Part shown: in pieces, positions 1 through 64,000 of the stretch
How positions within the stretch are numbered: the first letter of the stretch is position 1
How the letters are laid out: each line of letters starts with the position of its first letter
Assembly (NCBI GenBank): GCA_041678455.1
Contig: JBAYOH010000001.1
Coordinates: 7,387 to 71,386 of the forward strand
DNA: 64,000 nt
Direction of reading: 5' to 3'
Source: Methanofastidiosum sp.
GTDB taxonomy: Archaea; Methanobacteriota_B; Thermococci; Methanofastidiosales; Methanofastidiosaceae
The notes under the pieces: model-generated
Told to the model about the DNA's origin: nothing
The model's database searches: none
The model's input: the letters and a program-made list of their open reading frames with translations, nothing else
Program-made: the position numbers and the translations under genes

Positions 1-536
1 TTCCCAATATTTTTTCCTTTAGATACAAAAACATGACATATTTCAATATCTTTATAGTCCCCATGTCGAATAAGTTCAAGCGATTGAGAAAGAGTTTCGA
101 GGGTTATTGCTAGTATCACCAAACGACCTTCCGATTTTAAATTAAGGCGAAGCCAATCAAATATCTCATTTAACTTTCCGCCACTCCCCCCTATCAATGC
201 CCTGTCTACACTTGGAACAGAGGATAAGCTCTCAGGTGCTACACCTTGTATAATAATAATGTTCTTTATTCCAAAGTAATTTACATTTTTTTCAATTGTA
301 CCTATCCTTTCTTTTTCCATCTCAATGGAGTATACCACTCCCTTATTTGAAATTAGTGCCGCCTCAATCGAAATTGAACCTGTGCCGGCCCCTATGTCTA
401 GGATATCACTATCCTCTTTAAGTCTTAATTTTGATAGTGCCAATACCCTGACTTCTTCCTTTGTCATTGGTGAGTTATCCTTAGAAAAATTTTCATCTGG
501 GATGCCTGCTGTTCGGAAGTTCCAATTAAATACCAT
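1..536 (-). CDS. cbiT: Cobalt-precorrin-6B C15-methyltransferase (decarboxylating) CbiT, 3'-partial; the C-terminus runs off the window start. Begins MVFNWNFRTAGIPDENF..MTKEEVR.. and carries the SAM motif DIGAGTGSISIE.
   Basis: Reverse-complement translation of 1..536 is open and matches the CbiT family (VLALSKLRL, DIGAGTGS). The ATG at 536..534 overlaps the cbiE stop by 11 nt. It is absent from the ORF track because it is partial. Confidence 0.8.
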   Translation of the reverse strand, partial: MVFNWNFRTAGIPDENFSKDNSPMTKEEVRVLALSKLRLKEDSDILDIGAGTGSISIEAALISNKGVVYSIEMEKERIGTIEKNVNYFGIKNIIIIQGVAPESLSSVPSVDRALIGGSGGKLNEIFDWLRLNLKSEGRLVILAITLETLSQSLELIRHGDYKDIEICHVFVSKGKNIG

Positions 537-1152
537 CAATTATCACCATTGCACACAATCCATTGCTTGTTATTTTTGAAATATCATAAACTGTACCAAC
601 AATAATTTTTTCATTTTTATAGGAAAGATCTTGGCCCAAGTATATTGTTTTTTCTTTAATGCCCGCATCAAGTAATATTTGGGCCACTATTTCAGGTTTC
701 ATCTTGTTATCCATTAGAACTCCAACTTTCCTATTTTTTTTAACTATATCTACTATATCAACGTCCCTACCATGAAGACTACAAAAAAACGAATCATTCC
801 AGGATTCACCTATTTTGGAGAATAGATACTGGATAGAAGATATACCGGGGATTACATCAAGCATTTCTTTATCAAAATATCTTTTTAGATACTCCAGCAT
901 CCCATAAAATCCTGGATCGCCTGAGAGTATTACAACTAATTTTTTATCAATATAATTTTTCTTTATGAAATCAATGACATCGTTCAAATTATTTTTTATG
1001 ATGAAGATTTCTTTTCCTTTGATGTCAATTGAATCCAAATTTCTTTTTCCACCAACTACGATATCTGCTTCTTTGATTTTTTTCATTCCTATGGGGATAA
1101 TATAATCAATATTTCCAGGCCCGCCCCCAACAACATATATTTTATTCATCAT
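526..1152 (-). CDS. cbiE: Cobalt-precorrin-7 C5-methyltransferase CbiE
   Basis: 208 aa. N-terminal YVVGGGPGN motif and tetrapyrrole-methylase fold signatures. Sits in the cbi operon with 4-nt overlaps to neighbours. Confidence 0.85.
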   Translation of the reverse strand: MMNKIYVVGGGPGNIDYIIPIGMKKIKEADIVVGGKRNLDSIDIKGKEIFIIKNNLNDVIDFIKKNYIDKKLVVILSGDPGFYGMLEYLKRYFDKEMLDVIPGISSIQYLFSKIGESWNDSFFCSLHGRDVDIVDIVKKNRKVGVLMDNKMKPEIVAQILLDAGIKEKTIYLGQDLSYKNEKIIVGTVYDISKITSNGLCAMVIIDGI

Positions 1153-2264
1153 ATCCCTTTGAACCCTTCTATCATGTTTTCTGCATTTTTACTCATACCC
1201 AACAAACCGTGTTTTAAGGAATATATGACGCAACTAACTTCAATTTTATTTTGTGTACGTTTAGTGCATCTTTCTGATATCTTCTCGGCCAGTATATTGA
1301 AAACATCTTTTAATCCATCCTTTAATATGTAATCAACTGCCTCTTCGGTAGTGTTACTCTCCATGATTTCTCTAATTAATCTTGTGTCACATTTAATTAA
1401 GGCACAATTTGCAGCAAGTGTTTCCATCCTCGAATCAGTTACTTTGCTGTGTGTGTTAAAGGAGCCTGATGCCACCTTTACAAGTTTACCAATATGCCCC
1501 ACTAAGAGGATTTTTCCGATACCAAATTCACAAGCTTTGTCCAGCATGTCCCCAACAAAGTTACTTATTTTTACAGAAGGTATTTTATCGAGATTTAGCT
1601 CTTTCTTTAGAAAATTAATACCATAATTTCCTGGGACAAATATAATATTTTTTTCCCCTTCCTCTTTTAGGATGGATATTTCAAGCATAATGGCTTCCTT
1701 CAGTGCCTCTTCTGACATTGGCTCTACTATCCCCGAGGTGCCAATAATAGATATACCACCAACTATTCCAAGATCCGGATTAAATGTTTTTTTTGAAACT
1801 TCTTCACCTTTTGGGACAAATATTTCTATTTTAATCCCACAATCGTTAGGTAATATCTCTGAAACTGATTCACGAATCATTTTTAACGGCACAGGATTTA
1901 TTGCATAACTACCAACAGGTATTGAAAGGCCTTTTTTAGTTACTATTCCAACTCCTTTTCCGCCTGTAATTGTAATCCCATTTTCAGCTTTTTCAACTCT
2001 TGTGCATATCTCTAATTTATTTGTGACATCCGGATCATCACCTGCGTCTTTAATAACACAACATGATACTGAATCTTTTTCTATTGTAATATTATGCACA
2101 TCTAAGAATAACTCCCATCCTTTTGGGGTTACAATTGAAACTTGATTGATCTCCTTCTTATTAAAAAGCATAAGGGCTGCAGCCTTAGACGCTGCTGCCG
2201 CACATGTACCCGTAGTGTACCCATATCTTAATTTCTTACCGTCCTTTACAATATACTTTTCCAT
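1149..2264 (-). CDS. cbiD: Cobalt-precorrin-5B C1-methyltransferase CbiD
   Basis: 371 aa. The N-terminus LRYGYTTGTCAAAASKAAA is diagnostic of CbiD. Confidence 0.9.
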   Translation of the reverse strand: MEKYIVKDGKKLRYGYTTGTCAAAASKAAALMLFNKKEINQVSIVTPKGWELFLDVHNITIEKDSVSCCVIKDAGDDPDVTNKLEICTRVEKAENGITITGGKGVGIVTKKGLSIPVGSYAINPVPLKMIRESVSEILPNDCGIKIEIFVPKGEEVSKKTFNPDLGIVGGISIIGTSGIVEPMSEEALKEAIMLEISILKEEGEKNIIFVPGNYGINFLKKELNLDKIPSVKISNFVGDMLDKACEFGIGKILLVGHIGKLVKVASGSFNTHSKVTDSRMETLAANCALIKCDTRLIREIMESNTTEEAVDYILKDGLKDVFNILAEKISERCTKRTQNKIEVSCVIYSLKHGLLGMSKNAENMIEGFKGI

Positions 2265-2277
2265 AAGAATACCTGAA

Positions 2278-2910
2278 TTATTCTATCATGTAAAGCAAGG
2301 CGTTTACTATTGCTGCACCGACTGTACTCCCGCCTTTTCGACCAAGAGTTGTTATGTATGGAACTTTAGTTTTAATCAAAGCTTCTTTTGACTCTGATGC
2401 ACCAACAAAACCAACTGGCACCCCAACGATAAGGTCAGGAGATGCTTTATTGGAATTAATTGAATCGATAAGTGTGAAAAGAGCCGTTGGTGCATTTCCA
2501 ATTACAAATATCTTTATTTTATCGTTTAGGATCGCCTTTTCCATTGCGGCCATAGATCTAGTTATACCTTTTGACCTTGATTCTTCAATAACGTCATCAT
2601 CACTTACGTAGCATAAGACCTTGCCACCAAACTTTGAGAGAATTCTTTTGTTTATCCCTTCCGAAGCCATTTTTGTATCAGTATAAATATAAGATCCTTT
2701 TTTCAGAGATTCAATAGCATTGTCAATGGCCCCTTCGCTTATCTTAGTAATACTTGTGTACTCAAAGTCGGCCGTTGTATGTATGACTCTCTTTATAACT
2801 TTACCATGGCTTTCTTCAAATTTAATATCTCCTAACTCTTTTGTAATTATTTCAAAACTCTTTCTTTCAATTTTAACAGGATCCTTTTCAAATTCAATCA
2901 TCATGTTCAA
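2278..2910 (-). CDS. cbiC: Cobalt-precorrin-8 methylmutase CbiC/CobH
   Basis: 210 aa. CbiC-family motifs (HTTADFEY, TKMASEGI, GNAPTAL). Confidence 0.9.
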   Translation of the reverse strand: MNMMIEFEKDPVKIERKSFEIITKELGDIKFEESHGKVIKRVIHTTADFEYTSITKISEGAIDNAIESLKKGSYIYTDTKMASEGINKRILSKFGGKVLCYVSDDDVIEESRSKGITRSMAAMEKAILNDKIKIFVIGNAPTALFTLIDSINSNKASPDLIVGVPVGFVGASESKEALIKTKVPYITTLGRKGGSTVGAAIVNALLYMIE

Positions 2911-3767
2911 CTCAAGCCATTGTTTAATATATCTTCAATCATTTTATAATTAAGCTCTTTTTGCGATAAATATAAAAAGTTATCAATATTTTCAATCCAG
3001 ATATTTCTGATATCCTCTGAATTACAGTTTTTATGCGAGGAAATATTTCTCATGCCTAGACTATCCTCTTCAGGGAATATAAAATTATGATGATGTAACA
3101 CGCCTAGGGTAGGTACCCCAGTTATTTTTTCAAGATACGTTGTTCCACTAGAGAGTATGGAACGTTCACCCCTAAATTTATTGATTATAAAACCTTTAAC
3201 ATATTTCTGATACTCTGTGGGTAAAAGAGAAAAAGTTCCGTACAATCCGGCGAATACTCCGCCGATGTTTATATCACCAACAACAATTACTGGAGATTTT
3301 GTAATTTCTGCCGTTTTCATATTAGCTATGTCGTATTTGGAAATATTAATCTCAACAGGTGAACCTGACCCCTCACAAATCACTATGTCGTATTTTTTTG
3401 AAAGATTTGAATAGCATTCATGTATTTCCTTTAACAATTCCCCTCTAATGTTTTCCATGTCAGATTTCTTAAAATCCCCCAATGGTTTTCCTTTAAGAAT
3501 AATTTGATATGAGCCTTTCCCCTTTGGCTTTAGCAAAATTGGATTCATATCGTACTCTGGTTCTATGTTAGAAACCCACGCTTGGAAACTCTGGGATATG
3601 CTTATTTCATGACCTTTGTCTGTGACAAAGGAGTTTAGGGATAAATTTTGAGCTTTGAATGGTGCAACTGAAAATCCTTTTTTATAAAAATACCTACAAA
3701 GCAAAGCTGTTATGATACTTTTCCCAGCTCCTGATGTTGCTGCCTGGATAATTAAGGATAAGCTCAG
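2907..3767 (-). CDS. CobQ-like paralog with the P-loop/CobQ-CobB-MinD nucleotide-binding domain only and no glutamine amidotransferase domain. The ORF track starts at TTG 3704 (MLCRYFYKK...), but the conserved P-loop (LIIQAATSGAGKS) lies in frame upstream. I propose a CTG start at 3767..3765 overlapping the cbiP stop as CTGA.
   Basis: About 45% identity to the central domain of the adjacent CbiP (ATSGAGKS, VAPFKAQNLSLNSFVT, ICEGSGSPVEINI, ANMKTAEI). The upstream frame is open from a TGA near 3840, with no ATG/GTG/TTG before 3704. GGAGGA lies 6 nt upstream of the CTG. Confidence 0.65.
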   Translation of the reverse strand: MSLSLIIQAATSGAGKSIITALLCRYFYKKGFSVAPFKAQNLSLNSFVTDKGHEISISQSFQAWVSNIEPEYDMNPILLKPKGKGSYQIILKGKPLGDFKKSDMENIRGELLKEIHECYSNLSKKYDIVICEGSGSPVEINISKYDIANMKTAEITKSPVIVVGDINIGGVFAGLYGTFSLLPTEYQKYVKGFIINKFRGERSILSSGTTYLEKITGVPTLGVLHHHNFIFPEEDSLGMRNISSHKNCNSEDIRNIWIENIDNFLYLSQKELNYKMIEDILNNGLS

Positions 3768-5596
3768 GGTGAATCCTCCAAGCCGATAGTAGTGTAAAGT
3801 TGATGCATATCTATATTTTCTTCAAAAGTTTTTGCTAGCTTTTCAAGGTTTAAATCTATTACATGATTATAGTCAAAGTATGTCTCTTCATTTGTATCGG
3901 CTATTTTCTTAGATATCAAACTTAAAAAATATTTCCTAAATGAAGGTAAATCAAATACGCCGTGTATATATGTCCCCATTACCTTGAGATTAGTATCTAT
4001 ACAACCTTCAAAATGAGTCCCATCGGCGTCGTCTATTTGAAAAATTGGCCTATTTGCATGCATTATTGTTTTACCCATGTGAATTTCATAGCCTCGTATA
4101 AAGCCATCCCCCACCCGGTATTCCTCGAGAACTTTGCCATTCACCTGCACAGTTTTTTTATCGTATAAATCAAAGTAGGTAGAAACGTCTAGAAGACCCA
4201 GGCCATCGTACTCTGCTTCTTCTTCGCCTTCTATACCTTTGTCAATAATTTTATTACCGAGCATTTGGTATCCGCCGCATATTCCAATTATGGGGATAGA
4301 GCCTGACCTTTTTTTTATTGATTCAAAGAATCCTTTTTGTTTTAACCATTTTAAATCTTCAACTGTATTTTTAGTTCCTGGGATAATAATTGCATCGACC
4401 TTCTTGACTTTTGTTGGATCATCAATAAAAATCACTGAAACATCTTTCTCCAAACCTAGTGCATCAAAATCTGTAAAATTAGATATCCTTGGAAGTTTGA
4501 TTACGCCTATTAAAATTTTTGAACTATCCATCTCTTCTGACTTTATAAACATTGAATCTTCTGTTGGAAGATTAAGCTCTATGTGTGGAACAATGCCCAA
4601 AACTGGGACACCGACTAATCTTTCAATTTCTTCTATTCCGTCATGAAGAGAAGATTTATCTCCCCTTAGATTATTTATTATTACTCCTTTGAACCGTTTC
4701 CTATCTTTATCGTGAAGTAAGTTTAATGTTCCATAGATATATGCAAAAGATCCACCCCATTCTATATTGACAACTAATATGCATGGAGCGTCTGCAATCT
4801 CTGCAGTTTTCATATTTGCTATTTCACAATCTCTTATGTTAATTTCTGCTGGACTTCCTGCTCCTTCGAGTACAACGACATCATTTAATCTTCTAAGAAA
4901 ATGGAGGTTACTCTTTGCAATTTCAAGACCTTTTGACCTTGTAAAGGAATAATACTCTTCGACGTCCATGTCTTTGTAAGGTTTCCCCTCGATTATCACT
5001 TGGGATACGTTGTCTTTTTTCGGCTTCAGCAGAATAGGGTTCATGTATGCTCTAGGTTTAATCCTTGCAGCCTTTGCTTGGAGGTCTTGGATATTTGCAA
5101 TTTCTTCTCCAAATTCAGTCACAAAGGAGTTAAGTGACATGTTCTGGGATTTGAAGGGAGCTACCTTATAATCTCTGTTTGATAGAATCCTGCACAGGGC
5201 CGCGACCGTTAAAGATTTACCTGCGCCAGAGGTTGCCCCCAATATCATGATAGTTTTGGCATATTTATGGTGTGATGTTTCAATTGTTTTTTTTATCGAG
5301 AGAATTTCATCTTTAGAACAATTAAAGTATTCATCTTTTAATAACTCAAAGCATCTCTTTGCAACATCATTTCTATGTATCCAGAAACAATCTTTGCAAC
5401 TCCACGTTTTATTTCCCTTTTTAGAGGTTATTTCTTTTCCGAGAAAGGGATCATTGCAGGGATAAAAAGGACAATAGCAAAATGTACAATCTTGACCCTC
5501 AAAGTGACATGGATAATACTCACAGGTTCTATTACTGCCAATAATCCCATTTTTAAATTGTTTTTTTACTTCTTCAGTCAAATTTTCTTGAGACAT
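3764..5596 (-). CDS. cbiP: Cobyric acid synthase CbiP/CobQ (ATPase domain plus class-I GATase domain) with an extra N-terminal Cys-rich domain of about 120 aa (CEYYPCHFEGQDCTFCYCPFYPC ... CKDC)
   Basis: 610 aa. P-loop GATSGAGKS, CobQ core, and GATase motifs IIIPGTKNT / GICGGYQMLG. The N-terminal Cys cluster resembles the small 'zf-like' Cys-rich domain seen fused to some archaeal corrin enzymes. Confidence 0.9.
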   Translation of the reverse strand: MSQENLTEEVKKQFKNGIIGSNRTCEYYPCHFEGQDCTFCYCPFYPCNDPFLGKEITSKKGNKTWSCKDCFWIHRNDVAKRCFELLKDEYFNCSKDEILSIKKTIETSHHKYAKTIMILGATSGAGKSLTVAALCRILSNRDYKVAPFKSQNMSLNSFVTEFGEEIANIQDLQAKAARIKPRAYMNPILLKPKKDNVSQVIIEGKPYKDMDVEEYYSFTRSKGLEIAKSNLHFLRRLNDVVVLEGAGSPAEINIRDCEIANMKTAEIADAPCILVVNIEWGGSFAYIYGTLNLLHDKDRKRFKGVIINNLRGDKSSLHDGIEEIERLVGVPVLGIVPHIELNLPTEDSMFIKSEEMDSSKILIGVIKLPRISNFTDFDALGLEKDVSVIFIDDPTKVKKVDAIIIPGTKNTVEDLKWLKQKGFFESIKKRSGSIPIIGICGGYQMLGNKIIDKGIEGEEEAEYDGLGLLDVSTYFDLYDKKTVQVNGKVLEEYRVGDGFIRGYEIHMGKTIMHANRPIFQIDDADGTHFEGCIDTNLKVMGTYIHGVFDLPSFRKYFLSLISKKIADTNEETYFDYNHVIDLNLEKLAKTFEENIDMHQLYTTIGLEDSP

Positions 5597-5609
5597 TTTT
5601 AACCCTAGT

Positions 5610-6965
5610 TTATTTCTTGCTATACTTTAAACAACTACCAATGAATTTTTGTGGGATCTCTGGAGATGTGGCAAAGTGGAGATGCAAATAAGAGGCAATG
5701 GTTTTTTTTGATACTAAGCCATCCTTCCCATCTTGAATGCCAACTCCTCTTTTCATCTCATATGCGAAGCTATCTTCATTTAAGCTTGAAACTCTTGAAT
5801 AGTGAAACTCGTGACCCCTGATTATATCGTTTTTTTTGGAAAGGATATTGTCCTTGGTGACCTTTACTTCTGCATAACCTAGGGCCTGTCTTCTTTCGGT
5901 CATTTCAATATCAGCGTCAAAGATTCCTACCATCTTAAAGGACTTGCCATCTAGGTTTACTAGTCTCTTGCAGAGGTACATTAGACTGCCACATTCCGCA
6001 TATATTGGAATTTCATCCTCAGATTTCCCCCTTATGGCAGACATTAAGGACTTATTAGCTTCAAGTTCTTTTGCAAATATCTCTGGATATCCCCCGCCCA
6101 TGTAAATGCCATCTACATCAGGGAGTTTTCCTGTGAGAGGGGAAAAGAATTCGATATCAGCACCATAAGATTTTAGGATTTCAAAGTTATCCCAATAATA
6201 AAAATTGAAGGCATTATCAAATGCAACTCCAATTTTAATTTTTTTGTCCTCTTTACCAAATAAGGATCTACCTGTGTACTCAAGCTCTTCGGCATTTTTT
6301 GAAATTTCAATTAATCTGTCTATGTTAACATTATCTTGGACTAAACCCTTAATTATTTCATATTTTTCTGGATTATATAACTCATCAGGAGGAACTAGGC
6401 CCAAATGTCTTGAATATAAAATTTTCTCTTTAACACGAGGTATGCCTCCAAGACACTCGACCCCTCTTAACGACTGCTTTAGATAATTTAGATGTTTATC
6501 GCTTCCAATATTATTGAATATAACTCCGGCTATGTTTACATCAGGATCATATTTCTGGAATCCCATAGCAATTGCACCAAGACTTCTGGCAGACCCTCTT
6601 GAATCTAAAACTAGAATGACCGGAGATTTTAATAATTTTGATAGGTGGGCTGTACTTCCCTTTTCATTTACACCATCTATCCCATCATAAAAACCCATTA
6701 CGCCCTCTATGACTGAAATATCCTTTTTTTCTGATGCTTTTAGAAAAATTTCTAGAATAGACTCTTCAAACATCCATGTGTCCAAATTTCGTGATTTATT
6801 TCCAGTCACGATGTTGTGATGCATTGTGTCAAGAAAATCTGGGCCCGCTTTGAAAGGCTGGACAGAAAGACCTCTTTCCTTTAATGATAGAAGTATTCCG
6901 GTTGTAATAAGAGATTTACCCACTCCACTTCGCTCGCCAGCAATTACGAAACGTGGAATTTTCAT
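5610..6965 (-). CDS. cbiA: Cobyrinate a,c-diamide synthase CbiA/CobB
   Basis: 451 aa. N-terminal GERSGVGKS P-loop and a C-terminal GATase (CGSLMYL). Confidence 0.9.
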   Translation of the reverse strand: MKIPRFVIAGERSGVGKSLITTGILLSLKERGLSVQPFKAGPDFLDTMHHNIVTGNKSRNLDTWMFEESILEIFLKASEKKDISVIEGVMGFYDGIDGVNEKGSTAHLSKLLKSPVILVLDSRGSARSLGAIAMGFQKYDPDVNIAGVIFNNIGSDKHLNYLKQSLRGVECLGGIPRVKEKILYSRHLGLVPPDELYNPEKYEIIKGLVQDNVNIDRLIEISKNAEELEYTGRSLFGKEDKKIKIGVAFDNAFNFYYWDNFEILKSYGADIEFFSPLTGKLPDVDGIYMGGGYPEIFAKELEANKSLMSAIRGKSEDEIPIYAECGSLMYLCKRLVNLDGKSFKMVGIFDADIEMTERRQALGYAEVKVTKDNILSKKNDIIRGHEFHYSRVSSLNEDSFAYEMKRGVGIQDGKDGLVSKKTIASYLHLHFATSPEIPQKFIGSCLKYSKK

Positions 6966-7179
6966 AATTTGGTTTTAAATTTATTTTATTATAAGCATAT
7001 CGTAATTTAATTCATGATATAAAAAAAATTAGGAATAATATTATCCCTCACATTTAAAGAGATGTTAAACTAAATCTGTTTCCCTTCTCTGAAAGCAATT
7101 TATCTGTTTTTGACATCTTTATCCTCTCTTTGATTTCAAAAATATCGGTCAATCGATTTAGTAAATCCAAGAGAGATTA

Positions 7180-7201
7180 ATATTTAGGTCAACCTAAATA
7201 T
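7180..7201. promoter_or_regulatory. Perfect 10-bp inverted repeat with a 2-nt spacer (ATATTTAGGT-ca-ACCTAAATAT) in the divergent cbiA/cobA intergenic region. Candidate operator.
   Basis: Read directly from the sequence. Lies about 80 bp upstream of the cobA start and about 215 bp upstream of the cbiA start. Confidence 0.35.
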
Positions 7202-7281
7202 ATATTCATATCCGGTAGTTTTCAAATTCCCTGTAGACCGAATATTTTTTAAATAGAAAGAGAATTCAAGAAAATGATTTT

Positions 7282-7800
7282 ATGACAGGACTCATTCAAA
7301 TTTATACCGGTAATGGAAAAGGTAAAACAACGGCCGCATTTGGGCTTGCCATGAGGGCATCTGGCAGAGGATTAAAGGTAATGATTATACAGTTCATGAA
7401 GCAGGGAAATGCTTATGGCGAATATTTTACTGCAGAAAAAATAGACAATATTGAAATAAAATCATTTGGTAGGTCAACTTTCGTATCTTATGAAAATCCC
7501 GATAACATAGATGTTGATTTAGCTGTGCAAGGTTTAGAGTTTGCAAAAAAGGTTTTAGCGGGTGCCCAATATGATCTAGTTATTCTGGATGAAGTTCTTG
7601 TTGCATTGATGTTTAAATTAATTCCATTAAATTGCCTTATAGAATTACTTAAAAATAAGCATGAAAAAGTCGAAGTTGTTTTGACGGGAAGAGGTGCTCC
7701 AAAAACTATTATTGATATGGCAGATTTGGTTTCAGAAATAGGCGAAATTAAACACCCTTATACACAAGGGATTCATTCAAGAAAAGGCATTGACTTGTAA
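7282..7800 (+). CDS. cobA: ATP:cob(I)alamin (corrinoid) adenosyltransferase, CobA/CobO/BtuR family
   Basis: 172 aa. IYTGNGKGKTTAAFG P-loop typical of the CobA/BtuR family. Confidence 0.85.
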   Translation: MTGLIQIYTGNGKGKTTAAFGLAMRASGRGLKVMIIQFMKQGNAYGEYFTAEKIDNIEIKSFGRSTFVSYENPDNIDVDLAVQGLEFAKKVLAGAQYDLVILDEVLVALMFKLIPLNCLIELLKNKHEKVEVVLTGRGAPKTIIDMADLVSEIGEIKHPYTQGIHSRKGIDL

Positions 7801-7852
7801 TAATTACTGAATTGCAGACCATTTATGAAAAAACGGCATTCAAGGAGATATT

Positions 7853-8896
7853 ATGAATTATGAGGAGGTAATTGGCAAAATTAAACCAATAGACAAAGAT
7901 TCTATGGAAAAAACTCAGAAGAAATTAGATAATCTTACAAAACCACCTGGAAGCCTTGGTAGGCTCGAAGAGTTAGCAAAGGAAATTGCCGGGATGAAAG
8001 AGACTTCAAATCCTTCTATTTCAAAAAAGGCAATATTCATATTTGCAGGGGATCATGGAGTTACTGATGAAGGAGTTTCTGCGTATTCAAAAACTGTAAC
8101 AGCTCAGATGGTCTACAATTTTGTAAGAGGAGGAGCTGCGATCAATGTTCTATCTAAAGCTATAGACGCAGAACTTATAGTTGCAGATCTTGGTGTTGCT
8201 GGAGATATATCCTCTGACAGAGTCATTATAAAAAAAGTTGGATATGGAACAAATAACTTCTGCAAGGGACCCGCAATGACAAGGGAAAATGCAATTAAAT
8301 CAATTAACTATGGAATAGAGATATTCAATCAATTCGGCCCATATGACATAATTGGTATTGGAGAAATGGGGATTGGAAACACTACACCTTCTTCTGCAAT
8401 AGCATCTGTTTTTACAGATGCCCCCGTTGAAGATGTTACTGGGAGAGGTACAGGTGTTGGTGACGATGCATACAAAAACAAGGTAAAAATAATCAAAAAA
8501 TCAATAGAATTAAACAAACCTGACAAAAATGACCCAATTGACGTTCTATCAAAGATAGGAGGATATGAAATAGGTGGTCTTGTGGGGGTAGTACTAGCAG
8601 CAGCTATGAAAAGGACACCTGTAGTAATAGATGGCTTCATATCAACAGCTGCTGCACTGATTGCTTCCAAGATGAATTCAAATGTATCTGGCTACATAAT
8701 ACCATCTCATAACTCTGTTGAGATAGGCCATATTAAGATGCTTGAGCAGATGAAAAAGAAACCGTTGTTTGAACTGGATATGAGACTTGGAGAAGGTACT
8801 GGTGCTGCAATTGGCATTTCAATCTGCGAAATGTCACTGAAACTATTAAACGAAATGGCTACTTTTGACGATGCCGGTGTTTCAAAAAAGGATTAA
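7853..8896 (+). CDS. cobT: Nicotinate-nucleotide--dimethylbenzimidazole phosphoribosyltransferase CobT (archaeal type)
   Basis: 347 aa. Motifs PPGSLGRLEELA, FAGDHGV, GEMGIGNTT. GGAG lies 5 nt upstream of the ATG. Confidence 0.9.
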   Translation: MNYEEVIGKIKPIDKDSMEKTQKKLDNLTKPPGSLGRLEELAKEIAGMKETSNPSISKKAIFIFAGDHGVTDEGVSAYSKTVTAQMVYNFVRGGAAINVLSKAIDAELIVADLGVAGDISSDRVIIKKVGYGTNNFCKGPAMTRENAIKSINYGIEIFNQFGPYDIIGIGEMGIGNTTPSSAIASVFTDAPVEDVTGRGTGVGDDAYKNKVKIIKKSIELNKPDKNDPIDVLSKIGGYEIGGLVGVVLAAAMKRTPVVIDGFISTAAALIASKMNSNVSGYIIPSHNSVEIGHIKMLEQMKKKPLFELDMRLGEGTGAAIGISICEMSLKLLNEMATFDDAGVSKKD

Positions 8897-9504
8897 TCAC
8901 TTCTATTTAATATATCCAAATCTTTTTTTGTATTTATATTAGGATATTCTTTTATGTTTTCTAAAATTATTATCTCCTCTTCCATTGGCCCATTTATCAA
9001 TTTCCCATCAATAATGTTTATCCCAAGAGGTACAACTTCAATACCATTATGTATAAAGTAGGATGTAACTGAAAATTCTTTCATTAACTTCTTTGGAATC
9101 ATCAAAGAAAGTGCAGGTTTATTCACTTTTCTATAAAGTTCCAAAATATCTTGAATTATAGATTTAGAAATTAAAGGAAGATCTCCAGAAACAATTAATA
9201 ATGGCTCAAAAAGTTTTTTCTCGTTTACTGCCCACGCCATATCTTCGATGAATCCAATGCCAGAAGTTTTAATAATTGAAATATTTTTGTTGGACCCATA
9301 TTCATTAATTAGGTATTCCTTTGTATTTGGAGAATTATCTGAAACTAGTAAAAATATTTTTTCAATTTTATCGGAGCCAATCAAAGTATCGACAACATTC
9401 TTTATGATTGGATTACCTTTGTATTGGGACAGTAATTTTTCCTCAAATAAGGAAAATCTTTCTCCTTTGCCCCCACACATAACTAGTGCTTTCATAAAAA
9501 CCAC
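8893..9504 (-). CDS. cobY: Adenosylcobinamide-phosphate guanylyltransferase CobY (archaeal nucleotidyltransferase)
   Basis: 203 aa. N-terminal MCGGKGERF nucleotidyltransferase motif. Sits in the cob nucleotide-loop operon, and its 3' end overlaps cobT convergently by 4 nt. Confidence 0.8.
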   Translation of the reverse strand: MVFMKALVMCGGKGERFSLFEEKLLSQYKGNPIIKNVVDTLIGSDKIEKIFLLVSDNSPNTKEYLINEYGSNKNISIIKTSGIGFIEDMAWAVNEKKLFEPLLIVSGDLPLISKSIIQDILELYRKVNKPALSLMIPKKLMKEFSVTSYFIHNGIEVVPLGINIIDGKLINGPMEEEIIILENIKEYPNINTKKDLDILNRSD

Positions 9505-10232
9505 TGTGAAAATATCAAAAAGACAAGTATCGCTATCCTAGAAAATTCTATCCCCACACCAATCAGATCTCCATTCACAAATCCAAATTCTTTTTTAACA
9601 AATAATAGGTAAATCAACGAGAAAAGAACTAAGACTAAGAAAGATAAAATTCCTTTAATCCCAAACAACATTGAAATAACAAAGGCTAATATTAGAGAAA
9701 AAATGAATTTTGAAGGCTTCATCTCTCTTATAAAAAGGAGCCCCATCCCTTTATTTAGGGGTTTTCCTAGTCTTAAAAGAAAACAAGCACACACTCTGGA
9801 TAGAAATTCTGCTAAAAGGACATATTGAAAAATAGCAATTCTCTCAAATGACTTTATTTCATAAAATGCTGCTATGAGTAAGAATACTGTAAAAAATCCA
9901 GAAAGAATTGAACCTGTGCCTATGAATCTATCCTTCATTATCTCTGCCCTTCTACTTTTATCTCTAACAAAAAGGGCATCACCCATATCAACTGCGCCAT
10001 CGATATGATGAAATCCTTCTAATAACAAAATAAAAAAGACACTCAAAATTGAAAAAAATATTCTTGACGGGAGGTATGACAATAAATACACTATTGATGC
10101 AGAGATTAATCCAATAATTAAACCTACCAATGGGTATAGAAAAGCGCCTTTAGCTGCACCTTCTATTGTTCTGTTGCTTCCTAAAGGTAAAATTGATGAA
10201 AACGCAAGAAGGTCAAGGAAATTTCTAATCAT
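9492..10232 (-). CDS. cobS: Adenosylcobinamide-GDP ribazoletransferase (cobalamin synthase) CobS
   Basis: 246 aa polytopic membrane protein. HHIDGAVDMGDALF matches the CobS DGxxDxxD motif. Confidence 0.85.
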   Translation of the reverse strand: MIRNFLDLLAFSSILPLGSNRTIEGAAKGAFLYPLVGLIIGLISASIVYLLSYLPSRIFFSILSVFFILLLEGFHHIDGAVDMGDALFVRDKSRRAEIMKDRFIGTGSILSGFFTVFLLIAAFYEIKSFERIAIFQYVLLAEFLSRVCACFLLRLGKPLNKGMGLLFIREMKPSKFIFSLILAFVISMLFGIKGILSFLVLVLFSLIYLLFVKKEFGFVNGDLIGVGIEFSRIAILVFLIFSQWFL

Positions 10233-11344
10233 CTATTTATCCCCTGAAATATTTTTGATGAAATTCCTGCAATGAGCCCGCCCAAAGCATCGTCCATAAA
10301 TGGTCCAAGCCCACCTATTATACCAGGTTTAATCCTTTCAACTCTTCTAAACTCAAATATCCCCCTATACCCTCCAATATATGATGCTATTGCGTCCCCT
10401 ATGGCTTCGTCAGCGATTAAATGAATGGGATCTTTTTCAAACTCACTTTTTGGAAGTCCTGGAATTATCCCTCTATATCCATCTTCCTCTGCTCTCAAAC
10501 CTGCAATAATAAGTGAAGAAACGTTAGGCTCCTTAAGATAGTATTCAAGTTCATTTTGGAATAATGACTTGAACTCATCTCTAGTTATATCATCATTGTC
10601 AATGAAAAGCTCCATTTCTGCTTTTATGATATCTTCTAAAAAAATACCCCTCTCCTTAAGCCTAGATGCCAAACTTCTCTGAGGATTATTTTTATCATAT
10701 ATTACCAGAGAATTATAAACTCCTTCATATACAAGTTCCCCTAGTGTTTTCCCTATTTTCGTTCCAGTTGACATGTACCTTTCTTTTTTGCCATTTCCAG
10801 TTGATGCAATTAAAGCGGAATCTGTAGTTGTACCTGTAGCATTTCTGTAAGAATTAACGCTTCTTATGTCAAGATCAAGTAGCGCCCGGGTCTTAGCTTC
10901 AGTCATTGTTATAATCCCCCCTACATACGCCTCTTCCTCTAAATTGGCATCTATTATTGCATAGATATTTATTGTGCAGGGTGTTAAAACAGAAGTTATT
11001 TCACCTGCTAAGGAAGCATTAGAAACACCTGCAGTAAGAAAAACTAAAACATTATTTTCTTCTTTGATAAATAAGTTCTTTACATCACATGCTGTCATCA
11101 TTCCAACTGAATCTATTGATCCTATTTTCTTTTCTACTTGCTGAAGATCTTTTTCAGGATTTTCAGAAATATAGTTTTTTTCTACTTTTTTCCCAATAAG
11201 TGTTCTGGTAAATTTCTTGCCCCCTCCAAGGATTGCAGAGCTATATGCCTTAAGGGATTCATCTGACTCAACTACAAAGAAATCATCATAAATTCTAAGT
11301 TTTACTTTGCCAGAAAGAAAACTCTTTTCCTTCAATATTTTCAT
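10229..11344 (-). CDS. cbiZ: Fusion of CbiZ (adenosylcobinamide amidohydrolase, N-terminal ~220 aa) with a PgpA-like domain (CobZ-type alpha-ribazole-phosphate phosphatase, C-terminal ~150 aa)
   Basis: N-terminal CbiZ motifs: SSAILGGG, LTAGVSNAS, ATGTTTDSAL. C-terminal PgpA-like motifs: FRRVERIKPGIIGGLGPFMDDALGGLIAG. CbiZ-CobZ fusions are known from Methanosarcina. Confidence 0.65.
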   Translation of the reverse strand: MKILKEKSFLSGKVKLRIYDDFFVVESDESLKAYSSAILGGGKKFTRTLIGKKVEKNYISENPEKDLQQVEKKIGSIDSVGMMTACDVKNLFIKEENNVLVFLTAGVSNASLAGEITSVLTPCTINIYAIIDANLEEEAYVGGIITMTEAKTRALLDLDIRSVNSYRNATGTTTDSALIASTGNGKKERYMSTGTKIGKTLGELVYEGVYNSLVIYDKNNPQRSLASRLKERGIFLEDIIKAEMELFIDNDDITRDEFKSLFQNELEYYLKEPNVSSLIIAGLRAEEDGYRGIIPGLPKSEFEKDPIHLIADEAIGDAIASYIGGYRGIFEFRRVERIKPGIIGGLGPFMDDALGGLIAGISSKIFQGINR

Positions 11345-12288
11345 GTGAATCCTCCAACTTTAAGTGGTAGTGGCAATAGGTATATTATAATTAAAACTAA
11401 TGCAAATGATACTATAGTTGATAGGAAATACAATTTTAAAGCCTTTCTCACTATTAGTGTATCTTCAAAATCAATCCCATCACCTAGGACATAATAGCCC
11501 TTCTTTTCAAGTTTAACGCCGAATATTCCAGCATATAGGGACATTATATGGCCGGAGTTTGGACTTTCAGTTGTATTATGGTATTTTCGGTAGGTTTCAA
11601 ATGATCTTTTTAAAGGATAGTTAAAAATCAAAGAACAGAATAAGGTAATTAAAACGCCAATTCGTGAAGGAATAAAATTTAAAACATCGTCAAATCTTGC
11701 TGAAATTTTTCCAAATAAAATATACCTCTCATTTTTATACCCAATCATTGAGTCAAGTGTATTTACAGCCCTAAATACTAGGCACCCATAAAACCCAAAT
11801 ATCATGAAAAAAAAGAGTGGGGATACAATGCTGTCAATAAATGATTCTCCAATACATTCAAGATTTCCTGATAGGATATGATATCTGTCAAGCTTTTTTG
11901 TATCTCTTGAAACGATGAAAGAAAGATACTTTCTAGCACCGTCTAAATCATTTTTTTCCATTGGAGTAATTATTCTCTTTGTAGCCCTTCCCATCTCATT
12001 TATTGAAAAGGTACTTTTTAAGATAAATACGGCTATTGGGAAGAAAATATAGATTGGAGCATAGATATAGATCAAATTCAGGACAAATCCTATTGATAAT
12101 GCAATTAGAACTGTAAAAAATGTAAGAAGGCCACCCATCAGAATAGAGTTTTTCCAAAATTTTTTCTCAAAGTAGCTGATAAATTTTCCAAATAATATCG
12201 TTGGGTGGATAAAAAGTGGCTTTTCTCCAATGATAAAATCATAAATAAGTGCTGAAATGATAATTGCAGCAAGTATCAATTTATCCAT
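11341..12288 (-). CDS. cbiB: Adenosylcobinamide-phosphate synthase CbiB (membrane protein)
   Basis: 315 aa. CbiB/CobD membrane-family signatures; sits in the operon. Confidence 0.85.
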   Translation of the reverse strand: MDKLILAAIIISALIYDFIIGEKPLFIHPTILFGKFISYFEKKFWKNSILMGGLLTFFTVLIALSIGFVLNLIYIYAPIYIFFPIAVFILKSTFSINEMGRATKRIITPMEKNDLDGARKYLSFIVSRDTKKLDRYHILSGNLECIGESFIDSIVSPLFFFMIFGFYGCLVFRAVNTLDSMIGYKNERYILFGKISARFDDVLNFIPSRIGVLITLFCSLIFNYPLKRSFETYRKYHNTTESPNSGHIMSLYAGIFGVKLEKKGYYVLGDGIDFEDTLIVRKALKLYFLSTIVSFALVLIIIYLLPLPLKVGGFT

Positions 12289-13354
12289 GCAATAACTCCG
12301 CCAAAGCCCCTATAAGAATCTCGTTTTCTTTTCTAGTTCTAACTGCTATCCTGATGCCACTGTCAATGCCTCTAAAGCTAGAGCAGTCCCGTACGAGGAT
12401 ACCTTTTTCATACAATTGAGATTTTATATTCGGAGAATCATCTATTTCAATGAATAGAAAGTTGGCATTTGAAGGATAGACTTTTAGTTCCAACGCCTTT
12501 AATCTTTCGAATAAAAACTCTCTTTCTTTTGAAATTGATAAAATCGTTTCATTGACAAAATCATTGCATTTTATAATATTTTCACCAATTATTTTTGCAA
12601 ATGCATTGATATTCCAGGTTAATCTCATGTTATCAAGAACTTTTGAAACTCTTTCTGATGAAACCCCAAATCCTAGTCTGATTCCTGCAACGCCTATTAT
12701 TTTCGTAAGAGAACGGGATACTATTAAGTTATCAAATGAATTTGTGAGTGAAACAAGTGAGTTCTCTTCGGAGAATTCAATGAATGCCTCATCAATCAAA
12801 ATTGGTATATCTTTTTTATTTAATATTTCAACTAAATCAATCAGGCCTTTCTTTTTAACAACTGTGCCATATGGATTATTTGGATTGGTCAAGAAAATAC
12901 ATGATGTTCTATCGTTTATTTTTCTTAAAATTTCATCAATATTAATCTGGCCTTTTTTTAGAGAAACGCTTGTTGGGATACCTCCCTTTATTAGGACAAG
13001 CTTTTCATATTCTCCGAAGGAGGGCGATGGTATAATAACTTCTGATTTTAGTTCAACAAAAGTATCAGCAAATAATTTTATGAACTCAAGTGACCCATTA
13101 GTTGGGATTATTTGATTTTGATTTACGCCAACATATCCAGCAAGAGATTTTTTTAAATTTATTAGAGAATTGTCAGGATATTCACTTATCTTATTTTTAG
13201 TAATATTGGCATTAAGTAAATCTATCAATATTTTGGGGGGGCCATGAGGATTAATATTTGAGGAAAAATCTAATTTATCTTCACTATTTTTTTTCCCTCC
13301 ATGAACTACCTGAGGAATTTTACTTAGTTCTTCTAACTTTTTTTTATATGTCAC
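12281..13354 (-). CDS. cobD: Class I/II aminotransferase-fold enzyme, most likely L-threonine-O-3-phosphate decarboxylase CobD (a histidinol-phosphate aminotransferase paralog)
   Basis: 357 aa PLP-fold protein directly upstream of cbiB in the cob operon. Context favours CobD over HisC. Confidence 0.65.
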   Translation of the reverse strand: MTYKKKLEELSKIPQVVHGGKKNSEDKLDFSSNINPHGPPKILIDLLNANITKNKISEYPDNSLINLKKSLAGYVGVNQNQIIPTNGSLEFIKLFADTFVELKSEVIIPSPSFGEYEKLVLIKGGIPTSVSLKKGQINIDEILRKINDRTSCIFLTNPNNPYGTVVKKKGLIDLVEILNKKDIPILIDEAFIEFSEENSLVSLTNSFDNLIVSRSLTKIIGVAGIRLGFGVSSERVSKVLDNMRLTWNINAFAKIIGENIIKCNDFVNETILSISKEREFLFERLKALELKVYPSNANFLFIEIDDSPNIKSQLYEKGILVRDCSSFRGIDSGIRIAVRTRKENEILIGALAELLHG

Positions 13355-13434
13355 TATACCACTCTAATGTTAGTCTAATCCTGTATTAAGAGCCTTATAA
13401 TATTTTCTTTTTATGAATAACAAGATAAGAAATA

Positions 13435-14130
13435 TTAGATTCTCTCTATTGAAAATCTCTTTTTGTAGCGTGATAATATTTTTATTGTACGCTCTCCTAT
13501 TACTGCAACGAACATGCCATTAGCAAATGCATGGGATGTTTCCCACCAGAAACTTAGTAAATATGTCTGTATAAGTGTTTCAATTGTATGTGGTTTCACG
13601 AAAAATGCATAATGCCAGATATTCATTATCCACCCATACATATACCCCCAAAATATACCAAATGCCATAAGTAGTTTTATGTTGATTTTCTTGCCTTCCA
13701 AATATCCTGCAAAAAGCCCCGGGAGTCCCCAAGCAATCATTTGAAATGGGGTCCACGGCCCTTGACCCAAAAAAAAATTTGATACTAAAGGAGTCAATGC
13801 ACCGACAAAAAATCCTGCGGTGGGCCCAAACACAAGTCCTGTGCATATGACCAAAGTTGTACATGGCTGTATTCCAGGTAGAGTTGCAAAGGGAACCCTC
13901 AGAACAGAAGATATACCTGCTAACATGGAGATGAGAGTTAAATTTTTTGAACTTAAAGATTTTCTTTCAAATTCATGAAAAAAAGATATTATTATTAATA
14001 AAAAAATTCCAATTATCTCATAAGGCCAGTATCTTATTATGGCCCTTGATTTATCAAGAAATAAAGCAGTTCCAAACATGATGATATTAATTGAAATGAA
14101 AATCAAGGGAAAATAATAATTATTTTTCAT
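13435..14130 (-). CDS. ECF transporter substrate-specific (S) component; candidate corrinoid/cobinamide-specific (CbrT-like) by context
   Basis: 231 aa, about 6 TM. Gly/Pro-rich S-component-like core (GIQPCTTLVICTGLVFGPTAGFFVGA...WGLPGLFAGY). Overlaps ecfA by 4 nt. It is not CbiM-like: there is no MHIPDG-type N-terminus. Confidence 0.55.
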   Translation of the reverse strand: MKNNYYFPLIFISINIIMFGTALFLDKSRAIIRYWPYEIIGIFLLIIISFFHEFERKSLSSKNLTLISMLAGISSVLRVPFATLPGIQPCTTLVICTGLVFGPTAGFFVGALTPLVSNFFLGQGPWTPFQMIAWGLPGLFAGYLEGKKINIKLLMAFGIFWGYMYGWIMNIWHYAFFVKPHTIETLIQTYLLSFWWETSHAFANGMFVAVIGERTIKILSRYKKRFSIERI

Positions 14131-15779
14131 GTTAAAACTTCCAAAATTTCATCGAGTGTAAGTATATTATCTGGAATTCCATTTTTGGCATAAGGTTGTA
14201 TTAGGCGATTGATCTGTGGTGAGAATAGTAAAGCTTTGGATAAAACTTCTCTCCTATATCCATCGGTCACTACTTTACCTTCGCTAAGAAGTATAACTCT
14301 GTTTGAAAATTGTGCTGCAGTTTCAACATCATGAGTTACCATTATTACAGTTTTGTTCCTTTTTCTAAGATAATTAATTAGTTTCATTTTAATAGGGTAA
14401 TCCAATCCACGTGTAGGCTCATCTAAGATTAATATATCTGGGTCACCAACTAAAACTGAAGCAATGGCTACCCTCTGTTTTTCTCCACCTGACAAATCTA
14501 GAGGATAAGAATATTTGTATTGTGATATCCCAAATTCATCCATTATTTGGGTTACTTTTGTTTCAATAGTATCGGCGTCTTGGCCCAAATTCTTCAAAAC
14601 AAATCCAATCTCTTCTTCAACTGTTTCATTAAATAAATGCAAGTTTGGATCCTGGAAAACAATTCCTACTCTTTTTATAATTTCACTTGAAGAATAATCC
14701 TCTATTTTTTTACCGTATAAACTAATACTCCCTTTACGTTGTTTAAGTATGCCATTTATCAATTTGATGAGTGTTGTTTTACCACTGGCATTTTTTCCCA
14801 TGATAGATAATTGGTCTCCCTCCCTTAATGATAAATTAATATTTTTTAAAATATCATTTGCCCCATCATAAGAAAAATATACATTTTTCATCGAAAGAAT
14901 TTCTCTCCCCAAAGATTTTTCCTCTGGTAAATCTATAATATTGTTCATTGAACTTAGTAATTCTTTTAATGTGGTCCTTGCTTCCTTTACAGTTAAAGGC
15001 AGTTCATGATTATTCAATTTATCTGCAAATCGAAGTGAGAGTTCAGTTACTGGAGGCAATCCAATTCTCCAGTTTTTTCTTTCATTATAATTTATCTTTC
15101 TTGGGTTGTCATCAAAGATTATCTTAGAATCTTGTAGGATCAACATCCTATCAACATGATGGACCACCCTTTCCAATCTATGCTCAATTAATATAACAGT
15201 TATGCCAAGTTCATCATTAATTTTTTCGATGATATTAAGAATACTTTCAGCTGCTGCTGGATCTAATTCAGATGTAGGTTCATCCAATAATAAGATTTCT
15301 GGATGTACTGCTAGGGCAGAAGCGATAGCTACTTTTTGTTTTTGACCTCCTGAAAGATTGGAGGGATTTTCATGTCTTATCCTAGATACTCCAACAGCTT
15401 CAATCGCTTCTTCAATCCTCTTAGCTATGAGATCCGGTGAAAAACATAGATTTTCCAGAGCAAATGCTATCTCTCTTTCAACTTCATTTGTTATAAGTTG
15501 ATTTTCAGGATCTTGAAATACCATCCCCACTTTTTCTGAAAGTATATTTGTTGGAGTTTCAGAAACTTTTTTTCCAGAGACAGTTACATCTCCTTTTATT
15601 TTACCCCCATAAAAATGTGGAATTAATCCATTTATGGATCTAATAAATGTTGACTTGCCACATCCAGATGGCCCAGTAACTAAGACAAATTCTCCTTCAT
15701 CAATTGAGATGTTTATATCAGACAAGCTTGGAGAATCGTTATCCTTATACCAAAATGATAAATTGTCAAACTCAATCAT
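14127..15779 (-). CDS. ecfA: ECF transporter ATPase, fused duplicated EcfA-EcfA' (two ABC cassettes; CbiO-like)
   Basis: 550 aa with two Walker A sites (GPSGCGKST and GKNASGKTT), two LSGGQ/LSGGEKQR signatures and two Walker B/H-loop sets. Confidence 0.9.
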   Translation of the reverse strand: MIEFDNLSFWYKDNDSPSLSDINISIDEGEFVLVTGPSGCGKSTFIRSINGLIPHFYGGKIKGDVTVSGKKVSETPTNILSEKVGMVFQDPENQLITNEVEREIAFALENLCFSPDLIAKRIEEAIEAVGVSRIRHENPSNLSGGQKQKVAIASALAVHPEILLLDEPTSELDPAAAESILNIIEKINDELGITVILIEHRLERVVHHVDRMLILQDSKIIFDDNPRKINYNERKNWRIGLPPVTELSLRFADKLNNHELPLTVKEARTTLKELLSSMNNIIDLPEEKSLGREILSMKNVYFSYDGANDILKNINLSLREGDQLSIMGKNASGKTTLIKLINGILKQRKGSISLYGKKIEDYSSSEIIKRVGIVFQDPNLHLFNETVEEEIGFVLKNLGQDADTIETKVTQIMDEFGISQYKYSYPLDLSGGEKQRVAIASVLVGDPDILILDEPTRGLDYPIKMKLINYLRKRNKTVIMVTHDVETAAQFSNRVILLSEGKVVTDGYRREVLSKALLFSPQINRLIQPYAKNGIPDNILTLDEILEVLT

Positions 15780-16698
15780 AACTTATCCTCCACTTAAACA
15801 TTAATACAGGAATAACAATGACTTCAAGTAAAAATAGTATCAAAATATCTCTAATTTCAGAACTAGATTTTATTAATGGATCAACTTTTTGATAAAAGAT
15901 AAAACTTCCCTGACCTTTTGTCAACATGTATGCAGACATTAGGAGGGGTAAAAGAATAATTACCATTATAATGTACTCAGAGGGAGAGATATTGATCTCA
16001 TTAAAATAGGTTCTTTTTGGAAATCTTCCAAAGGCACGCGATTCCATCGATTCGGCCAATTGAAAACTTCTTTCCAAACTTTTTGACAAAAGAGGAAAGA
16101 AAATGGTAGCGTAATTTATTATTTTTTCTTTCATTTTACTCTTATTAAAGTCTACCCCCCTTGATCTCTGAACATCGACAATGTCATTAAAATCTCTTAA
16201 TAATATAGGTACAAATTTAGTTGTAAGGGTAGTAATCATTGTTGACTTATAGGGAAATTTAAGTTTAGTAACTGCCCTCATCAAATCGTCAGGATTTGTC
16301 GTTAGATTTATGACAGTAAAAGCCCCTAGAATTGCACCAAGTCGGATGCACATAGTCGATCCAAACATTATTTCTTCCAAAGTTATGTTAAATCTACCAA
16401 AGGCAGGTAAGGTGAATGATGTTTGCCAAAGTACAGTTTCCCCATTTCCATTTACGATTACATTAAATAAGATAATGAATGGAAAAAATAATATTGCCAA
16501 TTTTAAAAATCCAATCCATTCTCTTGTGATTTTTGATAAGACAGCAAATAGAAAAGAGGATATGAACAAAGTCAATAAGATGAGAGGATGCTCAAAAAGA
16601 ATAGAAACTAATATCACTGTAAGAAGCCATGATATTTTTATGAAAGGAGAACATTTGTGGAAAGGTGAATTTTTAAATTTGTATAAGAGGGATACCAT
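15772..16698 (-). CDS. ecfT: ECF transporter transmembrane (T) component EcfT/CbiQ
   Basis: 308 aa polytopic membrane protein at the head of the ecfT-ecfA-S operon. Confidence 0.8.
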   Translation of the reverse strand: MVSLLYKFKNSPFHKCSPFIKISWLLTVILVSILFEHPLILLTLFISSFLFAVLSKITREWIGFLKLAILFFPFIILFNVIVNGNGETVLWQTSFTLPAFGRFNITLEEIMFGSTMCIRLGAILGAFTVINLTTNPDDLMRAVTKLKFPYKSTMITTLTTKFVPILLRDFNDIVDVQRSRGVDFNKSKMKEKIINYATIFFPLLSKSLERSFQLAESMESRAFGRFPKRTYFNEINISPSEYIIMVIILLPLLMSAYMLTKGQGSFIFYQKVDPLIKSSSEIRDILILFLLEVIVIPVLMFKWRISYD

Positions 16699-16709
16699 TT
16701 AACTACCTA

Positions 16710-16726
16710 GGATGGCTAAGCCATCC
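16710..16726. promoter_or_regulatory. Palindrome GGATGG-ctaag-CCATCC (site 1), 12 nt upstream of the ecfT start codon. Candidate operator.
   Basis: Read directly from the sequence. Shares its half-sites with site 2 at 16836..16856. Confidence 0.4.
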
Positions 16727-16835
16727 ATACTTTTAAACATTTCTACAATTTCTAAAACTAACTGTGTTTTTCTAAAAAAAATTCAATATACAAACTAAAA
16801 AGAAAACTTTATATATATAGAGGTAAAATCACTTA

Positions 16836-16856
16836 ATGGATGGCGACACCATCCAT
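16836..16856. promoter_or_regulatory. Palindrome ATGGATGG-cgaca-CCATCCAT (site 2), about 20 nt upstream of the SD/ATG of the DUF4430 gene. Candidate operator.
   Basis: Read directly from the sequence. Same GGATGG-N5-CCATCC core as site 1, 128 bp away, facing the divergent transcription unit. Confidence 0.4.
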
Positions 16857-16877
16857 AAATTAAATGGAGGTAAGAAA

Positions 16878-17843
16878 ATGGGAGAAAAGAATAGCTTATA
16901 CTTGGTTCTAGGTATAGTCTTTTTATTATTGGCAACTCCTATGACTCTACTGGCCGATTCATCAAGTTTTTCAGATATGGAAGACAGTTTCGTGAGAAAT
17001 ACGTCTTTTGTAACGGGGGAATCTGGAAACTCAATGGATTTGCTAGCTAGGGATACAGTTTCTAAGACCTTTCAATCCCAAGGACTACTTTATGGTGTTT
17101 CAGATGATAAATCCGCACCAAAGGATAGGAACCTTGTTCTAATTGGGGGTCCTGAAGTAAACTCGTTGACAAAGGAGTACAATGATATCTTTGGAATCAA
17201 GTATGAAGAAAATGAGGATACAGTTTTTATCACTGTTGATGGAACTACCGTATCAAGAAAAAAACTCAGCATAACTGAGGACATAGGGATTGTATATATT
17301 GGAAAGGCAAATAACAAGAGTATCCTTATGCTTTGGGGCGGTGCTAGAGAAGGAACATTTGCTGCAGGACTCATAATGGGAAATTCGGGGAACTGGCAGA
17401 AATACGGGAATTCTGAATATCTTCTTTTGAGATGGAATGATAACAATGGAGATAGTTTTGTACAGGAATCGGAGATCCTAGTTACATCTCAATCACCGGC
17501 AACAGCAGTGACAACAGATAATGGAAAAGACCAAGATCGGGTGACAGTGACAATAACTGCTGACTTTGGAGAAGGATATTCGAAAGAATGGAAAGATGTC
17601 AAGGTATCAAAAGACGCTACAGTTTTTGATGCCATGAAAGCCTCTGGAATGCAGTTTGATTACAATATCCAATCTTTTGGCGCATTCATTACGTCAATTG
17701 AAGGGTTGGGCGAAAATAGATCTACAGGAAAATACTGGCAATACTGGATTAATGGGAACTATGCTCAGCTCGGTGTGTCAAATCAAAAAGTTTCAGATGG
17801 TATTACAATCGAATGGAGATATACAGATGCATTCTTTAGTTAG
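16878..17843 (+). CDS. Membrane-anchored extracellular corrinoid-binding protein with a C-terminal DUF4430 (transcobalamin/BtuG-like B12-binding) domain
   Basis: The C-terminus SFGAFITSIEGLGENRSTGKYWQYWINGNYAQLGVSNQKVSDGITIEWRY matches the DUF4430 signature (G.YW.Y.VNG....G......DGD.I.W.Y). Start moved to 16878 (MGEKNSLYLVLGIVFLLLA, a signal/TM helix) because GGAGGT lies 7 nt upstream; the track ATG at 16836 has no SD and lies inside the palindrome. Confidence 0.7.
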   Translation: MGEKNSLYLVLGIVFLLLATPMTLLADSSSFSDMEDSFVRNTSFVTGESGNSMDLLARDTVSKTFQSQGLLYGVSDDKSAPKDRNLVLIGGPEVNSLTKEYNDIFGIKYEENEDTVFITVDGTTVSRKKLSITEDIGIVYIGKANNKSILMLWGGAREGTFAAGLIMGNSGNWQKYGNSEYLLLRWNDNNGDSFVQESEILVTSQSPATAVTTDNGKDQDRVTVTITADFGEGYSKEWKDVKVSKDATVFDAMKASGMQFDYNIQSFGAFITSIEGLGENRSTGKYWQYWINGNYAQLGVSNQKVSDGITIEWRYTDAFFS

Positions 17844-17855
17844 AGGTGAAAACAA

Positions 17856-20783
17856 ATGAAGAAAATAATAACAACTTTAATTTTAGTGGCTTTCCTGGTT
17901 TCGCTAGCGCCAAGCTATTCGGCAGAGGAACTTCCAGATAGAAATTTCTTTATTGACGAAAATGGAAATCCCCAATGTTTGATAGTATTGAGTGAATCTG
18001 CTACTGCAAAGGATATACAGAAGGTAGCAGAAATTGTGACAAAAATCACAAATGAAACATACTATAGTGTGACGGGTACCGATGAGAAGATCATATGGGA
18101 ATCGCCAAGCTTAGTTGAAGATGACCACGATAATGTTGCACTTGGTTATACTGGAGTTAAGTCAAATCCGGATTGGGTATGGGAGATGAGAAGCTTTACA
18201 ACACCTGCCTATTTCTTCTCACACGGCGGAGATCCTGCTCCCGATTGGCCAAATTGTCCATTCTATGTAGAGAGTGTTGAAGCTTTATTTGATGGAGATA
18301 GAAATACAAGGATTGTAGGTAGAACTGGATATGATTATTCAGGGCCAAACTATGCACCCGTTACATTAATAGTTAAATTCAACGAAACAAAGAAAATTTC
18401 TGATGTTAACTTCACATTTGAAAATCTCCCCGTTGCTGCAGGATATCAAATATATTACTTAAACTCTGACTGCCCAAACCCCTTATATGATCCTTCTATG
18501 TGGATGTACGGTCCAACTGGAAACTGGACTTTGTTACCGGTTAGTGGCGGCTGGCCACGCCCAGGAAGCGCTACTAAGATGACAGATAGTTTTTCATTGA
18601 TTAATCCTGTGAACACAAATGCATTATTTATTGAACTTAATCCAGAGTATTATACTCCTCCAAATCCAACTATGCCTTACTCATTGTATGAGATTGAGGC
18701 GAAGGGCAGTTCATTCTCAATATTATATGGAAACTCTTATTACATTGACTTCTCCTGGGCACGTAAAACACCTGGCCAAAATAAGAATCTTCTAAAAAAC
18801 TTTGACTATTGGATTGAGGATATAAAGGAAACATTACCTGGTGACTTTATTCAAACTGCGGGAAAGAGTTACTCAAGTGAAACTGCAAGCTATAATCTTC
18901 TAAATCACCAGATAAATCTTCTAAGGATGTATAAATATAACAAGGATGAGATTTTCCAAGACAAGGCAGTGGGAAGGGTATTCTATGGAACACCAAGAAC
19001 ATGGGAGAATGAGGAATTCAAGGTTGGCCAAACAAAGACTTATGGTAATTACAAAGTTAAACTAGTTGATATCAACTGGGACAAGAGCCAAACTACTGTT
19101 AATTTTGACCATAAAACTGGAAGATATTATCTTGGTGAACAGAAAACTACAATTGAAGTTACAGATCCTGAAGGCAACACTAAAACACATATTATGAGAG
19201 TTAACTGCTGCGATAATGTTTTAGCTGAACTCTTTGTAAACACTGAAGCAGAGTCCTTGGCAGCTACAAAGGCCATTTGCAGATTAAAGACTGAAGGATA
19301 CCTTTGCGATATTACTCCAATAATTTACCATTCAAATATGAGTGAATCAAACATTGACCCATTTTACAATAGCGAATCAAAAGACCATTTTAGCATGGGT
19401 GATGATGGCGCATGGACCTATACCTATATCTATGGGTATGGATATGACTATAATTCAGCACTTAGTTATCCTACCTTGATATTCAATGGAAATAAATCAA
19501 AAGCCATTCAAAAGATATCCCCAAACACAGAAGATGTATATTATGAAGCGTTTAAAAATGCGTATGAAGCAAATGCTAGCAGATGTTGTGATGCAAACAT
19601 AATCATAAACACTAATATGGATCCTGAGAGATTTACAACAACAAAAGATAGGGAAGCCTTAGTAACTGTAAGATTGAATAAAGATCTACCAAACACAGAA
19701 CTATATCTAAATGTGTGGAGCATTGACTGCAGTTGTTGTGCTCCTGTTGCTACTGGGCTTATAAATTCACAACACTGGCAGAATATCAATAAATGGACGA
19801 CAGAATGTGGTGAAAAAGTTACCGAGACAACTTGGAAAGATCTAAAAAATGGTGATGTTTACAGGACAGAAATAAATCTATGTGGTACAAATTACTGCGG
19901 ACTTATTGCGTTCCTACAAGACAAAAACACTGGGAAGATTTACGGCTCTGCAATTAGACATTTTCCCCCTGCGCCGGGATCAAACTTGTCACCCGGCATA
20001 GCGTCGTCTGATTGTCAATGTGTAATTGAGTACAACAAGGACCTAGATTGTGATAATTATAAGGAAGAGGTTGAGTTTGCAATTGAAGGTGCCGATGTAG
20101 CATTCGTTGGGATGGAGCATGATTTAGAAAAGAATATTGATGGTGAGATAAAGAAACATATGATAGCAAGATTCAATATTTACACAGTGACTGATTACGG
20201 ATGCATCGATGACTGTGACTGTAACTACATTCAAAATGACGGCTCCATGTGGAAACTAAGATTTTTGATGAACGATGGCAATCTCTATAATCCTTATGTT
20301 GATAGATGTCAAGACTGTACAAAAGATCTTCGTTCAATTAAAATCGAGCTCTGTGAGCCAATACCATTTGACTGCCTTAAAGAAGGTGCAGTGTTCTGGG
20401 GCCCAGACAGGTACTTTAGAGTCTATGTTGAGGACTATGATGAAGAGAAATACTATATCAAATACAAGATACAGAGTGTAGATGAGATTCCAAAGAAAGA
20501 AGCAGTCAATGTGAATGTTGAGCCAACTAACTTGATAAGAATAGACAAGCAGATTACAGCAAGTGATAGAGCAAAGTACAATATGATCCTGATTGGAAAC
20601 AAGGACAACAATGAAGAGATAAAGAGAGTCTATGATATCGGAAACTTCACCGACTCTGAAGGCATGATATACCTAAAAGAGATCTACGGCAAAAAGGATA
20701 TACTCATCCTGAATGCAGCCAATGTCTCTGATCTAAACGAGCCGATCAAACAGCTTTCATATCTTCTTGATATGATACTATAA
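17856..20783 (+). CDS. Large secreted Cys-rich surface (glyco)protein with a signal peptide, many N-x-S/T sequons and a discoidin/galactose-binding-like segment; function unknown
   Basis: 975 aa. Signal peptide MKKIITTLILVAFLVSLAPSYSA. ALFDGDRNTRIV...YQIYYLNSD...NWTLL resembles an F5/8-type-C fold. The C-terminal LIGNKDNN...ILILNAANVSD motif resembles LVLIGGPEVN... in the DUF4430 protein. GAGGTGA SD upstream. Confidence 0.55.
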   Translation: MKKIITTLILVAFLVSLAPSYSAEELPDRNFFIDENGNPQCLIVLSESATAKDIQKVAEIVTKITNETYYSVTGTDEKIIWESPSLVEDDHDNVALGYTGVKSNPDWVWEMRSFTTPAYFFSHGGDPAPDWPNCPFYVESVEALFDGDRNTRIVGRTGYDYSGPNYAPVTLIVKFNETKKISDVNFTFENLPVAAGYQIYYLNSDCPNPLYDPSMWMYGPTGNWTLLPVSGGWPRPGSATKMTDSFSLINPVNTNALFIELNPEYYTPPNPTMPYSLYEIEAKGSSFSILYGNSYYIDFSWARKTPGQNKNLLKNFDYWIEDIKETLPGDFIQTAGKSYSSETASYNLLNHQINLLRMYKYNKDEIFQDKAVGRVFYGTPRTWENEEFKVGQTKTYGNYKVKLVDINWDKSQTTVNFDHKTGRYYLGEQKTTIEVTDPEGNTKTHIMRVNCCDNVLAELFVNTEAESLAATKAICRLKTEGYLCDITPIIYHSNMSESNIDPFYNSESKDHFSMGDDGAWTYTYIYGYGYDYNSALSYPTLIFNGNKSKAIQKISPNTEDVYYEAFKNAYEANASRCCDANIIINTNMDPERFTTTKDREALVTVRLNKDLPNTELYLNVWSIDCSCCAPVATGLINSQHWQNINKWTTECGEKVTETTWKDLKNGDVYRTEINLCGTNYCGLIAFLQDKNTGKIYGSAIRHFPPAPGSNLSPGIASSDCQCVIEYNKDLDCDNYKEEVEFAIEGADVAFVGMEHDLEKNIDGEIKKHMIARFNIYTVTDYGCIDDCDCNYIQNDGSMWKLRFLMNDGNLYNPYVDRCQDCTKDLRSIKIELCEPIPFDCLKEGAVFWGPDRYFRVYVEDYDEEKYYIKYKIQSVDEIPKKEAVNVNVEPTNLIRIDKQITASDRAKYNMILIGNKDNNEEIKRVYDIGNFTDSEGMIYLKEIYGKKDILILNAANVSDLNEPIKQLSYLLDMIL

Positions 20784-20836
20784 TTTTTTCTTTTTTATTT
20801 TCCACAAACAAAAGTAATATATATTAACATTCCAAA

Positions 20837-21448
20837 TTGATTGATATGTTTGAGAGAAGGATAATCCCACAGGCAAACTTCACCAATGCAGACATCCTAA
20901 TCGCGCTAAAGATTATCGAGAAGGAGGATGGCATAGGGAGAAAGCTTCTTTCAAAGAGAATTTTTCTAAATGAGGCTAGCATTAGATCAATCCTTTCCAA
21001 ACTAAAGGATATGGAATACATTGATTCATCAAGAGTTGGCCAGAAGATCACAGGGAAGGGCAAGAAGTTCCTAGAAAGCTCTACAAAATTTGGTATCCCC
21101 TCAGAAATCAACGCCAAAGAGCTGACCTTGAATAACAAAAACTTCGGTACAATAATAAAGGGCGCATCGTTAAAAATAAAGGATGGAATGGACCAGAGGG
21201 ACAGAGCGGTCTTTGGCGGGGCAAGGTCTGCAATCACCCTGATATTTAGAGATAATCAATTTGCCCTCCCAGAAACAAGGCCTGAGATAAAAATCCCGAC
21301 AATAAAACTGAATTTGAGTAGGGCCTTAGAAACTGAACTCCATGATAAATTTGGCCCTAAAAATAACGATATAGTCATAATATCAAGTGCAGAAGATGAA
21401 GAGCGTGCATTTAGAGGGATAGTCCACGTGATTGACTCTTTTATTTAA
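20837..21448 (+). CDS. Predicted DNA-binding protein with an N-terminal winged-helix domain and a C-terminal domain of unknown function (regulator-like)
   Basis: 203 aa. ILIALKIIEKEDGIGRKLLSKRIFLNEASIRSILSKLKDMEYI is wHTH-like. The real start may be ATG 20846 (MFERR). Confidence 0.4.
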   Translation: MIDMFERRIIPQANFTNADILIALKIIEKEDGIGRKLLSKRIFLNEASIRSILSKLKDMEYIDSSRVGQKITGKGKKFLESSTKFGIPSEINAKELTLNNKNFGTIIKGASLKIKDGMDQRDRAVFGGARSAITLIFRDNQFALPETRPEIKIPTIKLNLSRALETELHDKFGPKNNDIVIISSAEDEERAFRGIVHVIDSFI

Positions 21449-21583
21449 TGGGGTTAAATCATATATTTTGAATTCAGAAAATACTTACCGTCCTTTATAA
21501 CTCGAGGACCTTCTACAACATTGAAGCTCTCTATGTCGACCTTTGGGTAGAGAATGGCGGCAGAAAACTATTTCTTTGATGGA

Positions 21584-21898
21584 CTACTGTTCCTGTTTAC
21601 TGCGATATTCTCGCATTTCTTCTAGATCGTGGAATGATTTGAAAAAGTTATCTATACGTATGATGAGCTCCTTCTTCCCTTTTTCAGTTAGTGAGTATCT
21701 CTTTTCTTCATCGTCACTAATTAGGCCTCTGTCTTTAAGTTTTTTTAAGACTGGGTAAATTGTCCCAGGGCTAAACCTACGACCTTTTCTTTTTTCCATC
21801 TCATCTGTTATCTCGGACCCGTTCATCTTATCGTTTCTTAATATCCACAATATCAAAAAAGATAGGAATCCCCTGCCCTGGTGTTTATGGTCCCGCAT
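21584..21898 (-). CDS. PadR-family transcriptional regulator
   Basis: 104 aa. The FLILWILRNDKMNGSEITDEM...GTIYPVLKKLKDRGLI pattern is classic PadR wHTH. Confidence 0.85.
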   Translation of the reverse strand: MRDHKHQGRGFLSFLILWILRNDKMNGSEITDEMEKRKGRRFSPGTIYPVLKKLKDRGLISDDEEKRYSLTEKGKKELIIRIDNFFKSFHDLEEMREYRSKQEQ

Positions 21899-21931
21899 GT
21901 ATAGTATCTGTTCTCAAAGTATTAAAGTATA

Positions 21932-21989
21932 TCGGTTAACCGAAAGGCTTTTAAATAAATATCGGATATACGATATTGGAGAACCGATA
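21932..21989. promoter_or_regulatory. Operator-like elements in the PadR divergent promoter: the 12-bp palindrome TCGGTTAACCGA plus two further half-sites (TATCGG at 21961 and CCGATA at 21984)
   Basis: Read directly from the sequence. Lies between the PadR start (21898) and the small divergent ORF start (21995). Confidence 0.4.
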
Positions 21990-21994
21990 AGGGG

Positions 21995-22195
21995 GTGATA
22001 GGGATGTGGAAAAATAAAAATATGGAGCATGGTCCAAGACATGTATATAGAAGACACGAGTACAGCTATAATCGCAGAAGGCACTTCTATACAAAACAGG
22101 AACGGATAGATATGCTCGAAGAATACAAGACCTGGCTTGACAAAGAAAAGCAGGGTGTTGAAGAAAGAATCGAAGAATTAAAAAAATCTTTGTAA
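21995..22195 (+). CDS. Small basic protein with a C-terminal coiled coil, divergent from PadR
   Basis: 66 aa. Arg/His/Tyr-rich N-terminus (GPRHVYRRHEYSYNRRRHFY) followed by a helical EEYKTWLDKEKQGVEERIEELKK. ATG preceded by GGGGGTGATAGGG. Confidence 0.4.
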   Translation: MIGMWKNKNMEHGPRHVYRRHEYSYNRRRHFYTKQERIDMLEEYKTWLDKEKQGVEERIEELKKSL

Positions 22196-22356
22196 ATTTT
22201 TTCTTTTTTAAAATATATTGCTTCTAAACAAGATAACTAAGTTTAGATTAGCTTTTTTTTTGCATTTTAATTTGATATTTGATTGGTCAGAAAGAGATAA
22301 CTACAAAAAATTTATAAGTCGTCTTCGCTGTTCTTTGCTAAAGAAGAGGTAGTTAC

Positions 22357-23811
22357 ATGAAATCTGATGAAATAATGGATGTTGCATTGAGAAGAGGATT
22401 TATTTATCCGTCTTCTGAAATTTATGGCGGTATTTCTGGTTTTTATGATTACGGGCATCTTGGTACACTTATGAGGAAGAAATGGGAAAATGCATGGAGA
22501 AGGCATTACCTTGGCCTAAATCCAAACTTCTTTGAAATTGACGCAACTAATATAATGCCAAAGAATGTTTTTATGGGTTCAGGCCATCTTGAAAACTTTA
22601 ATGATCCATTGACTGAATGTGTGAAGTGCCACTCAAGATTTAGGGCAGACCACCTTGTAGAAGAGTTCCTTGAAAGAAGTGCAGAAGGCATGTCTGCAGA
22701 AGAGATGACAGGATTACTAAAAGACAGTAATATTCCATGCCCCAAGTGTGGAGGACATCTTCTTGATGTGAAGATGTTCAACATGATGTTTGAACTATCA
22801 GTTGGTTCCACTGGGGAATCAGAAATTGCCTACTTAAGGCCTGAAACTGCACAGGGCGCATTTTTGGCTTTCAAGAGAAGCTTTAACGCTTTAAGGGGTA
22901 AGCTCCCTATGGGTCTTGCAATTATAGGTAGGGCCTATAGGAATGAAATCTCTCCGAGACAGGGATTCTATAGATTGAGAGAATTTAATCAGGCCGAACT
23001 TCAAGTGTTCTTTGACCCAGATACAATTGAAGATCATCCTGATTTTGATTCAATTAAAGATGTGAAATTAAGGACGTTCCCACTTCAAAACAGGAGCAGT
23101 AATGAAGTCGATGACATTACTGCATTAGAACTTCATAAGAACTTTGGTATACCCAAATTTTACATTTACCATATGGCAAAGATTCAGGAGTTTTATCTTG
23201 ATAAGATGAAATTCCCAAGGGAGGTTTTCAGATTCAGAGAGCTTTCTGCAGATGAAAGGGCTTTCTATAACAAGATCCATTGGGATGTTGAAGTCTATAC
23301 TGACTCTCTTGGCGGGTATAAGGAAATGGGAGGCCTCCATTACAGGACAGACCATGATCTAGGCGGCCACCAGAACGCAAGTGGGGAAAGGCTTGATGTC
23401 AATATTGACGGCAAGAAGTTTATACCTCACGTGCTTGAACTTTCATTCGGTGTCGACAGAAACTTCTGGACATTGCTTGACGTATTCTATAAAGATGAAG
23501 GAGATAGAAAAGTTATATCTTTACCAAAGGAAGTAGCACCTTTCAGGGCTGGAATCTTTCCGCTGCAAAAGAAAGGGGACCTTGAGAAGATTGCAAAGAG
23601 TGTCTATGACAATCTATCGAAATGTTGCGATGTTTTCTACGATGATTCAGGCTCGATAGGCAGAAGGTATAGGAGGCAGGACGAGATTGGAACGCCTTTT
23701 GCAATTACTATCGACTTCCAGACATTAGAAGACAACACTGTGACAATCAGAGAAAGGGATTCCATGAATCAACACAGGGTAAAGATTGACGAAATCAAGA
23801 AAAATATTTAA
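22357..23811 (+). CDS. glyS: Glycyl-tRNA synthetase (archaeal/eukaryotic-type class II dimer)
   Basis: 484 aa. RRGFIYPSSEIYGGISGFYDYGHLG, class II motifs and a C-terminal anticodon-binding domain. GAGGT SD upstream. Confidence 0.9.
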   Translation: MKSDEIMDVALRRGFIYPSSEIYGGISGFYDYGHLGTLMRKKWENAWRRHYLGLNPNFFEIDATNIMPKNVFMGSGHLENFNDPLTECVKCHSRFRADHLVEEFLERSAEGMSAEEMTGLLKDSNIPCPKCGGHLLDVKMFNMMFELSVGSTGESEIAYLRPETAQGAFLAFKRSFNALRGKLPMGLAIIGRAYRNEISPRQGFYRLREFNQAELQVFFDPDTIEDHPDFDSIKDVKLRTFPLQNRSSNEVDDITALELHKNFGIPKFYIYHMAKIQEFYLDKMKFPREVFRFRELSADERAFYNKIHWDVEVYTDSLGGYKEMGGLHYRTDHDLGGHQNASGERLDVNIDGKKFIPHVLELSFGVDRNFWTLLDVFYKDEGDRKVISLPKEVAPFRAGIFPLQKKGDLEKIAKSVYDNLSKCCDVFYDDSGSIGRRYRRQDEIGTPFAITIDFQTLEDNTVTIRERDSMNQHRVKIDEIKKNI

Positions 23812-24279
23812 TTTTTTTATATCTTTTCAAATACGATATCCCGGGATCCTCCCCATAATACTTTTTTCCCCAATTCTGGTAATTTTTCTTTTCCTTCAAT
23901 TATTGTAAGAAAAATGATTCCTGACAAGCTGACCCATCTTGCTTGAAAAACATGTGCCCTCATAAGGGAGTAATATCTCAGTTTCACTTATCCCGTCAGG
24001 GTATAGGAGGATTTCTCCTTTTGAAAGGTGGCTTGTATTATTCTTATACCAAACCCCTAAATTAAAATCGCCTAGAGGAATCCATATGGCTTCACCACAC
24101 CATCTCAGGTGGATTATCTTGTTTTTATAAGGCAATGACTTCATGAACGCAGAACAAGTTTTTGGTGCGTTCTCTTCCTCTAACTTTGCCTAAAAGTAAA
24201 TCCTCCGGCCGTAATCTTAAGATTAGTCATCTTAACACCAAAATTAATTTTAATTGGGATATAAAAGTCTTTTTTAGTT

Positions 24280-24756
24280 TTATAAATCTCTGTAAGAGAA
24301 TGTTGCAACGATTTGATCCCTTGGAGTATGGCCTATGAAGACAAAGCTGTGTTGGGTGCCAGAAACGGGTTTTTTATTTATTGTGGGAGTTAAAACATAG
24401 GTTCTCGTAGAACCGGCAGATATGTCTAAGGAAGACGGGTGCGGAGATATTTCAATCCAGGTATTTTGGCCATCCAGGATAAAATCTGAATTATTTAAAT
24501 TAATACTTCCTGATGAAGATGCATTTTTTAAAGTAACATAATATTTATTTCCATCGTCATTTATGCTCAAAACTTCCAATTTTAGACTACTTGAAACTCC
24601 GGCCCTCTGTTCAACTTCTTCCTGGATCTGTGTCTGAAAGCTCCTGACCCACACCCAATAAGCACTGACAGAAGATACAGCTACTGCGACAAGTAACATT
24701 GTAGCAACGACTGGAGAAACTGCTTTTCTATTCATAAAAAAAATAGAGGATGGCAT
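24280..24756 (-). CDS. Archaeal type IV pilin-like protein (class III signal peptide, Pilin_N)
   Basis: 158 aa. The N-terminal RKAVSPVVATMLLVAVAVSS matches the archaeal pilin N-terminal motif (AVSPVIGVILMVAITV). Confidence 0.65.
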   Translation of the reverse strand: MPSSIFFMNRKAVSPVVATMLLVAVAVSSVSAYWVWVRSFQTQIQEEVEQRAGVSSSLKLEVLSINDDGNKYYVTLKNASSSGSINLNNSDFILDGQNTWIEISPHPSSLDISAGSTRTYVLTPTINKKPVSGTQHSFVFIGHTPRDQIVATFSYRDL

Positions 24757-24765
24757 AATAAAAAA

Positions 24766-27375
24766 CTACCCTTTTACGCCCTGGGCGAAGTCATCTCTTC
24801 CTCCACCTTTGCCGTACTTCTTAATTACATTGCAGGCTTTGTGTCCACTTTCTATGGCTATCTTCCCGCAAGATACAACTATGTTGCCCTCGTTATTGGT
24901 CAATACGATTATCTTGTTGTCTCCTGAAAGCTCCTTTGCAATTTTTCTCATTTCATCAGGTGATGTATCCACATTTTCTTCCAAAAATAGTATCCCATCA
25001 GATTCTACGTAATTGCATTCGAGCCCTTCTTTCTTAAGGCAAGATATTTCAGCTTTGAGTCTTTCAATCTCTTTTCCCCTGTTTTTCCACTCATTGAAAA
25101 ATCTCTTTCCGGTGTCAAGGAGTTTGTCTTTTTCTACCTTAAAGACATCTGATAAATCTCTTAAGAGCATGGATTCTTCCTGAATTGCCTCAAGCGCTTT
25201 AAGTCCGGCGCAGAATTCAAGCCTAACAACCCCATCTTGAATCTTGCTCTGCTTTAAAATCTTGATAGGCCCTATCTGTCCAGTGAAATCTGCATGAGTT
25301 CCTCCGCACGCTTCCACATCAAGCCCTTTGACATTGACAACCCTGATTTTCTTTCCAGGAACCGCACCGCCTTGGTATAGCCTAAATCCATACTTTTTTT
25401 CCGCTTCAGCCCTTGGGAAAAAGCCTTTATCTATTGGGAGATTTTTCAGGACTAGTTCATTGGAAATTTTTTCAATCTTGAATAGATCTTCGTTGTTAAT
25501 CAGTTTGTAGTGAGTTATATCAAGCCTTGCTTTTTCTTCAGTCTTTTCTGCACCTGCCTGCCATATGTGATTCCCTAATATCTGTCTGCTAACGCCATTT
25601 ATGATGTGAGTTGCTGTATGATGCCTTGTCAGATTTAATCTTCTTTCCTTATCGACAACACCTCTTACAGTGTCGCCTTTCTTGAAATTGATTTTTTCCA
25701 TGATGTGCAAAATTACATTCCCAGAAACTTCAGTATATGAAACAGGGCAGTTGTTTATCAGTCCTCTGTCTCCCTCTTGGCCTCCACTTTCAGGATAAAA
25801 TGCAGTCTTATCAAGTATGGCAATATTGTCTTTAATATCAAGCACCTTGGCAGAGAATTCTGTTATCCCCTCGTAATAGAGCCTCTCAGTGTCTGGCATG
25901 TCGTAGTGGATTTCTTTTTCGCTTAGTACTGAGTCTTTCTTTTCGTGCCTTTCAGTTACCCTTTTGTAAAAGTCCTTGGGCGGCTTTACCCCCATAACTT
26001 CTGGAGTAATGCCATGTGAATCATATAACTCGATTAGTTTATCTTCAGATAGCTCTTCTCCTTTTTCATTTAGCCTTTCAATTATCCTTCTTGACTTATC
26101 TTTTGTATTTTCAAACTTCTCCATTTCATAGGAAATGATTTCACAGATATCGCTAATATTCTCTCTGAGTTCAGGGTACTGAGGCTTGAGATATTTTGCG
26201 TGCTCCTCGATGACTTTCTGAAGTTCAATATCCCAAGAGAATCTCTCTATGAAAGACAAGACCCTCCTTAAAATTACTCTTAGATTGTATCCGCCACCGA
26301 CATTAGAAGGCAGGGCGCCGTCAGAAAGAGCAAATAATAATGATCTAGAATGGTCCCCTATAGAATATATCGCCTGAAGAGGTAAGACTTGTTGCTTCAA
26401 ATACTCTTTGTCAGTGGAAAGATTTTTTGCAATAGCATCCCATACTTTTTCAATGTCTTCTACCTCGTCCATGTTCAACATTCCAGAATATGGTATGAAT
26501 CCCTTCAAAAATGACTTATCAGGGGTTATGCCTGTCCGCCTGTAAAGATGGTCGCAAACAGTCGGGAAGACCGTCTCGTAACCAATTGGATTAGCAAGGG
26601 AAAACCAGGAAAATCTCTCCTGTCCCGCACCCATATCGAGCACCTTCAAGTCAAGCTCTTTTCCGCCAGAAGGTGTTACTTCGTACTCAATGTAAACTTG
26701 ATTTCCTAGCTCTAAACCTCTAGAGAAAAATTCCATGCACGGACCAAAATTCCCTCCGCCTGCCCAAGCATCTTCGTGAAATATGAGCTCCTCAGAAGGT
26801 ATGCCAAGACCGATCTTTAACCAGTCATAAATGTCAGAGAGAAACCTGTCTTGAGAGAACTCTTTTGGTGGGAAAAAGGCATGCTGGCCTATCATTACAA
26901 AACCGGTGTAGTGTCTTAATGTGACGCCGACATTGTCAATATCATTGAATCTTACGCAAAACTGTGGTACCAACAAAGGATTTGCAGGTGGTTCTTGCGT
27001 CCCTTTCACTACATGAGGTTGGAAATCATAAATTGACGCCTGGACAAAGTCTGTGTCATCCCGCCATCTCGCTACAACTGGGTACCTTTTGATTATAGAA
27101 TACCCCTTCTTCTCAAAGAGAGAAGACATCTCCTTCCAAACTTGTATAAAGTCAAGTTTTTTCTTTGCAGGGGAGTTTTCTATAAACGAATAACCTCCTT
27201 CGCATTCAGGATCCCCACAAATGTCTCTATCTTTTACAGACCAGAAATAGGTGCCGCATTTTTTACACTCTTTTCTAATAAAACCAAGTGATTTTAACGT
27301 ATCAACTGCATAATACTTTTGATAATTTTGACTTGCTTTTTTCTTGAAATCTTTTTTTAGCGCTCTATCGTCCAT
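24766..27375 (-). CDS. alaS: Alanyl-tRNA synthetase (archaeal type)
   Basis: 869 aa. Archaeal AlaRS N-terminus (KKCGTYFWS...), HTATHI editing-domain motif and C-terminal DHHA1-like GGGRDDFAQG. Confidence 0.95.
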   Translation of the reverse strand: MDDRALKKDFKKKASQNYQKYYAVDTLKSLGFIRKECKKCGTYFWSVKDRDICGDPECEGGYSFIENSPAKKKLDFIQVWKEMSSLFEKKGYSIIKRYPVVARWRDDTDFVQASIYDFQPHVVKGTQEPPANPLLVPQFCVRFNDIDNVGVTLRHYTGFVMIGQHAFFPPKEFSQDRFLSDIYDWLKIGLGIPSEELIFHEDAWAGGGNFGPCMEFFSRGLELGNQVYIEYEVTPSGGKELDLKVLDMGAGQERFSWFSLANPIGYETVFPTVCDHLYRRTGITPDKSFLKGFIPYSGMLNMDEVEDIEKVWDAIAKNLSTDKEYLKQQVLPLQAIYSIGDHSRSLLFALSDGALPSNVGGGYNLRVILRRVLSFIERFSWDIELQKVIEEHAKYLKPQYPELRENISDICEIISYEMEKFENTKDKSRRIIERLNEKGEELSEDKLIELYDSHGITPEVMGVKPPKDFYKRVTERHEKKDSVLSEKEIHYDMPDTERLYYEGITEFSAKVLDIKDNIAILDKTAFYPESGGQEGDRGLINNCPVSYTEVSGNVILHIMEKINFKKGDTVRGVVDKERRLNLTRHHTATHIINGVSRQILGNHIWQAGAEKTEEKARLDITHYKLINNEDLFKIEKISNELVLKNLPIDKGFFPRAEAEKKYGFRLYQGGAVPGKKIRVVNVKGLDVEACGGTHADFTGQIGPIKILKQSKIQDGVVRLEFCAGLKALEAIQEESMLLRDLSDVFKVEKDKLLDTGKRFFNEWKNRGKEIERLKAEISCLKKEGLECNYVESDGILFLEENVDTSPDEMRKIAKELSGDNKIIVLTNNEGNIVVSCGKIAIESGHKACNVIKKYGKGGGRDDFAQGVKG

Positions 27376-27438
27376 AATCTCACCAGGACATCACTCTTTT
27401 ATAGACATCTAATAATTCTGTTATATAATTTACTGTTA

Positions 27439-28539
27439 GTGATTATGATGAAGAATAGAATCGAGCGGCTTTTTGAATATATCGCTAAAGAAAAGAAAAA
27501 TGTCGATTGTGTGCTTGTTTCAAGGTCAACTTTTCCTGACATTAACTTCTTTTATTTCAGTAACGCTTCAGGGGGCCTTTTTGACGGTTCTTTCCTAATT
27601 TTATACCCTGATGGCACCTCAAAACTTTTTACCTCGACAATGGAACAGGAAGCGGCGGAAAAATCCAAAGGCGATTTTGAGATCTATGTGTATAGCTCAA
27701 GGGATGAGAGAATAAAACTGCTTGAAGAGCATATAAAAGGGCAGAATCTAGGTCTCTCTTTTACCTCGATAACTTACTTTGAAGTTGAAAAGCTAAAGGA
27801 TACCTATAAAGGTAATCTCATAGACATAACAAAGGAGATCAATTTTACAAGGGCGATAAAGGATAAAGCAGAAATTGATAACATCAAAAAAGCTTCCGAG
27901 ATAACTTCCAAAACATTCAGTGAAGTTCCAGATATGTTAGTGGATGGGCTCACGGAGAAGGATCTCTCATTTCAGATAGAATTTCAACTTAAGAAAAATG
28001 GGGCTGAGGCGCTTTCATATGACACAATTGCAGCATTCGGCGCCAATTCATCTTTACCTCACTATGAAAGCTCAAATTCACCTTTGAAGAAAGGAGATTT
28101 TGTATTATTGGACTTTGCAGGAAGGTATAATAGATACTGCTCGGATATGACAAGAACCTTTTTCTATAGAAAAGCAAGTAGCGAGCAGAAAAAAATCTAT
28201 CAAACTGTGCTTGAGGCACAGCTTTTAGGAATTGATGAATTGAAGCCGGGAGTTATTGCAAAAGATGTGCACAATGCCGTGTCAAAATTTATCGATGGCA
28301 CAGAATTTAAAGGGAGATTTATCCATTCTTTGGGCCATGGGATAGGGCTTGAAACTCATGACACTATTGGCCTAAGTCCTATAAGCGAGTATACGATTGA
28401 AGAGAATATGGTTCTAACTATTGAGCCGGGTGTATATATCCCTGACTTTGGAGGGGTCAGGATAGAAGATACGCTAGTTGTTAGAAAAGGGAAGCCAAAA
28501 ATCCTTACAACTTTTACAAAAGAACTATTGATTATATAG
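27439..28539 (+). CDS. pepQ: M24-family Xaa-Pro aminopeptidase/dipeptidase (PepQ/PepP-like)
   Basis: 366 aa. The HSLGHGIGLETHD and DMTRTF metal-ligand motifs are typical of the M24B family. Confidence 0.8.
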   Translation: MIMMKNRIERLFEYIAKEKKNVDCVLVSRSTFPDINFFYFSNASGGLFDGSFLILYPDGTSKLFTSTMEQEAAEKSKGDFEIYVYSSRDERIKLLEEHIKGQNLGLSFTSITYFEVEKLKDTYKGNLIDITKEINFTRAIKDKAEIDNIKKASEITSKTFSEVPDMLVDGLTEKDLSFQIEFQLKKNGAEALSYDTIAAFGANSSLPHYESSNSPLKKGDFVLLDFAGRYNRYCSDMTRTFFYRKASSEQKKIYQTVLEAQLLGIDELKPGVIAKDVHNAVSKFIDGTEFKGRFIHSLGHGIGLETHDTIGLSPISEYTIEENMVLTIEPGVYIPDFGGVRIEDTLVVRKGKPKILTTFTKELLII

Positions 28540-28574
28540 GGCCGAGAAATTCTGCGTTCTTTCTTGAGAATCCA

Positions 28575-29005
28575 AGTTCTAGTATTTTGTTCTGGACTTT
28601 TTTTATGTCATATCCCACAAATCTAGATTCAAAGGCATAGTCGTCCTCGCCAAAGATAACATACTTTGCCTTGTGTATCTGCCCATAAGTTGACCAACGC
28701 TTTCTATGTTTATGATATACCTCTTCTCTCGATCAAGTGAAATGATATCTTCTGACAAAGTACGTGTCTTAACTCATTTTTGTCTAGCTAGTACTGGGCA
28801 AAGAGGTGAGTGTGGCCAATGAAGTAGACCTTCCCATCGAATTGAATAAATAGATATTTGATCTCACTTTCACTCTTATTTGTAATGTAGATCCTAACGT
28901 TCTCTTTTGGTGACGCGTGGGCAAAGCGTAATCCTCTAAAATCAATCGACTAGGAGTTTTGTGATGTAATCCTTTTTCACCCCCCATTATATCAAGCGTT
29001 ATCAC
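28575..29005 (-). pseudogene. Decayed MJ0936/YfcE-family metallophosphoesterase gene with several frameshifts and stops
   Basis: Minus-strand fragments in different frames: ..GKVYFIGHTHLFAQY* (the GHTH motif), ENVRIYITNKSE.., and YIINIESVGQLMGRY..PLNLDLWD (compare INPGSVGQPRDG..). No intact ORF spans them. Confidence 0.45.
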
Positions 29006-29037
29006 AATGCTCCGATTTGCTGTATCGCCAGATTAAA

Positions 29038-29487
29038 TTAAAATATGGTATCAATCCCAAGGGATATAATGCTTACGATTATTCCGGCGATTAGTACGCC
29101 CAATGAGATAGAAACAAAGGACCAGTTTCGGTCAAGACCCAGTAGAAAGGATAAAAAAGTTCCAGAATAAGCCCCAGTTCCAGGCAGCGGTATCGCCACG
29201 AAGATCATGAGCCCTATCAGCTCCCACTCAGTGTATTTTTTGTATCTTTTTTGAACCTTAAATTCCCAATAAAGATAAAGCCTGTCTATTATATTGATTT
29301 TTCTTATAATTGGAAATATGTGATCCAAAAGGATGAAGACGAAAGGGATTATGAGTATTCCGCCAAGAAGGCTTATCAAAAATACCTTTGTGAAGTCAAG
29401 GTTCATCAGAACTCCTGTGGGAATACTGCCTCTAAGCTCAATCCAAGGGATCATTGATATTAAAAATATGTAGAGATAGCTGTCCAT
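29038..29487 (-). CDS. Small membrane protein of the putative small multidrug export (Sm_multidrug_ex-like) family
   Basis: 149 aa, 4 TM. The PWIELRGSIP motif matches the ELRGxIP family signature. Confidence 0.5.
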   Translation of the reverse strand: MDSYLYIFLISMIPWIELRGSIPTGVLMNLDFTKVFLISLLGGILIIPFVFILLDHIFPIIRKINIIDRLYLYWEFKVQKRYKKYTEWELIGLMIFVAIPLPGTGAYSGTFLSFLLGLDRNWSFVSISLGVLIAGIIVSIISLGIDTIF

Positions 29488-29488
29488 A

Positions 29489-31384
29489 TTACTTTCCTCT
29501 TACATCACACCCACCTGGCGGAAGTGCCTGAACAATTCCATCAATGTCATCGGTCTCTAAAATCTTTGCTATTCTCTTGGCAAAAGACTCCTTCTTATGT
29601 TTGCCCGGCATTATTTTCACGTTTTTAACTGTATGCTTTTCTACCGGAACATCTGGCCCGCATATAATCTTGCCTTCAGAAGTGATGCCTATCGTCAGTT
29701 TTATTGAAACAGATTTAATGTAGTTCCTTTTACCTTTTATGGCAAAAGCACCTTTTTTCAGATATTCTCCTGACGGGGCTTCTTTTGTGACCTGTTCTGG
29801 TTTGACCCAGTATGCATCGCCACCCCCGTATCCATCTTTCCATAGAGAAGAAAAAGATACTGCAAATATTGCCACCTCTTTTAAAGTGATATCAGTTGCC
29901 TTGCTACCTTCTTTTACGATAACGTGAGGTGCACCGTAGGCGTCTGCGTGGAAATAGATATCGCTGTCTTCCATGTACTTTTTTACAATCACTTCGTTAG
30001 AAGATGAATCTCTCCCTCCAAGAACGATGTGTCCTTCGCTTGACGTAAACCACCTGAATCTCTCGTACCATTCCCTAGCTTTCTTTTCAATTGCCTTAGG
30101 CGCTTCAACTTCAAATTCTTCCTCTTCTTCTTTTAGTGTTAATAGTTTGGCCTCGGTATTATCCATGGCTATTTTTGCACCGTCGATCTTCCGCTTCATC
30201 TTTTTTGATTTTTCGTAAAATAGATTTGCATTTTCGTTGACATCTTTTTTTAGTTCTATGGGCAGAGGTGTATCAAAGTTGAATGTGATAATACCAGTCT
30301 TAAAATCAACATCAGAAATCAATTTATTTTCCGCAAGCTTTTCCTTAATCTCCTCAAGAGAGTAATTCTTCTTTGCCTGCTCTATGACTTTTATCGATTC
30401 TTCAATTATGGGATACTTTTCGTATGTTAAATCTCCCAGTATTTTGTAAAGCTCTCTCTCTTCTATGTAAGAGTTATAAAGGTCTCTTTGAGATTTTAGC
30501 ATTCTTTCAAATTTCTGGATCTTTTTCTGGTGGGTGGATAGCTCTTCCCTCAAAATCTCTTCAGATTCTCCCTTTCCGTAAACTTCATCCAGGGCTTTTG
30601 AGAAAGATTCGTATCTTACCTTTTCGTATTCGGGACCGTTATACGATGTTAAATCATAAGGAAGTATATCAACTACCTCATCATTTTTCTTTATAATCAT
30701 CGGGTCTTTTTTTAAGTTCTCTAATTGGAGCAAAGCTTCTTTTAGCTTAACAGCTTCTTCATTCGAAATGCCAATTTTTGATTTATCTACCCCGGCCAAT
30801 AGGCATGCCTCTTCGGCGTATAGTCCACCGATGTTAAGCTGCGTTGCAATCCCCTTTACTATCTCGTATTCTCTAGAGAGTTCGATTATTTCATCAATGC
30901 CTATATCAAATCCCTTTTTCTTTTCTGGGAATACATAAACCGATTTCGGGGCAAGAGTTCTATCCTTCATATATTCTCTCGATAGTATCCCGACAATCAT
31001 GTTCTCTTGATCTGCCAGCAATATATTGCCGTCCCTAAACATCTCAACGATTAAAACAAATTTTACAACTGGATTGTTTTCCTCGTAAAATCCAAAAGAA
31101 AACATTAGAATTCTATCAAAATCATACTGCTCTATCTTAAACAGCCACATCGCTTTCAGGTGTTTTCTAAGAAGCATTGCAAACCATGTTGGGTTTTTTG
31201 GTGCCGGCTTGGGATAAGATGTGACAAAAACTGCAAGTGGTGGCTTAATAACTAAATCTTCTCTTCCCCGGCCAAAAAATTTGATCCTTATCTCGTTGCC
31301 AAGCTGATAAATTTTATCAACTCGCATCTGCTCAAGGACAGAAAGTTCTTTTGAAATCTCTTTCAGGTCAAAGGTAGAGAACAT
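29489..31384 (-). CDS. NFACT-family protein (archaeal Rqc2/NEMF/FbpA homolog; DUF814)
   Basis: 631 aa. N-terminal NFACT-N, central coiled coil and C-terminal NFACT-R/DUF814 (HADAYGAPHVIV). Confidence 0.8.
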   Translation of the reverse strand: MFSTFDLKEISKELSVLEQMRVDKIYQLGNEIRIKFFGRGREDLVIKPPLAVFVTSYPKPAPKNPTWFAMLLRKHLKAMWLFKIEQYDFDRILMFSFGFYEENNPVVKFVLIVEMFRDGNILLADQENMIVGILSREYMKDRTLAPKSVYVFPEKKKGFDIGIDEIIELSREYEIVKGIATQLNIGGLYAEEACLLAGVDKSKIGISNEEAVKLKEALLQLENLKKDPMIIKKNDEVVDILPYDLTSYNGPEYEKVRYESFSKALDEVYGKGESEEILREELSTHQKKIQKFERMLKSQRDLYNSYIEERELYKILGDLTYEKYPIIEESIKVIEQAKKNYSLEEIKEKLAENKLISDVDFKTGIITFNFDTPLPIELKKDVNENANLFYEKSKKMKRKIDGAKIAMDNTEAKLLTLKEEEEEFEVEAPKAIEKKAREWYERFRWFTSSEGHIVLGGRDSSSNEVIVKKYMEDSDIYFHADAYGAPHVIVKEGSKATDITLKEVAIFAVSFSSLWKDGYGGGDAYWVKPEQVTKEAPSGEYLKKGAFAIKGKRNYIKSVSIKLTIGITSEGKIICGPDVPVEKHTVKNVKIMPGKHKKESFAKRIAKILETDDIDGIVQALPPGGCDVRGK

Positions 31385-32130
31385 AAAAGAAAATAAAATA
31401 TGAGGCTTAAAAAATTACTCCTATTTATTCTCTAAAAAGACCAAAATTGCCTCAAGAGTTGGTTCTGACTCCGCGAAATTGACAAAATTAGATACGTCTT
31501 CCAAGACTTTTTTCCCTCTCTCCATTGTCTCTTTGGACACCATTGTGAAAAACGGGATATTCTGAAGTCTACACCCATAAAACAGATCGTTTGGAGTTAT
31601 CTTTTGATATTTCAATGGCAGGAACTTGTGGGGATATCCAACAACTACGCACAGTTGTCAGTTTAATATCTTTGAATCTGTACCTTCCAGATGTCCTATT
31701 CTTCTTCTCACATTCCTCCTTAACCTATTAATCCCATTATAAACAATATTGATTTTTCATTTGTATATTTAATAACCATGTAATCCTATTGCCCCCTAAT
31801 TTATATTTGTTTATAGATATTTGATTAATCTAGGCCATAACCCCAGTATGGTATTTTTATTTGACTATAATGAGGGTATTGGGCCAGAGGTACTTTATAA
31901 TTTAGAAAAGTAGAATTTTACTTGAATATGACCATTATAGGACAAAAATAGGTAATTAAGTAGATAAATTAACAGTAATATTTTTAAATCATTTGAAATC
32001 AAATTAATATAGATATTATGGAGCCCATAAGTATGAAAACTTCTTTTAATAATACGACGGGATTTTAATTTTATTCATAGGTTCCTAATCTGAAGTAAAT
32101 TTATGATTTTACTTGTATTCTAGGGCGGAG

Positions 32131-33783
32131 ATTATTATGTCAAAGGTCAAAATAACAGATACAACATTGAGGGATGCTCATCAGTCACTGATAGCCACAA
32201 GGCTTGAAACTGAAGATATGCTAGAGATAGTTGAAGAAATGGATAAGGTGGGGTACCATTCATTTGAGATGTGGGGCGGGGCAACTTTTGATTCTGCCCT
32301 AAGGTATCTAAATGAAGATCCTTGGGAAAGAATTACAAAGCTAAAGGAAATTGCTCCTAAAACACCCTTTCAAATGCTCTTAAGAGGACAAAATCTTGTT
32401 GGGTACAAGCATTACCCTGATGACATTGTCCATAAATTTGTTGAGACGTCTTTTACAAGAGGCATTGATATCTTTAGGATCTTTGACGCCCTAAATGACG
32501 TTAGGAACATGGAGGTTCCAATTGAGGCCATTAAAAAGGTAGGCGGACACGCCCAAGCTGCTCTAAGCTATACAGTTAGCCCGGTCCACACAATTGATTA
32601 TTACATCAAAGTTGCCGAAGAAATGGTTGCCTTAGATATTAACTCTATTTGCATAAAAGATATGGCAGGCCTGATTAATCCAATGGATGCCGTAAATCTT
32701 GTCAAATCGCTTAAAGAAAATTTTGATCTTCCAGTATGTTTGCATTCACACTGCACAAGTGGGATGGCGCCAACAAGCTACTTCAAAGCAATTGAAGCAG
32801 GTGTCGACATAATAGATACAGCAATGGGCCCTTTTTCATTTGGGACAAGCCAGCCTGGTGTAGAAACTATGTATGCTATGCTTAAAAATACCCAATACAA
32901 ATCAGACATAGATATAGAAAGAGTCTATAAGATTTCCAATTACTTCAAAAAATTATTGGATAAATACAAAGGGCTCCTCAGTGAAGCTTCAGTCGCAGTT
33001 AATACTCAAATTCTTCATTTCCAGATACCAGGGGGTATGATGTCAAATCTTGTGTCCCAGCTTAAGGAGCAAAATGTGGGAGACAGACTTGACGAAATAC
33101 TTCTTGAAGTTCCAAGGGTAAGGAAAGAATTAGGATACCCTCCCTTAGTTACTCCTCTTAGCCAGATCGTTGGCGCCCAAGCTACCTTGAATGTTCTTTC
33201 CGGTGAGAGATACAAACTGATTCCAAATGAAGTTAAGAACTATGTTAAGGGGCTTTACGGCAAGCCCGCTGCACCTATTGACAAAGATATTCAGAAAATT
33301 ATAATTGGCGACGAAAAAGTTTCTTATGAAAAATCGCCTGATTTAAAGAATCCTTCTTACCAGAAATTTAAAGATGAGGTAAAGGATAAAATTGAAAAGG
33401 AAGAAGACATACTTTCTTATGCACTTTTCCCAGAGATTGCACTTGCTTTCTTTGAGAAAAGAAAAAATCATGTAGCTAAATCAAAAGTTGAACACAAAGA
33501 AATAGAAAAAGCAGCACCTAAAGAGATAACAAAAACTCAGCCAGTGAAACAGCAGCCACAAACTAATGGAGGCGTCTCTTTGAAGGCCCCTCTGCCAGGA
33601 GCTATCCTAAAAATAGTTGGAGAGATAGGAAAGCCTGTCAAAAAAAATTCGGTCATTTTTATCATATCTGCAATGAAGATGGAGAATGAGGTCGTGTCTC
33701 CCACTTCTGGAGTCCTAGAAAAAGTCTATGTAAAAGAAGGTGACGTTGTACGAACAGGCGACATTCTAGCAACTATAGCATAG
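32131..33783 (+). CDS. pycB: Pyruvate carboxylase subunit B / oxaloacetate decarboxylase alpha-type carboxyltransferase with a C-terminal biotinyl domain
   Basis: Motifs TTLRDAHQS, HCHSGMAPT-like HSHCTSGMAPTS, and biotin attachment SAMKMEN. Start set at ATG 32131 (GGAG 6 nt upstream) rather than the track TTG at 32113. Confidence 0.9.
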   Translation: MIMSKVKITDTTLRDAHQSLIATRLETEDMLEIVEEMDKVGYHSFEMWGGATFDSALRYLNEDPWERITKLKEIAPKTPFQMLLRGQNLVGYKHYPDDIVHKFVETSFTRGIDIFRIFDALNDVRNMEVPIEAIKKVGGHAQAALSYTVSPVHTIDYYIKVAEEMVALDINSICIKDMAGLINPMDAVNLVKSLKENFDLPVCLHSHCTSGMAPTSYFKAIEAGVDIIDTAMGPFSFGTSQPGVETMYAMLKNTQYKSDIDIERVYKISNYFKKLLDKYKGLLSEASVAVNTQILHFQIPGGMMSNLVSQLKEQNVGDRLDEILLEVPRVRKELGYPPLVTPLSQIVGAQATLNVLSGERYKLIPNEVKNYVKGLYGKPAAPIDKDIQKIIIGDEKVSYEKSPDLKNPSYQKFKDEVKDKIEKEEDILSYALFPEIALAFFEKRKNHVAKSKVEHKEIEKAAPKEITKTQPVKQQPQTNGGVSLKAPLPGAILKIVGEIGKPVKKNSVIFIISAMKMENEVVSPTSGVLEKVYVKEGDVVRTGDILATIA

Positions 33784-33931
33784 AATTATTTTATTTTATA
33801 CTTTTCTTATAGTATATATTTTTACTCAAGTTACGAGGGTATATTTAAAATAGCCAAATATCTTAAAAACAGCAAACAACTACTATATTTGGAAATTAAA
33901 TAACGACTAAATATTTAAGAGAGTGAAGTAG

Positions 33932-34681
33932 CTGATAGACGAGATAAGAATAATCCCTGTTTTAGACGTACCACTAATAAAAGAAAAAGACGACCTTGCG
34001 AAGATTATTTCTGAAAGGATTAAACTAGAGGATAGCGATATTGTTGTCATTTGTGAAACTGTCATTTCTAAGGCACAAGGGAGAGTTGTAGATATCAAGG
34101 AAATAAAGCCCTGTAATCGAGCTATAGAGCTCAGCAGAAAAACTGGAAAAGACCCAAGACTTGTACAACTTATCCTAGATGAATCAAAGGAAGTGTTGAA
34201 AGTTGGAGACAGCGTTATTGTAGTTGAAACAAAAGATGGAAATATATGCGCAAGCGCTGGCATAGATGTTTCAAATGTCTGTGGCGACGAATCATTTGTT
34301 GGGCTTCTGCCAAAAGATCCAGATCAGGAAGCAGGAAAAATTAGAGTTTCATTAAGAAAAATCACAGGAAAAGAAGTGGCCGTAATTATATCGGATACAC
34401 AAGGAAGGCCTTTTAGAAGTGGTGCTATTGGAGTTGCAATTGGAGTTTCAGGTATGGAGCCTTTGTGGAAAAGGGCTGGAGAAAAAGATCTTTATGGGTA
34501 TGAGTTAAAATCCTCCATAATAGCAACTGCAGACGAAGCAGCTTCTACGGCATCACTTCTTATGGGTCAAGCAAACGAGGGGATCCCTGTTGTAGTTATT
34601 AGAGGCGCAAGATATCTAAAAGGTGAAGGCTCTTCAAAAGAGCTTTTGAGGGAAAAAGAAAAGGATCTATTTCGGATCTAA
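33932..34681 (+). CDS. cofE: Coenzyme F420-0:gamma-glutamyl ligase family protein (CofE-like). The homologous N-terminus (LIDEIRIIPVLDVPLIKEKDDLAKII...) extends 87 codons upstream of the track GTG at 34193 and begins at CTG 33932, directly after an in-frame TAG (GTG-AAG-TAG-CTG).
   Basis: CofE motifs ASAGIDVSN, ISDTQGRPFRSG and VVVIRG; the frame was verified codon by codon. No ATG/GTG/TTG exists between the TAG and 34193. GAGAGTGA lies 6 nt upstream of the CTG. Confidence 0.7.
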   Translation: MIDEIRIIPVLDVPLIKEKDDLAKIISERIKLEDSDIVVICETVISKAQGRVVDIKEIKPCNRAIELSRKTGKDPRLVQLILDESKEVLKVGDSVIVVETKDGNICASAGIDVSNVCGDESFVGLLPKDPDQEAGKIRVSLRKITGKEVAVIISDTQGRPFRSGAIGVAIGVSGMEPLWKRAGEKDLYGYELKSSIIATADEAASTASLLMGQANEGIPVVVIRGARYLKGEGSSKELLREKEKDLFRI

Positions 34682-34929
34682 TAGAGGATATTGATTGGTC
34701 CTTTTTTTATTTTGCCTTCTGGAAAACTGATTTTGATTAATTTTTCCTCAGCTTTTATCTTGTAGCCTTTTGGAAAAGTGATATATCTCATCCCAGCTAA
34801 GCCTTGCAAGTTGTCAGTTTTTATCATCAATCCTTCAATGTTTCTCTCAAGGAAGCTAATAACTTTTGGGTCAATTTCTTTTACGATAAAGACTTCTCCT
34901 TCATTAAGTACTGATAAAACTGTTGCCAT
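34678..34929 (-). CDS. FeoA-like small SH3-like domain protein
   Basis: 83 aa. L..L..GE...I..I......L...G...G..I pattern. Sits immediately downstream of the znuB-like permease. Confidence 0.45.
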   Translation of the reverse strand: MATVLSVLNEGEVFIVKEIDPKVISFLERNIEGLMIKTDNLQGLAGMRYITFPKGYKIKAEEKLIKISFPEGKIKKGPINILY

Positions 34930-34973
34930 ACCATGACTTTATATTCTCAAGTATAAATATCTTTGCTAATAGT

Positions 34974-35789
34974 TTAACTTTTTCTTCTTTTTGGAGAGAT
35001 AAGAACTGAAATTCCAAATATTGCCGAACACACTATAGCAATTGATGAGCCTGTCGGCAAATCAAAGGAAAATGACATCAGCATTCCTAAAAGACACGAT
35101 ATTACCCCTACAATAGGCGAGAAGAGTATTATCTTCTTCATGTCATAAGAAAACTGATATACTGAAGACGTAGGATTTATCATTAGAGCAAATACCAATA
35201 GCCCCCCGACTAGTTTTAATGAAAATGCTACGGTTAAGCTTGTTAAAATAAGAATCAGATAATAAAAGGGCTTATCGTTTATTCCTGAAGACCTTGCAAG
35301 TTTTCTGTCAAATAAAATGGCATTAATCTCCTTAAAGAACATTATTACAAATAATATTGCAATCACTGTTATGATTAACAGATAAATTATGTCGGCTGTT
35401 GTCATGCCCAACACACTCCCCCAAAGTATACTCATGGCTGTACTTGACATGGCCGTGTCTGGAGATAGATTTAGGAACAATAAACCCAATGCCATTGATA
35501 AGGAGAATATTACCCCAATTACAACGTCCGTCTTTAACTTTGCTGTATCAGCCAAAGGTCCTAGAGCCAGAGAAACAAAAGTAGAAAATAAGAGTGCAAA
35601 AATTAAAGGATCCTTTCTTAAAAATAAACCAAGAGCGGCACCTGCAAATGCTGCATGGGACATGGCAAACCCCAGTGACGAGAGATTCATCCTAACGACA
35701 AATGTGCCCATCAGAGAGCAGGTGTAACCAGTTAGAACTGCACCTATAACGGCAAAGAGGATTATTTTTGTAGAAAAGAAATCTAACAT
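34974..35789 (-). CDS. znuB: ABC-3 family metal (Zn/Mn) transporter permease
   Basis: 271 aa, 8-9 TM; ABC-3 family features. Confidence 0.8.
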   Translation of the reverse strand: MLDFFSTKIILFAVIGAVLTGYTCSLMGTFVVRMNLSSLGFAMSHAAFAGAALGLFLRKDPLIFALLFSTFVSLALGPLADTAKLKTDVVIGVIFSLSMALGLLFLNLSPDTAMSSTAMSILWGSVLGMTTADIIYLLIITVIAILFVIMFFKEINAILFDRKLARSSGINDKPFYYLILILTSLTVAFSLKLVGGLLVFALMINPTSSVYQFSYDMKKIILFSPIVGVISCLLGMLMSFSFDLPTGSSIAIVCSAIFGISVLISPKRRKS

Positions 35790-36523
35790 ACCATCCCTTT
35801 GTATCCCATCTCAAGAAGCTCAGGTTTTAAGATATCCTCTTTATTGCCGTCAGCAACAATCCTCCCATTGTCCATGACTATTACTCTATTACATGATTTT
35901 GGGATAGATGCTATATCATGAATAACAATCACAAATGTCATGCCTTTGCTTTTATGGAAATGGATAAGTTTTTCTGAAACTTCTCTCCTTGCTTCAAAGT
36001 CAAGATTTGAAAAAGGTTCGTCCATTAGTATAATCTCTGGTTCCATTGCAAGGGCTCTAGCAATCATTACTTTCTGTGCTTGGCCACCTGAAAGTTTTCC
36101 TATGGGCTTTTTTGAAATGCTATTGATCCCCATATAATCCATCATGTTGCTTGCAATTTCTTTATCCTTTTTTGTTATTGGTTTCAATAGGCCAATCTTT
36201 CCATATCTCCCCATTAAAACAACATCTGAAACTAGAAATGGAGTTAGCTCGTCAATAGAATAATCCTGAGGAACGTAGCCAACATATTTTCTTATACTGT
36301 TCCCATCCCTTCTCAAAGCTTTTCCTAGTACTTTGACCTCGCCCCTGTTGGGTTCAAGGAGCCCGTTTATGGTTTCAAGTAGGGTTGTTTTGCCAGCGCC
36401 ATTTGGGCCAATCACAGCTATGAATTCGCCTTTGTTTATATTAAGCGTGATATTCTTTAAACAAGGAATTTTTTCTCCTTCGTATGTTGTATCTACTGCA
36501 TTTAGCTCTATCACTTTGTCCAT
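35783..36523 (-). CDS. znuC: Metal ABC transporter ATP-binding protein
   Basis: 246 aa. Walker A GPNGAGKTT, LSGGQAQKV signature, Walker B ILMDEP. Confidence 0.9.
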   Translation of the reverse strand: MDKVIELNAVDTTYEGEKIPCLKNITLNINKGEFIAVIGPNGAGKTTLLETINGLLEPNRGEVKVLGKALRRDGNSIRKYVGYVPQDYSIDELTPFLVSDVVLMGRYGKIGLLKPITKKDKEIASNMMDYMGINSISKKPIGKLSGGQAQKVMIARALAMEPEIILMDEPFSNLDFEARREVSEKLIHFHKSKGMTFVIVIHDIASIPKSCNRVIVMDNGRIVADGNKEDILKPELLEMGYKGMVC

Positions 36524-36954
36524 TTTTGAACCTCAAAAAGTTCAGTATAACCTTTACCCATAATCTCTTTGGCAAGCATTTCAAGGTCATCATGCCCAAC
36601 TTGATGTCTAATCTTATCTAATACCTCTTCTTTGGGGATAATAGCAATGCCTTCAGTGCCTTTATAAAAAACAATCTTTATCGGTGAACCATCTGACACT
36701 TTTAGATTAGCCTTACCAGTTGTTGCACCTGATGTGAATTGTATCCCATCAATTGTGCATGATAGAGGGGGTTTTAGCGGCATTGTAATCTCAGCAGAAA
36801 TCTCAAATGGAGAGCTACTAAGGGTCTTTTTTGCGTAAATGCCAATTTTAGCACCAAGTACCAGATAAGGCCCAAGATGCCCATGAAACTCAGAAAGTCT
36901 TTTAGATAAATCTTCTGGGGATATGTTATCAAAATCAATCGTTGTTACTTTCAT
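36511..36954 (-). CDS. FmdE/FwdE-family domain protein, often a metal-transport-associated accessory
   Basis: The FHGHLGPYLVLGAKIG motif resembles the FmdE HGHxCPGxxxG signature. Start placed at ATG 36954 (MKVTTIDF; GGTGG SD) rather than the track GTG at 36990. Confidence 0.6.
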   Translation of the reverse strand: MKVTTIDFDNISPEDLSKRLSEFHGHLGPYLVLGAKIGIYAKKTLSSSPFEISAEITMPLKPPLSCTIDGIQFTSGATTGKANLKVSDGSPIKIVFYKGTEGIAIIPKEEVLDKIRHQVGHDDLEMLAKEIMGKGYTELFEVQKWTK

Positions 36955-37134
36955 TTTGCCACCATAGCACCAATGGTGATTTCGTAACACTGTTTATAAA
37001 AGTTTTCATTTATGTGGATTTTGGCTTATTAAATCCCCAAAAGAAATTGAAAATCAAGACCTTTCAAAATCCTTTGGAATCTAAAACAGTTTAAGAATAC
37101 AATGCAACATGTCGTAGAGCCGTCTTACAAGTAA

Positions 37135-37704
37135 CTATTCCAAATATTTTAATATATTTTTATGGATCTCTTCTATATTCATTTCCCCATCAATTATGAT
37201 AAACTTGTATTTTTTTGATAGTCTTTCATATATTTCAAAAACCTTTTTTTGAAACTCAATATTTTCTTCATAAAGGTCTTTTTTTTCCCTTCTTTTCATT
37301 GCAGATTCAGGCCTTACACGGATATAGAATATCATATCAGGATCAAGGGAATATTTCTCTATCTCTTCAATCCATTTAGGGTCAACTCCATTTGCACCTT
37401 GGTATGCCATATTAGAATATTTGTACCTATCAGATATCACGATCTTATCTTCATTTAGTGCCTTCTTTACTATGAGGTAATGTTCGTGCCTGTCGGCAGC
37501 ATAGAGCATTGCAATAGTTTCAGGTGCGAGGGAGATCTTTTTTTCTAGATTAGATTTAATGACCTTTCCAATAGGCTCATCATATATTGGCTCATGTGTC
37601 AATAGGACTTCAAAACCTTTCTTCTTAAAAAATGAGGAGAGCAGTTTAGCCTGTGTTTCTTTCCCTGATGCATCAATACCCTCAAAGACTATGAATCGTT
37701 TCAT
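37135..37704 (-). CDS. tmk: Thymidylate kinase
   Basis: 189 aa. FIVFEGIDASGKETQ P-loop and dTMP-kinase family features. Confidence 0.9.
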   Translation of the reverse strand: MKRFIVFEGIDASGKETQAKLLSSFFKKKGFEVLLTHEPIYDEPIGKVIKSNLEKKISLAPETIAMLYAADRHEHYLIVKKALNEDKIVISDRYKYSNMAYQGANGVDPKWIEEIEKYSLDPDMIFYIRVRPESAMKRREKKDLYEENIEFQKKVFEIYERLSKKYKFIIIDGEMNIEEIHKNILKYLE

Positions 37705-37802
37705 GTACTGATTAGAGATGATTTGATTTTTATGGTTTAGTGTAAAGAAGCTAAAAGCTCACTATAGTAAAACTTTTAAGTTGCCTCATTAATGGAACAC
37801 TA

Positions 37803-38399
37803 ATGACTTATAAACCAGTCTTTATCAAAATGGCTGCTGCAGGTAACTTTGAAAAAAAATTTCTCTTAGAGTTTCAGAAAGAATTACAAAATCTTCTTAG
37901 GAAACTTGGGATAAAAGCAACTTGTTTTTTTTCTAATTCAGGGAGCAGCATTGAAATTGATCATATCCCAAGCGGAGCCTACACATCCCATGTTGGAAAG
38001 TATAATACACATACCTTATTTGCTTATGGTCAGAAAAAGCGAGAAGAGTCATTAAAAAAGGTGGGAAAGCTAGATGCGCTAATAAAAGTATTAGTTATCG
38101 TGGATGTTGAAATATTCAAGCAGGGATTTGCGGGAACTCTTTTTGGGGAGGCCGAAGTGGGAAAAGAAATAGCAATTATATCAACCGCCCCCTTAGAAAA
38201 TCACTTCAAGAGCAGTTTTCTCATCAAAGAAAGGGCCTTAAAAGAAGCCATGCATGAACTTGGCCATACCCTTGGGCTTGACCACTGCAAGACCCCAGGA
38301 TGCTCAATGAACATTTCTAAAGATATCTATGATATAGATGAAAAAAAGAAAACTTATTGTATTAATTGTCTGAATATATTGTTTCAGGGGCATCCTTAA
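37803..38399 (+). CDS. amzA: Archaemetzincin (zinc metallopeptidase AmzA)
   Basis: 198 aa. HELGHTLGLDHC..PGCSM and the C-terminal CINC Zn-ribbon are the archaemetzincin signature. Confidence 0.85.
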   Translation: MTYKPVFIKMAAAGNFEKKFLLEFQKELQNLLRKLGIKATCFFSNSGSSIEIDHIPSGAYTSHVGKYNTHTLFAYGQKKREESLKKVGKLDALIKVLVIVDVEIFKQGFAGTLFGEAEVGKEIAIISTAPLENHFKSSFLIKERALKEAMHELGHTLGLDHCKTPGCSMNISKDIYDIDEKKKTYCINCLNILFQGHP

Positions 38400-38872
38400 G
38401 AAACTCTTATGTAAACGGTGTTTGGGAACGCCGATTCTGCAATCCCTTTGTATGCTACTTCTCCTGTATTCTTGCTCACCTCAAATTTTAAGGCATGATA
38501 GCTTACAGTCAGATTGTTCCCTTCGATTTTTCCAATTCCTCTCAAAACTTCTATTTCATAATAAGTACCTTTGTCATTTACCTTGTATGTGGGGCTGTAA
38601 GGATGGAATGAATAGGATTTTGTGCCTACTATCTTCTGCCCATTTTCCCAGATATAAGCATCTACGAGCTTCAATGCATTTTTCTCTGAGATTGGGATCA
38701 TTGTTTCCATCTGAGTCTTTAGATTATCCCTCTCATCTGTGGCGAGATTTTTTTCAATTGTGAGTGTTTCAATATCATCCTTCAAATCCTTATTCTCAGT
38801 GAACATCAGGTAAGAAGTCGCCCCAAAAATAAGGACAAGTATTCCTAGTATTGCGATTATATTTTTGTTCAT
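38396..38872 (-). CDS. Membrane-anchored hypothetical protein (N-terminal TM, extracytoplasmic beta-rich domain)
   Basis: 158 aa. N-terminal TM IIAILGILVLIFGATSYLMF. No recognisable catalytic motif. Confidence 0.4.
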   Translation of the reverse strand: MNKNIIAILGILVLIFGATSYLMFTENKDLKDDIETLTIEKNLATDERDNLKTQMETMIPISEKNALKLVDAYIWENGQKIVGTKSYSFHPYSPTYKVNDKGTYYEIEVLRGIGKIEGNNLTVSYHALKFEVSKNTGEVAYKGIAESAFPNTVYIRVS

Positions 38873-39039
38873 AATATCACTTCTTGTTAACTATATTTAA
38901 AAAATATCTATATAAGTATTTGTAAAAACTAATAATTAATTATTAATTATCATCGTTATATAAAGAAAATGCTATAGATTATAGACGATAGTTTAATCTT
39001 TTTAGAAAGATTTAAATATTCTTTTCCAAAAGGCGAGTT

Positions 39040-40155
39040 ATGGACAGAAAACTCAGAGTGAGTATTTCGCTTTTTCTCATTTTTTTTACATTAACATTGT
39101 TTACGGCATATGTTTTAGCCGAGAATATTTCAAGTTCTCAGCATTATAGATTTCAGATGAAGTTTCTAGGGACAGACGGTACTGTAAGACCAGATGAAAA
39201 TCTTAGGATTTCAGATGTCAGATTTATTATAGATAAAGATACAATTACACTAAAGATGAATGTTTACATTCCAAGGAATTCTGGGATAGATAAAATGGAA
39301 ATTTCTTTAGTTAATGACCCTGACAGGTCAAAAAGATTTTTCCTCGAACCCGCAGAGGCCAAAAGTATAGTGAGTTCAATTAAGCCACTTTATATGAACC
39401 CTGCCGAGTCTTATTTTTTGAGGGATGGGGATGCACATAGCAAATTATCGCTTTTGACTCTTACTTATAAAAGAGTGGGAGATTATTACTACCAGTTGCC
39501 GCTAAACGCAACAGTTGATTCTTTTTACGGTGAATTTTGGATTGTTTTCGATAAGGACACAGATGATCCTTCAATATTACATGAAAATAATAACATTAGC
39601 CTATCTTTTTCATACCCGTATGGCAACGCGGGGATAAACGGAATTAAAGTTCCTGATGAGTACACAATAACTTCAATTACACCAGAAACAACTGAGAGGG
39701 TTAAATCTTTCATCATCTATTACTCTGCACCACCAACTAGTGTATTCATTGAGGCCGCAATAGGTCAACCAGAGCCAACTACATTAGAAAAAATGACCGA
39801 GTGGGGAAATAAGAATCTTGGCATATTTCTTATAATAATAACTTTATTAACTGGTATAGATCTTATCGTGGATTACTTTCAGCACAGGATGATGCCTACT
39901 GGAAAGATAAATGTCAAAGCTATAGCCAAGAAAGGAGAACATGATGAAAGACCGCCTCCATCTGATAGAGCAGTTAGGCCAAGTCCTATGTCAGTGCCAA
40001 TTGAGAGAGAAAAGCCTATTAAAAGGGAAGAGCCAACTAGCAGATACCACTCATATGGCAAGATGGATAGCACAAGAGACCTAATTGACGAGATGAAAAG
40101 ACTTGAAAAAGCCATGGAAGATTATGAAAACTCAGTCAAGTTAAAAAAGAAGTAA
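39040..40155 (+). CDS. Hypothetical secreted protein with an N-terminal signal peptide, a C-terminal TM anchor and a charged cytoplasmic tail
   Basis: 371 aa. Signal peptide LFLIFFTLTLFTAYVLA, C-terminal TM IFLIIITLLTGIDLIV, then a K/E/R-rich tail. Confidence 0.45.
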   Translation: MDRKLRVSISLFLIFFTLTLFTAYVLAENISSSQHYRFQMKFLGTDGTVRPDENLRISDVRFIIDKDTITLKMNVYIPRNSGIDKMEISLVNDPDRSKRFFLEPAEAKSIVSSIKPLYMNPAESYFLRDGDAHSKLSLLTLTYKRVGDYYYQLPLNATVDSFYGEFWIVFDKDTDDPSILHENNNISLSFSYPYGNAGINGIKVPDEYTITSITPETTERVKSFIIYYSAPPTSVFIEAAIGQPEPTTLEKMTEWGNKNLGIFLIIITLLTGIDLIVDYFQHRMMPTGKINVKAIAKKGEHDERPPPSDRAVRPSPMSVPIEREKPIKREEPTSRYHSYGKMDSTRDLIDEMKRLEKAMEDYENSVKLKKK

Positions 40156-40158
40156 AGG

Positions 40159-40839
40159 TTGGAAGATATCTTGGATGATAAAAAATCTGTAGGCATATAC
40201 GCAGCATCTTTAGTAAAAGATGGAGAGGTTGTGGGGCTTGGAACAGGAAGCACTACTGCATTTACAATAATAGAACTCGGAAGAAGAATTAAAGAAGAGG
40301 GAATTTCAATCTATGGTGTACCTACTTCTTTTCAGGCAAAACTTTCGGCTGTAGAGTCAAATATCCCCCTTACAACTCTTGACGAGCATGATATCGATAT
40401 AGCTATTGACGGTGCGGATGAAGTAGACCCTGCTCTGTGCCTGCTAAAAGGTAGAGGTGGAGCACTCTTACAGGAAAAGATAATTGATTACAGTGCAAAT
40501 AGATTTGTTGTTGTTTGTGAAGAGAGAAAACTTGTAAAAAAACTTGGAAAATTTTTTCCAGTTACTATTGAAGTATTCCCACTTGCTTATAGAAAAACCT
40601 TTGAATTATTGTCCTCTTTTGGGAGCCCAGTGCTAAGAAAAGGGAACAAAAAAGATGGGCCGGTGATAACGGACAATGGAAACTTCCTAATTGATCTCTT
40701 CACATCTGTTGAAAATCCTAAATCTATGGAAAAGGAGCTAAATGGTATACCCGGCATATTTGAAAATGGTATATTTACTTCAAAATGTGAAGTAGTGTTC
40801 ATGAAAGATGAAAAGATAGTAGTTCTAAAATCACGATGA
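40159..40839 (+). CDS. rpiA: Ribose-5-phosphate isomerase A
   Basis: 226 aa. GLGTGSTTAF, DGADEVD and KGRGGAL motifs. Confidence 0.9.
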   Translation: MEDILDDKKSVGIYAASLVKDGEVVGLGTGSTTAFTIIELGRRIKEEGISIYGVPTSFQAKLSAVESNIPLTTLDEHDIDIAIDGADEVDPALCLLKGRGGALLQEKIIDYSANRFVVVCEERKLVKKLGKFFPVTIEVFPLAYRKTFELLSSFGSPVLRKGNKKDGPVITDNGNFLIDLFTSVENPKSMEKELNGIPGIFENGIFTSKCEVVFMKDEKIVVLKSR

Positions 40840-40882
40840 TTAATTATATATAAGAAAAAATAAATAAAAAACAGGTGGTAGA

Positions 40883-41323
40883 ATGAAAGAATATGCTAAA
40901 GAATTAAAATTGAATGTTCCGGAGAAAAGTGACATAGATAAAGGATTAATGGACATGCTAAAATTCTTTTTAGATACTGAATCAAAAGTTAAAATCTATC
41001 TATACCTTCTAAACAAGGGCAATTCAACTTACGACAGCATTGCAGAAGGAACAGCAATATACCCAAGCGCCTGCCGTGAAGCATTAACATCGATGGAACA
41101 GATGAATGTGGTGGAGAAGTCCCCTGGGGACCCAGAGACCTATACCGCTGTTTCCCCTTCAAAACTTGTAGATCGAAAGATTGGCCAACTTGAAAAAGAG
41201 CTTAACGATTTTTTAAAACTTGAAGAGGTAATAAAAGATAAAAAGGAGATTAAAACGCCAATACTTCCTTTCAAAATAAAAATTGAAAGAGTCGAAAATT
41301 TGGAGAATAAAGATGAGGAATGA
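40883..41323 (+). CDS. TrmB-like winged-helix transcriptional regulator
   Basis: 146 aa. KIYLYLLNKGNSTYDSIAEGTAIYPSACREALTSMEQMNVVEK is a TrmB-type wHTH, with a C-terminal coiled coil. Confidence 0.5.
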   Translation: MKEYAKELKLNVPEKSDIDKGLMDMLKFFLDTESKVKIYLYLLNKGNSTYDSIAEGTAIYPSACREALTSMEQMNVVEKSPGDPETYTAVSPSKLVDRKIGQLEKELNDFLKLEEVIKDKKEIKTPILPFKIKIERVENLENKDEE

Positions 41324-41329
41324 AATCTA

Positions 41330-41695
41330 TTGATAAGAATTGATAATGAACTATTAGATTTCATAACGCATGCTGCAAAAAATACCTATCCAAATGAATT
41401 TGCTGCTTTTTTGAGAGAGGATGAAGGAGTAATTTCTGAAGTCATTTTTTCTCCTTTTAGTATATTTGGAAAAAATTCATCTACAATTTCACATTTTAGC
41501 CTTCCACTTGACCCAACTATTATAGGTACGATCCACTCTCATCCAAGCAGAAACGGCTCGCCTTCTGAAGGCGATCTTAACTTTTTCTCCCATTATGGCA
41601 AGGTCCATATAATCGTTAGACATCCTTATGAGCGGGGAGACTATTTCTTTTATTCGAGAAACGGAGAAAGTTTAGGATATGAGATTGTATTATGA
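41330..41695 (+). CDS. Minimal JAMM/MPN+ metalloprotease (archaeal JAMM1-like isopeptidase)
   Basis: 121 aa. Conserved Glu (NEFAAF), HSHPS..SEGD (HxHx7Sx2D) motif, TTG start. Confidence 0.8.
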   Translation: MIRIDNELLDFITHAAKNTYPNEFAAFLREDEGVISEVIFSPFSIFGKNSSTISHFSLPLDPTIIGTIHSHPSRNGSPSEGDLNFFSHYGKVHIIVRHPYERGDYFFYSRNGESLGYEIVL

Positions 41696-42513
41696 ATCTA
41701 AAAGAATTACTTCTTAAGTCCCTCTCAAAATCTATTGCAAGATTGGTAGAAGATAAAGATTATGTGCCCGTGTCTTTTTCTGGCGGTATTGATAGCTACA
41801 TAACTGCAGCTTTAGTTAAAAAGCATTCAACTCCGATATTGTATACAATTGGAAATGAGAGCTCAAAAGATTTATTTTATTCTAAAGTTGCCTCTGAATC
41901 ATTAGAATCAGAAATTAGGATAATTAATTATTCTGATAAAGACCTAGTAGAAAGTATTAAAAAAACTATTGAAATAATTGGGGCCAGTAATAGTCTTGAT
42001 GTTTTGATAGGCTCGACATTTTATCTTATTGCAAAAAGAATAAAACAGGATGATTTTGATATATGCCTATCTGGACAGGGTGCAGATGAATTATTTTTTG
42101 GATACGACAAATATAGAAGGGCTTTGGCAAAAGGTGAAGATCCAATTGATTTGAGGAACAAGGATGTTTCAGAGCTAGAAGTTATTCTTTCTAAGAGAGA
42201 ATACAAGATTTTTGGGAACTTTGAAATCAAGTTTATGTCCCCATTTTTAGATAAAGAAGTAAAAAAAATCGGGATGCAAATTGAAAGAGAGTATAATCTG
42301 AAAAATCCTGATGATGATCTAAGGAAACATACTCTTCGAGAGATTACTTTGGAGCTTGGGGCTCCACTTGAGATTATAAATCGTAAAAAGAAGGCACTCC
42401 AGTATGGATCGGGCATCCTAGATGATGTTAGACGAATATCCAAAGAAAAAGGATTGGCGCCATCGCTAAATGTTTATTTAGAATCTGTAAAAAAAGGTAT
42501 TAATATAAATTAA
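41692..42513 (+). CDS. Stand-alone asparagine-synthetase-type PP-loop adenylating/amidating domain protein (AsnB C-terminal domain-like, no glutaminase domain)
   Basis: 273 aa. PP-loop SFSGGIDS and the AsnB-type second motif LSGQGADELFFGYDKY. Its start overlaps the JAMM stop (ATGA). Confidence 0.65.
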   Translation: MNLKELLLKSLSKSIARLVEDKDYVPVSFSGGIDSYITAALVKKHSTPILYTIGNESSKDLFYSKVASESLESEIRIINYSDKDLVESIKKTIEIIGASNSLDVLIGSTFYLIAKRIKQDDFDICLSGQGADELFFGYDKYRRALAKGEDPIDLRNKDVSELEVILSKREYKIFGNFEIKFMSPFLDKEVKKIGMQIEREYNLKNPDDDLRKHTLREITLELGAPLEIINRKKKALQYGSGILDDVRRISKEKGLAPSLNVYLESVKKGININ

Positions 42514-42523
42514 AAAAAAAGAT

Positions 42524-42901
42524 TTATTTTTTCTTGCCGAAATCGAATATTTTCATGAAGGAGAACATTGGGTAAGAGTTTCGAGTTGTCGCGCATGTTT
42601 CAGTTATGACTGCGTCATAGTATCCATTGCACTCAACTAATTTTTCCCTAGTTCCTACTTTTTTTGTTTTATATCTAATTATATCAGTACCACCTGGATT
42701 TTCTGTTATCCCGATATATTTAACATATTCATCTTCACCAGCATAATAACTGCAGGGAACACCATTTGGTACCCTTACCTCAAATTCTGTCCCCACTTGA
42801 ATACAATCTAGACCAGTAGCACACCCTGCAATCGTTTGAGCTACGCCAAATACGCTTGATATAAAAATCAAGGTCGTTAATACAGCAAATATTTTCTTCA
42901 T
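42524..42901 (-). CDS. Small secreted Cys-containing hypothetical protein
   Basis: Signal peptide MKKIFAVLTTLIFISSVFGVA and 6 Cys. Start moved to the internal ATG 42901. Confidence 0.4.
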   Translation of the reverse strand: MKKIFAVLTTLIFISSVFGVAQTIAGCATGLDCIQVGTEFEVRVPNGVPCSYYAGEDEYVKYIGITENPGGTDIIRYKTKKVGTREKLVECNGYYDAVITETCATTRNSYPMFSFMKIFDFGKKK

Positions 42902-43035
42902 AAGATTCCCTCGTATCTGGATATTAATGCCATTTATAAAAGCTACATAAATAATATCTGAAATTAGAGAATATCTCAAAAAATAATCGTGAAAAAATCG
43001 TAACTCTTTTATTAATCGTTTGCAATATAACTATT

Positions 43036-44556
43036 ATGGAACTTAAAATAAAGTACCTTGATATCCAGGAAACGCAGGATATTGTTTTTTTGAATGTTAA
43101 TGATGCTATAAAGGAAAGGATTGACCCGGGAGAGAAAATTATTATCAAAAAATCTGATTCATCATATTCATCCTCTGCTGTATTAACTAAGGACATTGTC
43201 AAAGAAGGATTTATAGGGGTGACTCTAGAAAAATCAAAACGGTATAATCATTTGAAAAATGACATAGTCGAAGTATTCCCTGATGTAAATATGGAGCTTG
43301 CCCATATATCAAAAAAGAAACTAGAAGGAAAGATACTGACAAATGAAGAAATAACAAAATTTGTCGGAGGCATAATAAACGGCAATATCGATAACGTCAT
43401 AATATCAAGTTTTCTCACTACAACTCAAATACTCGGAACTTCAACAAAGGAGATAGAGTATCTTACCCGTGCAATGGCAGAAACGGGTACAATGATAAGA
43501 TTTGACAAAGAGCCTATAATGGATGTCCATAGTATAGGGGGCGTTCCTGGCAATAAAACTGCCCTCCTCACAATCCCTATAATTGCATCGTCTGGCCTTT
43601 ATATCCCTAAAACATCTTCTAGGGCCATAACATCGCCTGCAGGTACCGCCGATGTTGTAGAGGTCATCTCTCCCATTGATTTTTCTCCAGACAAATTAAA
43701 GGAAATTGTCAAAACAACTGGGGGCTGCCTTGCTTGGAGCGGTGTCTTAAATCTGACGCCTGCAGATGAAAAAATAGTTGAAGTTGAAAGAAGGCTTCAT
43801 ATTGACCCAGAGCCAATTATCCTTGCAAGCGTATTAAGCAAAAAATATGCAATGGGCGCAGAATACCTTTTGATTGATATCCCGATGGGAGAGGGTACAA
43901 AAATTAATACCTGGGAAAATGCAAGAAAACTTGCGTCCAATTTCACAGACCTGGGATCATCTCTTGGAATGCATGTTGAAGTTGCTGTTACCTACGGGGG
44001 CCAGCCAATAGGAAATGCAGTTGGCCCCGCTCTTGAGGCGAGAGAAGCTTTGATGGCCTTGGAAGGAAAGCAAAGCGGAAGTCTTACTGAAAAAGCTATT
44101 GGCCTTGCGGCAATACTCCTTGAACTTGGTAGGAAGGCGGAAGCTGGGAAAGGGAAAGTAATGGCAAGAGACATTCTTGAAAGTGGGAAAGCTTTAGAAA
44201 AGTTTAGAGAGATTATAGCTGCACAGGGGGGAGATTCGGATATAAAGCCAGAGGAAATTCCGCTGGGAAAGTACGAAGAAACTATACTGTCTGAAGATTC
44301 GGGCTATATAACTAAAGTTGACAATGCAACGATTGTCAAAGTTGCAAAGATTCTGGGAACTCCATTTAACAAGGGGGCAGGGCTCTTGTTAAACTACAAG
44401 GTGGGCGACCGCGTTGAAAAGGATGATGTTATTGTAGAGCTTTTTGCAGAGAGTGAGGAAAGGCTTTTATCCGCAAAAAGATTTTTGGATTACAACAGGA
44501 TATTCCAAACCGAAGGAATGATCCTAAAAAGATTTCCAGGACTTAAGGTGATTTGA
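43036..44556 (+). CDS. deoA: AMP phosphorylase (archaeal thymidine-phosphorylase-family enzyme with an N-terminal extension)
   Basis: 506 aa. Pyrimidine-nucleoside-phosphorylase fold (glycosyltransferase-3 domain plus the C-terminal PYNP domain) with the ~80-aa N-terminal domain typical of archaeal AMPpase. Confidence 0.8.
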   Translation: MELKIKYLDIQETQDIVFLNVNDAIKERIDPGEKIIIKKSDSSYSSSAVLTKDIVKEGFIGVTLEKSKRYNHLKNDIVEVFPDVNMELAHISKKKLEGKILTNEEITKFVGGIINGNIDNVIISSFLTTTQILGTSTKEIEYLTRAMAETGTMIRFDKEPIMDVHSIGGVPGNKTALLTIPIIASSGLYIPKTSSRAITSPAGTADVVEVISPIDFSPDKLKEIVKTTGGCLAWSGVLNLTPADEKIVEVERRLHIDPEPIILASVLSKKYAMGAEYLLIDIPMGEGTKINTWENARKLASNFTDLGSSLGMHVEVAVTYGGQPIGNAVGPALEAREALMALEGKQSGSLTEKAIGLAAILLELGRKAEAGKGKVMARDILESGKALEKFREIIAAQGGDSDIKPEEIPLGKYEETILSEDSGYITKVDNATIVKVAKILGTPFNKGAGLLLNYKVGDRVEKDDVIVELFAESEERLLSAKRFLDYNRIFQTEGMILKRFPGLKVI

Positions 44557-44894
44557 TGGAACTTGACTACTATGGTCTTAAGCATAGGAGACTTTTGGAA
44601 GATGCACGAAGGAAAAGAGAGGATGGAATTATCCTATTTTTCACACTATTTTTCTCGTCTCTGTTTTTATTCTTAGTTGGATTTGGGTACTCAGTTATTC
44701 TTAGTATTGCAGGGGTTATTGTTCTTTTATTGGGTGTCTTGCTGTTTGTTTATGAAGATGCTCAGAGCAGAAAACTGCTTGATAAAGCCTCTGAGATGGA
44801 ACACCCACCGAAAAAGCCAGTTGAAAAAGAAGTCGAAAGTGCAATCACTGATCTACTGATTGAAGGAATATCTTATCTGATGAAACATGACTGA
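44553..44894 (+). CDS. Small membrane protein, hypothetical
   Basis: 113 aa, two TM. Its start overlaps the AMPpase stop. Confidence 0.4.
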   Translation: MMELDYYGLKHRRLLEDARRKREDGIILFFTLFFSSLFLFLVGFGYSVILSIAGVIVLLLGVLLFVYEDAQSRKLLDKASEMEHPPKKPVEKEVESAITDLLIEGISYLMKHD

Positions 44895-44949
44895 AATAGT
44901 ATCCATAAAAAAATCTATAGGCCACAAAAAAAGTTTCTCATAAGCTGTG

Positions 44950-45940
44950 GATAAACTCCTAAACGACTTGAGCAGCATCGAAAGGTTTGTAAATAAAGGG
45001 GATACAGTTGCATTAAAGCCGAATTTTATTGTTTATTCTTCTCTTCAAAAAGGCATTGTTACCCATCCTTTGTAATTGACAGTCCAGTAGTGAAATACCA
45101 TTTAACAAATCATTCCCTAGGCACTTATATAAATCAACTGGTTACTGGGATGTGTTCAAGAATTATAGAGAGTTTTTAAACTTCGATACCTCTCACCGAA
45201 ATACTTGAAGTAAAAAATGAACTCCTATTAAAGAAAGTAAGAATCTTGAAAAAACTTGTAGATTCGGATGTAATTATAAATTTGCCAAAAATGAAGACCC
45301 ATTCTCTGACTTTTATTACAGATGCAGTTAAAAATATGTTTGGTGCTATACCCAGAATTGAAAAAACTTCATGCCGTTCCAGATTTAGAGATATATTTGA
45401 CTTTTCAAAAGCGCTGATAGACATCCTGAATGTAACTAATCCTTCGCTTAGTTTAATGAATAGAATAATATCACTTGAAGACGATAGCCCAGCGATGAAG
45501 GGAACCCCTGAAATACTGGAGTTATCGTTAGTTCAAAGGATCCTTTCTCACTAGACTTTGTTTTTTCAGAGATTATCGGCTTATCTCCAAATTCCGTTCC
45601 TTATCTAAAGGTTGGCTTAGAAAATAATATTACAAATGATTCATATAAAGTAATAGGGGATGTAGTTAACATACAAGATTTTGAACTTCCTTGGATTTTC
45701 CGTGGAAATAGTACAACTGAAATAATATATATGTATAATAAAATTGTAGCTTCGGTATACCGGAGGTTATTTGTTCAAAAACTTAAGATCTTGAAGTAAA
45801 AATGCATAAGATGCGGGGTCTGTGTAAGAAGTCGCCCTGAAAAAGCTATTTCATTGGATAAGATTAGCGCATTAATAGACTACAATAGATGCTAGATGTT
45901 ACTGTTGCCATGAGCAGTGTCCTAGGGCACTATTGACCTT
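44950..45940 (+). pseudogene. Decayed DUF362-ferredoxin gene: fragments in several frames interrupted by stops
   Basis: Fragments: FVNKGDTVALKPNFIV..GIVTHPL*; DVIINLPKMKTHSLTFITDAVKNMFGAIP (the DUF362 core); DSFSEIIGLSPNSVPYLKVGLEN; and the 4Fe-4S relic KCIRCGVCVRSRPEKAI...RCYCCHEQCP. Confidence 0.5.
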
Positions 45941-45980
45941 AAAAGAATTAACTTATAGAAATCCTTTTAAGTATAAGTGA

Positions 45981-46322
45981 TTGTATTGTTTTGGTGATAA
46001 AATGAAAGAAGAAGTATTCTATGGAAGAGGCATGAAGAAGATTAAAGCAGACTATCCAGAAGTTTATGATGCTATTATAAAATTAAATGATGCGGTTTAC
46101 ACTGGAAAAGTCTTGGACTACAAAACCCAGAAACTTATTGCAATAGGAATAGCTGCATCAAGGTGCGATGAGAGCGCAACAGATAGACAGATCAGATCTG
46201 CAATTAAGGAGCTTGGTATCACCTCTGACGAGATAGTTGACGTACTAAGGGTAGTACTATTAACTTCAGGCATGCCGTCCTTCACAAAGGGTATAAGGAT
46301 TTTAGAAGAGATAAAAAAATAA
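45981..46322 (+). CDS. Carboxymuconolactone decarboxylase / AhpD-like family protein
   Basis: 113 aa. The LIAIGIAASRCDES...SDEIVDVL pattern is CMD/AhpD-like. The start could be ATG 46002. Confidence 0.55.
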   Translation: MYCFGDKMKEEVFYGRGMKKIKADYPEVYDAIIKLNDAVYTGKVLDYKTQKLIAIGIAASRCDESATDRQIRSAIKELGITSDEIVDVLRVVLLTSGMPSFTKGIRILEEIKK

Positions 46323-46344
46323 ATAAAATTTTTTTACTATTTTT

Positions 46345-47181
46345 ATGCGTAGGATTGGTTTTCACGTATCTGTCGCTCAAGGATTTTTGAAGGTCTTTGA
46401 CAATGCAAAAGCTCTTGAGGTAAATTGCTGTCAGATATTCACACATTCCCCGAGGAGTTGGACATTTAACTTAGTATCTGAAGATGTTGGAAAGCTATTC
46501 AAAGATAGGTACCACAAAAATGATATTACTCCAGTAGTAGTCCATGCCTCATACCTGCCAAATCTTGCTTCTGAAGATTCAACTATGCGGCAAAAATCAA
46601 TTGACTCAATAAAAAAGGAGTTCATCTCTTGCAATAGATTGGGCCTAGAGTATTTGAATATACACCCAGGAGCCCATAAAGAGCAGAGTAAAAATAGAGG
46701 GCTAAAACAGGTTTGTGGATCCCTTAACTCGATAGAGGATTATATAGGAAAAGTCACTCTGCTTTTTGAAAACACTTCAGGGAGCGGTTCCGTTTTAGGG
46801 TCAACTTTTGAAGAGCTAAGATACTTACTTGAAAATACAAATTTTAACTGTGGCGTTACTCTTGACACTTGCCATCTCTTCACTTCAGGATACGACATAT
46901 CAAGTGAAGAGGCACTTGAAAATACTCTCTCTAGCTTTGACAGGATAATTGGTCTAGAAAATTTAAAACTTATACATCTAAATGATTCGCAAGGTGAACT
47001 CAATTCAAAAAAGGATCGCCATGAGCATATCGGTTTAGGAAAGATAGGGCCTGTTGGATTTAAGGCTGTAGTAAATCATGATTATCTAAAAAATATCCCG
47101 ATGATTATGGAAACGCCTGTAAATGAAAAGAGAGGGGATAAAGAAAATTTTATTTTTTTGAAGGAAATGATAGAGATTTAA
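46345..47181 (+). CDS. nfo: Endonuclease IV (AP endonuclease family 2)
   Basis: 278 aa. The HVSVAQG..EVNCCQIFTHSPRSW, HASYLPN and HLNDSQ motifs match Nfo. Confidence 0.9.
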   Translation: MRRIGFHVSVAQGFLKVFDNAKALEVNCCQIFTHSPRSWTFNLVSEDVGKLFKDRYHKNDITPVVVHASYLPNLASEDSTMRQKSIDSIKKEFISCNRLGLEYLNIHPGAHKEQSKNRGLKQVCGSLNSIEDYIGKVTLLFENTSGSGSVLGSTFEELRYLLENTNFNCGVTLDTCHLFTSGYDISSEEALENTLSSFDRIIGLENLKLIHLNDSQGELNSKKDRHEHIGLGKIGPVGFKAVVNHDYLKNIPMIMETPVNEKRGDKENFIFLKEMIEI

Positions 47182-48721
47182 GGTTTCTCTGTGCCTGAAG
47201 ATTTTTGCTCCTGTTCTGCTTCTCCCATTCTTCTAGAGGAATTGCATACTGCTTTTCAATTCTTTCCCTGTGGAGACTATTGTAGGTACAGAATGGGATA
47301 ACTTTTCCACCTGGCACTGCATAATGTATGGCGCATCTTTTTACCCGCTCGACATCAAAGTTGTAGGGATCCTGGAAGTGCATACATCCGATCAACAATG
47401 TGTTATAACTAAATTCTGCAAGGGTGTCGACATCCCCCTCCTTCAACACGCCCAGTAATAGTTTCTTTATATCTAAGTTCTTTGGCTTCCTCTTTAAATC
47501 AATTAAATGAGGTAATTCTCTTGTTATCTTTGCGATAGCAAGTGTCTTAGTTATCTTTCCACCGTCATCTACCTTTTCTGTCAAATCATCTAATAATCCA
47601 AAGAATCCATCAACATCAATGAAGTGAGTAATTGGTGTTATTCCTCCATCATCATCAATAAATACATAGGTCGCCACACCACAATGCTCGTGGCATGTAA
47701 ACTTTACCTGGGGAGTCTTTCTCCATGCTTCAATGAAATTTGAAAAAGCATTTACACTGGGTGCTGAGTAGAAATCTTCAGCAAGGATTTCTCCATTTGT
47801 CTGCTCCTCAACAAGTTTAACGAAATCAGGTATTGTAATCCTCATCTTTTCAAGGTCTTCTCTATCAATTCTACCTGAGAATGAAACAGGCTGGAAGTTA
47901 ATACCTCTAATAATATCGATATTTTTAATACCAAATTGGATTAAATCACTTACTTGGTCATCATTTATCCCTCTTACAAGTGTAGGCACCAAAACAACAC
48001 TTGTCAAATTGGCTTTTCTGAAATTATCCATTGCTTGAAGTTTAATTGGGAGCGCATTGAATCCTCTAGCAGCGATGTATGGTTTTTCTGTTATGCCATC
48101 AAATTGCAAGTAAACTGTATTAAGTCCTTTCTGCCTAAGTTCTTTACAAAAATCAAGGTCTTTTGCAAGGCGAACCCCGTTAGTTGCAATCTGTGCAAGG
48201 GTAAATCCTAATTTTTTAGCTTCTTGTATAATCTCAGGGAGGTCGTCTCTAATTGTTGGCTCCCCACCTGCAAATTGGACTACCATGCATGGAATTGGCT
48301 TTTCATCCCTTACCAATTTCATCATTTTAATTAGCTCTTCTTTGGATGGCTCAAGAACATACCCTGCTGTCTGAGCATTTGCAAAACATATAGGGCATTT
48401 CATGTTGCATCTGTTGGTGACATCTATATTGCAAAGTACTGTTGGGGTAAAGTGCTCTGGGCAAAGGCCACAGTCGTTTGGACATCCTTTCTTGACTTCT
48501 GTGTGCGGATTATCTAGTTTTGACCCATCAACGTGATATTTTTTAACTTTTTTGAACATTTCATAATCTGACCAATAAATATCCTGAAAATTGCCATGCT
48601 CAGCACAGGTCTTTTTTATAAGCACCTTGCCCATATCCTCAACTATATCGGCATCGATGATACTAAAACATACAGGGCATATTGATTTTGTTTTATCTAT
48701 TAATTCTGACACATAAATCAC
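47150..48721 (-). CDS. Radical SAM protein with an N-terminal Zn-ribbon, resembling tetraether lipid synthase (Tes/GDGT-MAS family)
   Basis: 523 aa. CPVCFS...C Zn-ribbon, CX3CX2C at CNMKCPICF, further Cys clusters and a large C-terminal domain. Sits beside the mevalonate/POR genes. Its 3' end overlaps nfo convergently by 32 nt. Confidence 0.55.
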   Translation of the reverse strand: MIYVSELIDKTKSICPVCFSIIDADIVEDMGKVLIKKTCAEHGNFQDIYWSDYEMFKKVKKYHVDGSKLDNPHTEVKKGCPNDCGLCPEHFTPTVLCNIDVTNRCNMKCPICFANAQTAGYVLEPSKEELIKMMKLVRDEKPIPCMVVQFAGGEPTIRDDLPEIIQEAKKLGFTLAQIATNGVRLAKDLDFCKELRQKGLNTVYLQFDGITEKPYIAARGFNALPIKLQAMDNFRKANLTSVVLVPTLVRGINDDQVSDLIQFGIKNIDIIRGINFQPVSFSGRIDREDLEKMRITIPDFVKLVEEQTNGEILAEDFYSAPSVNAFSNFIEAWRKTPQVKFTCHEHCGVATYVFIDDDGGITPITHFIDVDGFFGLLDDLTEKVDDGGKITKTLAIAKITRELPHLIDLKRKPKNLDIKKLLLGVLKEGDVDTLAEFSYNTLLIGCMHFQDPYNFDVERVKRCAIHYAVPGGKVIPFCTYNSLHRERIEKQYAIPLEEWEKQNRSKNLQAQRNLKSLSFPSKK

Positions 48722-48820
48722 CGGTAAATATAATAGGGTATCCTAAAATTATATTTAAAAGCTTTTGCGTAATATTTTTTATATCAATCATTATATTTTT
48801 ATATAATTAAAATAAAAAAA

Positions 48821-49363
48821 CTATAACGATTTATTTACTATTCTGACATTTTTCTTGCCAGCCTCGAATGCATTGAGATTCAAATCAAGCATTTTTGGTA
48901 TACTGTCCTTTATTGATTCGATCATGGCATCGTGCGAGATGAGATTACATATCTCATTGAATGCTCCAAGCATCACGATATTTGCAACAATCTTTGTCCC
49001 TAATTCTGATGCAATCCTAGTTGCGTTTACTTCTGCAAGTTTGAAGTTACCTTCTACCTTATTATCTGGTATTAGCTCTGGATCATAAATAATAATGCCT
49101 TCTCTTTTAGTCCTTGAAGCATACTTAAAGAATGCTTCTTGGCTCATTATTATAGAAACTGAGGCAGATTCTACTTTTGGGTAGTCAATCTCCTCATCAG
49201 AGACAACTACCTCCGAACGTGTCGAGCCTCCCCTTGCCTCCGGTCCATAAGACTGCGTCTGGACTGCATTGAAACCTTCAAATACGGCAGCCTTGCCAAC
49301 GATAACACCGGAGAGTATGATCCCTTGGCCGCCAAATCCACTTATCCTTATACCTGCCTTCAT
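48821..49363 (-). CDS. porG: 2-oxoacid:ferredoxin oxidoreductase gamma subunit
   Basis: 180 aa. Gamma-subunit fold with the GFGGQGI motif. Confidence 0.85.
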   Translation of the reverse strand: MKAGIRISGFGGQGIILSGVIVGKAAVFEGFNAVQTQSYGPEARGGSTRSEVVVSDEEIDYPKVESASVSIIMSQEAFFKYASRTKREGIIIYDPELIPDNKVEGNFKLAEVNATRIASELGTKIVANIVMLGAFNEICNLISHDAMIESIKDSIPKMLDLNLNAFEAGKKNVRIVNKSL

Positions 49364-50187
49364 TTTAATTCACCGCAGAATTTTTTATACTTGGTGTTAA
49401 AGTCTTCTTTTTCAATGTCAACGAGTTCCCCTATCAACATCTTATCGGTAGTTTTCCCTTCGGCCAACATTTTTTCATAAAGTTTGACGTTGATTGTTGA
49501 TTCCTTGAAATGTTTTGTCATGTCAAGAGCCGTTCCCATCTTGTTAAGTCTGCCATATGATGTTGGGCATGGAGATAAAACTTCGACAAAAGAGAATCCA
49601 TTTTTTTGGATGGCCTTTTTCATTGAATTTATGCACTGGACAGGATGCGCAGTGGTCCATCTGGCTACATATGGTGCACCTATTACCTTTGCCGTCATTG
49701 AAAGATCAATAGGATATTCAATGTTCCCATAGGGAGTTGTTGTTGTCTTTGATTTTAGAGGCGTTGTTGGTGCCGCCTGCCCTCCTGTCATCCCGTATAT
49801 GAAATTATTTATTGAAATAACAGTAATATTTACATTTCTCCTTATCGCATGTAGAAAATGATTTCCCCCGATGGCACCACAGTCCCCATCTCCTGTAAAA
49901 ACTATGACCTTTAATTCTGGATTTGCAAGTTTTACCCCTGTTGCATAAGCGATTGCCCTTCCGTGCAGGGAATGCAGACCATCAGAATAGATATATCCAG
50001 GTACACGCGATGAGCATCCTATCCCCGACACAAAAACAGTCTTATTCATATCAATGTTAAGATCATGAATCGCACGAAGGGAAAAGTTCATTACACTCCC
50101 TATCCCACAACCGGTACAAAATATTGTTGGGAGCATATCTTTCCTAAGGTACTTATCTATGATGATATCATTAGAAATAAAGCTCAT
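49360..50187 (-). CDS. porB: 2-oxoacid:ferredoxin oxidoreductase beta subunit (TPP-binding)
   Basis: 275 aa. CPGCG-like CTGCGIGS and GDGD..AIGGNH TPP motif. Confidence 0.9.
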   Translation of the reverse strand: MSFISNDIIIDKYLRKDMLPTIFCTGCGIGSVMNFSLRAIHDLNIDMNKTVFVSGIGCSSRVPGYIYSDGLHSLHGRAIAYATGVKLANPELKVIVFTGDGDCGAIGGNHFLHAIRRNVNITVISINNFIYGMTGGQAAPTTPLKSKTTTTPYGNIEYPIDLSMTAKVIGAPYVARWTTAHPVQCINSMKKAIQKNGFSFVEVLSPCPTSYGRLNKMGTALDMTKHFKESTINVKLYEKMLAEGKTTDKMLIGELVDIEKEDFNTKYKKFCGELK

Positions 50188-51379
50188 TTTTTATCTCCTC
50201 TATAAATTTCAAGATATCGTAAGGCGTATGGATTGCACCGCCAATCTTTGGTGCAGAAATAACTTTAGTATCCTTGCCAACGATTTCTCGGATGGGGTGA
50301 ACCATCTGTCCAAGGTTCATCTCTGGAACAATAACTGTGTGGGCATTTTTTAAAAGCTCCTTCATCTTTTCATAGTGGAAAGGCCAGATTGTTATAAGCC
50401 TGATATGGCCTACCTTTATGTCATTCTTTCTGGCCATCTTGACAGCGCTTACAGCCGATCTTGAAGTTGTACCGTATGAGACAACAATGATTTCCGCATC
50501 TTCAAGAAATGAAGCTTCATGGTACCATATAATATCTATATCATCCTGAACTTTTTCAATTAATCTTCTGACAAGTTCCTCATGCACTTCAGCAGATGTC
50601 GTAACAGGGAAACCCCTCTTGTCGTGTGTGAGCCCTGTGACATATGTCCTATAGCCTGAACCGAAGGGTGCGAATTCAGGAACTTTTGAATTTCTTGTGA
50701 ATCCAGTTCTATATGGCCTATATTTATCGGGCCCTATTGTGGCAGGGACCCTTTCACCTACCTTGACATTTATTATTTCAGGCAAAACTACTTTTTCCCT
50801 CATATGGCCTATTTCAGCATCCAATAGCAGAATGACTGGAACCCTATAATCTTCAGATAAATTAAACGCTTCAATAGTCAGATCAAGTGTTTCCTGGACT
50901 GATTTTGGTGCAAGTGCGATTATCTGGTGATCACCGTGTGTACCCCACATTGCCTGCATTACATCACCCTGGGCTGCTTCTGTGGGCTGGCCTGTACTTG
51001 GGCCGCCTCTCTGAACATTTACGATGACACAAGGAATTTCTGCCATGCATGAATAACCTATGCACTCCTGCATTAGTGAAAATCCAGGGCCACTTGTTGC
51101 TGTCATTGACTTTACCCCTGTACATGATGCCCCGATAACTGCAGCTATACTCGCTATCTCATCCTCCATCTGGACATAAACGCCACCAAGTCTTGGCATC
51201 CACAATGCCATGCCCTCGGCTACTTCAGTCGCCGGTGTGATAGGGTAGCCTGCAAAAAATCTGCAGTCTGCGATTAACGCACCATAAACAACGGCATCAT
51301 CACCCTGTATGAAAAGATTCTTTTTACCTAGAAGCCTAATAATGTCATTTGTCATCTTTATCCTCCACAATAATTGCAA
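50171..51379 (-). CDS. porA: 2-oxoacid:ferredoxin oxidoreductase alpha subunit
   Basis: 402 aa. Alpha-subunit family domains I and III. Confidence 0.9.
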   Translation of the reverse strand: MQLLWRIKMTNDIIRLLGKKNLFIQGDDAVVYGALIADCRFFAGYPITPATEVAEGMALWMPRLGGVYVQMEDEIASIAAVIGASCTGVKSMTATSGPGFSLMQECIGYSCMAEIPCVIVNVQRGGPSTGQPTEAAQGDVMQAMWGTHGDHQIIALAPKSVQETLDLTIEAFNLSEDYRVPVILLLDAEIGHMREKVVLPEIINVKVGERVPATIGPDKYRPYRTGFTRNSKVPEFAPFGSGYRTYVTGLTHDKRGFPVTTSAEVHEELVRRLIEKVQDDIDIIWYHEASFLEDAEIIVVSYGTTSRSAVSAVKMARKNDIKVGHIRLITIWPFHYEKMKELLKNAHTVIVPEMNLGQMVHPIREIVGKDTKVISAPKIGGAIHTPYDILKFIEEIKNELYF

Positions 51380-51566
51380 AGTCAGGACACATCAATTCGC
51401 ATAAGTGGCATTTGATACAATTTTCAGGGTACTTTACTTCCGGAGGGAATACTCCTTTTTTGCTTAGTTTTTCAGACTTTACATAAACTTTTTTTGGGCA
51501 GTATTCCATACACAAAAGACACCCCTTGCAATAGTTTGTGTTAACATGAATCAAAAGAATCACCAT
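51345..51566 (-). CDS. porD: 2-oxoacid:ferredoxin oxidoreductase delta subunit (2x[4Fe-4S] ferredoxin)
   Basis: 73 aa with two CxxCxxCxxxCP motifs. Confidence 0.85.
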   Translation of the reverse strand: MVILLIHVNTNYCKGCLLCMEYCPKKVYVKSEKLSKKGVFPPEVKYPENCIKCHLCELMCPDFAIIVEDKDDK

Positions 51567-51672
51567 AATAATGTAAAAAAGAAATTCAAATCTTTTATAA
51601 AGGTTATCATTAAATGATTATTTCAACATAAGAAAGAAAAATAATAGGACATTTGTTCAATAAACAATGCTT

Positions 51673-52890
51673 TTATCGTCCATATTCTATATGCGCCTTT
51701 GCAAGATGCCTCGCTGAAAGTGCTCCAATGAGGGATATCTCACCAGCTAAAACTGTTGCGGCACATATCTCTGAAAATGCCTTGGAGTTGTCACCACTAT
51801 TCTTCCCGCCACCTGAAATACCGAGTATATCGAGTGCTTCTTTTTGAGTTTCAATCTTAGTACCCCCGCCAACAGTTGCAACTTCAAGAGAGGGTAGTGT
51901 AACGGCAAAGTAGATGCCATTTTTATCCTCTTCAACTGTTGTAAATCCCTGACTCCCTTCTACTACCTGGGCAATATCCTGGCCAGTAGCAAGAAAGATT
52001 GCAGCTAAAATATTTGCAAAATGGGCGTTAAATCCGTAAGAACCGGCTTGCGCTGAACCTAAGAGGTTCTTCCTATAGTTTACATCTATTAATGTATTTG
52101 CGTCTGTCTTAAGTTTGGTTTGGATTACTTTATGTGGTATCACAACTTCAGCTGTAATACTTTTGCCCCTCCCCTCAATTAGGTTTATAGCTGAAGATTT
52201 TTTATCGGTGCAAATGTTTCCTGAAAGTGAAACACACTTTGCCTCTGGGATTTTTTCTTCAATAAGTTTCAATGCAGCATCCGTTCCAATTGTAACCCCG
52301 TTCATACCCATGGAGTCTCCTGTGTCATAGATGAATCTTAAAAAAAGATTTCTACCTACAAGGTAAGGAACTATCTTCTCAAGCTTTCTAAATCTTGAAT
52401 CTTTTTCTGCTTCCTTTTTAATTTCGTCAAAGTTATTCTTGAGGTACTCATTTATTTTGTAAAAATCTCTGGAGGAGTTTAATCTTAGAACTGGTGCCCT
52501 TGTCATGCCATTTCTAAATATTGTTGTTACGGCTCCACCTGAAGAAGTAATAACAGAAGCGCCCCTATTGGTACTTGCAAGAAGTGCCCCTTCTGACGTT
52601 GCCATGGGGGTATAAAACTCGCCATTGGCATAATTACCATTGACCTTTAAGGGGCCTATAACTCCAATTGGGACTTGAACTGCACCAATCATGTTTTCTA
52701 TGTTCTTACCAAAAAGATTGTCAGGATTAAGAGAGTACCTGCCGATATGATCGAGAGTAACATTTTTTATTTTCTTAATTACCTCTCTTCTTATTTCCAC
52801 TGCTTCTTTTGGAGTTTTAGTGAAATTTTCAATCTGGTATATCTTTATCTTGCCATTGATTACCTTGTTCAAAATCTCTTCTTTTTCCAT
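51673..52890 (-). CDS. hmgA: HMG-CoA reductase (class I)
   Basis: 405 aa. Class-I HMGR family (~405 aa) placed as the last gene of the thiolase/HMGCS/DUF35 mevalonate operon; family assigned by overall similarity, no diagnostic motif is cited. Confidence 0.9.
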   Translation of the reverse strand: MEKEEILNKVINGKIKIYQIENFTKTPKEAVEIRREVIKKIKNVTLDHIGRYSLNPDNLFGKNIENMIGAVQVPIGVIGPLKVNGNYANGEFYTPMATSEGALLASTNRGASVITSSGGAVTTIFRNGMTRAPVLRLNSSRDFYKINEYLKNNFDEIKKEAEKDSRFRKLEKIVPYLVGRNLFLRFIYDTGDSMGMNGVTIGTDAALKLIEEKIPEAKCVSLSGNICTDKKSSAINLIEGRGKSITAEVVIPHKVIQTKLKTDANTLIDVNYRKNLLGSAQAGSYGFNAHFANILAAIFLATGQDIAQVVEGSQGFTTVEEDKNGIYFAVTLPSLEVATVGGGTKIETQKEALDILGISGGGKNSGDNSKAFSEICAATVLAGEISLIGALSARHLAKAHIEYGR

Positions 52891-52899
52891 TTAAATCTC

Positions 52900-53307
52900 T
52901 CATGGGTGAGCATATTCAACTATTGGTCTGAATTTGTAGCCATAGCATAATAATCCGGCTTCGTTATATTCCATTATCTTTCTTGTGACCATTTCAACTT
53001 TCATTCCAATCTCAAGTTCTTCTGCTCTGGCATCAGTTATCTGGGCAGTTATAACTGGCCCTTCCATAAGTTCTATCAAGGCAGCTGCAAATGGCATGTT
53101 GTATTTATGCTCCTTTGGGGGGCTGTTGGTATTTGTAAAAGAAATGATCTTCCCTCTTCCGATGAATTGGTAATCCTCACAGTTTCTACTCCTGCATTTG
53201 GGGCATACATTCCTATATGGAAACGACAATTTTTCACAATCCTTGCACTTTGAACCGACAAGCCTATATCTCCTAATCTGCTCTCGCCAGTGTCTTGGTA
53301 CATCCAT
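52900..53307 (-). CDS. DUF35 OB-fold/Zn-ribbon protein of the thiolase-HMGCS complex
   Basis: CKDCEKLSFPYRNVCPKC Zn-ribbon. Start moved to the internal ATG 53307 (MDVPRHW), which leaves a 1-nt gap to the thiolase stop. Confidence 0.8.
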   Translation of the reverse strand: MDVPRHWREQIRRYRLVGSKCKDCEKLSFPYRNVCPKCRSRNCEDYQFIGRGKIISFTNTNSPPKEHKYNMPFAAALIELMEGPVITAQITDARAEELEIGMKVEMVTRKIMEYNEAGLLCYGYKFRPIVEYAHP

Positions 53308-53308
53308 C

Positions 53309-54457
53309 CTAATCACCCCTCTCAAGCACAGATACGGATATCGTTGCTCCGCTGCCACCTATATTCTCGGCCAATCCTCTTTCGGCATCAACTCTACCAT
53401 CCCCTCTAAGGCTACAAACTAGCTCTCCTATTTGATAGACACCAGTTGCTCCTACAGGATGTCCTCTTGCTTTAAGACCTCCATAAAGATTTATCGGGAG
53501 GTCTCCGCCGATATAATGCTGACCTTCTAATGCCATCTTTGTACCTTCTCCTTTCTTTGCAAATCCCATATCCTCAATTGAAAGTGCGCTCATTATAGAA
53601 AATGCATCGTGGATTTCGGCTATGTCAATATCCTTTGGAGTAACGCCCGCCATTTTGTATGCCTTCTTACTTGCCTCGACTGCTGCTGAAAGAGTTGTGA
53701 TGTGCTTTCTGTCATGTACGCCTAATGTATCCGTAGCAATTCCAACACCAGACACAATAATTGGGGTGTCAGTGAACTCTCTAGCTTTTTTTTCAGCACA
53801 TAGGATTACAGATGCAGAGCCGTCACATATAGGGGCACAATCCATAAGTGATAGTGGATCGGATATTATTGGGGAATTCATTACAGTTTCAAGAGTAATT
53901 TCTTTTCTGTACATTGCATGTTTACTGAAAGGCGCATTCTTGTGAGATATAACAGGAAATATTGAAAGTTCTTCCCTTTTTACGTTAAATTCATACATAT
54001 AACGCTTCATTACAAGAGCATTTAGAGCTACAAATGAAACACCGTGAAATGCCTCATAGTCTCTATCCGAAGCATTTGCAAGAATTGAAGTTGTCCTTGA
54101 TGGAAGAACGTCCGTCATCTTTTCAACGCCAGTGACAAGAACATAATCATACAACCCTGATTTTACAGCCATATATCCTTCAATGAATGCAGCGCCCCCT
54201 GACCCACAGGCTGCCTCAACTTTGACGGCGGGTATAGATCCAAGCCCAGCAAAATCTGCAATCATGGCACCAATGTGTTCCTGCTCTACGAAAGGCCCAG
54301 ATGACATGTTTCCAACATAAAGTGCATCCACTTTGTCTACACCACTATCTTCAAATGCCATCCATATGGACTCTGTTGCAAGGTCTCTCAATGACTTTTC
54401 CCATAGCTCTCCGACTTTTCCCAGTCCAACACCTATTACGGCAACGTTATCATCCAT
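53309..54457 (-). CDS. Acetyl-CoA acetyltransferase (archaeal thiolase)
   Basis: 382 aa. Thiolase family with the catalytic Cys in AACGSGGAA. Confidence 0.9.
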   Translation of the reverse strand: MDDNVAVIGVGLGKVGELWEKSLRDLATESIWMAFEDSGVDKVDALYVGNMSSGPFVEQEHIGAMIADFAGLGSIPAVKVEAACGSGGAAFIEGYMAVKSGLYDYVLVTGVEKMTDVLPSRTTSILANASDRDYEAFHGVSFVALNALVMKRYMYEFNVKREELSIFPVISHKNAPFSKHAMYRKEITLETVMNSPIISDPLSLMDCAPICDGSASVILCAEKKAREFTDTPIIVSGVGIATDTLGVHDRKHITTLSAAVEASKKAYKMAGVTPKDIDIAEIHDAFSIMSALSIEDMGFAKKGEGTKMALEGQHYIGGDLPINLYGGLKARGHPVGATGVYQIGELVCSLRGDGRVDAERGLAENIGGSGATISVSVLERGD

Positions 54458-54461
54458 TTGC

Positions 54462-55505
54462 TCACATCCTTATCTTCTTTCTATACCTTGCATAACGTGC
54501 ATAGTCAATCTCTTCTCTTCTTTCTATATATGATTTGACTGAAGGGGCCTCCACCTTTCTATCTGCAAGTTTGTCAGTTACTTTAAGTGAAAATGAATCG
54601 CTTCCTGCTCCAGAGCCATAAGATGTACAGAATATCCTATCCCCCTCTTTAGCCTTGTCTAGAACTGCGGCAAGGCCCAGAAGTGCGGAACCGGCATATG
54701 TATTACCTATGTAAGGTGAAATTAGGCCATCAATAACTTTCTCCTTGGAAAATCCAAGTATTTTTGCAACTTCAAGCGGGAACTTTCTGTTTGGTTGATG
54801 GAAGACGGCATAATTGTAATCATCAGGTTTTGTTCCAAGTTCTTCCATGAGGGCTTTTGAGCAACTTATAACATGCCTAAAGTAGGACGGTTCTCCGGTG
54901 AATCTGTTACCGTGCTTTGGGTAATGCTCATACTGCCTCCTCCAAAAGTCAGGAGTATCGGTGACATAGGAGAGTGAGCCTTCAACTACGGCAAGGCTTT
55001 CCTTGGCACTTCCAATAATGTATCCAGCACCCCCGGCGGCTGCGGTATATTCAAGTGCATCACTTGGCGCCCCCTGGGCGGTATCGACGCCTATGCCAAG
55101 GGCATACTTTGCCATACCAGAGCCAACATAGGCTATGCATGCTTGAACTGTTTCGCTCCCAGCTTTGCACGCAAACTCCCAGTCCGCTGCACTAACAAAT
55201 GGTGTGGCTGCAATAGCTTCTGCCACTATTGTAGAAGTCGGTTTTACAGCATATGGCTTGGATTCAGTTCCGACCCATACTGAGCTCAACTCTTTTGGAT
55301 TTATGCCAGCCCTCATTAGGGCATTTCTAGCTATTTCAATGGCTATTGTGACAGAATCCTCATCTGCGCCTGGCACTGACTTTTCTCTAATTGGTACGAG
55401 ATTCGGATCATTTCCCCAAACTCTTGCAATTTCCGTACTCTGTATCCTATATTTTGGGATATAAGCACCATAACCTACAATACCTACAGACTTACTAGGC
55501 TTCAT
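54462..55505 (-). CDS. HMG-CoA synthase (archaeal)
   Basis: 347 aa. The archaeal HMGCS family always precedes thiolase and DUF35. Confidence 0.9.
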
Positions 55506-55635
55506 TAAATTCCTCCTCTTAACAAAGACTATTTACAATATATAAAAGAGATATAATCGGTATGATGTACTAGATGGAAAATGAAATGTATATAAATATT
55601 TCGGTATTAGTGAAATATCCTATCGGCAAGAAACG

Positions 55636-57159
55636 TCATTTCTTCATTTCTTTTATGTAAATTGACTTTTCCTTGTTGAAATCAATTTTTACCTTATCAA
55701 GATCGATTTTACCAACGAGATTTGTGCCGTCAAACTCCTCGCCAGTCGGGCCGTATGCCTTATCTTCCTTTAATCTAACACCTATCAGCCCCTTATGCTG
55801 CCTTGACATGTTTGTGACCCCAACATCCCCTCTCTTTGACACTTCAAGAGGCGTATTCTCAGGTGTCAATGCACCAGCCTCAACACCGCCCCCTTCAAAT
55901 GCTACAAGAGAAACGCTGGGATGTGCAAACTGAATATCAAGCTTGCCAATAGGTTTGTTGATAAGGCCCGTAATCTTCCTGAAATACTTTACCGTATTTG
56001 CGGCTACATCTTGGTAGAGCTCAATTTCAATAATGTTATTTCTATCGATGCCTAAAGTTTTGGCCGATTTATTTTTTAGAACTTCAGCGGTATATGGTGG
56101 CTCCTGCTCTACTATAAGAGCGTCGTCAGATGTATCGCCCATTCTTTCCTGTTTGATGCCTTCTTCCTTAAGCTTTTCTTCAGCTTCTTTCTGAGTAAGC
56201 CCAAGAAGGGATAGACTTAGAGGTATAGTCTTAACTGCAATCTTGTCTCCTTTTTTTAACATCTCAATTAACTCTGACCCCAAGACAATCATACCGGCAA
56301 CGGAGTGATTTGGCGTTGTAATTCTTTCCTTTTTGTAGATATAGACTGCACCTGTGTCCTTGCCTTCAGTTCTGACTGAAACAGAGTTTCTTTTTCTTAG
56401 ATTGGAATTTTCATTTTGTACGTCAAAACCTATCAAACTCTGTGAAGCCACATAAGATTCATTTACATCATCAACAATCATTTGGCCATCTCTGGTAAGT
56501 GAGAATATGTGCTCCATCGCCATAGGGGCATTATCCTGAAGTTTAATTTTGATATGGGTGAATATTCTTTCCCCTTTCTTTGGCTTATAGGAGATATCAG
56601 TTGTAGTTTCAAAGTCTTTCTCGACTGTGAAAACTTCAACTGGCTCAATTGATATTATCACATCTCCCTCTTCTATCAAAGCTATGACATGCCTCCCTTG
56701 AGTAATTTTCCCGAGAGTGTTCTTAGACCCATAGCTGCCTTTCTGTGTCTTTTTAGAAAGGGTAACATATGTGGTGTTATTATCAAATCCGGCAAGGGTG
56801 AAAAAAACATCCCATGGGGCATAGATCTGCTCCTCCTTTGTAGGCGTTAAATCAGTAGGGACTGAGCCTATCGCAATAAGTGTTGAAGTCTTCCATCTAA
56901 CGCCCTTTTTTTCAAACTGTTTTGATATTTCCTTAAATAGCCTTCCCTCTTCAGTATCATTGATTTTAATAACAAAAGAGCCTTTAGTAGTTTTAACGAG
57001 AAACTCATCAAGGTATGAGGATGTCTCCTTCTCCTTCTTTATTACCCCAATTGTAGTTCCTTTTATGTAAGAGATATTATTATCAGAAAAGATTTCCTTT
57101 AATGAAGCCCCATCCTTTGCCTCAATCTTATTGCCATCAATTTCAATCTGCATGATCAT
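55636..57159 (-). CDS. Conserved hypothetical protein (507 aa, no P-loop), co-operonic with the HerA-like ATPase
   Basis: 4-nt overlap with the upstream ATPase gene. Mixed alpha/beta composition with no recognisable catalytic motif. Confidence 0.5.
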   Translation of the reverse strand: MIMQIEIDGNKIEAKDGASLKEIFSDNNISYIKGTTIGVIKKEKETSSYLDEFLVKTTKGSFVIKINDTEEGRLFKEISKQFEKKGVRWKTSTLIAIGSVPTDLTPTKEEQIYAPWDVFFTLAGFDNNTTYVTLSKKTQKGSYGSKNTLGKITQGRHVIALIEEGDVIISIEPVEVFTVEKDFETTTDISYKPKKGERIFTHIKIKLQDNAPMAMEHIFSLTRDGQMIVDDVNESYVASQSLIGFDVQNENSNLRKRNSVSVRTEGKDTGAVYIYKKERITTPNHSVAGMIVLGSELIEMLKKGDKIAVKTIPLSLSLLGLTQKEAEEKLKEEGIKQERMGDTSDDALIVEQEPPYTAEVLKNKSAKTLGIDRNNIIEIELYQDVAANTVKYFRKITGLINKPIGKLDIQFAHPSVSLVAFEGGGVEAGALTPENTPLEVSKRGDVGVTNMSRQHKGLIGVRLKEDKAYGPTGEEFDGTNLVGKIDLDKVKIDFNKEKSIYIKEMKK

Positions 57160-59578
57160 ACCCTCATTAATACGATGTCCCTAATATGCTCCTCCTTCTT
57201 GCCTTTGAACGCATCAAAGACTTCCCGCCTTTCCTTGCCTTTTGAGTTTTTATATACTACAAGCCAGTAAGGGAGATAAACCTCCTCAGTTCTCCAGATC
57301 TTAGCTTGCCCTAGAGTTTCAATCCCCCTAGACACGTCATTTTTTGAAATAAGCGATTCAATTACCCGGCCTGTTATCTCCTTGCTCTTAAGAGAAAGAT
57401 CCAGTTTTTTAAGTTTTTTATCTTCAAATCCCTTGACCAATTTAAATTTAATCTTTGGTTTGGCACTTAGATTGATGCCATCCTGTTTATACTCTAAAAG
57501 TCCTTTTGCTTTAAGAGACGATATCAAAGAATGGGTCTTTCTAGGGGTGAGCCCCGTTTCTTTTTTTATTTCTGAAATTGTTGGATTTTCTCTATCAATT
57601 AAGTAATTTAAAAACCATTTCTCATCAGGTTTAAGCTTATAAATTTCTGTAAATCCTACCGTCCTTGAAATCTTTCCATCCCAGATGACAAGCTCTCCAG
57701 TAATGCCGTCAAAGAAGCACGACATGCTCTTGTAATTGCCTTTCTTTGGCATATAATCAAAAAAGACCATGACAAGCGGATAGTAAATAGGAACTACTTC
57801 CTTTATCTCCTCTGACCTCAAGGATATTTTTTTTCTGTTTTTAATTGCGATCTCTTTCATCGCTTCATAGTGAATTTCAGAGGATATCACAGGCGCTATA
57901 TTTATACCCTTAAATGATGCTTCCCCAATCCTATCATATTTAGTTTCAAACTCATCGATAATTTCAACTTCTTCAAGAGGATCTTCTTCCTCATCAATCA
58001 TTGGTATGCCAATTGCAACTGGCTTTTGTTGGGGTATTGGCTTTACTTCCTCTAATATATCAAACTCGCCATCTAGTCTTAACTCTTCTATAATATCTTC
58101 AAATGAGAGCTTGAGTTTATACTCCTCATTTGCTATGTTTACAACTTCCTCCATCTCAGCAAGCGGCCTCTTCTGCCGATATTTTTCTATTATGAGATTC
58201 TTAACATTTTTCTTCATGAGCTCTGGATCAATATCAAGCATGGGCTGCCTTTCTCTCCCCTCATGCTGACTTATCCTCGGCCTTATTGAGATTAAAAAAG
58301 CCCTGGATGTAGACTCCTCCTTGTCACCGATGATGGCACTTCCGATAGGAAGTGACCTTACGAATCTAAAATCAGAAAGTTTATTTGGGATCTCAGATGG
58401 CATCCTCTGGAGAACCGCCTTGATATCGTCCTGATAGACTAATTTATGGCATATTAGTAAATCAACTTGGGATAATATCCTTGAATCAATTGCCGAGGGT
58501 TGCTGTGTTGCAAGGACTATCGAACATCCAGGCTGCCTGCCTTGCCTTACATATTCTATTAGGCTATCTGTTGCTGCTGTGGCCTTTCCCCCTCTTGGCA
58601 CAAGTATGTGGGCCTCATCTATCATAAGCCACGTCACAGGTACATTCCCAATGATATTAATGTCACCCATAGCTTCCTGCCTTGAGATGACTTTCCTAGT
58701 GTTCAGGATATTTCTTGAAAGGAGCCCAACTACAAGCGCCCTGACATTATCCTCTAAAAAGCTCACATCAATGACAGAAACTTGGCCCCGTTTAGATAGG
58801 TCGTTTAGCTTTGTTCCTTTTTTATCAAATATGCCCCACTGTATTGCTCCTGTGAGCCTTGCATTTAGCGCCCTTCTGGTGTTTTCTTTAAATCCTCCCT
58901 CCCGGGAAGATATGCTCTCTTCATTTTCAATTGTCTTCACCATGTCCTCAATGTCGTAATCATCGCCAAGCCCTACTATATGTTTTTCATCGATGGTAGT
59001 GTAGCCTGTTTTTGTTTTTTCAATGACACGCTCAATTAATAGGCCCATTGTGTCAAATCGTTCAATATCAAAGGTAAGGCACCAATCTTCAACTCTTAGT
59101 TCCGAAGGTTTAATCTTGAAAACATCATCCCATGTTTCTTTAGGTGCCTTGTGGATGTAACCCTTTGGAATAAAGACTTTAACATTTTTAATACCTGTAG
59201 GTTTTAATCCCCAGCGCTCAAGTATCTCACCTTCGTTGGCCATCTTGTTCTTTTGCTTCATGCTCCAGAATATCCCCATTGGGTCAATTATCAGAATCCC
59301 AACGCCATCATTTTTCATGGCCATCTCTTCTACGATAACCCCAAGAGTATAGGATTTGCCGCTCCCCCTCATCCCGCAGATGAATATTGCGTGGGGACTT
59401 ATACTATCAAGAAGTACCTTCTTGTTGAAATAGTCTGGTAACTGCTTACCTGTCTCATTAACCTTACCGATATATAGGGCAGCCTTGCTCTTATACTTCT
59501 CAAAGATGCTTTTTTTTCTGCCGACATATGCCCCTTCTTCATCGGAAAGGAGTTTCAATTTTTCCTCAATATCGATCA
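57156..59578 (-). CDS. HerA/FtsK-superfamily (DUF87-type) ATPase fused to a C-terminal ~330-aa region containing a winged helix
   Basis: Walker A GMRGSGKS, Walker B MIDEAHILVP, HerA-type LATQQPS..HKL motif, C-terminal wHTH TISEIKKETGLTPRKTHSLISSLKAKGLL. Start placed at ATG 59578 (MIDIEEK); the track start at 59663 would overlap the divergent TGT gene. Confidence 0.7.
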
Positions 59579-59630
59579 TGTTCACTAAAAAGATATAAAA
59601 AGCCCTATAATTAAAACCTTTTCGGATTAA
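59579..59630. promoter_or_regulatory. Short bidirectional promoter region between the HerA-like ATPase and the TGT-family gene. TATA-like TTTATATC / CCTATAATTAAAA about 25-35 nt upstream of the leaderless-looking TGT ATG.
   Basis: Read directly from the sequence. No SD sits in front of 59631. Confidence 0.3.
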
Positions 59631-60680
59631 ATGGACGCAATTTCTAGGATTAAGACGGCTCACGGAGACATCAGAACGCCTGCACTTCTGCCGGTGTGTG
59701 CACTGACATATGGCGTATGGGACATTTTTATTGAAGAGCGAGTCGCCCCACCTTGGAAGCTTTCAGAGGGCAGTCTTTTCTCATTAGAGTACGTGAGAAA
59801 CACAAAATATGAAGAAAAGGTCAAAGATGGTTTTCACAGACTTTTTTCAGAAAAAAAGCCAATATTTGTTGATTCAGGAGGATTCCAATCGATGAAAAAA
59901 GGGATTGATAGGGATCCTATTGATGTGCTTAGATTTCAGGAAAAGCTTGAGGCCGATGTTGCTGCGACCTTTGATTATCCCGTGGCTTTGAATGTTGAAA
60001 GATCCGACTACATGGTAATGCTTCAAAAAAGTATTGACAGCGCCAATTTAGCTCTTGAGAATAAAGAGAAAAAAGAGATGCTCCTATTCTCTTGCGTTCA
60101 CGGATTTTCAAAAAAAGAGATAGACTGGTATTTTTCAAAACTTGACAGCGGTTTTGATGGGTATGCTATGGGCTCCCTTGTCCCCCGAAAAAATGACTTT
60201 AAGACCCTTATTGAGTTAATCCATAGTGCAAAAATGCACGCGCATGAGAGGGAAAAGCCCCTCCATGTATTTGGAGTTACAGGATTTCCGATGCTATATG
60301 CATTGAGCTTTATGGGTGTTGAGACAATGGATTCTTGGACATATCTTGTGGCATCAATCTATAAGGAATACATACACCCACAAACTTTGAAAAGGGTCAG
60401 GATGAGAAAAACAGGGAGCATCCCAGAATGTGATTGTTTTATCTGCAAGGAGTTAGGGATGGAAGATTTTCTTGGGGCGACAAGTGTTCCACAGGCTTAT
60501 CTTGCAATTCATAATTTGAATATATTCATGCGTGAAATGAAACTGATAAAAGAACATATGGATGAGAACAGCTTTGAAGAGTTAGTTGAGCAGAAGAGTA
60601 AATACAACACGAGAATAAAAAAGGTATATGAGTATGCAAAAGACCATATGAAAAAGAATGCCCTAAAGAGCGGTATATAA
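59631..60680 (+). CDS. tRNA-guanine transglycosylase (TGT/queuine tRNA-ribosyltransferase) family catalytic domain protein, 349 aa, lacking the C-terminal PUA-type domains of canonical archaeosine TGT
   Basis: Motifs RTPALLPV, FVDSGGFQ, FGVTGFP.., TMDSW and Zn-site CDCFIC...H. Sits in an accessory-looking context beside the HerA-like ATPase. Confidence 0.75.
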   Translation: MDAISRIKTAHGDIRTPALLPVCALTYGVWDIFIEERVAPPWKLSEGSLFSLEYVRNTKYEEKVKDGFHRLFSEKKPIFVDSGGFQSMKKGIDRDPIDVLRFQEKLEADVAATFDYPVALNVERSDYMVMLQKSIDSANLALENKEKKEMLLFSCVHGFSKKEIDWYFSKLDSGFDGYAMGSLVPRKNDFKTLIELIHSAKMHAHEREKPLHVFGVTGFPMLYALSFMGVETMDSWTYLVASIYKEYIHPQTLKRVRMRKTGSIPECDCFICKELGMEDFLGATSVPQAYLAIHNLNIFMREMKLIKEHMDENSFEELVEQKSKYNTRIKKVYEYAKDHMKKNALKSGI

Positions 60681-61098
60681 TATCTGAAAATATATATTTT
60701 GAAGTAGGGTATGGTAATTAAATTTAAATAATAGTCCAAATATATCTATAATATTCTAATTTACTTATTATTGATTTGAAAGTAGGTACCCCCATGGAAG
60801 CGGAAGAGCTCAAGAACATTGTAAAAAAGACCATTTAGAGATATGGAGGCGAAGTTTCATTTGAAGATAATGCTCCCAAAGAGGCTACTTTCATTTTGAA
60901 ATTGAAAAATTCTTTATAGCGTTAATCACTTGATGCCCAGAATAACTAAACATAACGCTCTCTCTTTTTTTAATGATATTAATTTTTGTCATCATCAAAG
61001 ACAGTCTTTATACCCATCTAATAGAGATTTGCAATATAGTCCAATATAATTTCATACTACATTGTTCCTATAAAGAATATCATATCATTGGATATTTT

Positions 61099-61158
61099 GA
61101 AAAGAAAAAAAATCTCCGGCAAGATTATTTTCTGGGGCATATAGGATTTGTCTTGCCG
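61099..61158 (-). terminator. Hairpin (8-bp stem CGGCAAGA/TCTTGCCG, 26-nt loop) followed on the minus strand by a T9-rich tract, about 30 nt downstream of the 91-aa gene
   Basis: Read directly from the sequence: stems at 61117..61124 and 61151..61158, then the tract ATTTTTTTTCTTTTC on the minus strand. Confidence 0.35.
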
Positions 61159-61188
61159 AAGATAAAAACGGAGGTTTGACGCAGCATC

Positions 61189-61464
61189 TCATATTATTTG
61201 GGGTTGCTTTTGCATAAAAGTGAATACCCTTCTCTTCAGACTGATATACTCTCTTAAAACTTTATTTCGAAGATGAGGGTCATAATTTTGTGTTTTAATG
61301 CTGTTGCTAATTTCACAATAAATTGAATCAAGCTCATCTTTGAATTCTGAGACTTCAAGCCCATCAGATTCAAGTATTCCCAACGAATTTTTTAATATAT
61401 TAATCTTATATATTATATCTCCAAAATAGTTATATTTTTCATGCATTCTATCATCCCTGTCCAA
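61189..61464 (-). CDS. Small helical hypothetical protein, paralog A of an uncharacterised ~90-aa family
   Basis: 91 aa. Aligns with the 95-aa ORF at 62286..62573 (LESDGLEVSEFKDEL..I.....ND..L..KV..EIS vs LEDQGVDVSALKKEL..I.....ND..L..KI..EIS). Confidence 0.4.
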   Translation of the reverse strand: MDRDDRMHEKYNYFGDIIYKINILKNSLGILESDGLEVSEFKDELDSIYCEISNSIKTQNYDPHLRNKVLREYISLKRRVFTFMQKQPQII

Positions 61465-61617
61465 TGTATCTTCTAACGATGTTGGGCGATATAGGGATTT
61501 TGTAACATTGTCACGAGAGATTAGCCCAAATTTGTAGGAACAAAGGTATATAATCTATATAAATAAGATATTACTGATCTATTATAGTTATATTTTACAA
61601 CCTTTCTAGGTAATCCC

Positions 61618-61908
61618 ATGAATACAGAGTATAGAACTAGCAATGTCATAATCCTAAATATATTGGAATGCGTACTCAAAAAAAGTTCCTGTAATAATGA
61701 CGTACTAAAATCCCATATACTCCAATACGCAAACATGAAGACCACCATGGCCGAGAGGTATCTTACTGCTCTGGAGGATGCTGGATACCTAACAAAGGAG
61801 GAAAAGGACTGGGGAAAAAGAAAAGTAATCTGTTATAGGGCCACTGAGAAAGGTATTGAAAGGTACAAGTGGTTTTGTAAAATTAATGAAGAGCTTGGAG
61901 GAATGTAA
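61618..61908 (+). CDS. Small archaeal winged-helix DNA-binding protein
   Basis: 96 aa. ILNILECVLKK...ILQYANMKTTMAERYLTALEDAGYLTKEE..YRATEKG is an HTH_45-like wHTH. Confidence 0.55.
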   Translation: MNTEYRTSNVIILNILECVLKKSSCNNDVLKSHILQYANMKTTMAERYLTALEDAGYLTKEEKDWGKRKVICYRATEKGIERYKWFCKINEELGGM

Positions 61909-62289
61909 ATGGAAGAAAGTTTTACTAATCTTCTCTATGGACTTATTGATTATATGGAAAAAGAGAAGAAAAAATTATACCTAGCAGTAGTATTCACATT
62001 GATAATAGCACCGATTGGATTGTTAGTAAACATTGGAGCTTATTTGTCCATGAAATATCATATAAGAGTATTGATAGAAATAATGCATATTTTCGATTTT
62101 GGCCCTCGGGGATCACCACCATTTTTCGTAATCCTAAACTTCATCCTTTCAATAGTAATAATCTATGTCGGAGCAAAAATCCTTATTTTCTTAAGGCGTT
62201 GGGAATATAAATTGGAGAATATCAAAGAATTTGAGAAACAAACATTTGAAGATGTTATGAAGGGTGAGTATATTGAAGACGAAGATTAA
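61909..62289 (+). CDS. Two-TM membrane protein, translationally coupled to the wHTH gene
   Basis: 126 aa. Its start overlaps the previous stop (TAAATG). Two hydrophobic helices and an acidic C-terminus. Confidence 0.45.
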   Translation: MEESFTNLLYGLIDYMEKEKKKLYLAVVFTLIIAPIGLLVNIGAYLSMKYHIRVLIEIMHIFDFGPRGSPPFFVILNFILSIVIIYVGAKILIFLRRWEYKLENIKEFEKQTFEDVMKGEYIEDED

Positions 62290-62573
62290 GATTTATGGAT
62301 TTCGTATTTTATTATATCGTCAATCTGAGTTTTTATGGAGTCTATAATCTTCTTCCTTAAAAAAAGACAATCTGTAGAGATCTCTTTTCTAATCTTTGGG
62401 AGTATTTCGTCGTTACATTCATCTTTATACTGTTCTATCTTAAGAGAGATATGATTCAGTTCTTTTTTTAGAGCTGAAACGTCAACTCCCTGATCCTCTA
62501 GCTTCTTTATTGATAATTTAAATTGAGAAAAGGTGTCCAATATCTCATCTAAACCGGAATTTTTAACTTCCAT
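62286..62573 (-). CDS. Small helical hypothetical protein, paralog B, immediately downstream of the FtsX-type permease gene
   Basis: 95 aa. Homologous to the 91-aa ORF at 61189..61464. Its start is 3 nt after the permease stop. Confidence 0.45.
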   Translation of the reverse strand: MEVKNSGLDEILDTFSQFKLSIKKLEDQGVDVSALKKELNHISLKIEQYKDECNDEILPKIRKEISTDCLFLRKKIIDSIKTQIDDIIKYEIHKS

Positions 62574-62575
62574 AT

Positions 62576-63990
62576 CTACTCATACCTTAATACACTAAGT
62601 GGCCTAATTTTAACAATATTATATGCTGGTATAATAGATGCAAAGACAGATATCAATACAGACAATCCCATTAATTCCACCATGAATATAAAACTTATCA
62701 TTGAGTTATTAAGCCCCAAAAACATGGACATCAGCTGTGAAGCAAGATAAAGAATCAAAAGTGAAGTAAACCCACCTATAATGCCTATAGAAATATTCTC
62801 TATGGCGATATTCTTTAAAACGCTCCTATTCCTTGCCCCGATTGCTTTCATGATGGCAAACTCTCGTTTTCTATCAAGTGTTGAGATATACATCATGTTA
62901 GCTATGACAATGACAGCTACAAAAAGAGAAAATGATGCAATTATTGATATGGGCATCAGGACTTGATCGATAATTCTTGTCACCATTTCCTGAAGTTGTG
63001 ATGCTCCAAATATTCTATAGTCTGGAAACATTGACTGAAATTTTTTTAACGTAATTTCTTCGTACCCTGTTTCTGCGTCAACGGCAAGTGTGTAGGTATA
63101 GATCCCTGAGAAATTGTCCTTTAACGCCCTATATGGGGTAATGATCTGGGCCTCAAGATTAAATGGGCCATTTTGAATATCCCTGACCTCAAATTTCTTT
63201 GATCTATCATTTAGCTCCAATGTCAAAGTATCCCCAACCTTTAATCCATTAGAGTTTGAGAGTGACCTTGAGATTATCACGCCGTCCTCATCATAAATTG
63301 AAAAATAGGTGTTTTCAAGCCCATTTCCCACGATATTTACAATAACGGCTGAACTTGATACTTGCTGGCCATTTACGCTGATGATGTTAAACTCCTGATT
63401 TTTAGAAGTTTTTCTTATTTTTTCAATTGTTTCGTATGATGCCATAAGCCCAAGATTTGTTGAACCCCCACCTCCTGGACCGAAAGTTGATGTCTGTGAA
63501 TATAACCCAACGACCGTCATCTCGATTGGATAATCTTCATATGTAAAAATGATCTTGTCCTCAACTTTTATATCGAAGTAGGCTGCGCCTCTTGAAGTCA
63601 TAATAACATTGTTTTTTCCAATATCCTCTGTCCCAAGAAGCCTTCCTGAGGCGATCTGTTGATTTACCACATCATTTCCAATATTCAGCCCCGATATAGA
63701 AACACCAGACATAAATCTATTTTCAACAAAATCCCTATCGTCATCAGACATACGATAAAGATAATTACTAATTGGACGCCCATTAATACTCTGGATATAG
63801 CAGTCAGAGATGCTTATGGAATACCTGTAAAGATTGGATATACCCTCTGTTAGTAAGATTCTTTCTTCTACCTGCTTTATGGAAGACTCTGGGATTGACA
63901 TAATCTGCATATCATAGTTCAAATTGCTTGAAAGACTTTCACTGACAGTAGTTTTAACGCCTTCACCTGCCATAAGCACCGCCCCAACTG
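62576..63990 (-). CDS. ABC transporter permease of the FtsX/MacB family, 5'-partial; the N-terminus lies beyond the window end
   Basis: Large extracytoplasmic domain followed by the C-terminal 4-TM FtsX module (FAIMKAIGARNRSVLKNIAIE...). The frame stays open to the window edge (..GLGTVGAVLMAGEGV). Confidence 0.75.
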
Positions 63991-64000
63991 TTCCAAGGCC

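Follow-up and report, generated by a model that had tools for sequence, protein, structure and literature searches.

The window, a stretch of 64,000 nucleotides from the genome of a Methanofastidiosum species, contains a large gene cluster for the synthesis and salvage of cobalamin, with genes for CbiZ, CbiB, CobS and an ECF transporter among them. Two cobQ-type genes adjoin each other on the minus strand (Table 1). The upstream one (long cobQ) encodes a zf-like, Cys-rich N-terminal domain and, after it, a full-length cobyric acid synthase, comprising the synthetase and GATase_3 domains. Its 3′ end reads ...TCA CCC TGA, and the downstream gene (short cobQ) lies in the −1 frame relative to it, with the spacer TTCACC between the Shine–Dalgarno (SD)-like GGAGGA and a CTG that overlaps the stop codon. 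The frame of the short gene translates from the CTG region as T-LSLSLIIQAATSGAGKSIITA, exactly the N-terminus with Walker A motif given in an earlier, sequence-only reading of this DNA. The CTGA overlap, the upstream GGAGGA and the lack of any ATG, GTG or TTG in this frame before the P-loop, which that reading had also described, could be read directly from the sequence; the in-frame stop that it put near 3840 is in fact the TGA at 3824..3822. Scanning the window for Rfam families and tRNAs gave no RNA genes.

Table 1. Features of the cobQ junction and of cofE in the window.
Feature	Position	Strand	Remarks
Long cobQ gene	3764..5596	-	610 aa; PF04071, PF01656/PF13500, PF07685; NF001989 563.9 bits; stop TGA 3766..3764
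In-frame TGA bounding the paralog frame upstream	3822..3824	-	Read from sequence
Shine–Dalgarno-like GGAGGA	3774..3779	-	Within long cobQ 3′ end, 6 nt upstream of CTG
CTG at ancestral ATG start position	3765..3767	-	Overlaps long cobQ TGA; CTGA junction 3767..3764
Short cobQ paralog	2907..3767	-	286 codons, intact ORF; CobQ synthetase (DTBS-like P-loop) domain only
Codon 6, ATT (Ile)	3750..3752	-	ATG in all sister lineages; sole nearby fallback ATG lost (M6I)
P-loop/Walker A ATSGAGKS, residues 10–17	3717..3740	-	Upstream of every canonical start codon
TTG codon 22 (from CTG), first canonical start	3702..3704	-	Start of some gene finders, 265 aa; no SD; product without P-loop
Codon 167, AAC (Asn), motif GDI-N-IGG	3267..3269	-	GAC/GAT (Asp) in sister lineages
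cofE (F420-0:L-glutamate ligase)	33932..34681	+	249 codons; begins CTG ATA right after in-frame TAG (33929..33931)

The cobyric acid synthase model NF001989 matched the short paralog over model positions 2–262 of 480 (E = 2.5e-95) with a score of 319.9 bits, above the cut-off of 273; PF01656 also matched (E = 1.5e-15), and the TIGR00313 score of 300.6 was under its cut-off of 309.9. A GATase_3 glutaminase domain is absent, as there was no PF07685 match and the NF001989 match ends at position 262. The paralog is thus related to CobQ/CbiP, with a synthetase domain 45% identical to that of the adjoining full-length CobQ, but differs in being a stand-alone protein of ≈280 aa that lacks the glutamine amidotransferase domain and has an asparagine in place of an invariant acidic residue. 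The best 120 homolog matches are mostly 276–296 aa long and contain PF01656/PF13500 only. Position 2 of NF001989 aligns to residue 4 counted from the CTG, consistent with the start around 3767 that had been proposed from the family alignment, and G15 and K16 of the P-loop, which is included only when translation starts at or near the CTG, are invariant in 119/119 homologs examined. The N-terminal extension from the CTG is therefore evidently homologous and no chance open stretch. The same homologs contradict the possibility of a universally truncated, P-loop-less family for which the TTG at 3704 would be the real start. Two NCBI products (MDX9797481.1 and MFA7689478.1) correspond to the 286-aa paralog sequence, with Met at the CTG codon.

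The short gene lies downstream of a zf-like/CobQ gene in both Methanofastidiosum and Methanomassiliicoccus, and the gene order cbiA, zf-like cobQ, short cobQ is also found in M. luminyensis and in loci L099 and L100. Since this synteny is conserved across archaeal orders, the short gene is an ancient and conserved gene for a stand-alone CobQ synthetase domain, a predicted amidoligase, and no recent duplicate, contrary to one part of the suggestion that it is a pseudogenised duplicate. The M. luminyensis junction has GGAGG ahead of a GTGA overlap, with GTG as the start codon, which indicates that the coupled junction itself is old; in L099, the short cobQ starts with ATG.

In the sister lineages of Methanofastidiosum (22 loci, three protein variants), the junction is invariably ATGA, with an identical GGAGGA at a spacing of 6 nt. 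L001, L070–L073 and L081–L096 have ATG, and the window and L074–L080 have CTG. (L073, on a contig at 0.74× coverage with many frameshifts, was left out.) The GGAGGA does not vary among the 29 Methanofastidiosum-type sequences compared, including the window. Because every sister lineage has ATG, the CTG is derived, evidently by an A-to-C substitution synonymous in the long cobQ, where the C is the third base of a Pro codon (CCA to CCC). Both the silent wobble position and a recent point mutation had been anticipated in the sequence-only reading. The comparison of orthologous junctions agreed with its expectation of ATG in the orthologs but not with that of a base unique to this assembly, since seven other loci, which derive from at least six independent samples processed by different assembly pipelines, share this C. 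These loci (L074, on the same contig as L076, and L075, L077, L078, L079 and L080) come from NCBI, JGI, ENA and Logan samples (GCA_034003205.1/JGI 3300044603, ERZ27247376, ERZ27247346, ERZ925065, SRR25572339 and SRR8449813). Before relatives were compared, the simplest guess for a single-base difference from ATG was an artefact, whether an error of sequencing or assembly or a minor allele of this one assembly; the recurrence of the C refutes it at the assembly level and leaves it a negligible probability.

The CTG copies differ by only 0–1 nt over 3.2–6.8 kb, so that the carriers are one young, widespread and nearly clonal lineage. Scanning metagenomes for the DNA pattern of the junction brought up a single locus (L096), which has ATG, and no further CTG lineages. 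A canonical start before the P-loop was missing in none of ≈70 other CobQ-type start regions examined.

We considered where translation of the paralog could start in this clone. The CTG is the best-placed initiator remaining, because the ATT at codon 6 is 21 nt from the SD, while the TTG at 3704 and the ATG at codon 74 have no SD and would give products without the P-loop; this supports the earlier choice of the CTG as the plausible initiator. A start elsewhere would require a post-termination ribosome to initiate at the ATT, or use of the TTG or of the codon 74 ATG. In E. coli, ATT and CUG belong to one class of near-cognate codons (bioRxiv 10.1101/063800), the counterpart of Met6 seems to be the start of some thaumarchaeal CobQ genes, and the ENA and JGI gene callers give 265-aa and 213-aa products. 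However, the products from the TTG and ATG, being devoid of the GK[ST] P-loop, could not be active amidoligases, and together with the distance of the ATT from the SD, this makes a start elsewhere improbable.

The paralog could also be reached by a −1 ribosomal slip at A-CCC-UGA, joining the long and short CobQ into a fusion protein. The short gene is in the appropriate −1 frame, the stop codon in the A site would be expected to favour slippage, and CCC would allow better −1 re-pairing than the ancestral CCA. However, there is no slippery heptamer, and a homolog of ≈900 aa was absent among the 120 best matches. RNA folds of the junction gave a weak SD-sequestering stem in all lineages, no stabler than shuffled controls (z = 0.7), and thus no significant downstream structure for a slip. 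We regard such a fusion as very unlikely.

The branch leading to the window lineage carries five synonymous and three non-synonymous changes in the paralog, and the three non-synonymous ones affect the start codon, the next ATG (M6I) and residue 167 (D167N). All 119 homologs have D or E in column 167, in the motif GDI[DE]xGGVFA, where the window clone has N. None of the solved structures was close enough in sequence to place D167, and we found no role for residue 167 in the literature. Position 6 is more variable (M in 83, L in 20 and I in 16 of the 119 homologs), indicating that the M6I exchange in itself does no harm to the protein. Taken together, M6I and D167N in the CTG lineage look like relaxed constraint.

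Such a cluster of changes on a short branch would be expected of a young pseudogene, in which the short cobQ was silenced when its ATG was lost, or in which an earlier inactivation by D167N made the loss of the start neutral. The clone would then live on the long CobQ, which adjoins the paralog, and on corrinoid salvage, for which CbiZ and ECF genes are present in the cluster, and the ORF would be intact just from the recency of the event. The restriction of the derived CTG to one clonal lineage and the canonical starts at every other CobQ-type locus examined fit this explanation as well, as does the low efficiency of CUG initiation in E. coli, which is ≈1–2% of that of AUG, with a range of 0.02–3% (bioRxiv 10.1101/063800). 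As in other pseudogenes caused by start-codon loss, a single substitution destroys the ATG in one lineage while the sisters are intact.

Unlike such pseudogenes, however, the paralog has no further lesions: its ORF is free of frameshifts and stops in all eight CTG-bearing sequences, including the window, although with 0–1 nt divergence the clone is very young and a test based on decay is weak. Nor is there a rise in pN/pS, which over the whole gene is 0.08–0.13 between the window lineage and its sisters and 0.12 among the sisters. (Values for the long cobQ against L001 were discarded, because the sequences were misaligned through a 3-nt indel.) A binomial estimate from the branch counts gave P ≈ 0.03 for three or fewer non-synonymous changes out of eight under full neutrality. 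The ribosome-binding context (SD, spacing and overlap) is also unchanged. On balance, we consider a young pseudogene a serious possibility, if somewhat short of an even one.

A further argument against silencing comes from a second non-canonical start in the window, that of cofE, where the first canonical start is a GTG at codon 88. The configuration GTG-AAR-TAG-CTG-ATA is common to three diverged lineages, namely the window, L101 (Ca. M. methylothiophilum) and L102. Over the 76 codons that precede any canonical start, pN/pS is 0.16–0.17 at a pS of 0.44–0.58, and the N-terminus of CofE is under strong purifying selection. Position 1 of the TIGR01916 model aligns to residue 5, an SD-like GTGA lies 5 nt upstream of the CTG, and the NCBI products start with Met at the CTG codon; the predicted N-terminal peptide is (M)IDEIRIIPVLDVPLIK. 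The initiator could instead be the ATA at codon 2. Because the TAG-CTG arrangement is kept in the three lineages and the N-terminus is under selection, non-canonical initiation, at CUG or the adjacent AUA, appears to be genuine in Methanofastidiosum. Read-through of the UAG, for example with pyrrolysine, was judged unlikely: about eight genes in the window end in TAG, and the position varies between Q, K and Y in relatives, as expected for unconstrained sequence. Lineages whose cofE has a sense codon instead of the TAG include P0148, P0154, P0158 and P0163. Three other genes with long open upstream extensions (27361, 42955 and 59762) are not further cases, as in each the family model begins downstream of the canonical start.

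The two genes have in common a CTG beside a stop codon, the lack of a canonical start before conserved residues, and Met-start products in NCBI. They differ in that the cofE configuration is shared by diverged lineages under purifying selection, and can be taken as an established start, whereas the CTG of the paralog is not conserved and arose in a single near-clonal lineage, which counts against its use as a start codon.

The explanation that we prefer, and to which we would give an even chance, is weak initiation of the short cobQ at the CUG, guided by the SD or coupled to termination. [quoted passage not shown] Ribosomes ending the long cobQ at the UGA, 30S subunits held by the GGAGGA, or both, would then use initiator Met-tRNA to begin at the near-cognate CUG, giving a product MSLSLIIQAATSGAGKS... 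with the predicted N-terminal peptide (M)SLSLIIQAATSGAGK. The substitution is real, and the 286-codon ORF and its ribosome-binding context are intact; we infer use of the CUG at the junction, a much lower output of the short protein, and retained activity of the product in spite of D167N. The corrinoid salvage route (CbiZ, CbiB, CobS and the ECF transporter) could tolerate a lower paralog output.

Strict coupling of overlapping gene pairs is documented for an archaeon and for E. coli, where most such pairs have an SD (Huber et al. 2019, PMC6728339). The cobQ junction resembles the ATGA/GTGA termination–reinitiation pairs of that study in joining co-directional genes whose stop and start overlap by 4 nt, in the SD within the 3′ end of the upstream gene, and in being conserved between orders and typical of subunit pairs. 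It differs from them in its restart codon, CUG rather than the AUG of the published pairs, and its coupling is a prediction. With the near-cognate starts of bacteria (CUG, AUU, AUC and AUA; Hecht et al., bioRxiv 10.1101/063800), it shares an SD at optimal spacing and the expectation of a Met-start product. The differences from the bacterial cases are that the CTG of the paralog is newly derived and that the host is an archaeon. Archaeal initiation relies on aIF1, aIF1A and aIF2, not on IF3. A review of archaeal initiation mentions no start codons other than AUG, GUG and UUG (PMC7531240), and we did not find an experimentally validated CUG start in archaea in the literature.

Gene finders restricted to ATG, GTG and TTG give P-loop-less paralog fragments of 265 or 213 aa and cofE fragments of 161 to 172 aa, whereas the NCBI records hold both proteins at full length. 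Metabolic reconstructions of Methanofastidiosum can therefore vary with the annotation pipeline. The paralog taken alone is a modest result, a start-codon mutation in a single clone with an uncertain consequence: the short cobQ is either weakly translated from the CTG or starting to die. Methanofastidiosum, in which a conserved non-canonical start and a new CTG start are both adjacent to a stop codon, nevertheless offers a natural setting in which to test near-cognate initiation and termination–reinitiation in archaea. We tentatively suggest, with rather more doubt than confidence, that Methanofastidiosum routinely tolerates CUG initiation, initiation at termination sites being permissive; the cofE start would then be a long-kept instance, and the cobQ paralog a fresh and viable switch from ATG to CTG that perhaps tunes expression down. 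If so, the two genes would provide the first comparative evidence of functional CUG starts in Archaea, and a hint that reinitiation next to a stop codon relaxes the stringency of start-codon selection.

The two cobQ genes lie in a large corrinoid cluster, with cbiE, cbiD and cbiC on their downstream side, a cbiA/cfbB-like gene upstream, and cobA, cobT, a cobY-like gene, cobS, cbiZ, cbiB, a cobD-like aminotransferase gene and an ECF transporter around it. The long CobQ protein combines a Cys-rich zf-like domain (PF04071), a CobQ synthetase domain and a GATase_3 domain, and matches the full length of the cobyric acid synthase model. Short CobQ matches only model positions 2–262 of 480, with residue 4 aligned to position 2, and is therefore a stand-alone synthetase domain without the glutaminase domain; it shares 45% identity with the corresponding domain of the adjoining long CobQ. 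We found no experimental work on the short protein in the literature. It is a synthetase lacking a glutaminase, conserved beside long CobQ, and its translation is probably coupled to that of its neighbour. With low confidence, its most likely role would be amidation of corrinoid carboxylates, as a partner of long CobQ or with free ammonia. The CbiA/CobB homolog scores 505.8 bits with the cobyrinic acid a,c-diamide synthase model and a near-equal 514.1 bits with the F430 CfbB model, the latter falling under the model cut-off of 560; it may be shared between corrinoid and F430 synthesis. The cbiZ-like gene encodes a fusion of CbiZ (adenosylcobinamide amidohydrolase) with a PgpA-like domain at the C-terminal side.

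Features of the cobQ junctions and of cofE (window positions, except for the cofE genes of L101 and L102)
Feature	Position	Strand	Details
Long cobQ	5596..3764	-	610 aa; 3' end TCA CCC TGA
Short cobQ	2907..3767	-	CTG AGC TTA TCC TTA ATT ATC CAG GCA GCA ACA TCA GGA GCT GGG AAA AGT...
GGAGGA (SD)	3779..3774	-	6 nt before CTG 3767..3765
Upstream in-frame TGA	3824..3822	-	closes short cobQ frame
TTG	3704	-	codon 22; earliest ATG/GTG/TTG in short cobQ frame; 3' of P-loop
13-nt string	3769..3781 and 11345..11357	-	TTGGAGGATTCAC
Predicted stem	3730..3815	-	
CbiA/CobB homolog	5610..6965	-	
cbiZ-like gene	10229..11344	-	ATG overlaps cbiB stop as ATGA
Mosaic region	526..6965	-	
Junction, sister lineages			22 loci (L001, L070-L073, L081-L096): GGAGGA-TTC(A/G)CC-ATG-A
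Junction, CTG lineage			window and 7 loci (L074-L080): GGAGGA-TTCACC-CTG-A
cofE region	33923..34681	+	GTG AAG TAG CTG ATA GAC GAG ATA AGA ATA ATC CCT...
cofE, L101	about 1262..2019		Ca. M. methylothiophilum GCA_001587715.1
cofE, L102	1492..2250		GCA_039679445.1

The CTG in the frame of short cobQ lies one base before the TGA of long cobQ, and translation from it gives the N-terminus LSLSLIIQAATSGAGKS. The sequence-only reading had proposed this CTG as the initiator, and its description of the junction stood when re-read, save for the upstream stop, which it had placed near 3840. The NCBI entries MDX9797481.1 and MFA7689478.1 are exactly this 286-aa protein, with Met for the CTG; the ENA and JGI pipelines instead output fragments of 265 aa (from TTG) or 213 aa (from ATG). 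The same 13-nt string precedes the paralog CTG and the cbiZ-like ATG, so that the two coupled junctions of the cluster are near-identical. A weak stem, in which GCUUGGAGGAU (including the SD) pairs with a downstream AUCC...AUCCAGGC, is predicted in the window and in the sister locus L081, with only its outer part retained in L001; its stability does not exceed that of shuffled controls (z = 0.7).

The genome closest to the window is a Methanofastidiosum MAG (L001; 91% amino-acid identity). A database search returned many proteins of ~276–296 aa with the domain content of short CobQ, from Methanofastidiosa, Methanomassiliicoccales and other archaea. Gene order (cbiA, zf-cobQ, short cobQ) recurs in M. 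luminyensis (L098), where the junction reads GGAGG followed by a GTGA overlap, and in L099, a relative with 57% identity. Because relatives share domain content, gene order and coupled junction, short cobQ is an old partner of long cobQ, joined by a typical coupled junction; given this common synteny, the earlier suggestion of a duplicate does not hold in the sense of a recent copy.

At the orthologous junction, ATG was found in 22/22 sister loci, which comprise three protein variants (MSLSLMVQ, MSVSLMIQ and MSLSLMIQ), bearing out the proposal of a point mutation. The CTG loci derive from at least six independent samples (GCA_034003205.1, the same contig as JGI 3300044603; ERZ27247376, ERZ27247346, ERZ925065; SRR25572339, SRR8449813) and differ from the window by 0–1 nt across 3.2–6.8 kb. 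This recurrence and near-identity show that the C is real, derived from A, and the mark of one young, widespread clone; a sequencing error, also raised earlier, is hardly credible. The silent counterpart in long cobQ is CCA to CCC. One such contig (L074/L076; JAVEZA010000013.1, encoding MDX9797481.1 and MDX9797482.1), identical to the window save one base, sits in a MAG labelled Bacteroidales bacterium (GCA_034003205.1) and is probably a binning contaminant. The window relates to other lineages in a mosaic way: with the L081/L091 lineages it shares 98% identity in short cobQ, compared with 88–90% in cbiD and cbiE and ~96% in cbiA, and with the L001/L070 lineage 95–97% in cbiD, cbiE and cbiA. 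These identities suggest recombination inside the cluster.

Polarised against the two closest sister lineages and outgroups, the clone branch carries five synonymous and three non-synonymous changes in short cobQ: M1L (the start codon), M6I (ATG to ATT) and D167N (GAC to AAC). Ile occurs at position 6 in 16/119 homologs, so the weight of M6I lies chiefly in taking away the sole ATG close enough to fall back on; at position 167, 119/119 carry D or E. A canonical start no more than 10 codons before the P-loop motif is kept in all of ~70 other CobQ-type start regions. In ten thaumarchaeal CobQ loci (L004, L005, L011, L021, L023, L029, L042, L053, L057, L061), Ile (an ATH codon) replaces the first Met of related Nitrosopumilus genes, and a conserved ATG 5 codons before the motif is the sole canonical start remaining; either their N-terminus is shorter or they start at ATH.

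The main rival to translation from the CTG, a serious if tentative possibility, is that short cobQ lost its function very recently. The start-codon change is derived and confined to a single clone, ATG6 and the acidic residue 167 have gone with it, and loss would be tolerable with a complete CobQ and salvage through CbiZ/ECF present. However, the ORF is intact in every CTG copy, and pN/pS between clone and sisters (0.08–0.13) matches that between sisters (0.12). With pN/pS of 0.16–0.18 against the outgroup, purifying selection clearly acts on short cobQ across the species group. All these tests have little power because the clone is so young.

A scan of all long open frames in the window for conserved N-termini without a canonical start flagged one further gene, cofE (F420-0:L-glutamate ligase). 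Its model begins at residue 5, counting from a CTG, and the earliest canonical start is a GTG at codon 88. GTG-AAA-TAG-CTG-ATA is also present in two diverged Methanofastidiosum genomes (L101 and L102), giving GTG-AAR-TAG-CTG-ATA across all three lineages. Over the 76 codons lying ahead of every canonical start, pN/pS is 0.16–0.17 at pS 0.44–0.58; the N-terminal region is thus translated, and has long been so. NCBI products take the CTG as their first Met; many other populations are known only from shortened 172-aa calls, and non-NCBI pipelines give 161–172 aa. Read-through of the TAG, or pyrrolysine, is unlikely because TAG is the ordinary stop of ~8 window genes and other lineages have a Q, K or Y codon in its place. 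Initiation at CUG or the adjacent AUA is the simplest reading. There is an SD-like GTGA 5 nt upstream, a spacing typical for the GGTGA sites of the window.

In overlapping gene pairs of Haloferax volcanii and E. coli, the ribosome terminating on the upstream gene translates the downstream one, usually aided by an SD (PMC6728339). CUG initiation in E. coli reaches ~1–2% of AUG (range 0.02–3%; bioRxiv 10.1101/063800). A review of archaeal initiation names AUG, GUG and UUG only (PMC7531240); in H. volcanii profiling, near-cognate codons, which were set aside there, made up ~30% of putative alternative initiation sites (PMC7261190). Weak CUG initiation or reinitiation, which would yield full-length short CobQ, is judged most likely, with roughly an even chance, since the strong SD, its spacing and the overlap are kept, the ORF is intact, cofE provides a precedent in the genus, and there is no usable canonical start. 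Initiation at the ATT or at a downstream canonical start is improbable, and a frameshift fusion of long and short cobQ more improbable still.

Near-cognate starts and coupled overlaps are already known, and NCBI products already begin at the CTG of short cobQ. More interesting than the paralog itself is the pattern at the level of the genus, where a conserved non-canonical start and a CTG start of recent origin each sit at a stop codon. Together, the cofE and short cobQ starts open CUG initiation in an archaeon to direct testing.

Follow-up and report, generated by a model that had tools for sequence, protein, structure and literature searches.

A conserved palindrome pair at the divergent B12 uptake promoters of a Methanofastidiosum and a candidate DUF4443 regulator

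Methanogenesis, methyl transfer and ribonucleotide reduction all make archaea strongly dependent on corrinoids. To our knowledge they are without B12 riboswitches, and B12 sensing and regulation in these organisms have hardly been described. In bacteria, B12 riboswitches provide classical end-product feedback repression of uptake and biosynthesis. The cobalamin riboswitch (RF00174) is a 5′ UTR RNA, roughly 200 nt long, that exerts feedback on BtuF, ECF-CbrT and cob/cbi genes; the element described here has the same apparent role but is a 17–21 bp DNA palindrome with a presumed protein sensor. For archaea lacking B12 riboswitches, Rodionov and colleagues reportedly predicted in 2003 a palindromic signal upstream of cobalamin genes, the 'CBL-box', with no regulator assigned, which is akin in kind and placement to the palindrome studied here, ATGGATGG-N5-CCATCCAT.

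The archaeal vitamin regulators ThiR (thiamine) and RbkR (riboflavin) were found by comparative genomics and carry ThiN-like and riboflavin kinase effector domains, respectively. They resemble the present system in having lineage-wide palindromes at vitamin promoters and a regulator gene clustered with its targets, and differ from it in the vitamin and in the effector domain, which is DUF4443 here. CarH/CarA and AerR are B12-dependent transcription factors with a PF02310 domain that use B12 mainly as a light sensor. Like the regulator proposed below, CarH and AerR are proteins with a corrinoid ligand, whereas our candidate has no PF02310 domain and its regulon is that of B12 supply. A crystal structure already exists for a DUF4443 member, Pyrococcus horikoshii PH0730 (PDB 2p8t); the entry describes a hypothetical protein and gives neither ligand nor DNA nor function.

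In form the system resembles TrmBL1/Tgr of the Thermococcales, in which the glycolytic motif TATCAC-N5-GTGATA likewise has two inverted 6-bp arms around a 5-nt spacer, and TrmBL1 is a dimeric winged-helix protein with a C-terminal effector domain. Both are metabolic regulons first found by motif conservation. They differ in half-site and in the pathway served, sugar metabolism in the one and corrinoid uptake, salvage and biosynthesis in the other, and Pfam finds in the DUF4443 protein neither the TrmB winged helix (PF01978) nor the sugar-binding C-terminal domain of that family.

The palindrome pair and the genes it flanks

The core GGATGG-N5-CCATCC occurs exactly twice on both strands of the window, the 64-kb stretch of DNA analysed here, and the half-site centres of each copy are 11 bp apart, one helical turn. 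Chance expectation is 0, as no match arose in any of 100 dinucleotide-preserving shuffles of the window. When two mismatches were permitted just one extra, chance-like match appeared, and no third operator or further regulon member was found in the window at up to three mismatches to the 14 specified bases. The two copies, referred to below as operators 1 and 2, lie between divergent genes, as follows.

8893–13354, minus strand: cobD-cbiB-cbiZ-cobS-cobY-like cobinamide salvage genes (Pfam Aminotran_1_2, CobD_Cbib, CbiZ, CobS, NTP_transf_3)
13435–14130, minus strand: ECF S component, CbrT-like (probably corrinoid-specific; Pfam ECF_trnsprt)
14127–15779, minus strand: fused ecfA-ecfA′ ATPase (two ABC_tran domains), overlapping ecfT by 8 nt
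15772–16698, minus strand: ecfT, T component of the CbiQ family, first gene of the operon (Pfam PF02361, E 3e-28)
16708–16728, no strand: operator 1 at the ecfT promoter, TAGGATGGCTAAGCCATCCAT (21-bp form), with an exact core match at 16710–16726
16730–16737, minus strand: TATA-like box TTTAAAAG of the ecfT promoter, read from the sequence
16808–16819, plus strand: TATA-like run TTTATATATATA of the DUF4430 promoter, read from the sequence, 16 nt before operator 2
16836–16856, no strand: operator 2 at the DUF4430 promoter, ATGGATGGCGACACCATCCAT, an exact match with its core at 16838–16854
16878–17843, plus strand: secreted protein with S-layer and DUF4430 domains (Pfam DUF4430, E 2e-13; S_layer_C)
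17856–20783, plus strand: secreted S-layer-like protein of 975 aa, second plus-strand gene (Pfam S_layer_C, weak)
20846–21448, plus strand: DUF4443/PH0730-like winged-helix protein of 200 aa, candidate regulator (Pfam DUF4443, CggR_N, PH0730-like_N)

Operator 2 is a perfect 8+8 inverted repeat with a 5-nt spacer, and operator 1, whose core reads GGATGGCTAAGCCATCC (16710–16726), has one imperfect flank in its 21-bp form. Several claims of the first-pass annotation stand: the core is absent from the rest of the window, the sites lie 128 bp apart (start to start) with one for each transcription unit, and site 2 is about 20 nt (21 nt by our count) before the DUF4430 ATG at 16878, which is itself preceded by GGAGGT at 16866–16871. 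Site 1 is also where that annotation placed it, with 11 nt between its core and the ecfT ATG (16698, minus strand). A mechanically called open reading frame has its ATG at 16836, a start that merely falls within the operator 2 palindrome.

The calling of an ECF-cobalamin salvage operon and a DUF4430 gene likewise held in the Pfam scan. Among solved structures the S component is best matched by 6fnp_A (E 7.5e-8), its counterpart in ECF-CbrT, and 6FNP is the B12/cobinamide transporter ECF-CbrT (PMC5997447). By its CbrT-homologous S component together with EcfT and EcfA/A′, the regulated operon is predicted to encode a B12 transporter of the ECF-CbrT type. The salvage genes, which begin with a CobD-type aminotransferase and end with a CobY-like NTP transferase, overlap tightly and lie 80 nt downstream of ecfS; because no operator was found in this 80-nt ecfS–cobD gap, they may be co-transcribed with ecfTAS. 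On the plus strand, the DUF4430 protein weakly matches the C-terminal domain of transcobalamin-1; in the TCN proteins the C-terminal domain is a DUF4430 (PMC4350170). The 975-aa S-layer-like protein is syntenic in relatives at 65–82% identity.

Operator 1 sits between the ecfT TATA-like box and the ATG. The box matches TTTAWATA at 6 of 8 positions and is 3 nt from the 17-bp core and 1 nt from the 21-bp form; in relatives the box reads GTTAAATA and the gap is 4 nt. Transcription starts were predicted throughout from standard archaeal promoter geometry, by which ecfT transcription would begin just 3′ of operator 1, from a TATA centred near −26, and the predicted DUF4430 start falls inside operator 2. 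In the window the best TATA-like run ends 16 nt short of operator 2, so that part of the operator may be transcribed; in the DUF4430 promoters of nine orthologous loci (L001–L009) TATA box and operator adjoin, with 1–3 nt between them. Of 53 promoter-site pairs, 38 have a TATA-like 8-mer, which in 34 of these ends 1–7 nt before the core. The start codon follows the core by 0–12 nt in 27 of the 53, often as CCATCCATG, and leaderless mRNAs are therefore indicated.

Conservation and the wider regulon

Both operators are kept at both promoters in 9/9 orthologous Methanofastidiosa loci (L001–L009), with invariant arms and variable spacers, at an identity of merely 51–59% for EcfT and DUF4430 (51–56% among EcfT orthologues). 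The ecfT-side site stands 9–11 nt before the ATG in all nine, with an equivalent also in the close relatives L210–L212, and the equivalent of operator 2 is present on the DUF4430 side of each of the nine. Comparison of the window with L004 shows a mosaic in which the cob genes are 94–98% and the ecf genes 54–70% identical, with the operators still kept. The centre-to-centre spacing is 62–66 bp in relatives and 128 bp in the window, and with such variation we make no claim of looping or cooperativity through helical phasing. In L003, L102 and L192 the identical 21-mer ATGGATGGCGACACCATCCAT stands before a small zinc-ribbon gene as well; the window lacks this small operon, which in relatives bears a third operator. 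In about 250 kb of Methanofastidiosa DNA every site is at ecfT, DUF4430 or the small linked operon. Random occurrence and lack of conservation, which the first-pass annotation held would count against a regulon, were both looked for and neither was seen.

A metagenome scan with the 21-bp form placed about 33 of 119 matches at B12 gene promoters, on unrelated archaeal contigs of GC 0.30–0.63. The genes behind them encode ECF-S/CbrT-like, Peripla_BP_2 (BtuF-like), DUF4430, CbiZ, CobY, TP_methylase (corrin methylase) and ECF ATPase proteins, and among the operator-linked genes neither CbiM/N cobalt transporters nor other metal genes turned up. Core positions are 97–100% conserved across 46 distinct sites; the metagenome matches were picked through the window's 16 specified bases, so that conservation of the flanks is partly by construction and gene context is not. 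The earlier proposal that one factor co-regulates uptake/salvage and the DUF4430 gene thus gains in silico support, from conservation at both promoters and from the palindrome's presence at B12 genes of distant lineages. The EcfT loci of Bathyarchaeia and Thermoprotei (L052–L080) have neither the motif nor a DUF4443 transcription factor and probably encode shared ECF modules; L047 is the exception.

No Rfam family, RF00174 included, reached its gathering score anywhere in the window, which is consistent with the suggestion that control is by a protein rather than a riboswitch, and 14 metagenome loci whose flanks are conserved were likewise without an Rfam match. B12 specificity was sought separately through riboswitches of bacterial orthologues and this line was dropped: in the ten EcfT-homologue loci the cobalamin riboswitch was absent, and a single Moco riboswitch and tRNAs were all that matched.

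A candidate regulator of the DUF4443 family

The first-pass annotation had named a winged-helix gene at 20837–21448 as a candidate regulator. The candidacy stands, with similar genes at 10/10 loci (below), but the start is most likely ATG 20846 and not TTG 20837, which gives a protein of 200 aa that matches its database relatives in length. It combines an N-terminal PH0730-like/CggR_N winged helix with a C-terminal DUF4443 domain, and with high confidence its fold is near the DNA-bound CggR domain and MarR repressors. Among 47 family sequences the recognition helix has invariant G31, R32, L41, E43 and R47, and no His or Cys is invariant. The fold search gave no ligand clue for the C-terminal domain, the sole non-family match covering it being the AspRS insertion domain, and no PF02310 or PF02607 B12-binding domain was detected by the library that does find these domains in corrinoid proteins at L165 and L093. 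NCBIfam holds no model for the DUF4443 regulator, and no description of it or of archaeal B12 regulators was found in Pfam, NCBIfam or the literature searched.

Ten distant homologues (25–35% identity), retrieved independently of the motif, all adjoin ECF-S and/or DUF4430 genes, and nine of these loci have the operator or a variant at the ECF-S/DUF4430 promoter; L209 is without a detectable operator. The DUF4443 genes are syntenic in the Methanofastidiosa loci, and in L149, L167 and L193 the gene is divergent from, or in an operon with, operator-controlled genes. It is the only DNA-binding protein that recurs beside the operator, in at least four lineages. In the L206/L213 lineage the helix reads EGTTRTLV (EGSIRTL- or related in others) and the operator GGTTGG/GGTTAG-N5-CCAACC occurs twice; an RbkR-like gene (MarR + CTP-dep_RFKase) adjoins the DUF4443 gene there. 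A one-arm variant, GGATGG...CCAACC, is conserved in five loci. In the closest relative, L210, the transcription factor gene is not adjacent, and in the window it has its own promoter, from which the operator is absent.

Proposed repression by corrinoid and its alternatives

Given sites conserved at set promoter positions and linked both to B12 genes and to one transcription factor family, we think it reasonably probable that the palindromes are B12-regulon DNA operators bound by a dimeric DUF4443 repressor with corrinoid as co-repressor; the physical binding, dimer stoichiometry, effector and direction of regulation in this scheme are predicted from sequence. A DUF4443/PH0730-like dimer (20846–21448) would sit on each GGATGG-N5-CCATCC repeat, where the operator fills the space from TATA to the predicted transcription start or overlaps that start, and so placed it would block RNA polymerase recruitment or promoter opening. 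One regulator would in this way repress two divergent units at once, ecfT-ecfAA′-ecfS(CbrT-like), possibly reading on into cobD-cbiB-cbiZ-cobS-cobY, and the DUF4430 gene with the S-layer-like gene. Corrinoid, most likely bound by the C-terminal DUF4443 domain, would act as co-repressor, such that uptake and salvage are switched off when B12 is sufficient.

The sites might instead be real B12-regulon operators bound by another factor encoded elsewhere, the DUF4443 protein being a mere regulon member such as a corrinoid chaperone or a sensor acting on another protein. This would accommodate the distant gene of L210, the window gene without an operator of its own, and L209, which has the protein and no detectable site; but a winged-helix fold near DNA-bound CggR and MarR with residues invariant in 47 homologues, its standing as sole recurring DNA-binding neighbour in at least four lineages and all ten anchored look-ups, and the joint alteration of helix and operator in L206/L213 point to the DUF4443 protein itself, and we regard another factor as rather improbable. 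Much the same low probability attaches to the idea that the DUF4443 protein binds these sites with a different signal (cobalt, a corrin precursor or nutritional state) or a different sign, as an apo-repressor released by an inducer or as an activator at some promoters. In its favour are an effector domain with no recognisable B12-binding motif, closest in fold outside its family to the AspRS insertion domain, and sites in an activator position: on GC-rich methanogen contigs the same palindrome is found on the upstream side of TATA-like boxes, at mcr (mcrB) and corrinoid-protein operons, and by the TrmBL1/Tgr rule archaeal operators downstream of TATA give repression and those upstream give activation (PMC4158304). 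These upstream sites are unexplained by simple repression. Against another signal, however, the regulon is mostly corrinoid-specific (CbrT-like, BtuF-like, DUF4430/transcobalamin-like, CbiZ) and shows no CbiM/N or other metal gene. Uptake and biosynthesis regulons are, moreover, classically repressed by their end product, as with the riboswitches of bacteria.

That the palindromes act not as DNA but as RNA hairpins at mRNA 5′ ends, affecting stability or translation or serving as sites for an RNA-binding protein, seems to us very unlikely. If transcribed they are predicted to fold into stable hairpins, at −11.3 and −11.4 kcal/mol (z about −2.6), operator 2 of the window may lie partly downstream of the predicted start, and in many lineages the AUG would stand at the foot of the stem. 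Yet the TATA-like boxes abut the palindrome, which sets the predicted start at or beyond its 3′ end; four of the eight pairs never vary, no compensatory changes are seen and covariation is no better than in shuffles, and the one-arm variant GGATGG...CCAACC, kept in five loci, disrupts a base pair that no second change restores. The element, furthermore, serves genes on either strand, occurs also upstream of TATA boxes and matches no Rfam family. A chance or non-regulatory origin, such as a mobile-element remnant or paired restriction sites, has a negligible probability. GGATG is a common type IIS recognition sequence, and the same 16 bases are found in unrelated bacterial hairpins (terminator-like and REP-like), but zero matches are expected in the window, both sites hold the same promoter position in every orthologous locus, and B12 gene promoters are strongly enriched for the motif across lineages.

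We accordingly retain the DUF4443 repressor with corrinoid as co-repressor as the preferred reading. A wider one is possible, and we put it forward tentatively: the DUF4443/PH0730 proteins, a family of about 1,500 clusters at 50% identity, might be the general archaeal protein sensor and regulator for B12, a replacement for the riboswitch that recognises the ATGGATGG-N5-CCATCCAT palindrome, binds corrinoid through an unrecognised fold, represses at TATA-downstream sites (uptake, salvage, biosynthesis) and activates at TATA-upstream ones (corrinoid methyltransferase and even mcr operons).

The locus offers a concrete, widely conserved cis element and a specific candidate regulator for archaeal B12 control. 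The palindromes are most likely the binding sites of a conserved archaeal repressor of B12 uptake and salvage genes, and the neighbouring DUF4443 protein is, from its sequence and gene context, probably the regulator that does the job of the bacterial B12 riboswitches. The operator is also a practical marker for B12 genes in uncultured archaea (Methanofastidiosa, Bathyarchaeia), where it flags membrane proteins that lack annotation, surface binders resembling transcobalamin and very small zinc-ribbon proteins, and for anaerobic digesters and sediments it helps in predicting corrinoid auxotrophy and cross-feeding. Should the mcr and corrinoid-protein sites prove genuine, the expression of methanogenesis genes would be coupled directly to B12 status.

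The palindrome pair and its promoters

The two copies of GGATGG-N5-CCATCC, here called operators 1 and 2, lie in the 179-bp divergent intergenic region (16700-16880) between ecfT on the minus strand and the DUF4430 gene on the plus strand. They are the only exact matches on either strand of the 64 kb (about 35% GC), and none was found in any of 100 dinucleotide-preserving shuffles; allowing two mismatches adds a single chance-like match, and a longer pattern of 14 bases, scanned with three mismatches or fewer, has no further relevant match in the window. Small details aside, the palindrome pair is as the first-pass annotation described it, and the identities it gave to the surrounding genes are upheld by Pfam.

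Features of the divergent region and its flanking genes
16698, minus strand: ATG of ecfT, read from the sequence
16710-16726: operator 1, GGATGGCTAAGCCATCC
16730-16737: TATA-like box of operator 1, TTTAAAAG, 3 nt from the operator
16808-16819: strongest TATA-like run of operator 2, 16 nt from the operator
16836-16856: operator 2, ATGGATGGCGACACCATCCAT
16878, plus strand: ATG of the DUF4430 gene, with GGAGGT ahead of it at 16866-16871
Minus strand (Pfam): EcfT (CbiQ family); fused double ABC ATPase; ECF S component; CobD-type aminotransferase, CbiB, CbiZ, CobS and CobY-like nucleotidyltransferase
Plus strand (Pfam): secreted protein with S-layer-type domain and C-terminal DUF4430
Plus strand: 975-aa S-layer-like protein
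20846-21448, plus strand (Pfam): 200-aa protein with PH0730-like_N/CggR_N winged-helix and DUF4443 domains

The genes from CobD to the CobY-like protein follow the ECF S gene after an 80-nt gap, and their stops and starts overlap. The top solved-structure match of the S component is 6FNP chain A (E 7.5e-8), which is ECF-CbrT, a transporter with experimentally demonstrated uptake of cobalamin and cobinamide (PMC5997447). The TCN cobalamin-binding proteins have DUF4430 as their C-terminal domain (PMC4350170), and the window DUF4430 protein has a direct, weak match to transcobalamin-1. The nearest EcfT relatives are, by name, Candidatus Methanofastidiosa. A DUF4430 start at ATG 16836, inside operator 2, appears in a mechanical ORF list and is an artefact that adds 14 codons (MDGDTIHKLNGGKK); this peptide start recurs wherever the palindrome precedes an ORF because the palindrome contains an ATG, and the Shine-Dalgarno sequence and signal peptide support 16878.

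Among the relatives, the sequence of the ecfT promoter is GTTAAATAATAC-GGATGG-N5-CCATCC-AGGGATTAA-ATG and that of the DUF4430 promoter TTATATATAT-GGATGG-N5-CCATCC-AT...GGAGGA...ATG. Across all lineages, 38 of 53 promoter-site pairs have a TATA-like 8-mer (at least 6 of 8 positions matching TTTAWATA), which ends 1-7 nt ahead of the 17-bp core in 34 of the 38; the start codon lies 0-12 nt past the core in 27 of the 53, frequently as CCATCCATG. Archaeal TATA boxes are centered near -26, so in transcripts with a short leader or none the palindrome would span about -22 to -1. Operator 1 fits this general rule, and the 16-nt gap at operator 2 places the predicted transcription start inside that operator; judged from these positions, RNA polymerase would be obstructed either way. 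For TrmBL1/Tgr, as for other archaeal regulators, a site placed downstream of BRE/TATA goes with repression (PMC4158304).

Conservation and distribution of the operators

An EcfT profile run on species-representative genomes returned nine Methanofastidiosa loci (L001-L009), all of which carry both palindromes in the same divergent layout. The GGATGG/CCATCC arms are invariant in the Methanofastidiosa loci, the 5-nt spacers vary (CTAGA, CTTGA, CTAAG, CTACA, TGTAG, TGAGA, TGGAG, TGTGG, GGTGA, TGTCG), and the flanking proteins are just 51-59% identical between the window and these relatives. The DUF4443 protein is 77-94% identical to the window's and is syntenic wherever the relative's contig extends that far. 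The intergenic region is twice as long in the window, with 128 bp between sites versus 62-66 bp in relatives, and the 128-bp layout is common to the window and its three closest relatives (EcfT 94%).

Compared with L004 (Methanofastidiosum sp. AnMBR.bin534), identity is 94-98% for cobD, cbiB and cbiZ, about 78% for the 975-aa protein and the DUF4443 protein, and just 54-70% for ecfT/A/S and DUF4430. By these identities the window is a mosaic relative to L004 (8893-13354 versus 13435-20783), which suggests that the transporter/surface-binder module was replaced or diverged rapidly, with a junction near the ecfS-cobD gap; the operators were kept despite this.

Several Methanofastidiosum loci have the 21-mer of operator 2 a third time, unchanged: L003 (region 9265-9659), and also L002, L006, L102, L122, L134, L170 and L192. 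Directly next to this copy are a TATA-like box and the start codon, ATG, of a gene for a ~47-aa CxxC...CxxC protein; a 41-aa ORF and a gene for a 44-aa CxxC...CxxC protein come after it. This conserved three-gene mini-operon lies downstream of ecfS and convergent with it, was missed by gene finders, has products without a Pfam match and is not present in the window. In L210, the window's closest relative, the DUF4443 gene is not adjacent; its place downstream of a 968-aa S-layer-like gene is held (L210 250-1726) by the gene of a 277-aa protein without a Pfam match, and a toxin-antitoxin pair of HepT and nucleotidyltransferase (MNT) type comes next. In bacteria, the nearest homologues of the window EcfT are from Dehalococcoidia and one Patescibacteria genome; no cobalamin riboswitch was found within ±6 kb at the bacterial loci L010-L022, L053 and L067, and L053 has one Moco riboswitch.

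A metagenome contig scan with the 21-bp form, ATGGATGG-N5-CCATCCAT, gave at least 119 loci. The pattern was taken from the window, so identity at its 16 specified bases is by construction and the gene context is the independent result. Among the matches listed, 50 look random, falling inside long ORFs or in terminator-like or REP-like hairpins; some 33 occupy promoters of corrinoid-related genes, and the contigs that carry these have GC 0.30-0.63. The motif search suggested in the first-pass annotation as a check on corrinoid-gene association is therefore positive. In lineages other than Methanofastidiosa, ATAAT or ATTAT is the usual spacer, and the palindrome is then perfect over 21 bp.

Corrinoid-related genes preceded by the palindrome
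ECF-S/CbrT-like genes, often with DUF4430 next: L085, L148, L150, L167, L169, L172, L180, L193
Peripla_BP_2 (BtuF-like) genes: L100, L125, L154 (with CobY and CbiZ), L156, L157
BtuF-like gene divergent from CbiZ: L095
BtuF-like gene divergent from two tetrapyrrole methylases: L107
ECF ATPase divergent from a membrane protein: L109, L139
DUF4430 or S-layer/DUF4430 genes: L149, L153
Novel membrane protein and DUF4430: L082, L091
More Methanofastidiosa copies: among the corrinoid-gene promoter matches listed
745-aa transcobalamin-like protein: L047, from the EcfT-based genome scan, outside the metagenome matches

The same 16 bases also occur in a multi-hairpin repeat (…aagcttaac…cgcaagtttaaacttgcg…) on bacterial-looking contigs (L092, L118, L152, L160, L171, L185), beside lipoprotein-like and PanC-like protein genes (by eye); it matches no Rfam family and appears to be an unrelated REP-like element.

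The DUF4443 protein as candidate regulator

The only DNA-binding protein that recurs near the operator is the DUF4443 protein. In L167 and L193 the operator heads an operon that its gene shares with ecfS and DUF4430, and in L149 the gene is divergent across the operator; in the window it has its own TATA-like promoter with no operator, so autoregulation is probably absent there. A profile search found 349 homologues and an exhaustive HMM search 1,514 clusters at 50% identity. Ten homologues, 25-35% identical to the window protein, were chosen by protein identity alone, and ECF-S and/or DUF4430 genes adjoin all ten. No operator was detected at the adjacent promoter of P0164 (locus L209); the other nine are as follows.

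Operators at promoters adjacent to distant DUF4443 homologues
P0060, P0068: exact
P0066, P0110, P0092, P0129, P0075: conserved hybrid GGATGG-ATTAT-CCAACC
P0157, P0165: variant ATGGTTGG-ATTAT-CTAACCAA, two per locus (L206 4837-4853 and 7927-7943; L213 2855-2871 and 5932-5948)

One variant operator precedes ecfS-DUF4430 and one the gene of another secreted DUF4430-like protein. The helix-turn-helix is the best-conserved part of the family, with G31, R32, L41, E43 and R47 invariant in 47/47 sequences. The variant-operator proteins share the recognition helix EGTTRTLV, and most other homologues examined have EGSIRTL- or related helices, a hint, from a single lineage, of protein-DNA co-variation.

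In L206 and L213 an RbkR-like riboflavin regulator gene adjoins the DUF4443 gene, and an MCM/B12-binding/MeaB/CobA cluster 3 kb away has no operator site. Immediately upstream of the ecfS/DUF4430/DUF4443 cluster, L209 (5790-5939) and L167 (2474-2623), probably Bathyarchaeia loci, each have an unannotated zinc-ribbon ORF of 49 aa (…RCFSCN…KGEDKWVCAKCLPRLIHG); the two copies are 55% identical.

Proposed mechanism and relation to known regulators

The palindromes are very probably protein-bound regulatory operators of a B12 regulon. What the sequences show directly is the two sites, how they are conserved and placed in promoters, which genes they precede and their association with DUF4443. We infer that a DUF4443 dimer would bind each inverted repeat, whose half-site centers are 11 bp apart, and would block both divergent promoters at the step of recruiting polymerase or of promoter opening, with a corrinoid on the C-terminal domain most likely acting as co-repressor. 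Uptake, salvage and, in other lineages, biosynthesis would thereby be under feedback control by the end product. Repression by a DUF4443 dimer with a corrinoid co-repressor is, taken whole, the best explanation, and we lean toward it.

That the palindromes act instead as RNA hairpins is unlikely, since the arms show no compensatory change, a conserved one-arm substitution disrupts a base pair and TATA boxes abut the palindrome. Binding by another, unlinked transcription factor is a less probable alternative and has no support. The ligand may be another one, or the protein may have a dual repressor/activator role, as the same palindrome, with varying spacers, stands 4-6 nt upstream of TATA-like boxes at mcrB and at corrinoid-protein/MtaA-like operons. 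Four GC-rich methanogen contigs (L179 2274-2294; L103 3716-3736; L116 668-688; L083 459-479) have it, with differing spacers, between tfuA and mcrB, ~112 nt ahead of the mcrB ATG and 4 nt upstream of AAGCTTATATTC (BRE/TATA-like). On four more contigs (L165 1716-1736; L093 724-744; L145 144-164; L181) it precedes a TATA-like box by 5-6 nt and the gene of a corrinoid protein (B12-binding plus B12-binding_2) by 70-90 nt; a URO-D/MtaA-like methyltransferase gene comes next. A site upstream of TATA is an activator configuration (PMC4158304). These contigs are short and none of the sequences has the DUF4443 gene; from site position, activator-type control of these operons remains a lead, and the corrinoid-using operons may belong to the same regulon.

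The DUF4443 system would thus resemble TrmBL1/Tgr with the TGM in its 6-N5-6 operator and position-dependent action, and, in architecture and logic, ThiR and RbkR, which are vitamin regulators of archaea; its function would parallel that of the bacterial cobalamin riboswitch. Unlike TrmBL1/Tgr, the window protein is without a TrmB domain (Pfam), and unlike B12-binding-domain regulators it is without a B12-binding domain (Pfam); its effector domain has no canonical B12-binding signature (Pfam) and no invariant His or Cys among the 47 sequences. An Rfam scan found no family at all in the window, hence no cobalamin riboswitch. By its domains the candidate regulator belongs to the so far uncharacterised DUF4443/PH0730 family: the Pfam label of the C-terminal domain is still DUF4443, the family's PDB entry is named "hypothetical protein", and NCBIfam has no model for it. 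Rodionov and colleagues reportedly described in 2003, for some archaea, a "CBL-box" of a hypothetical B12 regulator, said to be without an assigned protein. On accessible evidence, the novelty lies in connecting the operator with DUF4443 and with ECF-CbrT/DUF4430/BtuF regulons in different archaeal lineages, and the operator system is probably that of a metabolite-responsive archaeal repressor with a new family of B12 sensor.

Follow-up and report, generated by a model that had tools for sequence, protein, structure and literature searches.

A DUF4430 protein with an S-layer domain and an S-layer-family paralogue beside a CbrT-like ECF transporter in Methanofastidiosum: a possible corrinoid-uptake system of the cell envelope

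Two neighbouring genes of Methanofastidiosum sp., an uncultured methanogen, here called A and B, lie next to an ECF transporter and a set of corrinoid salvage genes. The question is what their products do at the cell envelope. The initial annotation of the window, the 64,000-nucleotide stretch to which all positions refer, had proposed a surface B12 scavenging apparatus feeding the ECF transporter. Both genes are present with the features described for them, and the direct similarity between their products was the weak point of that description. The evidence suggests a device for B12 scavenging that is part of the archaeal envelope, and we give the whole mechanism set out below a probability of about 0.5. 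The part of the proposal that concerns A is strengthened, as A is an extracytoplasmic DUF4430 protein whose gene is transcribed divergently from a CbrT-like ECF transporter, is regulated together with it and co-evolves with it. The part that concerns B is revised to a member of the S-layer family with an inferred role.

The genes and control elements of the A-B operon are as follows.

16710-16726, no strand: operator palindrome 1 (GGATGGCTAAGCCATCC), at the ECF promoter; conserved, with a TATA-like box on the minus strand alongside
16808-16819, plus strand: TATA-like box of the A-B operon, read from the sequence
16838-16854, no strand: operator palindrome 2 (GGATGGCGACACCATCC), over the predicted A-B transcription start; conserved
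16878-17843, plus strand: gene A, 321 aa
17844-17849, plus strand: ribosome-binding site of B (AGGTGA), read from the sequence
17856-20783, plus strand: gene B, 975 aa
20784-20800, plus strand: oligo-T tract (TTTTTTCTTTTTTATTTT) directly after the stop codon, probable archaeal terminator

The 12-nt gap between A and B holds a ribosome-binding site and is too short for a promoter. The two genes therefore make up a single bicistronic operon, with the probable terminator after B. The operon diverges from the ECF genes. The palindromic sites noted earlier above the two gene sets are confirmed as the only two copies of GGATGG-N5-CCATCC in the 64 kb (0.08 expected by chance), one at each divergent promoter. 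Both are kept in 12 of 12 Methanofastidiosum loci examined, each beside a TATA-like box; in the relatives, an ATATAT box equivalent to that of the A-B operon abuts the palindrome. The palindromes are spaced 128 bp apart in this genome and 63 bp apart in the relatives. A longer reading frame of A from 16836 was rejected: its start falls within the operator, and the homologue alignment gives it no support.

The genes on the other side of the operators are listed below.

5610-13354, no strand: corrinoid salvage/remodelling genes CobQ, CobA, CobT, CobY, CobS, CbiZ-CobZ, CbiB and CobD (Pfam, NCBIfam)
13435-14130, minus strand: CbrT-like ECF S-component, 231 aa (Pfam ECF_trnsprt and ECF-ribofla_trS; 6FNP chain A)
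14127-15779, minus strand: fused EcfA-EcfA' ATPase with two ABC domains, 550 aa (TIGR04520/TIGR04521, E 1e-130 to 1e-135, in two stretches)
15772-16698, minus strand: EcfT, CbiQ family, 308 aa (Pfam CbiQ, E 3e-28)

The makeup is of the ECF-CbrT type, with a CbrT-related S-component, EcfT and two EcfA domains, as in ECF-CbrT of Lactobacillus delbrueckii (6FNP). The best solved relative of the S-component is 6FNP_A (E 7.5e-8), and it passes none of the NCBIfam S-component cut-offs. Unlike in L. delbrueckii, the transporter has an operon to itself (group I-like), and its A-A' ATPase is fused. ECF-CbrT carries cobalamin and cobinamide; the study that reported this includes neither an extracytoplasmic binding protein nor an S-layer paralogue, both of which are found here (PMC5997447). 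The placement directly beside an ECF/cob salvage operon holds, as the full cobinamide-salvage gene set adjoins the ECF genes in this genome. The same adjacency is seen in only two of the 12 related loci, the window and L013.

From the N-terminus on, protein A is made up of a signal or anchor helix, an S-layer domain and, across a flexible linker, DUF4430.

16878-16964, plus strand: signal peptide or signal anchor, aa 1-29 (hydrophobic stretch LYLVLGIVFLLLATPMTLLA; helix in the AF2 model)
16995-17492, plus strand: contiguous PF05124 S-layer anchoring/dimerisation-type domain, aa ~40-205 (Pfam, C-terminal end of TIGR01564, 9FSA)
17493-17540, plus strand: Ser/Thr/Pro-rich flexible linker, aa ~206-221 (low pLDDT; variable in the homologue alignment)
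17541-17831, plus strand: DUF4430, transcobalamin-beta-like putative corrinoid-binding domain, aa ~222-318 (Pfam PF14478, Foldseek, motif)

A has no Cys and three sequons. It had been described as membrane-anchored; the hydrophobic helix is there, but it may be a cleaved signal peptide rather than a membrane anchor, and the anchoring is not established. The S-layer domain matches PF05124 (S_layer_C) at 29.6 bits (E 6.7e-7), above the Pfam gathering threshold of 23.9 bits, and matches TIGR01564 (S_layer_MJ) at the C-terminal model positions 503-564 only. In a profile search it also matches PDB 9FSA (E 0.0015), which is the top Foldseek match of the AF2 model of A (TMt 0.62). The pLDDT is 80-91 in this region and below 50 at aa 206-217. 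The domain is that of Methanococcales/Thermococcales-type S-layer proteins, but in A it is contiguous and serves as the carrier for a putative ligand-binding domain.

The claim that A ends in a DUF4430 domain is well founded. PF14478 matches aa 246-316 with 50.9 bits (cut-off 23.8, E 2.2e-13) over profile positions 1-71 of 72, and the AF2 model contains the transcobalamin (TC) beta fold (Foldseek: 5np4 TMt 0.69, 5no0 TMt 0.68, 3u7z TMt 0.77, prob 1.00). DUF4430 is the TC beta-domain fold. An invariant motif, G-x-F-x-TSIEGL...YWQ, aligns with the cobalamin-contacting hairpin of TC, haptocorrin (HC) and intrinsic factor (IF), and the hairpin is modelled at low confidence (pLDDT 37-41). BtuG had been given as an example of DUF4430, which is incorrect, as BtuG is a seven-bladed beta-propeller (PMC10404256). 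A is not a BtuG-type protein; it is PF05124 plus DUF4430, and no propeller is among the listed Foldseek matches. The proper comparison is the beta domain of TC, IF and HC, with which A shares the fold and the hairpin motif. A differs from these proteins in lacking an alpha (alpha6/alpha6 barrel) domain, in carrying DUF4430 on an archaeal S-layer domain, and in having a transporter instead of an endocytic receptor as its putative partner. The high affinity of transcobalamin depends on the alpha domain, and as A has none, binding would depend on the beta domain alone or on another partner. Crystal structures show cyanocobalamin and cobinamide bound to the TC beta domain on its own (PMC5599065). 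In the literature searched, the name DUF4430 occurs in incidental mentions only, with no biochemistry for corrinoid binding by a prokaryotic DUF4430.

On a Paceibacterota contig (L016), a DUF4430 gene overlaps the start of a gene for a small polytopic membrane protein and adjoins those for CobA (corrinoid adenosyltransferase) and ribonucleotide reductase, an independent bacterial parallel.

The C-terminal motif reported as shared by A and B is the PF05124 S-layer anchoring/dimerisation domain. The homology is real but shows up only indirectly: A and B each score above the gathering threshold of PF05124, while their direct comparison was not significant by phmmer or hhalign. In B, the motif (LIGNKDNN...ILILNAANVSD) lies in the C-terminal scaffold. 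The parts of B are as follows.

17931-18122, plus strand: N-terminal half of a split PF05124, aa ~26-89 (Pfam, BLASTP, pLDDT 75-83)
18153-18755, plus strand: inserted hypervariable module 1, aa ~100-300, a putative beta-sandwich of discoidin/CBM32 type (conservation, swaps, Foldseek)
18780-19244, plus strand: conserved central S-layer scaffold domain, aa ~309-463 (collinear in BLASTP; conservation 80-90%)
19245-19898, plus strand: inserted hypervariable module 2, aa ~464-681 (strain swaps; BLASTP against the paralogues)
19899-20780, plus strand: conserved C-terminal scaffold, with the second half of PF05124 at aa ~885-975 (BLASTP; pLDDT 80-86 at aa 890-950)

B belongs to the S-layer proteins of Methanococcales/Thermococcales type as a divergent paralogue. 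In BLASTP, its two ends match the corresponding ends of S-layer proteins, with E values as low as 1e-19 at the C-terminus, and the central domain is collinear with P0050, P0109, P0056 and others. The N-terminal, central and C-terminal segments occur in the same order in Theionarchaea S-layer proteins and in paralogues from Methanofastidiosum. PF05124 is assembled from N- and C-terminal segments with the body inserted between, as in M. voltae (aa 24-75 and 484-576; PDB 9FSA), and the relatives P0050-P0066 have the same split. B differs from the typical members in its two additional hypervariable modules, in its marginal PF05124 match (26.2 bits against 23.9, spanning aa 35-952), in failing TIGR01564 and matching no other NCBIfam model, and in that a specific operator precedes the transcript it shares with a DUF4430 protein. 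It has a Sec-type signal peptide, and the many Cys and N-glycosylation sequons described earlier were counted as 25 Cys (2.6% against 1.05% across the window ORFs) and 10 N-x-S/T sites. These are traits of the S-layer family, not marks of a special function.

Module 1 has the lowest conservation in B and is swapped between near-identical backgrounds; module 2 is swapped between strains independently. BLASTP reported no match to module 1 in the canonical paralogues and none to module 2 in most of them. Structure prediction for the whole protein is poor (mean pLDDT 41, AF2). In Pfam, the discoidin-like stretch does not reach the gathering threshold of F5_F8_type_C (14.3 bits against 28.2, E 0.047). 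A beta-sandwich at aa ~170-270 is locally confident (pLDDT 72-82) and may have a galactose-binding-domain-like jelly-roll fold; its Foldseek matches are IFT25 and CBM32/discoidin-type folds at TMt 0.6-0.68, and the range is 0.54-0.68 when a chitosan-binding module is included.

Co-occurrence of A and B with the CbrT-like ECF genes was found in all relatives examined, where the five-gene arrangement is present in 12 of 12 Methanofastidiosum loci. Since the genus keeps the same gene order throughout this region, adjacency alone is weak evidence. The pairwise-identity pattern of A follows those of EcfT, EcfS and EcfAA', and the ECF and A alleles of the window are joint outliers, 52-69% identical within flanks of 89-98% identity. 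A and the ECF genes evolve together as one unit. The history of B is mosaic and decoupled from A and the ECF genes; between L004 and L009, A is 96% and B 69% identical.

The context supports well a role of A as an extracytoplasmic putative corrinoid binder that feeds the ECF importer, and we infer that B is its envelope partner. A would be exported and stay under or within the S-layer, its contiguous PF05124 having the fold of the membrane-proximal, dimerising "anchor" of the M. voltae S-layer protein. The DUF4430 domain, on its flexible Ser/Thr-rich linker, would bind corrinoids (cobamides or cobinamide) and pass them to the CbrT-like S-component of the dedicated ECF transporter. Once inside the cell, the corrinoid would here be remodelled by the adjacent CbiZ/CbiB/CobY/CobS/CobZ. 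The most likely role of B, which comes from the same transcript, is to pair with A via the common PF05124 or to position A in the lattice, and B would display its two hypervariable modules on the cell surface. One regulator binding GGATGG-N5-CCATCC, presumably in response to a signal, would control both divergent promoters. Several points count against this mechanism: the missing alpha domain, the low-confidence model of the hairpin, the cob genes being next to the ECF genes in only two of the 12 loci, the decoupled history of B, the non-significant direct A-B comparison and the poor model of B. In addition, no ECF transporter is known to depend on an extracytoplasmic binding protein.

It is also conceivable, though somewhat unlikely, that B is a structural S-layer protein, or one of several, without a specific role for corrinoids. 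A would dock to it through the common PF05124 and still serve the ECF transporter, and the adjacency would reflect that dependence or history. The full family scaffold with its split topology, the typical Cys and sequon content and the decoupled history fit such a role, and virus pressure would be expected to give an outermost envelope protein exposed modules that are hypervariable and recombine. In Theionarchaea, the nearest outgroup homologue stands alone, as an S-layer gene surrounded by housekeeping genes at an unrelated locus. The initial annotation would have been refuted if the large protein were the general S-layer protein of unrelated loci in relatives, and on this the outcome is mixed: B is of the S-layer family, and the outgroup locus is unrelated. 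Within Methanofastidiosum, however, B is always found at this locus in an operon with A, and canonical 637-646-aa PF05124 paralogues lie at other loci of the same MAGs. These are monocistronic and score 55-120 bits against 26, and B is ~330 aa longer. B is also the second gene behind a locus-specific operator shared with the transporter promoter. These differences speak against a purely structural role.

A more specific form of that role, which we regard as unlikely, is a dedicated corrinoid portal in the S-layer. B would enter the lattice through the family scaffold and open an entry for corrinoids of ~1.4 kDa; A, paired with B through PF05124 and lying beneath, would catch the corrinoid and deliver it to the importer. 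This would be the first ECF transporter with an extracytoplasmic binding protein. It would also be an archaeal counterpart of the BtuB-BtuG outer-membrane complex, and the hypervariable modules would stem from an arms race with viruses that have the portal as their receptor.

Import of another tetrapyrrole or cofactor in place of cobamides (for example coenzyme F430, a haem-like compound or a precursor of corrinoids) is improbable. The modest CbrT match of the S-component, its failure at the NCBIfam cut-offs and the absence of adjacent cob genes in most relatives would agree with it, and haem ECF S-components exist (PMC7299338). Against it, transcobalamin, intrinsic factor and haptocorrin, the only proteins of the DUF4430 fold with experimental characterisation that the analysis encountered, bind corrinoids, the window and L013 tie the ECF genes directly to CbiZ/CbiB/CobS/CobY, and the bacterial DUF4430 locus L016 adjoins CobA. 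Very improbable is that B is a carbohydrate-binding adhesin for partner organisms (possibly corrinoid producers) or matrix, attaching through its CBM32/discoidin-like module, rather than a lattice subunit or portal: its most variable module may have a galactose-binding-domain-like fold and the sources of the sequence matches place the host in dense anaerobic-digester consortia, but the Pfam match is below threshold and the model confident only locally.

For the preferred reading, in which A feeds the ECF importer with B as its envelope partner, the functional analogy is with BtuG, BtuH and BtuJ of Bacteroides, surface accessory corrinoid binders encoded beside and co-regulated with the transporter BtuB (PMC10404256, PMC8941943). 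The folds of BtuG (seven-bladed beta-propeller) and BtuJ (DUF4465) are unrelated to A. Unlike the A-B system, the Bacteroides proteins are lipid-anchored on the outer membrane, controlled by riboswitches, and feed a TonB-dependent transporter.

The genes for the fused EcfA-A' ATPase, EcfT and the S-component are divergent from two genes, designated A and B. Both A (321 aa) and B (975 aa) are genuine ORFs, as given in the initial annotation. The features of this region of the window, which derives from Candidatus Methanofastidiosum, are as follows.

10229-11344, minus strand, CbiZ-CobZ fusion, a CbiS-like bifunctional amidohydrolase/alpha-ribazole phosphatase scoring slightly below the NCBIfam cut-off
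13435-14130, minus strand, CbrT-like S-component (EcfS)
14127-15779, minus strand, EcfA and EcfA' ATPases fused in a single chain (EcfAA')
15772-16698, minus strand, EcfT
16710-16726 and 16838-16854, two palindromes GGATGG-N5-CCATCC (operators)
16878-17843, plus strand, A
17856-20783, plus strand, B
20837-21448, plus strand, winged HTH and DUF4443 protein directly 3' of B, kept in most loci
21584-21898, minus strand, PadR-family regulator near B
24280-24756, minus strand, 158-aa ORF beside the AlaRS gene, with a weak match to the archaeal type IV pilin N-terminus

In A, Pfam places PF05124 ("S-layer like family, outer domain") in aa 81-164 (E = 7e-7) and DUF4430 in aa 246-316 (E = 2e-13). With a mean pLDDT of 71, the AF2 model has an alpha/beta domain predicted with confidence (aa ~40-205), then a disordered linker rich in Ser and Thr, and a beta domain at the C-terminus. 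In the Foldseek search, the top PDB match of this model was 9FSA; in the S-layer protein of Methanococcus voltae, this "cell wall anchoring" domain (residues 24-75 and 484-576) provides the two-fold dimer contact within the lattice (PMC11410804). It was followed by beta domains of transcobalamin and by 3u7z, a structure of a DUF4430 domain on its own. Judged from the sequence and the model, the S-layer docking domain would hold A in the envelope, and the PF05124 anchor domain appears to be reused here as a general docking module. The N-terminal helix is either cleaved or a signal anchor. An alternative start of A at 16836 was rejected: that ATG is within the operator, and most homologues begin at the position of 16878, 3' of a GGAGG site.

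The motif G-x-F-x-TSIEGL-x-ENRS-x-G-x-YWQ is invariant in the A family and aligns with a hairpin of transcobalamin, haptocorrin and intrinsic factor. This hairpin includes L358 of transcobalamin (by residue count along the 5no0 construct, with Q307 as its first residue), whose backbone is hydrogen-bonded to the phosphate of cobalamin. In crystals, the transcobalamin beta domain alone binds cyanocobalamin and cobinamide (PMC5599065). BtuG had been cited as an example of a DUF4430 protein; this was not borne out, as BtuG is a seven-bladed beta-propeller (PMC10404256). Literature searches for DUF4430, the Methanofastidiosum S-layer and archaeal B12 regulators returned nothing directly relevant.

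Behind the ECF genes, CobD, CbiB, CbiZ-CobZ, CobS and CobY are encoded on the same strand, and CobT, CobA and CobQ just past these. Among the 12 related loci compared, cob salvage genes lie beside the ECF genes only in the window and in one other locus, L013. The order S-component, EcfAA' and EcfT, with A and B on the opposite strand, is observed in all 12, including nine GTDB species representatives. Because genes throughout this region keep their order across the genus, this five-gene arrangement alone proves little.

The sequence identities are more informative. The pairwise identities of A track those of EcfT, EcfS and EcfAA', with three tight groups in common. The window alleles of these four proteins are joint outliers, only 52-69% identical at the amino acid level to every other locus, while those of the other loci are 75-99% identical among themselves. 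The flanks are close: the cob genes are 94-98% identical to those of L013 and AlaRS is 97% identical to that of L004. DNA identity is 89% in the flanks versus 65-71% inside the ECF-A module. As A follows the transporter in identity, and all four are outliers between close flanks, the transporter and A behave as one co-inherited cassette. It looks as if a transporter-binder cassette of ~4.5 kb (13427 to ~18000, from EcfS into B, of which it takes in the first ~50 codons) was replaced as a unit in this lineage by a deeply divergent allele, possibly with a different ligand specificity. All homologues of A and B are from Methanofastidiosa MAGs, a few with obviously mis-binned labels. The proteins P0004, P0018 and P0026, comprising homologues of A and one protein that matches B at 100% identity, are deposited under Deltaproteobacteria or Bacteroidales MAGs; their contigs are almost certainly DNA of Methanofastidiosum that was mis-binned.

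The best-supported part of our reading is that A is a putative extracytoplasmic, transcobalamin-beta-like binder working with the CbrT-like ECF importer. We put at about 0.75 the probability, taken jointly, that the ECF-A system has to do with corrinoids and that A works together with the transporter. Methyl-reducing methanogens depend on corrinoid methyltransferases. Little is known about corrinoid acquisition by archaea, especially by these methanogens. ECF transporters have been described as operating with no soluble or tethered binding protein, substrate binding being assigned to the S-component (PMC5997447). The ECF-CbrT-type importer, the transcobalamin beta fold and the Methanococcales-type S-layer domain are each of a known kind, as are the accessory surface B12 binders of Bacteroides. 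In the literature searched, we found no instance of this combination, in which DUF4430 is fused to an S-layer anchor domain and is genetically locked both to an ECF transporter and to a specialised paralogue of the S-layer protein, under a protein operator. The locus provides a specific example, open to testing, of a transcobalamin-like binder that is tethered through an S-layer domain and genetically locked to an ECF importer.

The palindrome GGATGG-N5-CCATCC occurs twice in the 64 kb, where 0.08 copies are expected by chance, and both copies are in the EcfT-A intergenic region. Looser searches of the window yielded no additional credible site. Both operators are kept in 12 of 12 related loci; each divergent promoter has one of them adjoining its TATA-like box, a placement that is consistent with repression. 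The winged HTH-DUF4443 protein and the PadR-family protein are candidate regulators, either of which could bind these palindromes. Rfam detected no riboswitch or other RNA family in the whole window, and there are no tRNAs; the operator appears to be a protein-based stand-in for a B12 riboswitch. In the window, an insertion of ~65 bp within 16727-16837 extends the spacing of the palindromes to 128 bp, versus 63 bp in all relatives. In addition, the TATA box and the A-proximal operator are kept apart by this insertion.

Beyond the S-component gene, a third copy of the operator (GGATGGCGACACCATCC) is found 3' of a TATA box in five relatives (L009, 6190-6365; L004, 5249; L007, 5855; and L010, 378, among them). 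It is followed by a 47-aa zinc-ribbon-like ORF (CxxC...CxxC) and a 39-aa ORF. Together they occupy the position of the cob salvage genes in the window and L013. The ORF pair is absent from the window and is also seen in L014, there without a strict copy of the operator.

The stop codon of A and the start codon of B are separated by 12 nt containing AGGTGA, and an oligo-T tract is located 3' of B. The sole Pfam match of B is PF05124 (26 bits), split between aa 35 and aa 952. The M. voltae S-layer protein has the same topology, with PF05124 in two parts. A search of 1.84 billion representatives found only one close cluster for B; its distant relatives, all with a split PF05124, include a Theionarchaea "S-layer protein" and Methanofastidiosum proteins of 621-1053 aa. 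A mixed S-layer alignment, used for a third search of homologues, recovered only the P0056 family, and the B profile had 0 matches among PDB sequences.

In BLASTP, B is collinear with its distant relatives over three segments (aa 1-89, ~309-463 and ~682-975). The intervening aa ~100-300 (module 1) and ~464-681 (module 2) have no match reported in most canonical paralogues and are the least conserved parts of B. Block-wise comparison revealed that the PF05124 ends are conserved and that the two modules have been swapped independently among strains. The A proteins of L004 and L009 share 96% identity, the B proteins only 69%. Such module swapping and the replaced transporter-binder cassette help to understand the diversification of genes for the envelope and for nutrient uptake in uncultured archaea. 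The AF2 model of B, built from a shallow alignment, has a mean pLDDT of 41, with three usable local regions. The discoidin-like stretch noticed earlier corresponds to module 1, which in a locally confident region of the model resembles a discoidin/CBM32-like beta-sandwich (Foldseek TMt 0.6-0.68); Pfam matches were below threshold.

A C-terminal motif common to A and B (NLVLIGGPEVN...ILMLWGG and NMILIGNKDNN...ILILNAA) had also been proposed. It represents the beta-alpha-beta core of PF05124, and KLILVGGPVAN...VLVVAGG of 9FSA aligns with it; direct similarity between A and B is not significant. The link is based on Pfam, PDB and fold evidence. Neither phmmer with the A anchor domain and the B termini against all window ORFs nor hhalign of alignment A2 against A1 gave anything significant.

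In a serious alternative, B would be an ordinary S-layer protein with a structural role. The nearest outgroup homologue is a stand-alone S-layer gene amid housekeeping genes. A 180-aa ORF 5' of the Theionarchaea S-layer gene was considered as an A-like partner; it is unrelated to A and resembles HTH proteins. The many Cys and sequons of B (25 and 10), pointed out in the initial annotation, are no special mark: canonical paralogues have 14-15 Cys, 7-11 sequons and the same vicinal CC pairs. These are family traits, and a special metal or cofactor site was dropped. MAGs with B also encode other PF05124 proteins, a monocistronic 646-aa one in CAZCMP01 and two monocistronic paralogues in GYA60. 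On the other side, the paralogue B has hypervariable insertions exposed at the surface, is transcribed together with A and has the dimerising domain in common with it; for these reasons it is favoured as the partner of A. We rate B as an envelope partner of A at slightly below even odds.

At least two further families of PF05124 S-layer paralogues (637-641 aa and 644-658 aa, with ~49% identity between the two) are present in Methanofastidiosum. They are monocistronic at unrelated loci (L018, 6001-7941; L020, 6001-7920) and Cys-rich like B, with the same vicinal CC pairs.

An independent link of DUF4430, B12 and a small membrane carrier is seen in a Paceibacterota MAG (L016, 6324-10803). There, the genes for ribonucleotide reductase and CobA adenosyltransferase are followed by those for a DUF4430 protein of 144 aa, which has an N-terminal helix, and a 187-aa polytopic DUF6580 membrane protein; another DUF4430 locus, L017, ends at the contig edge. 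The DUF6580 protein has no solved relative by sequence. The stop codon of the DUF4430 gene overlaps the start of the DUF6580 gene, and the two may be a minimal bacterial B12 uptake pair parallel to the archaeal system.

Follow-up and report, generated by a model that had tools for sequence, protein, structure and literature searches.

A conserved CUG codon directly after an in-frame stop is the probable translation start of cofE in Methanofastidiosum

Translation initiation at near-cognate codons is known for prokaryotes, the AUU codon of bacterial infC being an example, and CUG is among the starts allowed by translation table 11, a CTG fraction of roughly 0.01–0.1% of the starts being typical of prokaryotes. 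Furthermore, some methanogens encode pyrrolysine with TAG. Concerning the efficiency and frequency of CUG starts, initiation at CUG was reported to amount to 1–2% of that at AUG in E. coli (bioRxiv 10.1101/063800), and CTG represented the start codon of 5% of the sORFs newly found by Ribo-seq in Methanosarcina mazei (PMC11456600). Only 2 AUG-to-CUG switches were recorded among 61,358 starts, and the prior for a CUG start is low because such starts are extremely rare in curated comparisons (PMC5622118).

A candidate for this type of initiation was encountered in a 64-kb stretch of DNA (64,000 nucleotides, hereafter the window) from the uncultured methanogen Methanofastidiosum, namely in the coenzyme-F420 biosynthesis gene cofE. 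Similar to the prokaryotic near-cognate starts, cofE features a single-mismatch codon at the correct distance behind a Shine-Dalgarno (SD) element, presumably read by the initiator tRNA, and, by analogy to the CUG of E. coli initiating at 1–2% of AUG (bioRxiv 10.1101/063800), a low initiation efficiency would be expected. Unlike in the prokaryotic near-cognate examples, the CUG of cofE is conserved genus-wide and belongs to an archaeal cofactor-biosynthesis gene, for which no autoregulatory logic is known.

On the forward strand, the start region of cofE (33919–33940) reads G AGA GTG AAG TAG CTG ATA GAC, with the GTG at 33923–33925, the TAG at 33929–33931, and the CTG at 33932–33934. The GTG is preceded by TTAAGAGA, and the CTG is followed by ATA GAC GAG ATA AGA ATA ATC CCT GTT. 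Read from the CTG, the coding sequence of the coenzyme F420-0:L-glutamate ligase comprises 249 codons plus a TAA stop (33932–34681; stop codon at 34679–34681), and its product begins LIDEIRIIPVLDVPLIKEKDDLAKII. The first ATG, GTG, or TTG of this frame in the ORF listing is the GTG at 34193–34195, being codon 88 and located 87 codons downstream of the CTG; a start at this position entails the loss of 87 conserved residues. An earlier note, prepared from the letters of this DNA, had described the succession GTG-AAG-TAG-CTG (33923–33934) with a CofE frame open from the TAG, a GTG cut off from this frame by the TAG (33929–33931), and no canonical start before GTG 34193 with about 87 residues lost otherwise, all of which agreed with our reading of the frame. 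The ATA at 33935 was also considered as a start and rejected, as most relatives carry ACA or GTA at this position.

The 249-aa product is full-length CofE, exceeding the cut-offs of curated equivalog models. It scored 305.7 bits against TIGR01916 (cut-off 180.65), with profile positions 1–244 of 244 aligned to residues 5–248, and 313.2 bits against NF009809 (cut-off 274), while positions 3–218 of 218 of the profile PF01996 were matched. The closest proteins are CofE sequences of Candidatus Methanofastidiosum with 90–92% identity; the G+C content of the sequence is 32–41%. A match to the CofE of A. fulgidus (2G9I) was obtained at an E-value of 1e-65, in which A. fulgidus residue 3 corresponds to residue 5 of the product. 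The N-terminus of the Methanofastidiosum protein thus lies within about two residues of that of the crystallised A. fulgidus enzyme (2G9I, 2PHN, 7ULD), and the function as F420-0:gamma-glutamyl ligase, with GTP-dependent glutamylation of F420-0, is predicted by homology to this solved structure. A convergent 83-aa ORF without a Pfam match is located on the reverse strand (34678–34929), overlapping the cofE stop by 4 nt, and occupies the same position in the loci L002 and L003.

To compare the start region among relatives, orthologous cofE regions were collected from GTDB genomes, JGI metagenomes, and Logan/ENA/NCBI contigs, yielding approximately 24 distinct Methanofastidiosum loci, which were analyzed by means of a codon table around the start, an alignment of the upstream DNA, and a neighbour-joining tree. 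An in-frame stop directly before the CTG was present in 12 of the approximately 24 loci, the codon at this position being TAG, TAA, CAG, AAA, GCA, or GAA among the relatives. The arrangement GTG-AAR-TAG-CTG also occurs in L001, L002/L006, L004, L005, L009, L014, L085, L087, L088, and L091, so the TAG is shared by at least ten other distinct contigs originating from independent samples and assemblers. The TAG-bearing loci formed one clade in the tree, with the CAG-bearing loci L003 and L084 nested within it, which looks like a reversion. L013 carries TAA at the position of the TAG and its sister L008 carries AAA; as judged from these codons, the stop in L013 arose independently and not as TAG. 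A second in-frame TAA is located five codons further upstream (codon −6) in L010/L092/L093 and L086, and, in the loci of group B (L011, L012, L095–L099), the loss of one nucleotide between GTGAA and the start places the GTG out of frame.

Despite these changes in frame and stops, all of the approximately 24 loci show nucleotide-level conservation of the block AAGAGAGTGAA, even those in which an extra 125-aa ORF overlaps it (L002, L010, L013, L086, and L087 types). Taken together, stops at two positions, an indel that breaks the frame, and the conserved, purine-rich block a few bases ahead of a conserved NTG codon indicate that the region represents a 5' leader with a ribosome-binding site rather than coding sequence. 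The codon at 33932, in turn, is CTG everywhere except for a subclade of group B featuring TTG (CTG in 14 and TTG in 4 of the 18 gap-free distinct loci). CTG 33932–33934, the proposed near-cognate initiation codon, is the sole in-frame, stop-free NTG common to all loci. Hence, an NTG is conserved in the orthologues, and the sequence upstream of it evolves as non-coding DNA. The alignment of orthologous N-termini that had been suggested in the earlier note accordingly revealed CTG or TTG throughout and a stop before the CTG in half of the loci. A TTG replacing the CTG in relatives had been regarded there as a sign of an assembly-specific lesion; such a TTG does exist, in a minority subclade, where it marks a start codon and not a lesion of this kind.

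Codon usage provides a control for this interpretation. In the window, CTG and TTG account for 5.6% and 13.6% of the Leu codons, respectively, and 13 other invariant Leu columns of cofE mostly feature CTT, CTA, or TTA; the codon of Leu column 125 does not vary either. This control is supportive of the CTG as a start, not decisive, and the invariance of the GTG as well as that of the CTG can each have more than one explanation. Regarding codons 2–87, the 11 stop-bearing loci showed dN/dS values of 0.03–0.28, mostly about 0.1, at dS values from 0.15 to more than 2, similar to what was obtained for the C-terminal part of cofE. Values of about 0.1 indicate that the N-terminal region is translated and that the gene is not decaying. 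Among 46 more distant cofE loci, a canonical start was usually located −1 to +2 codons from the equivalent of the CTG. Unlike other CofE lineages, which employ ATG, GTG, or TTG here or at an adjacent position, Methanofastidiosum uses CTG.

The SD-like element GAGAGTGA (33919–33926, forward strand) is part of the conserved block and ends 5 nt before the CTG. The earlier note had recognized the element correctly, its distance of 6 nt requiring adjustment to 5 nt. To assess the pairing potential, an assumed anti-SD sequence, GAUCACCUCCU, was folded against positions −20 to −3 of each start; it corresponds to the 16S 3' end as generally found in archaea, rather than to a sequence read from the genome studied. 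With this assumed anti-SD, the duplex energy was −7.9 kcal/mol for CTG 33932, +0.1 kcal/mol for GTG 33923, and −2.7 kcal/mol for GTG 34193, compared to medians of −6.1 kcal/mol for 29 secure gene starts and −2.4 kcal/mol for the background. The value of −7.9 kcal/mol was reached by only 3.8% of random positions. On the basis of the same assumed anti-SD, the CTG is preceded by a ribosome-binding site at functional spacing, the pairing of which is stronger than that of the median real start in the window. The GTG at 34193–34195, by comparison, features no SD, its −2.7 kcal/mol being at background level, and is an internal Val codon preceded by 86 codons under purifying selection.

Further upstream, the spacer between pycB and cofE contains the AT-rich box CCAAATATCTTAAAAA (33854–33869, forward strand), about 65 nt upstream of the CTG. 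In the alignment of the upstream DNA, this box is kept in loci sharing the pycB-cofE arrangement and is missing where extra genes are located upstream (L002, L010, L013, L086, and L087 types). Judging by its sequence, the box is a candidate archaeal BRE/TATA promoter element. Searches for a riboswitch or structured leader returned no Rfam match to the cofE leader at E-values up to 1, and this leader folded no better than shuffled sequence (z = 0.62). In L002 (LNGC01000100.1, 2112–2780), pycB and cofE are separated by two small inserted genes, encoding a 96-aa HTH_45 protein and the 125-aa ORF mentioned above, which has no Pfam match. The TGA stop of the latter lies about 11 nt inside cofE, and cofE in L002 may be translationally coupled to this ORF. 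The upstream sequence type of L002 is shared by L010, L013, L086, and L087.

Considering these results, SD-led initiation of cofE at the near-cognate CUG 33932, conserved across the genus, is highly probable, and we infer that the ribosome does start at this codon. The earlier note had listed CUG initiation among its readings, and the comparative evidence, i.e., an upstream region evolving as non-coding DNA, a codon that is always YTG, and the SD element, speaks in its favor. The element GAGAGUGA, 5 nt upstream, would position the ribosome on the CUG, which the initiator tRNA presumably reads as Met. GTG 33923 would then belong to the SD element, and the segment GTG-AAG-TAG (33923–33931, forward strand) would be a non-coding stretch up to the start, with the TAG located in the spacer, where the sequence appears to drift freely. 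Most likely, cofE is intact and expressed, and the TAG resides in a non-coding leader. The arrangement would be ancestral to the genus, with a CTG start in most lineages and TTG in one subclade, and the weak start is expected to keep the CofE level low. For loci without a stop (L003, L007, L008, L010, and L060), initiation may take place at an upstream GTG or ATG.

The TAG allows for other interpretations, two of which had been raised in the earlier note. Readthrough or recoding, in which translation starts at GTG 33923 and the TAG is decoded, as pyrrolysine or through near-cognate suppression, to give V-K-X-L-I-D-E, draws on the GTG, which does not vary within the main group and shares the cofE frame in the window, and on the Q, K, or Y codons of relatives at the TAG position each being one nucleotide away from TAG. 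As in the pyrrolysine recoding of methylotrophic methanogens, an in-frame TAG lies beside a conserved coding region in a methanogen. Unlike in that system, the TAG of cofE precedes the conserved protein, its position is not conserved and holds TAA in one lineage, and TAG is a common stop in this genome. The codon is neither specifically TAG nor conserved (TAA in L013; CAG, AAA, GCA, and GAA elsewhere), the GTG does not share the cofE frame in group B, and, lacking an SD (+0.1 kcal/mol), it is itself situated inside the SD serving the CTG. Of the 56 long ORFs of the window, 9 end in TAG, among them the adjacent upstream gene pycB (TAG at 33781–33783), which identifies TAG as an ordinary stop in this genome; an alternative genetic code with TAG as a sense codon was rejected for the same reason. 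No tRNA, suppressor, or pyl genes were found within the 64-kb window, and a limited literature search retrieved no statement on pyrrolysine use in Methanofastidiosa, which is weak negative evidence. Being contradicted by the TAA of L013, the frame in group B, the absent SD, and TAG serving as a normal stop, decoding of the TAG appears very improbable. The second interpretation, a recent pseudogene (CAG or AAG to TAG) or a sequencing or assembly error, leaving at most a 162-aa product from GTG 34193, could refer to the truncated gene models of 172 aa and 162 aa in relatives (P0030, P0031, and P0056) and to the nearest full-length relative, L003, having CAG instead of TAG. It conflicts with the occurrence of the TAG in at least ten other distinct contigs and with the divergence of the TAG clade, the members of which differ at dS values from 0.3 to above 1 while codons 2–87 stay at a dN/dS of about 0.1. 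Signs of relaxed selection and of a private lesion were not found, the stop being common to a diverged clade. In addition, the truncated product is short of 87 residues of the conserved PF01996 domain, and its GTG has no SD. We consider a fresh nonsense mutation or an error hardly credible.

Two further scenarios assign a function to the stop abutting the CTG. According to a termination-reinitiation model, a short uORF ends at the TAG, and ribosomes reinitiate on the weak CUG. The stop directly adjoins the CTG in 12 loci, in six of which (L004, L005, L014, L085, L002, and L009) an ATG-initiated uORF of 6 to 8 codons ends there; several relatives feature ATG-TTT-AAG-AGA-GTG-AAR-TAG, the window GTG-AAG-TAG. 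The CTG of cobQ (see below), which overlaps the upstream stop as CTGA, can be regarded as analogous, and termination-reinitiation has been described in archaea and bacteria as a means of coupling genes that overlap or lie very close together (PMC10666635). A study on reinitiation at non-canonical codons (PMC4648390) was set aside, since it concerns eukaryotic expression. On the other hand, the window has ATA in place of the uORF ATG, leaving the GTG without an SD as the sole uORF start; an upstream ATG is missing from L013 and L087, CTG and SD occur without any stop in half of the loci, and the SD alone suffices to explain the positioning. Reinitiation as the cause of the cofE start is accordingly rated as improbable. 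The other scenario, relaxed start stringency in Methanofastidiosum with CUG as a regular, selectable start and a functional stop abutting it, is doubtful but somewhat less remote. In that case, the stop (TAG|CTG in cofE, CTGA in cobQ) could pass terminating ribosomes on to the weak start or, instead, prevent N-terminally extended products. An SD-backed CTG at the start position was found for 2 of about 52 genes in the window (cofE and cobQ), and a scan of the sequence preceding the start of every long ORF detected no other SD-backed CTG, ATA, ATT, or ATC start.

The gene for the N-terminal (ATPase) half of cobQ is located on the reverse strand (2907–3767; 286 codons) and has CTG 3767–3765 at its start position. 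In the stop-to-stop frame (2907–3821, reverse strand), positions 2–262 of NF001989 match residues 22–283, and the first canonical start is residue 40. The start reads GGAGGATTCACC-CTG-AGC-TTA-TCC on the reverse strand, the CTG overlapping the TGA stop (3766–3764) of an upstream 610-aa gene by 4 nt, as CTGA. An SD, GGAGGAT, precedes the CTG by 5 nt and yielded −9.3 kcal/mol with the assumed anti-SD. In the closest relatives, L164 (1498–1506) and L166 (1280–1288), the corresponding sequence is GGAGGATTC[G/A]CC ATG AGC TTA, representing a classical ATGA overlap; the protein P0121 is 91% identical. Since these relatives have ATG at the same place, the cobQ start position is certain. Similar to ATGA coupling (PMC10666635), the start of the N-terminal half of cobQ and the stop of the upstream gene overlap by 4 nt, which read ATGA in the relatives. 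Unlike in ATGA coupling, the overlap of the window's cobQ is CTGA, and cofE has no overlapping upstream gene, only the two-codon GTG-AAG-TAG. A second CTG start in cobQ, parallel to that of cofE, had been noted previously; the CTG and its SD are indeed present, whereas the conservation seen for cofE is not, the closest relatives carrying ATG. By this comparison, the cobQ CTG results from a lineage-specific substitution in the window, unlike the conserved CTG of cofE. It may still function, with the help of SD pairing and coupling, or may reflect a polymorphism or an error. In L166 (ERZ2647912, coverage 0.74x), cobQ is split at about 1370–1380 by a 1-nt deletion in an A-run (aaaaagg vs. aaaaaagg), resulting in a truncated 213-aa gene call (P0122); given the low coverage, this deletion is probably an assembly error.

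The CTG start of cofE has already been called by NCBI in three relatives. The proteins P0002 (MTEEIR), P0003 (MTDEIR), and P0004 (MIEEIR), corresponding to the loci L085, L005, and L014, have their initial M placed exactly on the CTG directly after the TAG. Elsewhere, truncated cofE models of 172 aa or 162 aa (P0030, P0031, and P0056) and, where no stop intervenes, GTG- or ATG-extended models (P0001, P0005–P0007, P0010, and P0028) are found, because the gene callers are limited to ATG, GTG, and TTG. Such callers truncate cofE (162–172 aa) or extend it artificially from the GTG, and, with a mis-called cofE, the F420 pathway can seem interrupted when metabolism is reconstructed from Methanofastidiosum MAGs. 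For an in-frame stop just 5' of a conserved N-terminus, orthologues should be compared before a pseudogene or recoding is called. A CUG start kept throughout a genus is uncommon, CUG starts being very rare in comparative data (PMC5622118), and its retention suggests selection for, or tolerance of, low CofE synthesis, or else unusually permissive initiation in this lineage.

Detailed inspection of the collected loci also revealed several features of individual cofE sequences. The window region 33763–34030 is identical to positions 150–420 of the Logan contig L001 over the intergenic region and the first approximately 30 cofE codons, after which the two diverge sharply, with dS values of 0.40 over codons 2–87 and 0.08 in the C-terminal part; this mosaic suggests recombination between strains. 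L091 (Ga0116143_10054155, about 850–860) has a second, internal in-frame stop in cofE (PLI*EKDD, the near-identical L009 having PLIKEKDD), which would reflect a true pseudogene within one population or else an assembly error. In L043 and L065 (Nitrososphaerota / Bathycorpusculum cofE, at about position 3001), the first canonical start is located six codons downstream of the expected CofE N-termini, VIPIKGLPL and VIPIEGLPL, and these genes may be further cases of non-canonical or mis-placed cofE starts in other archaea.
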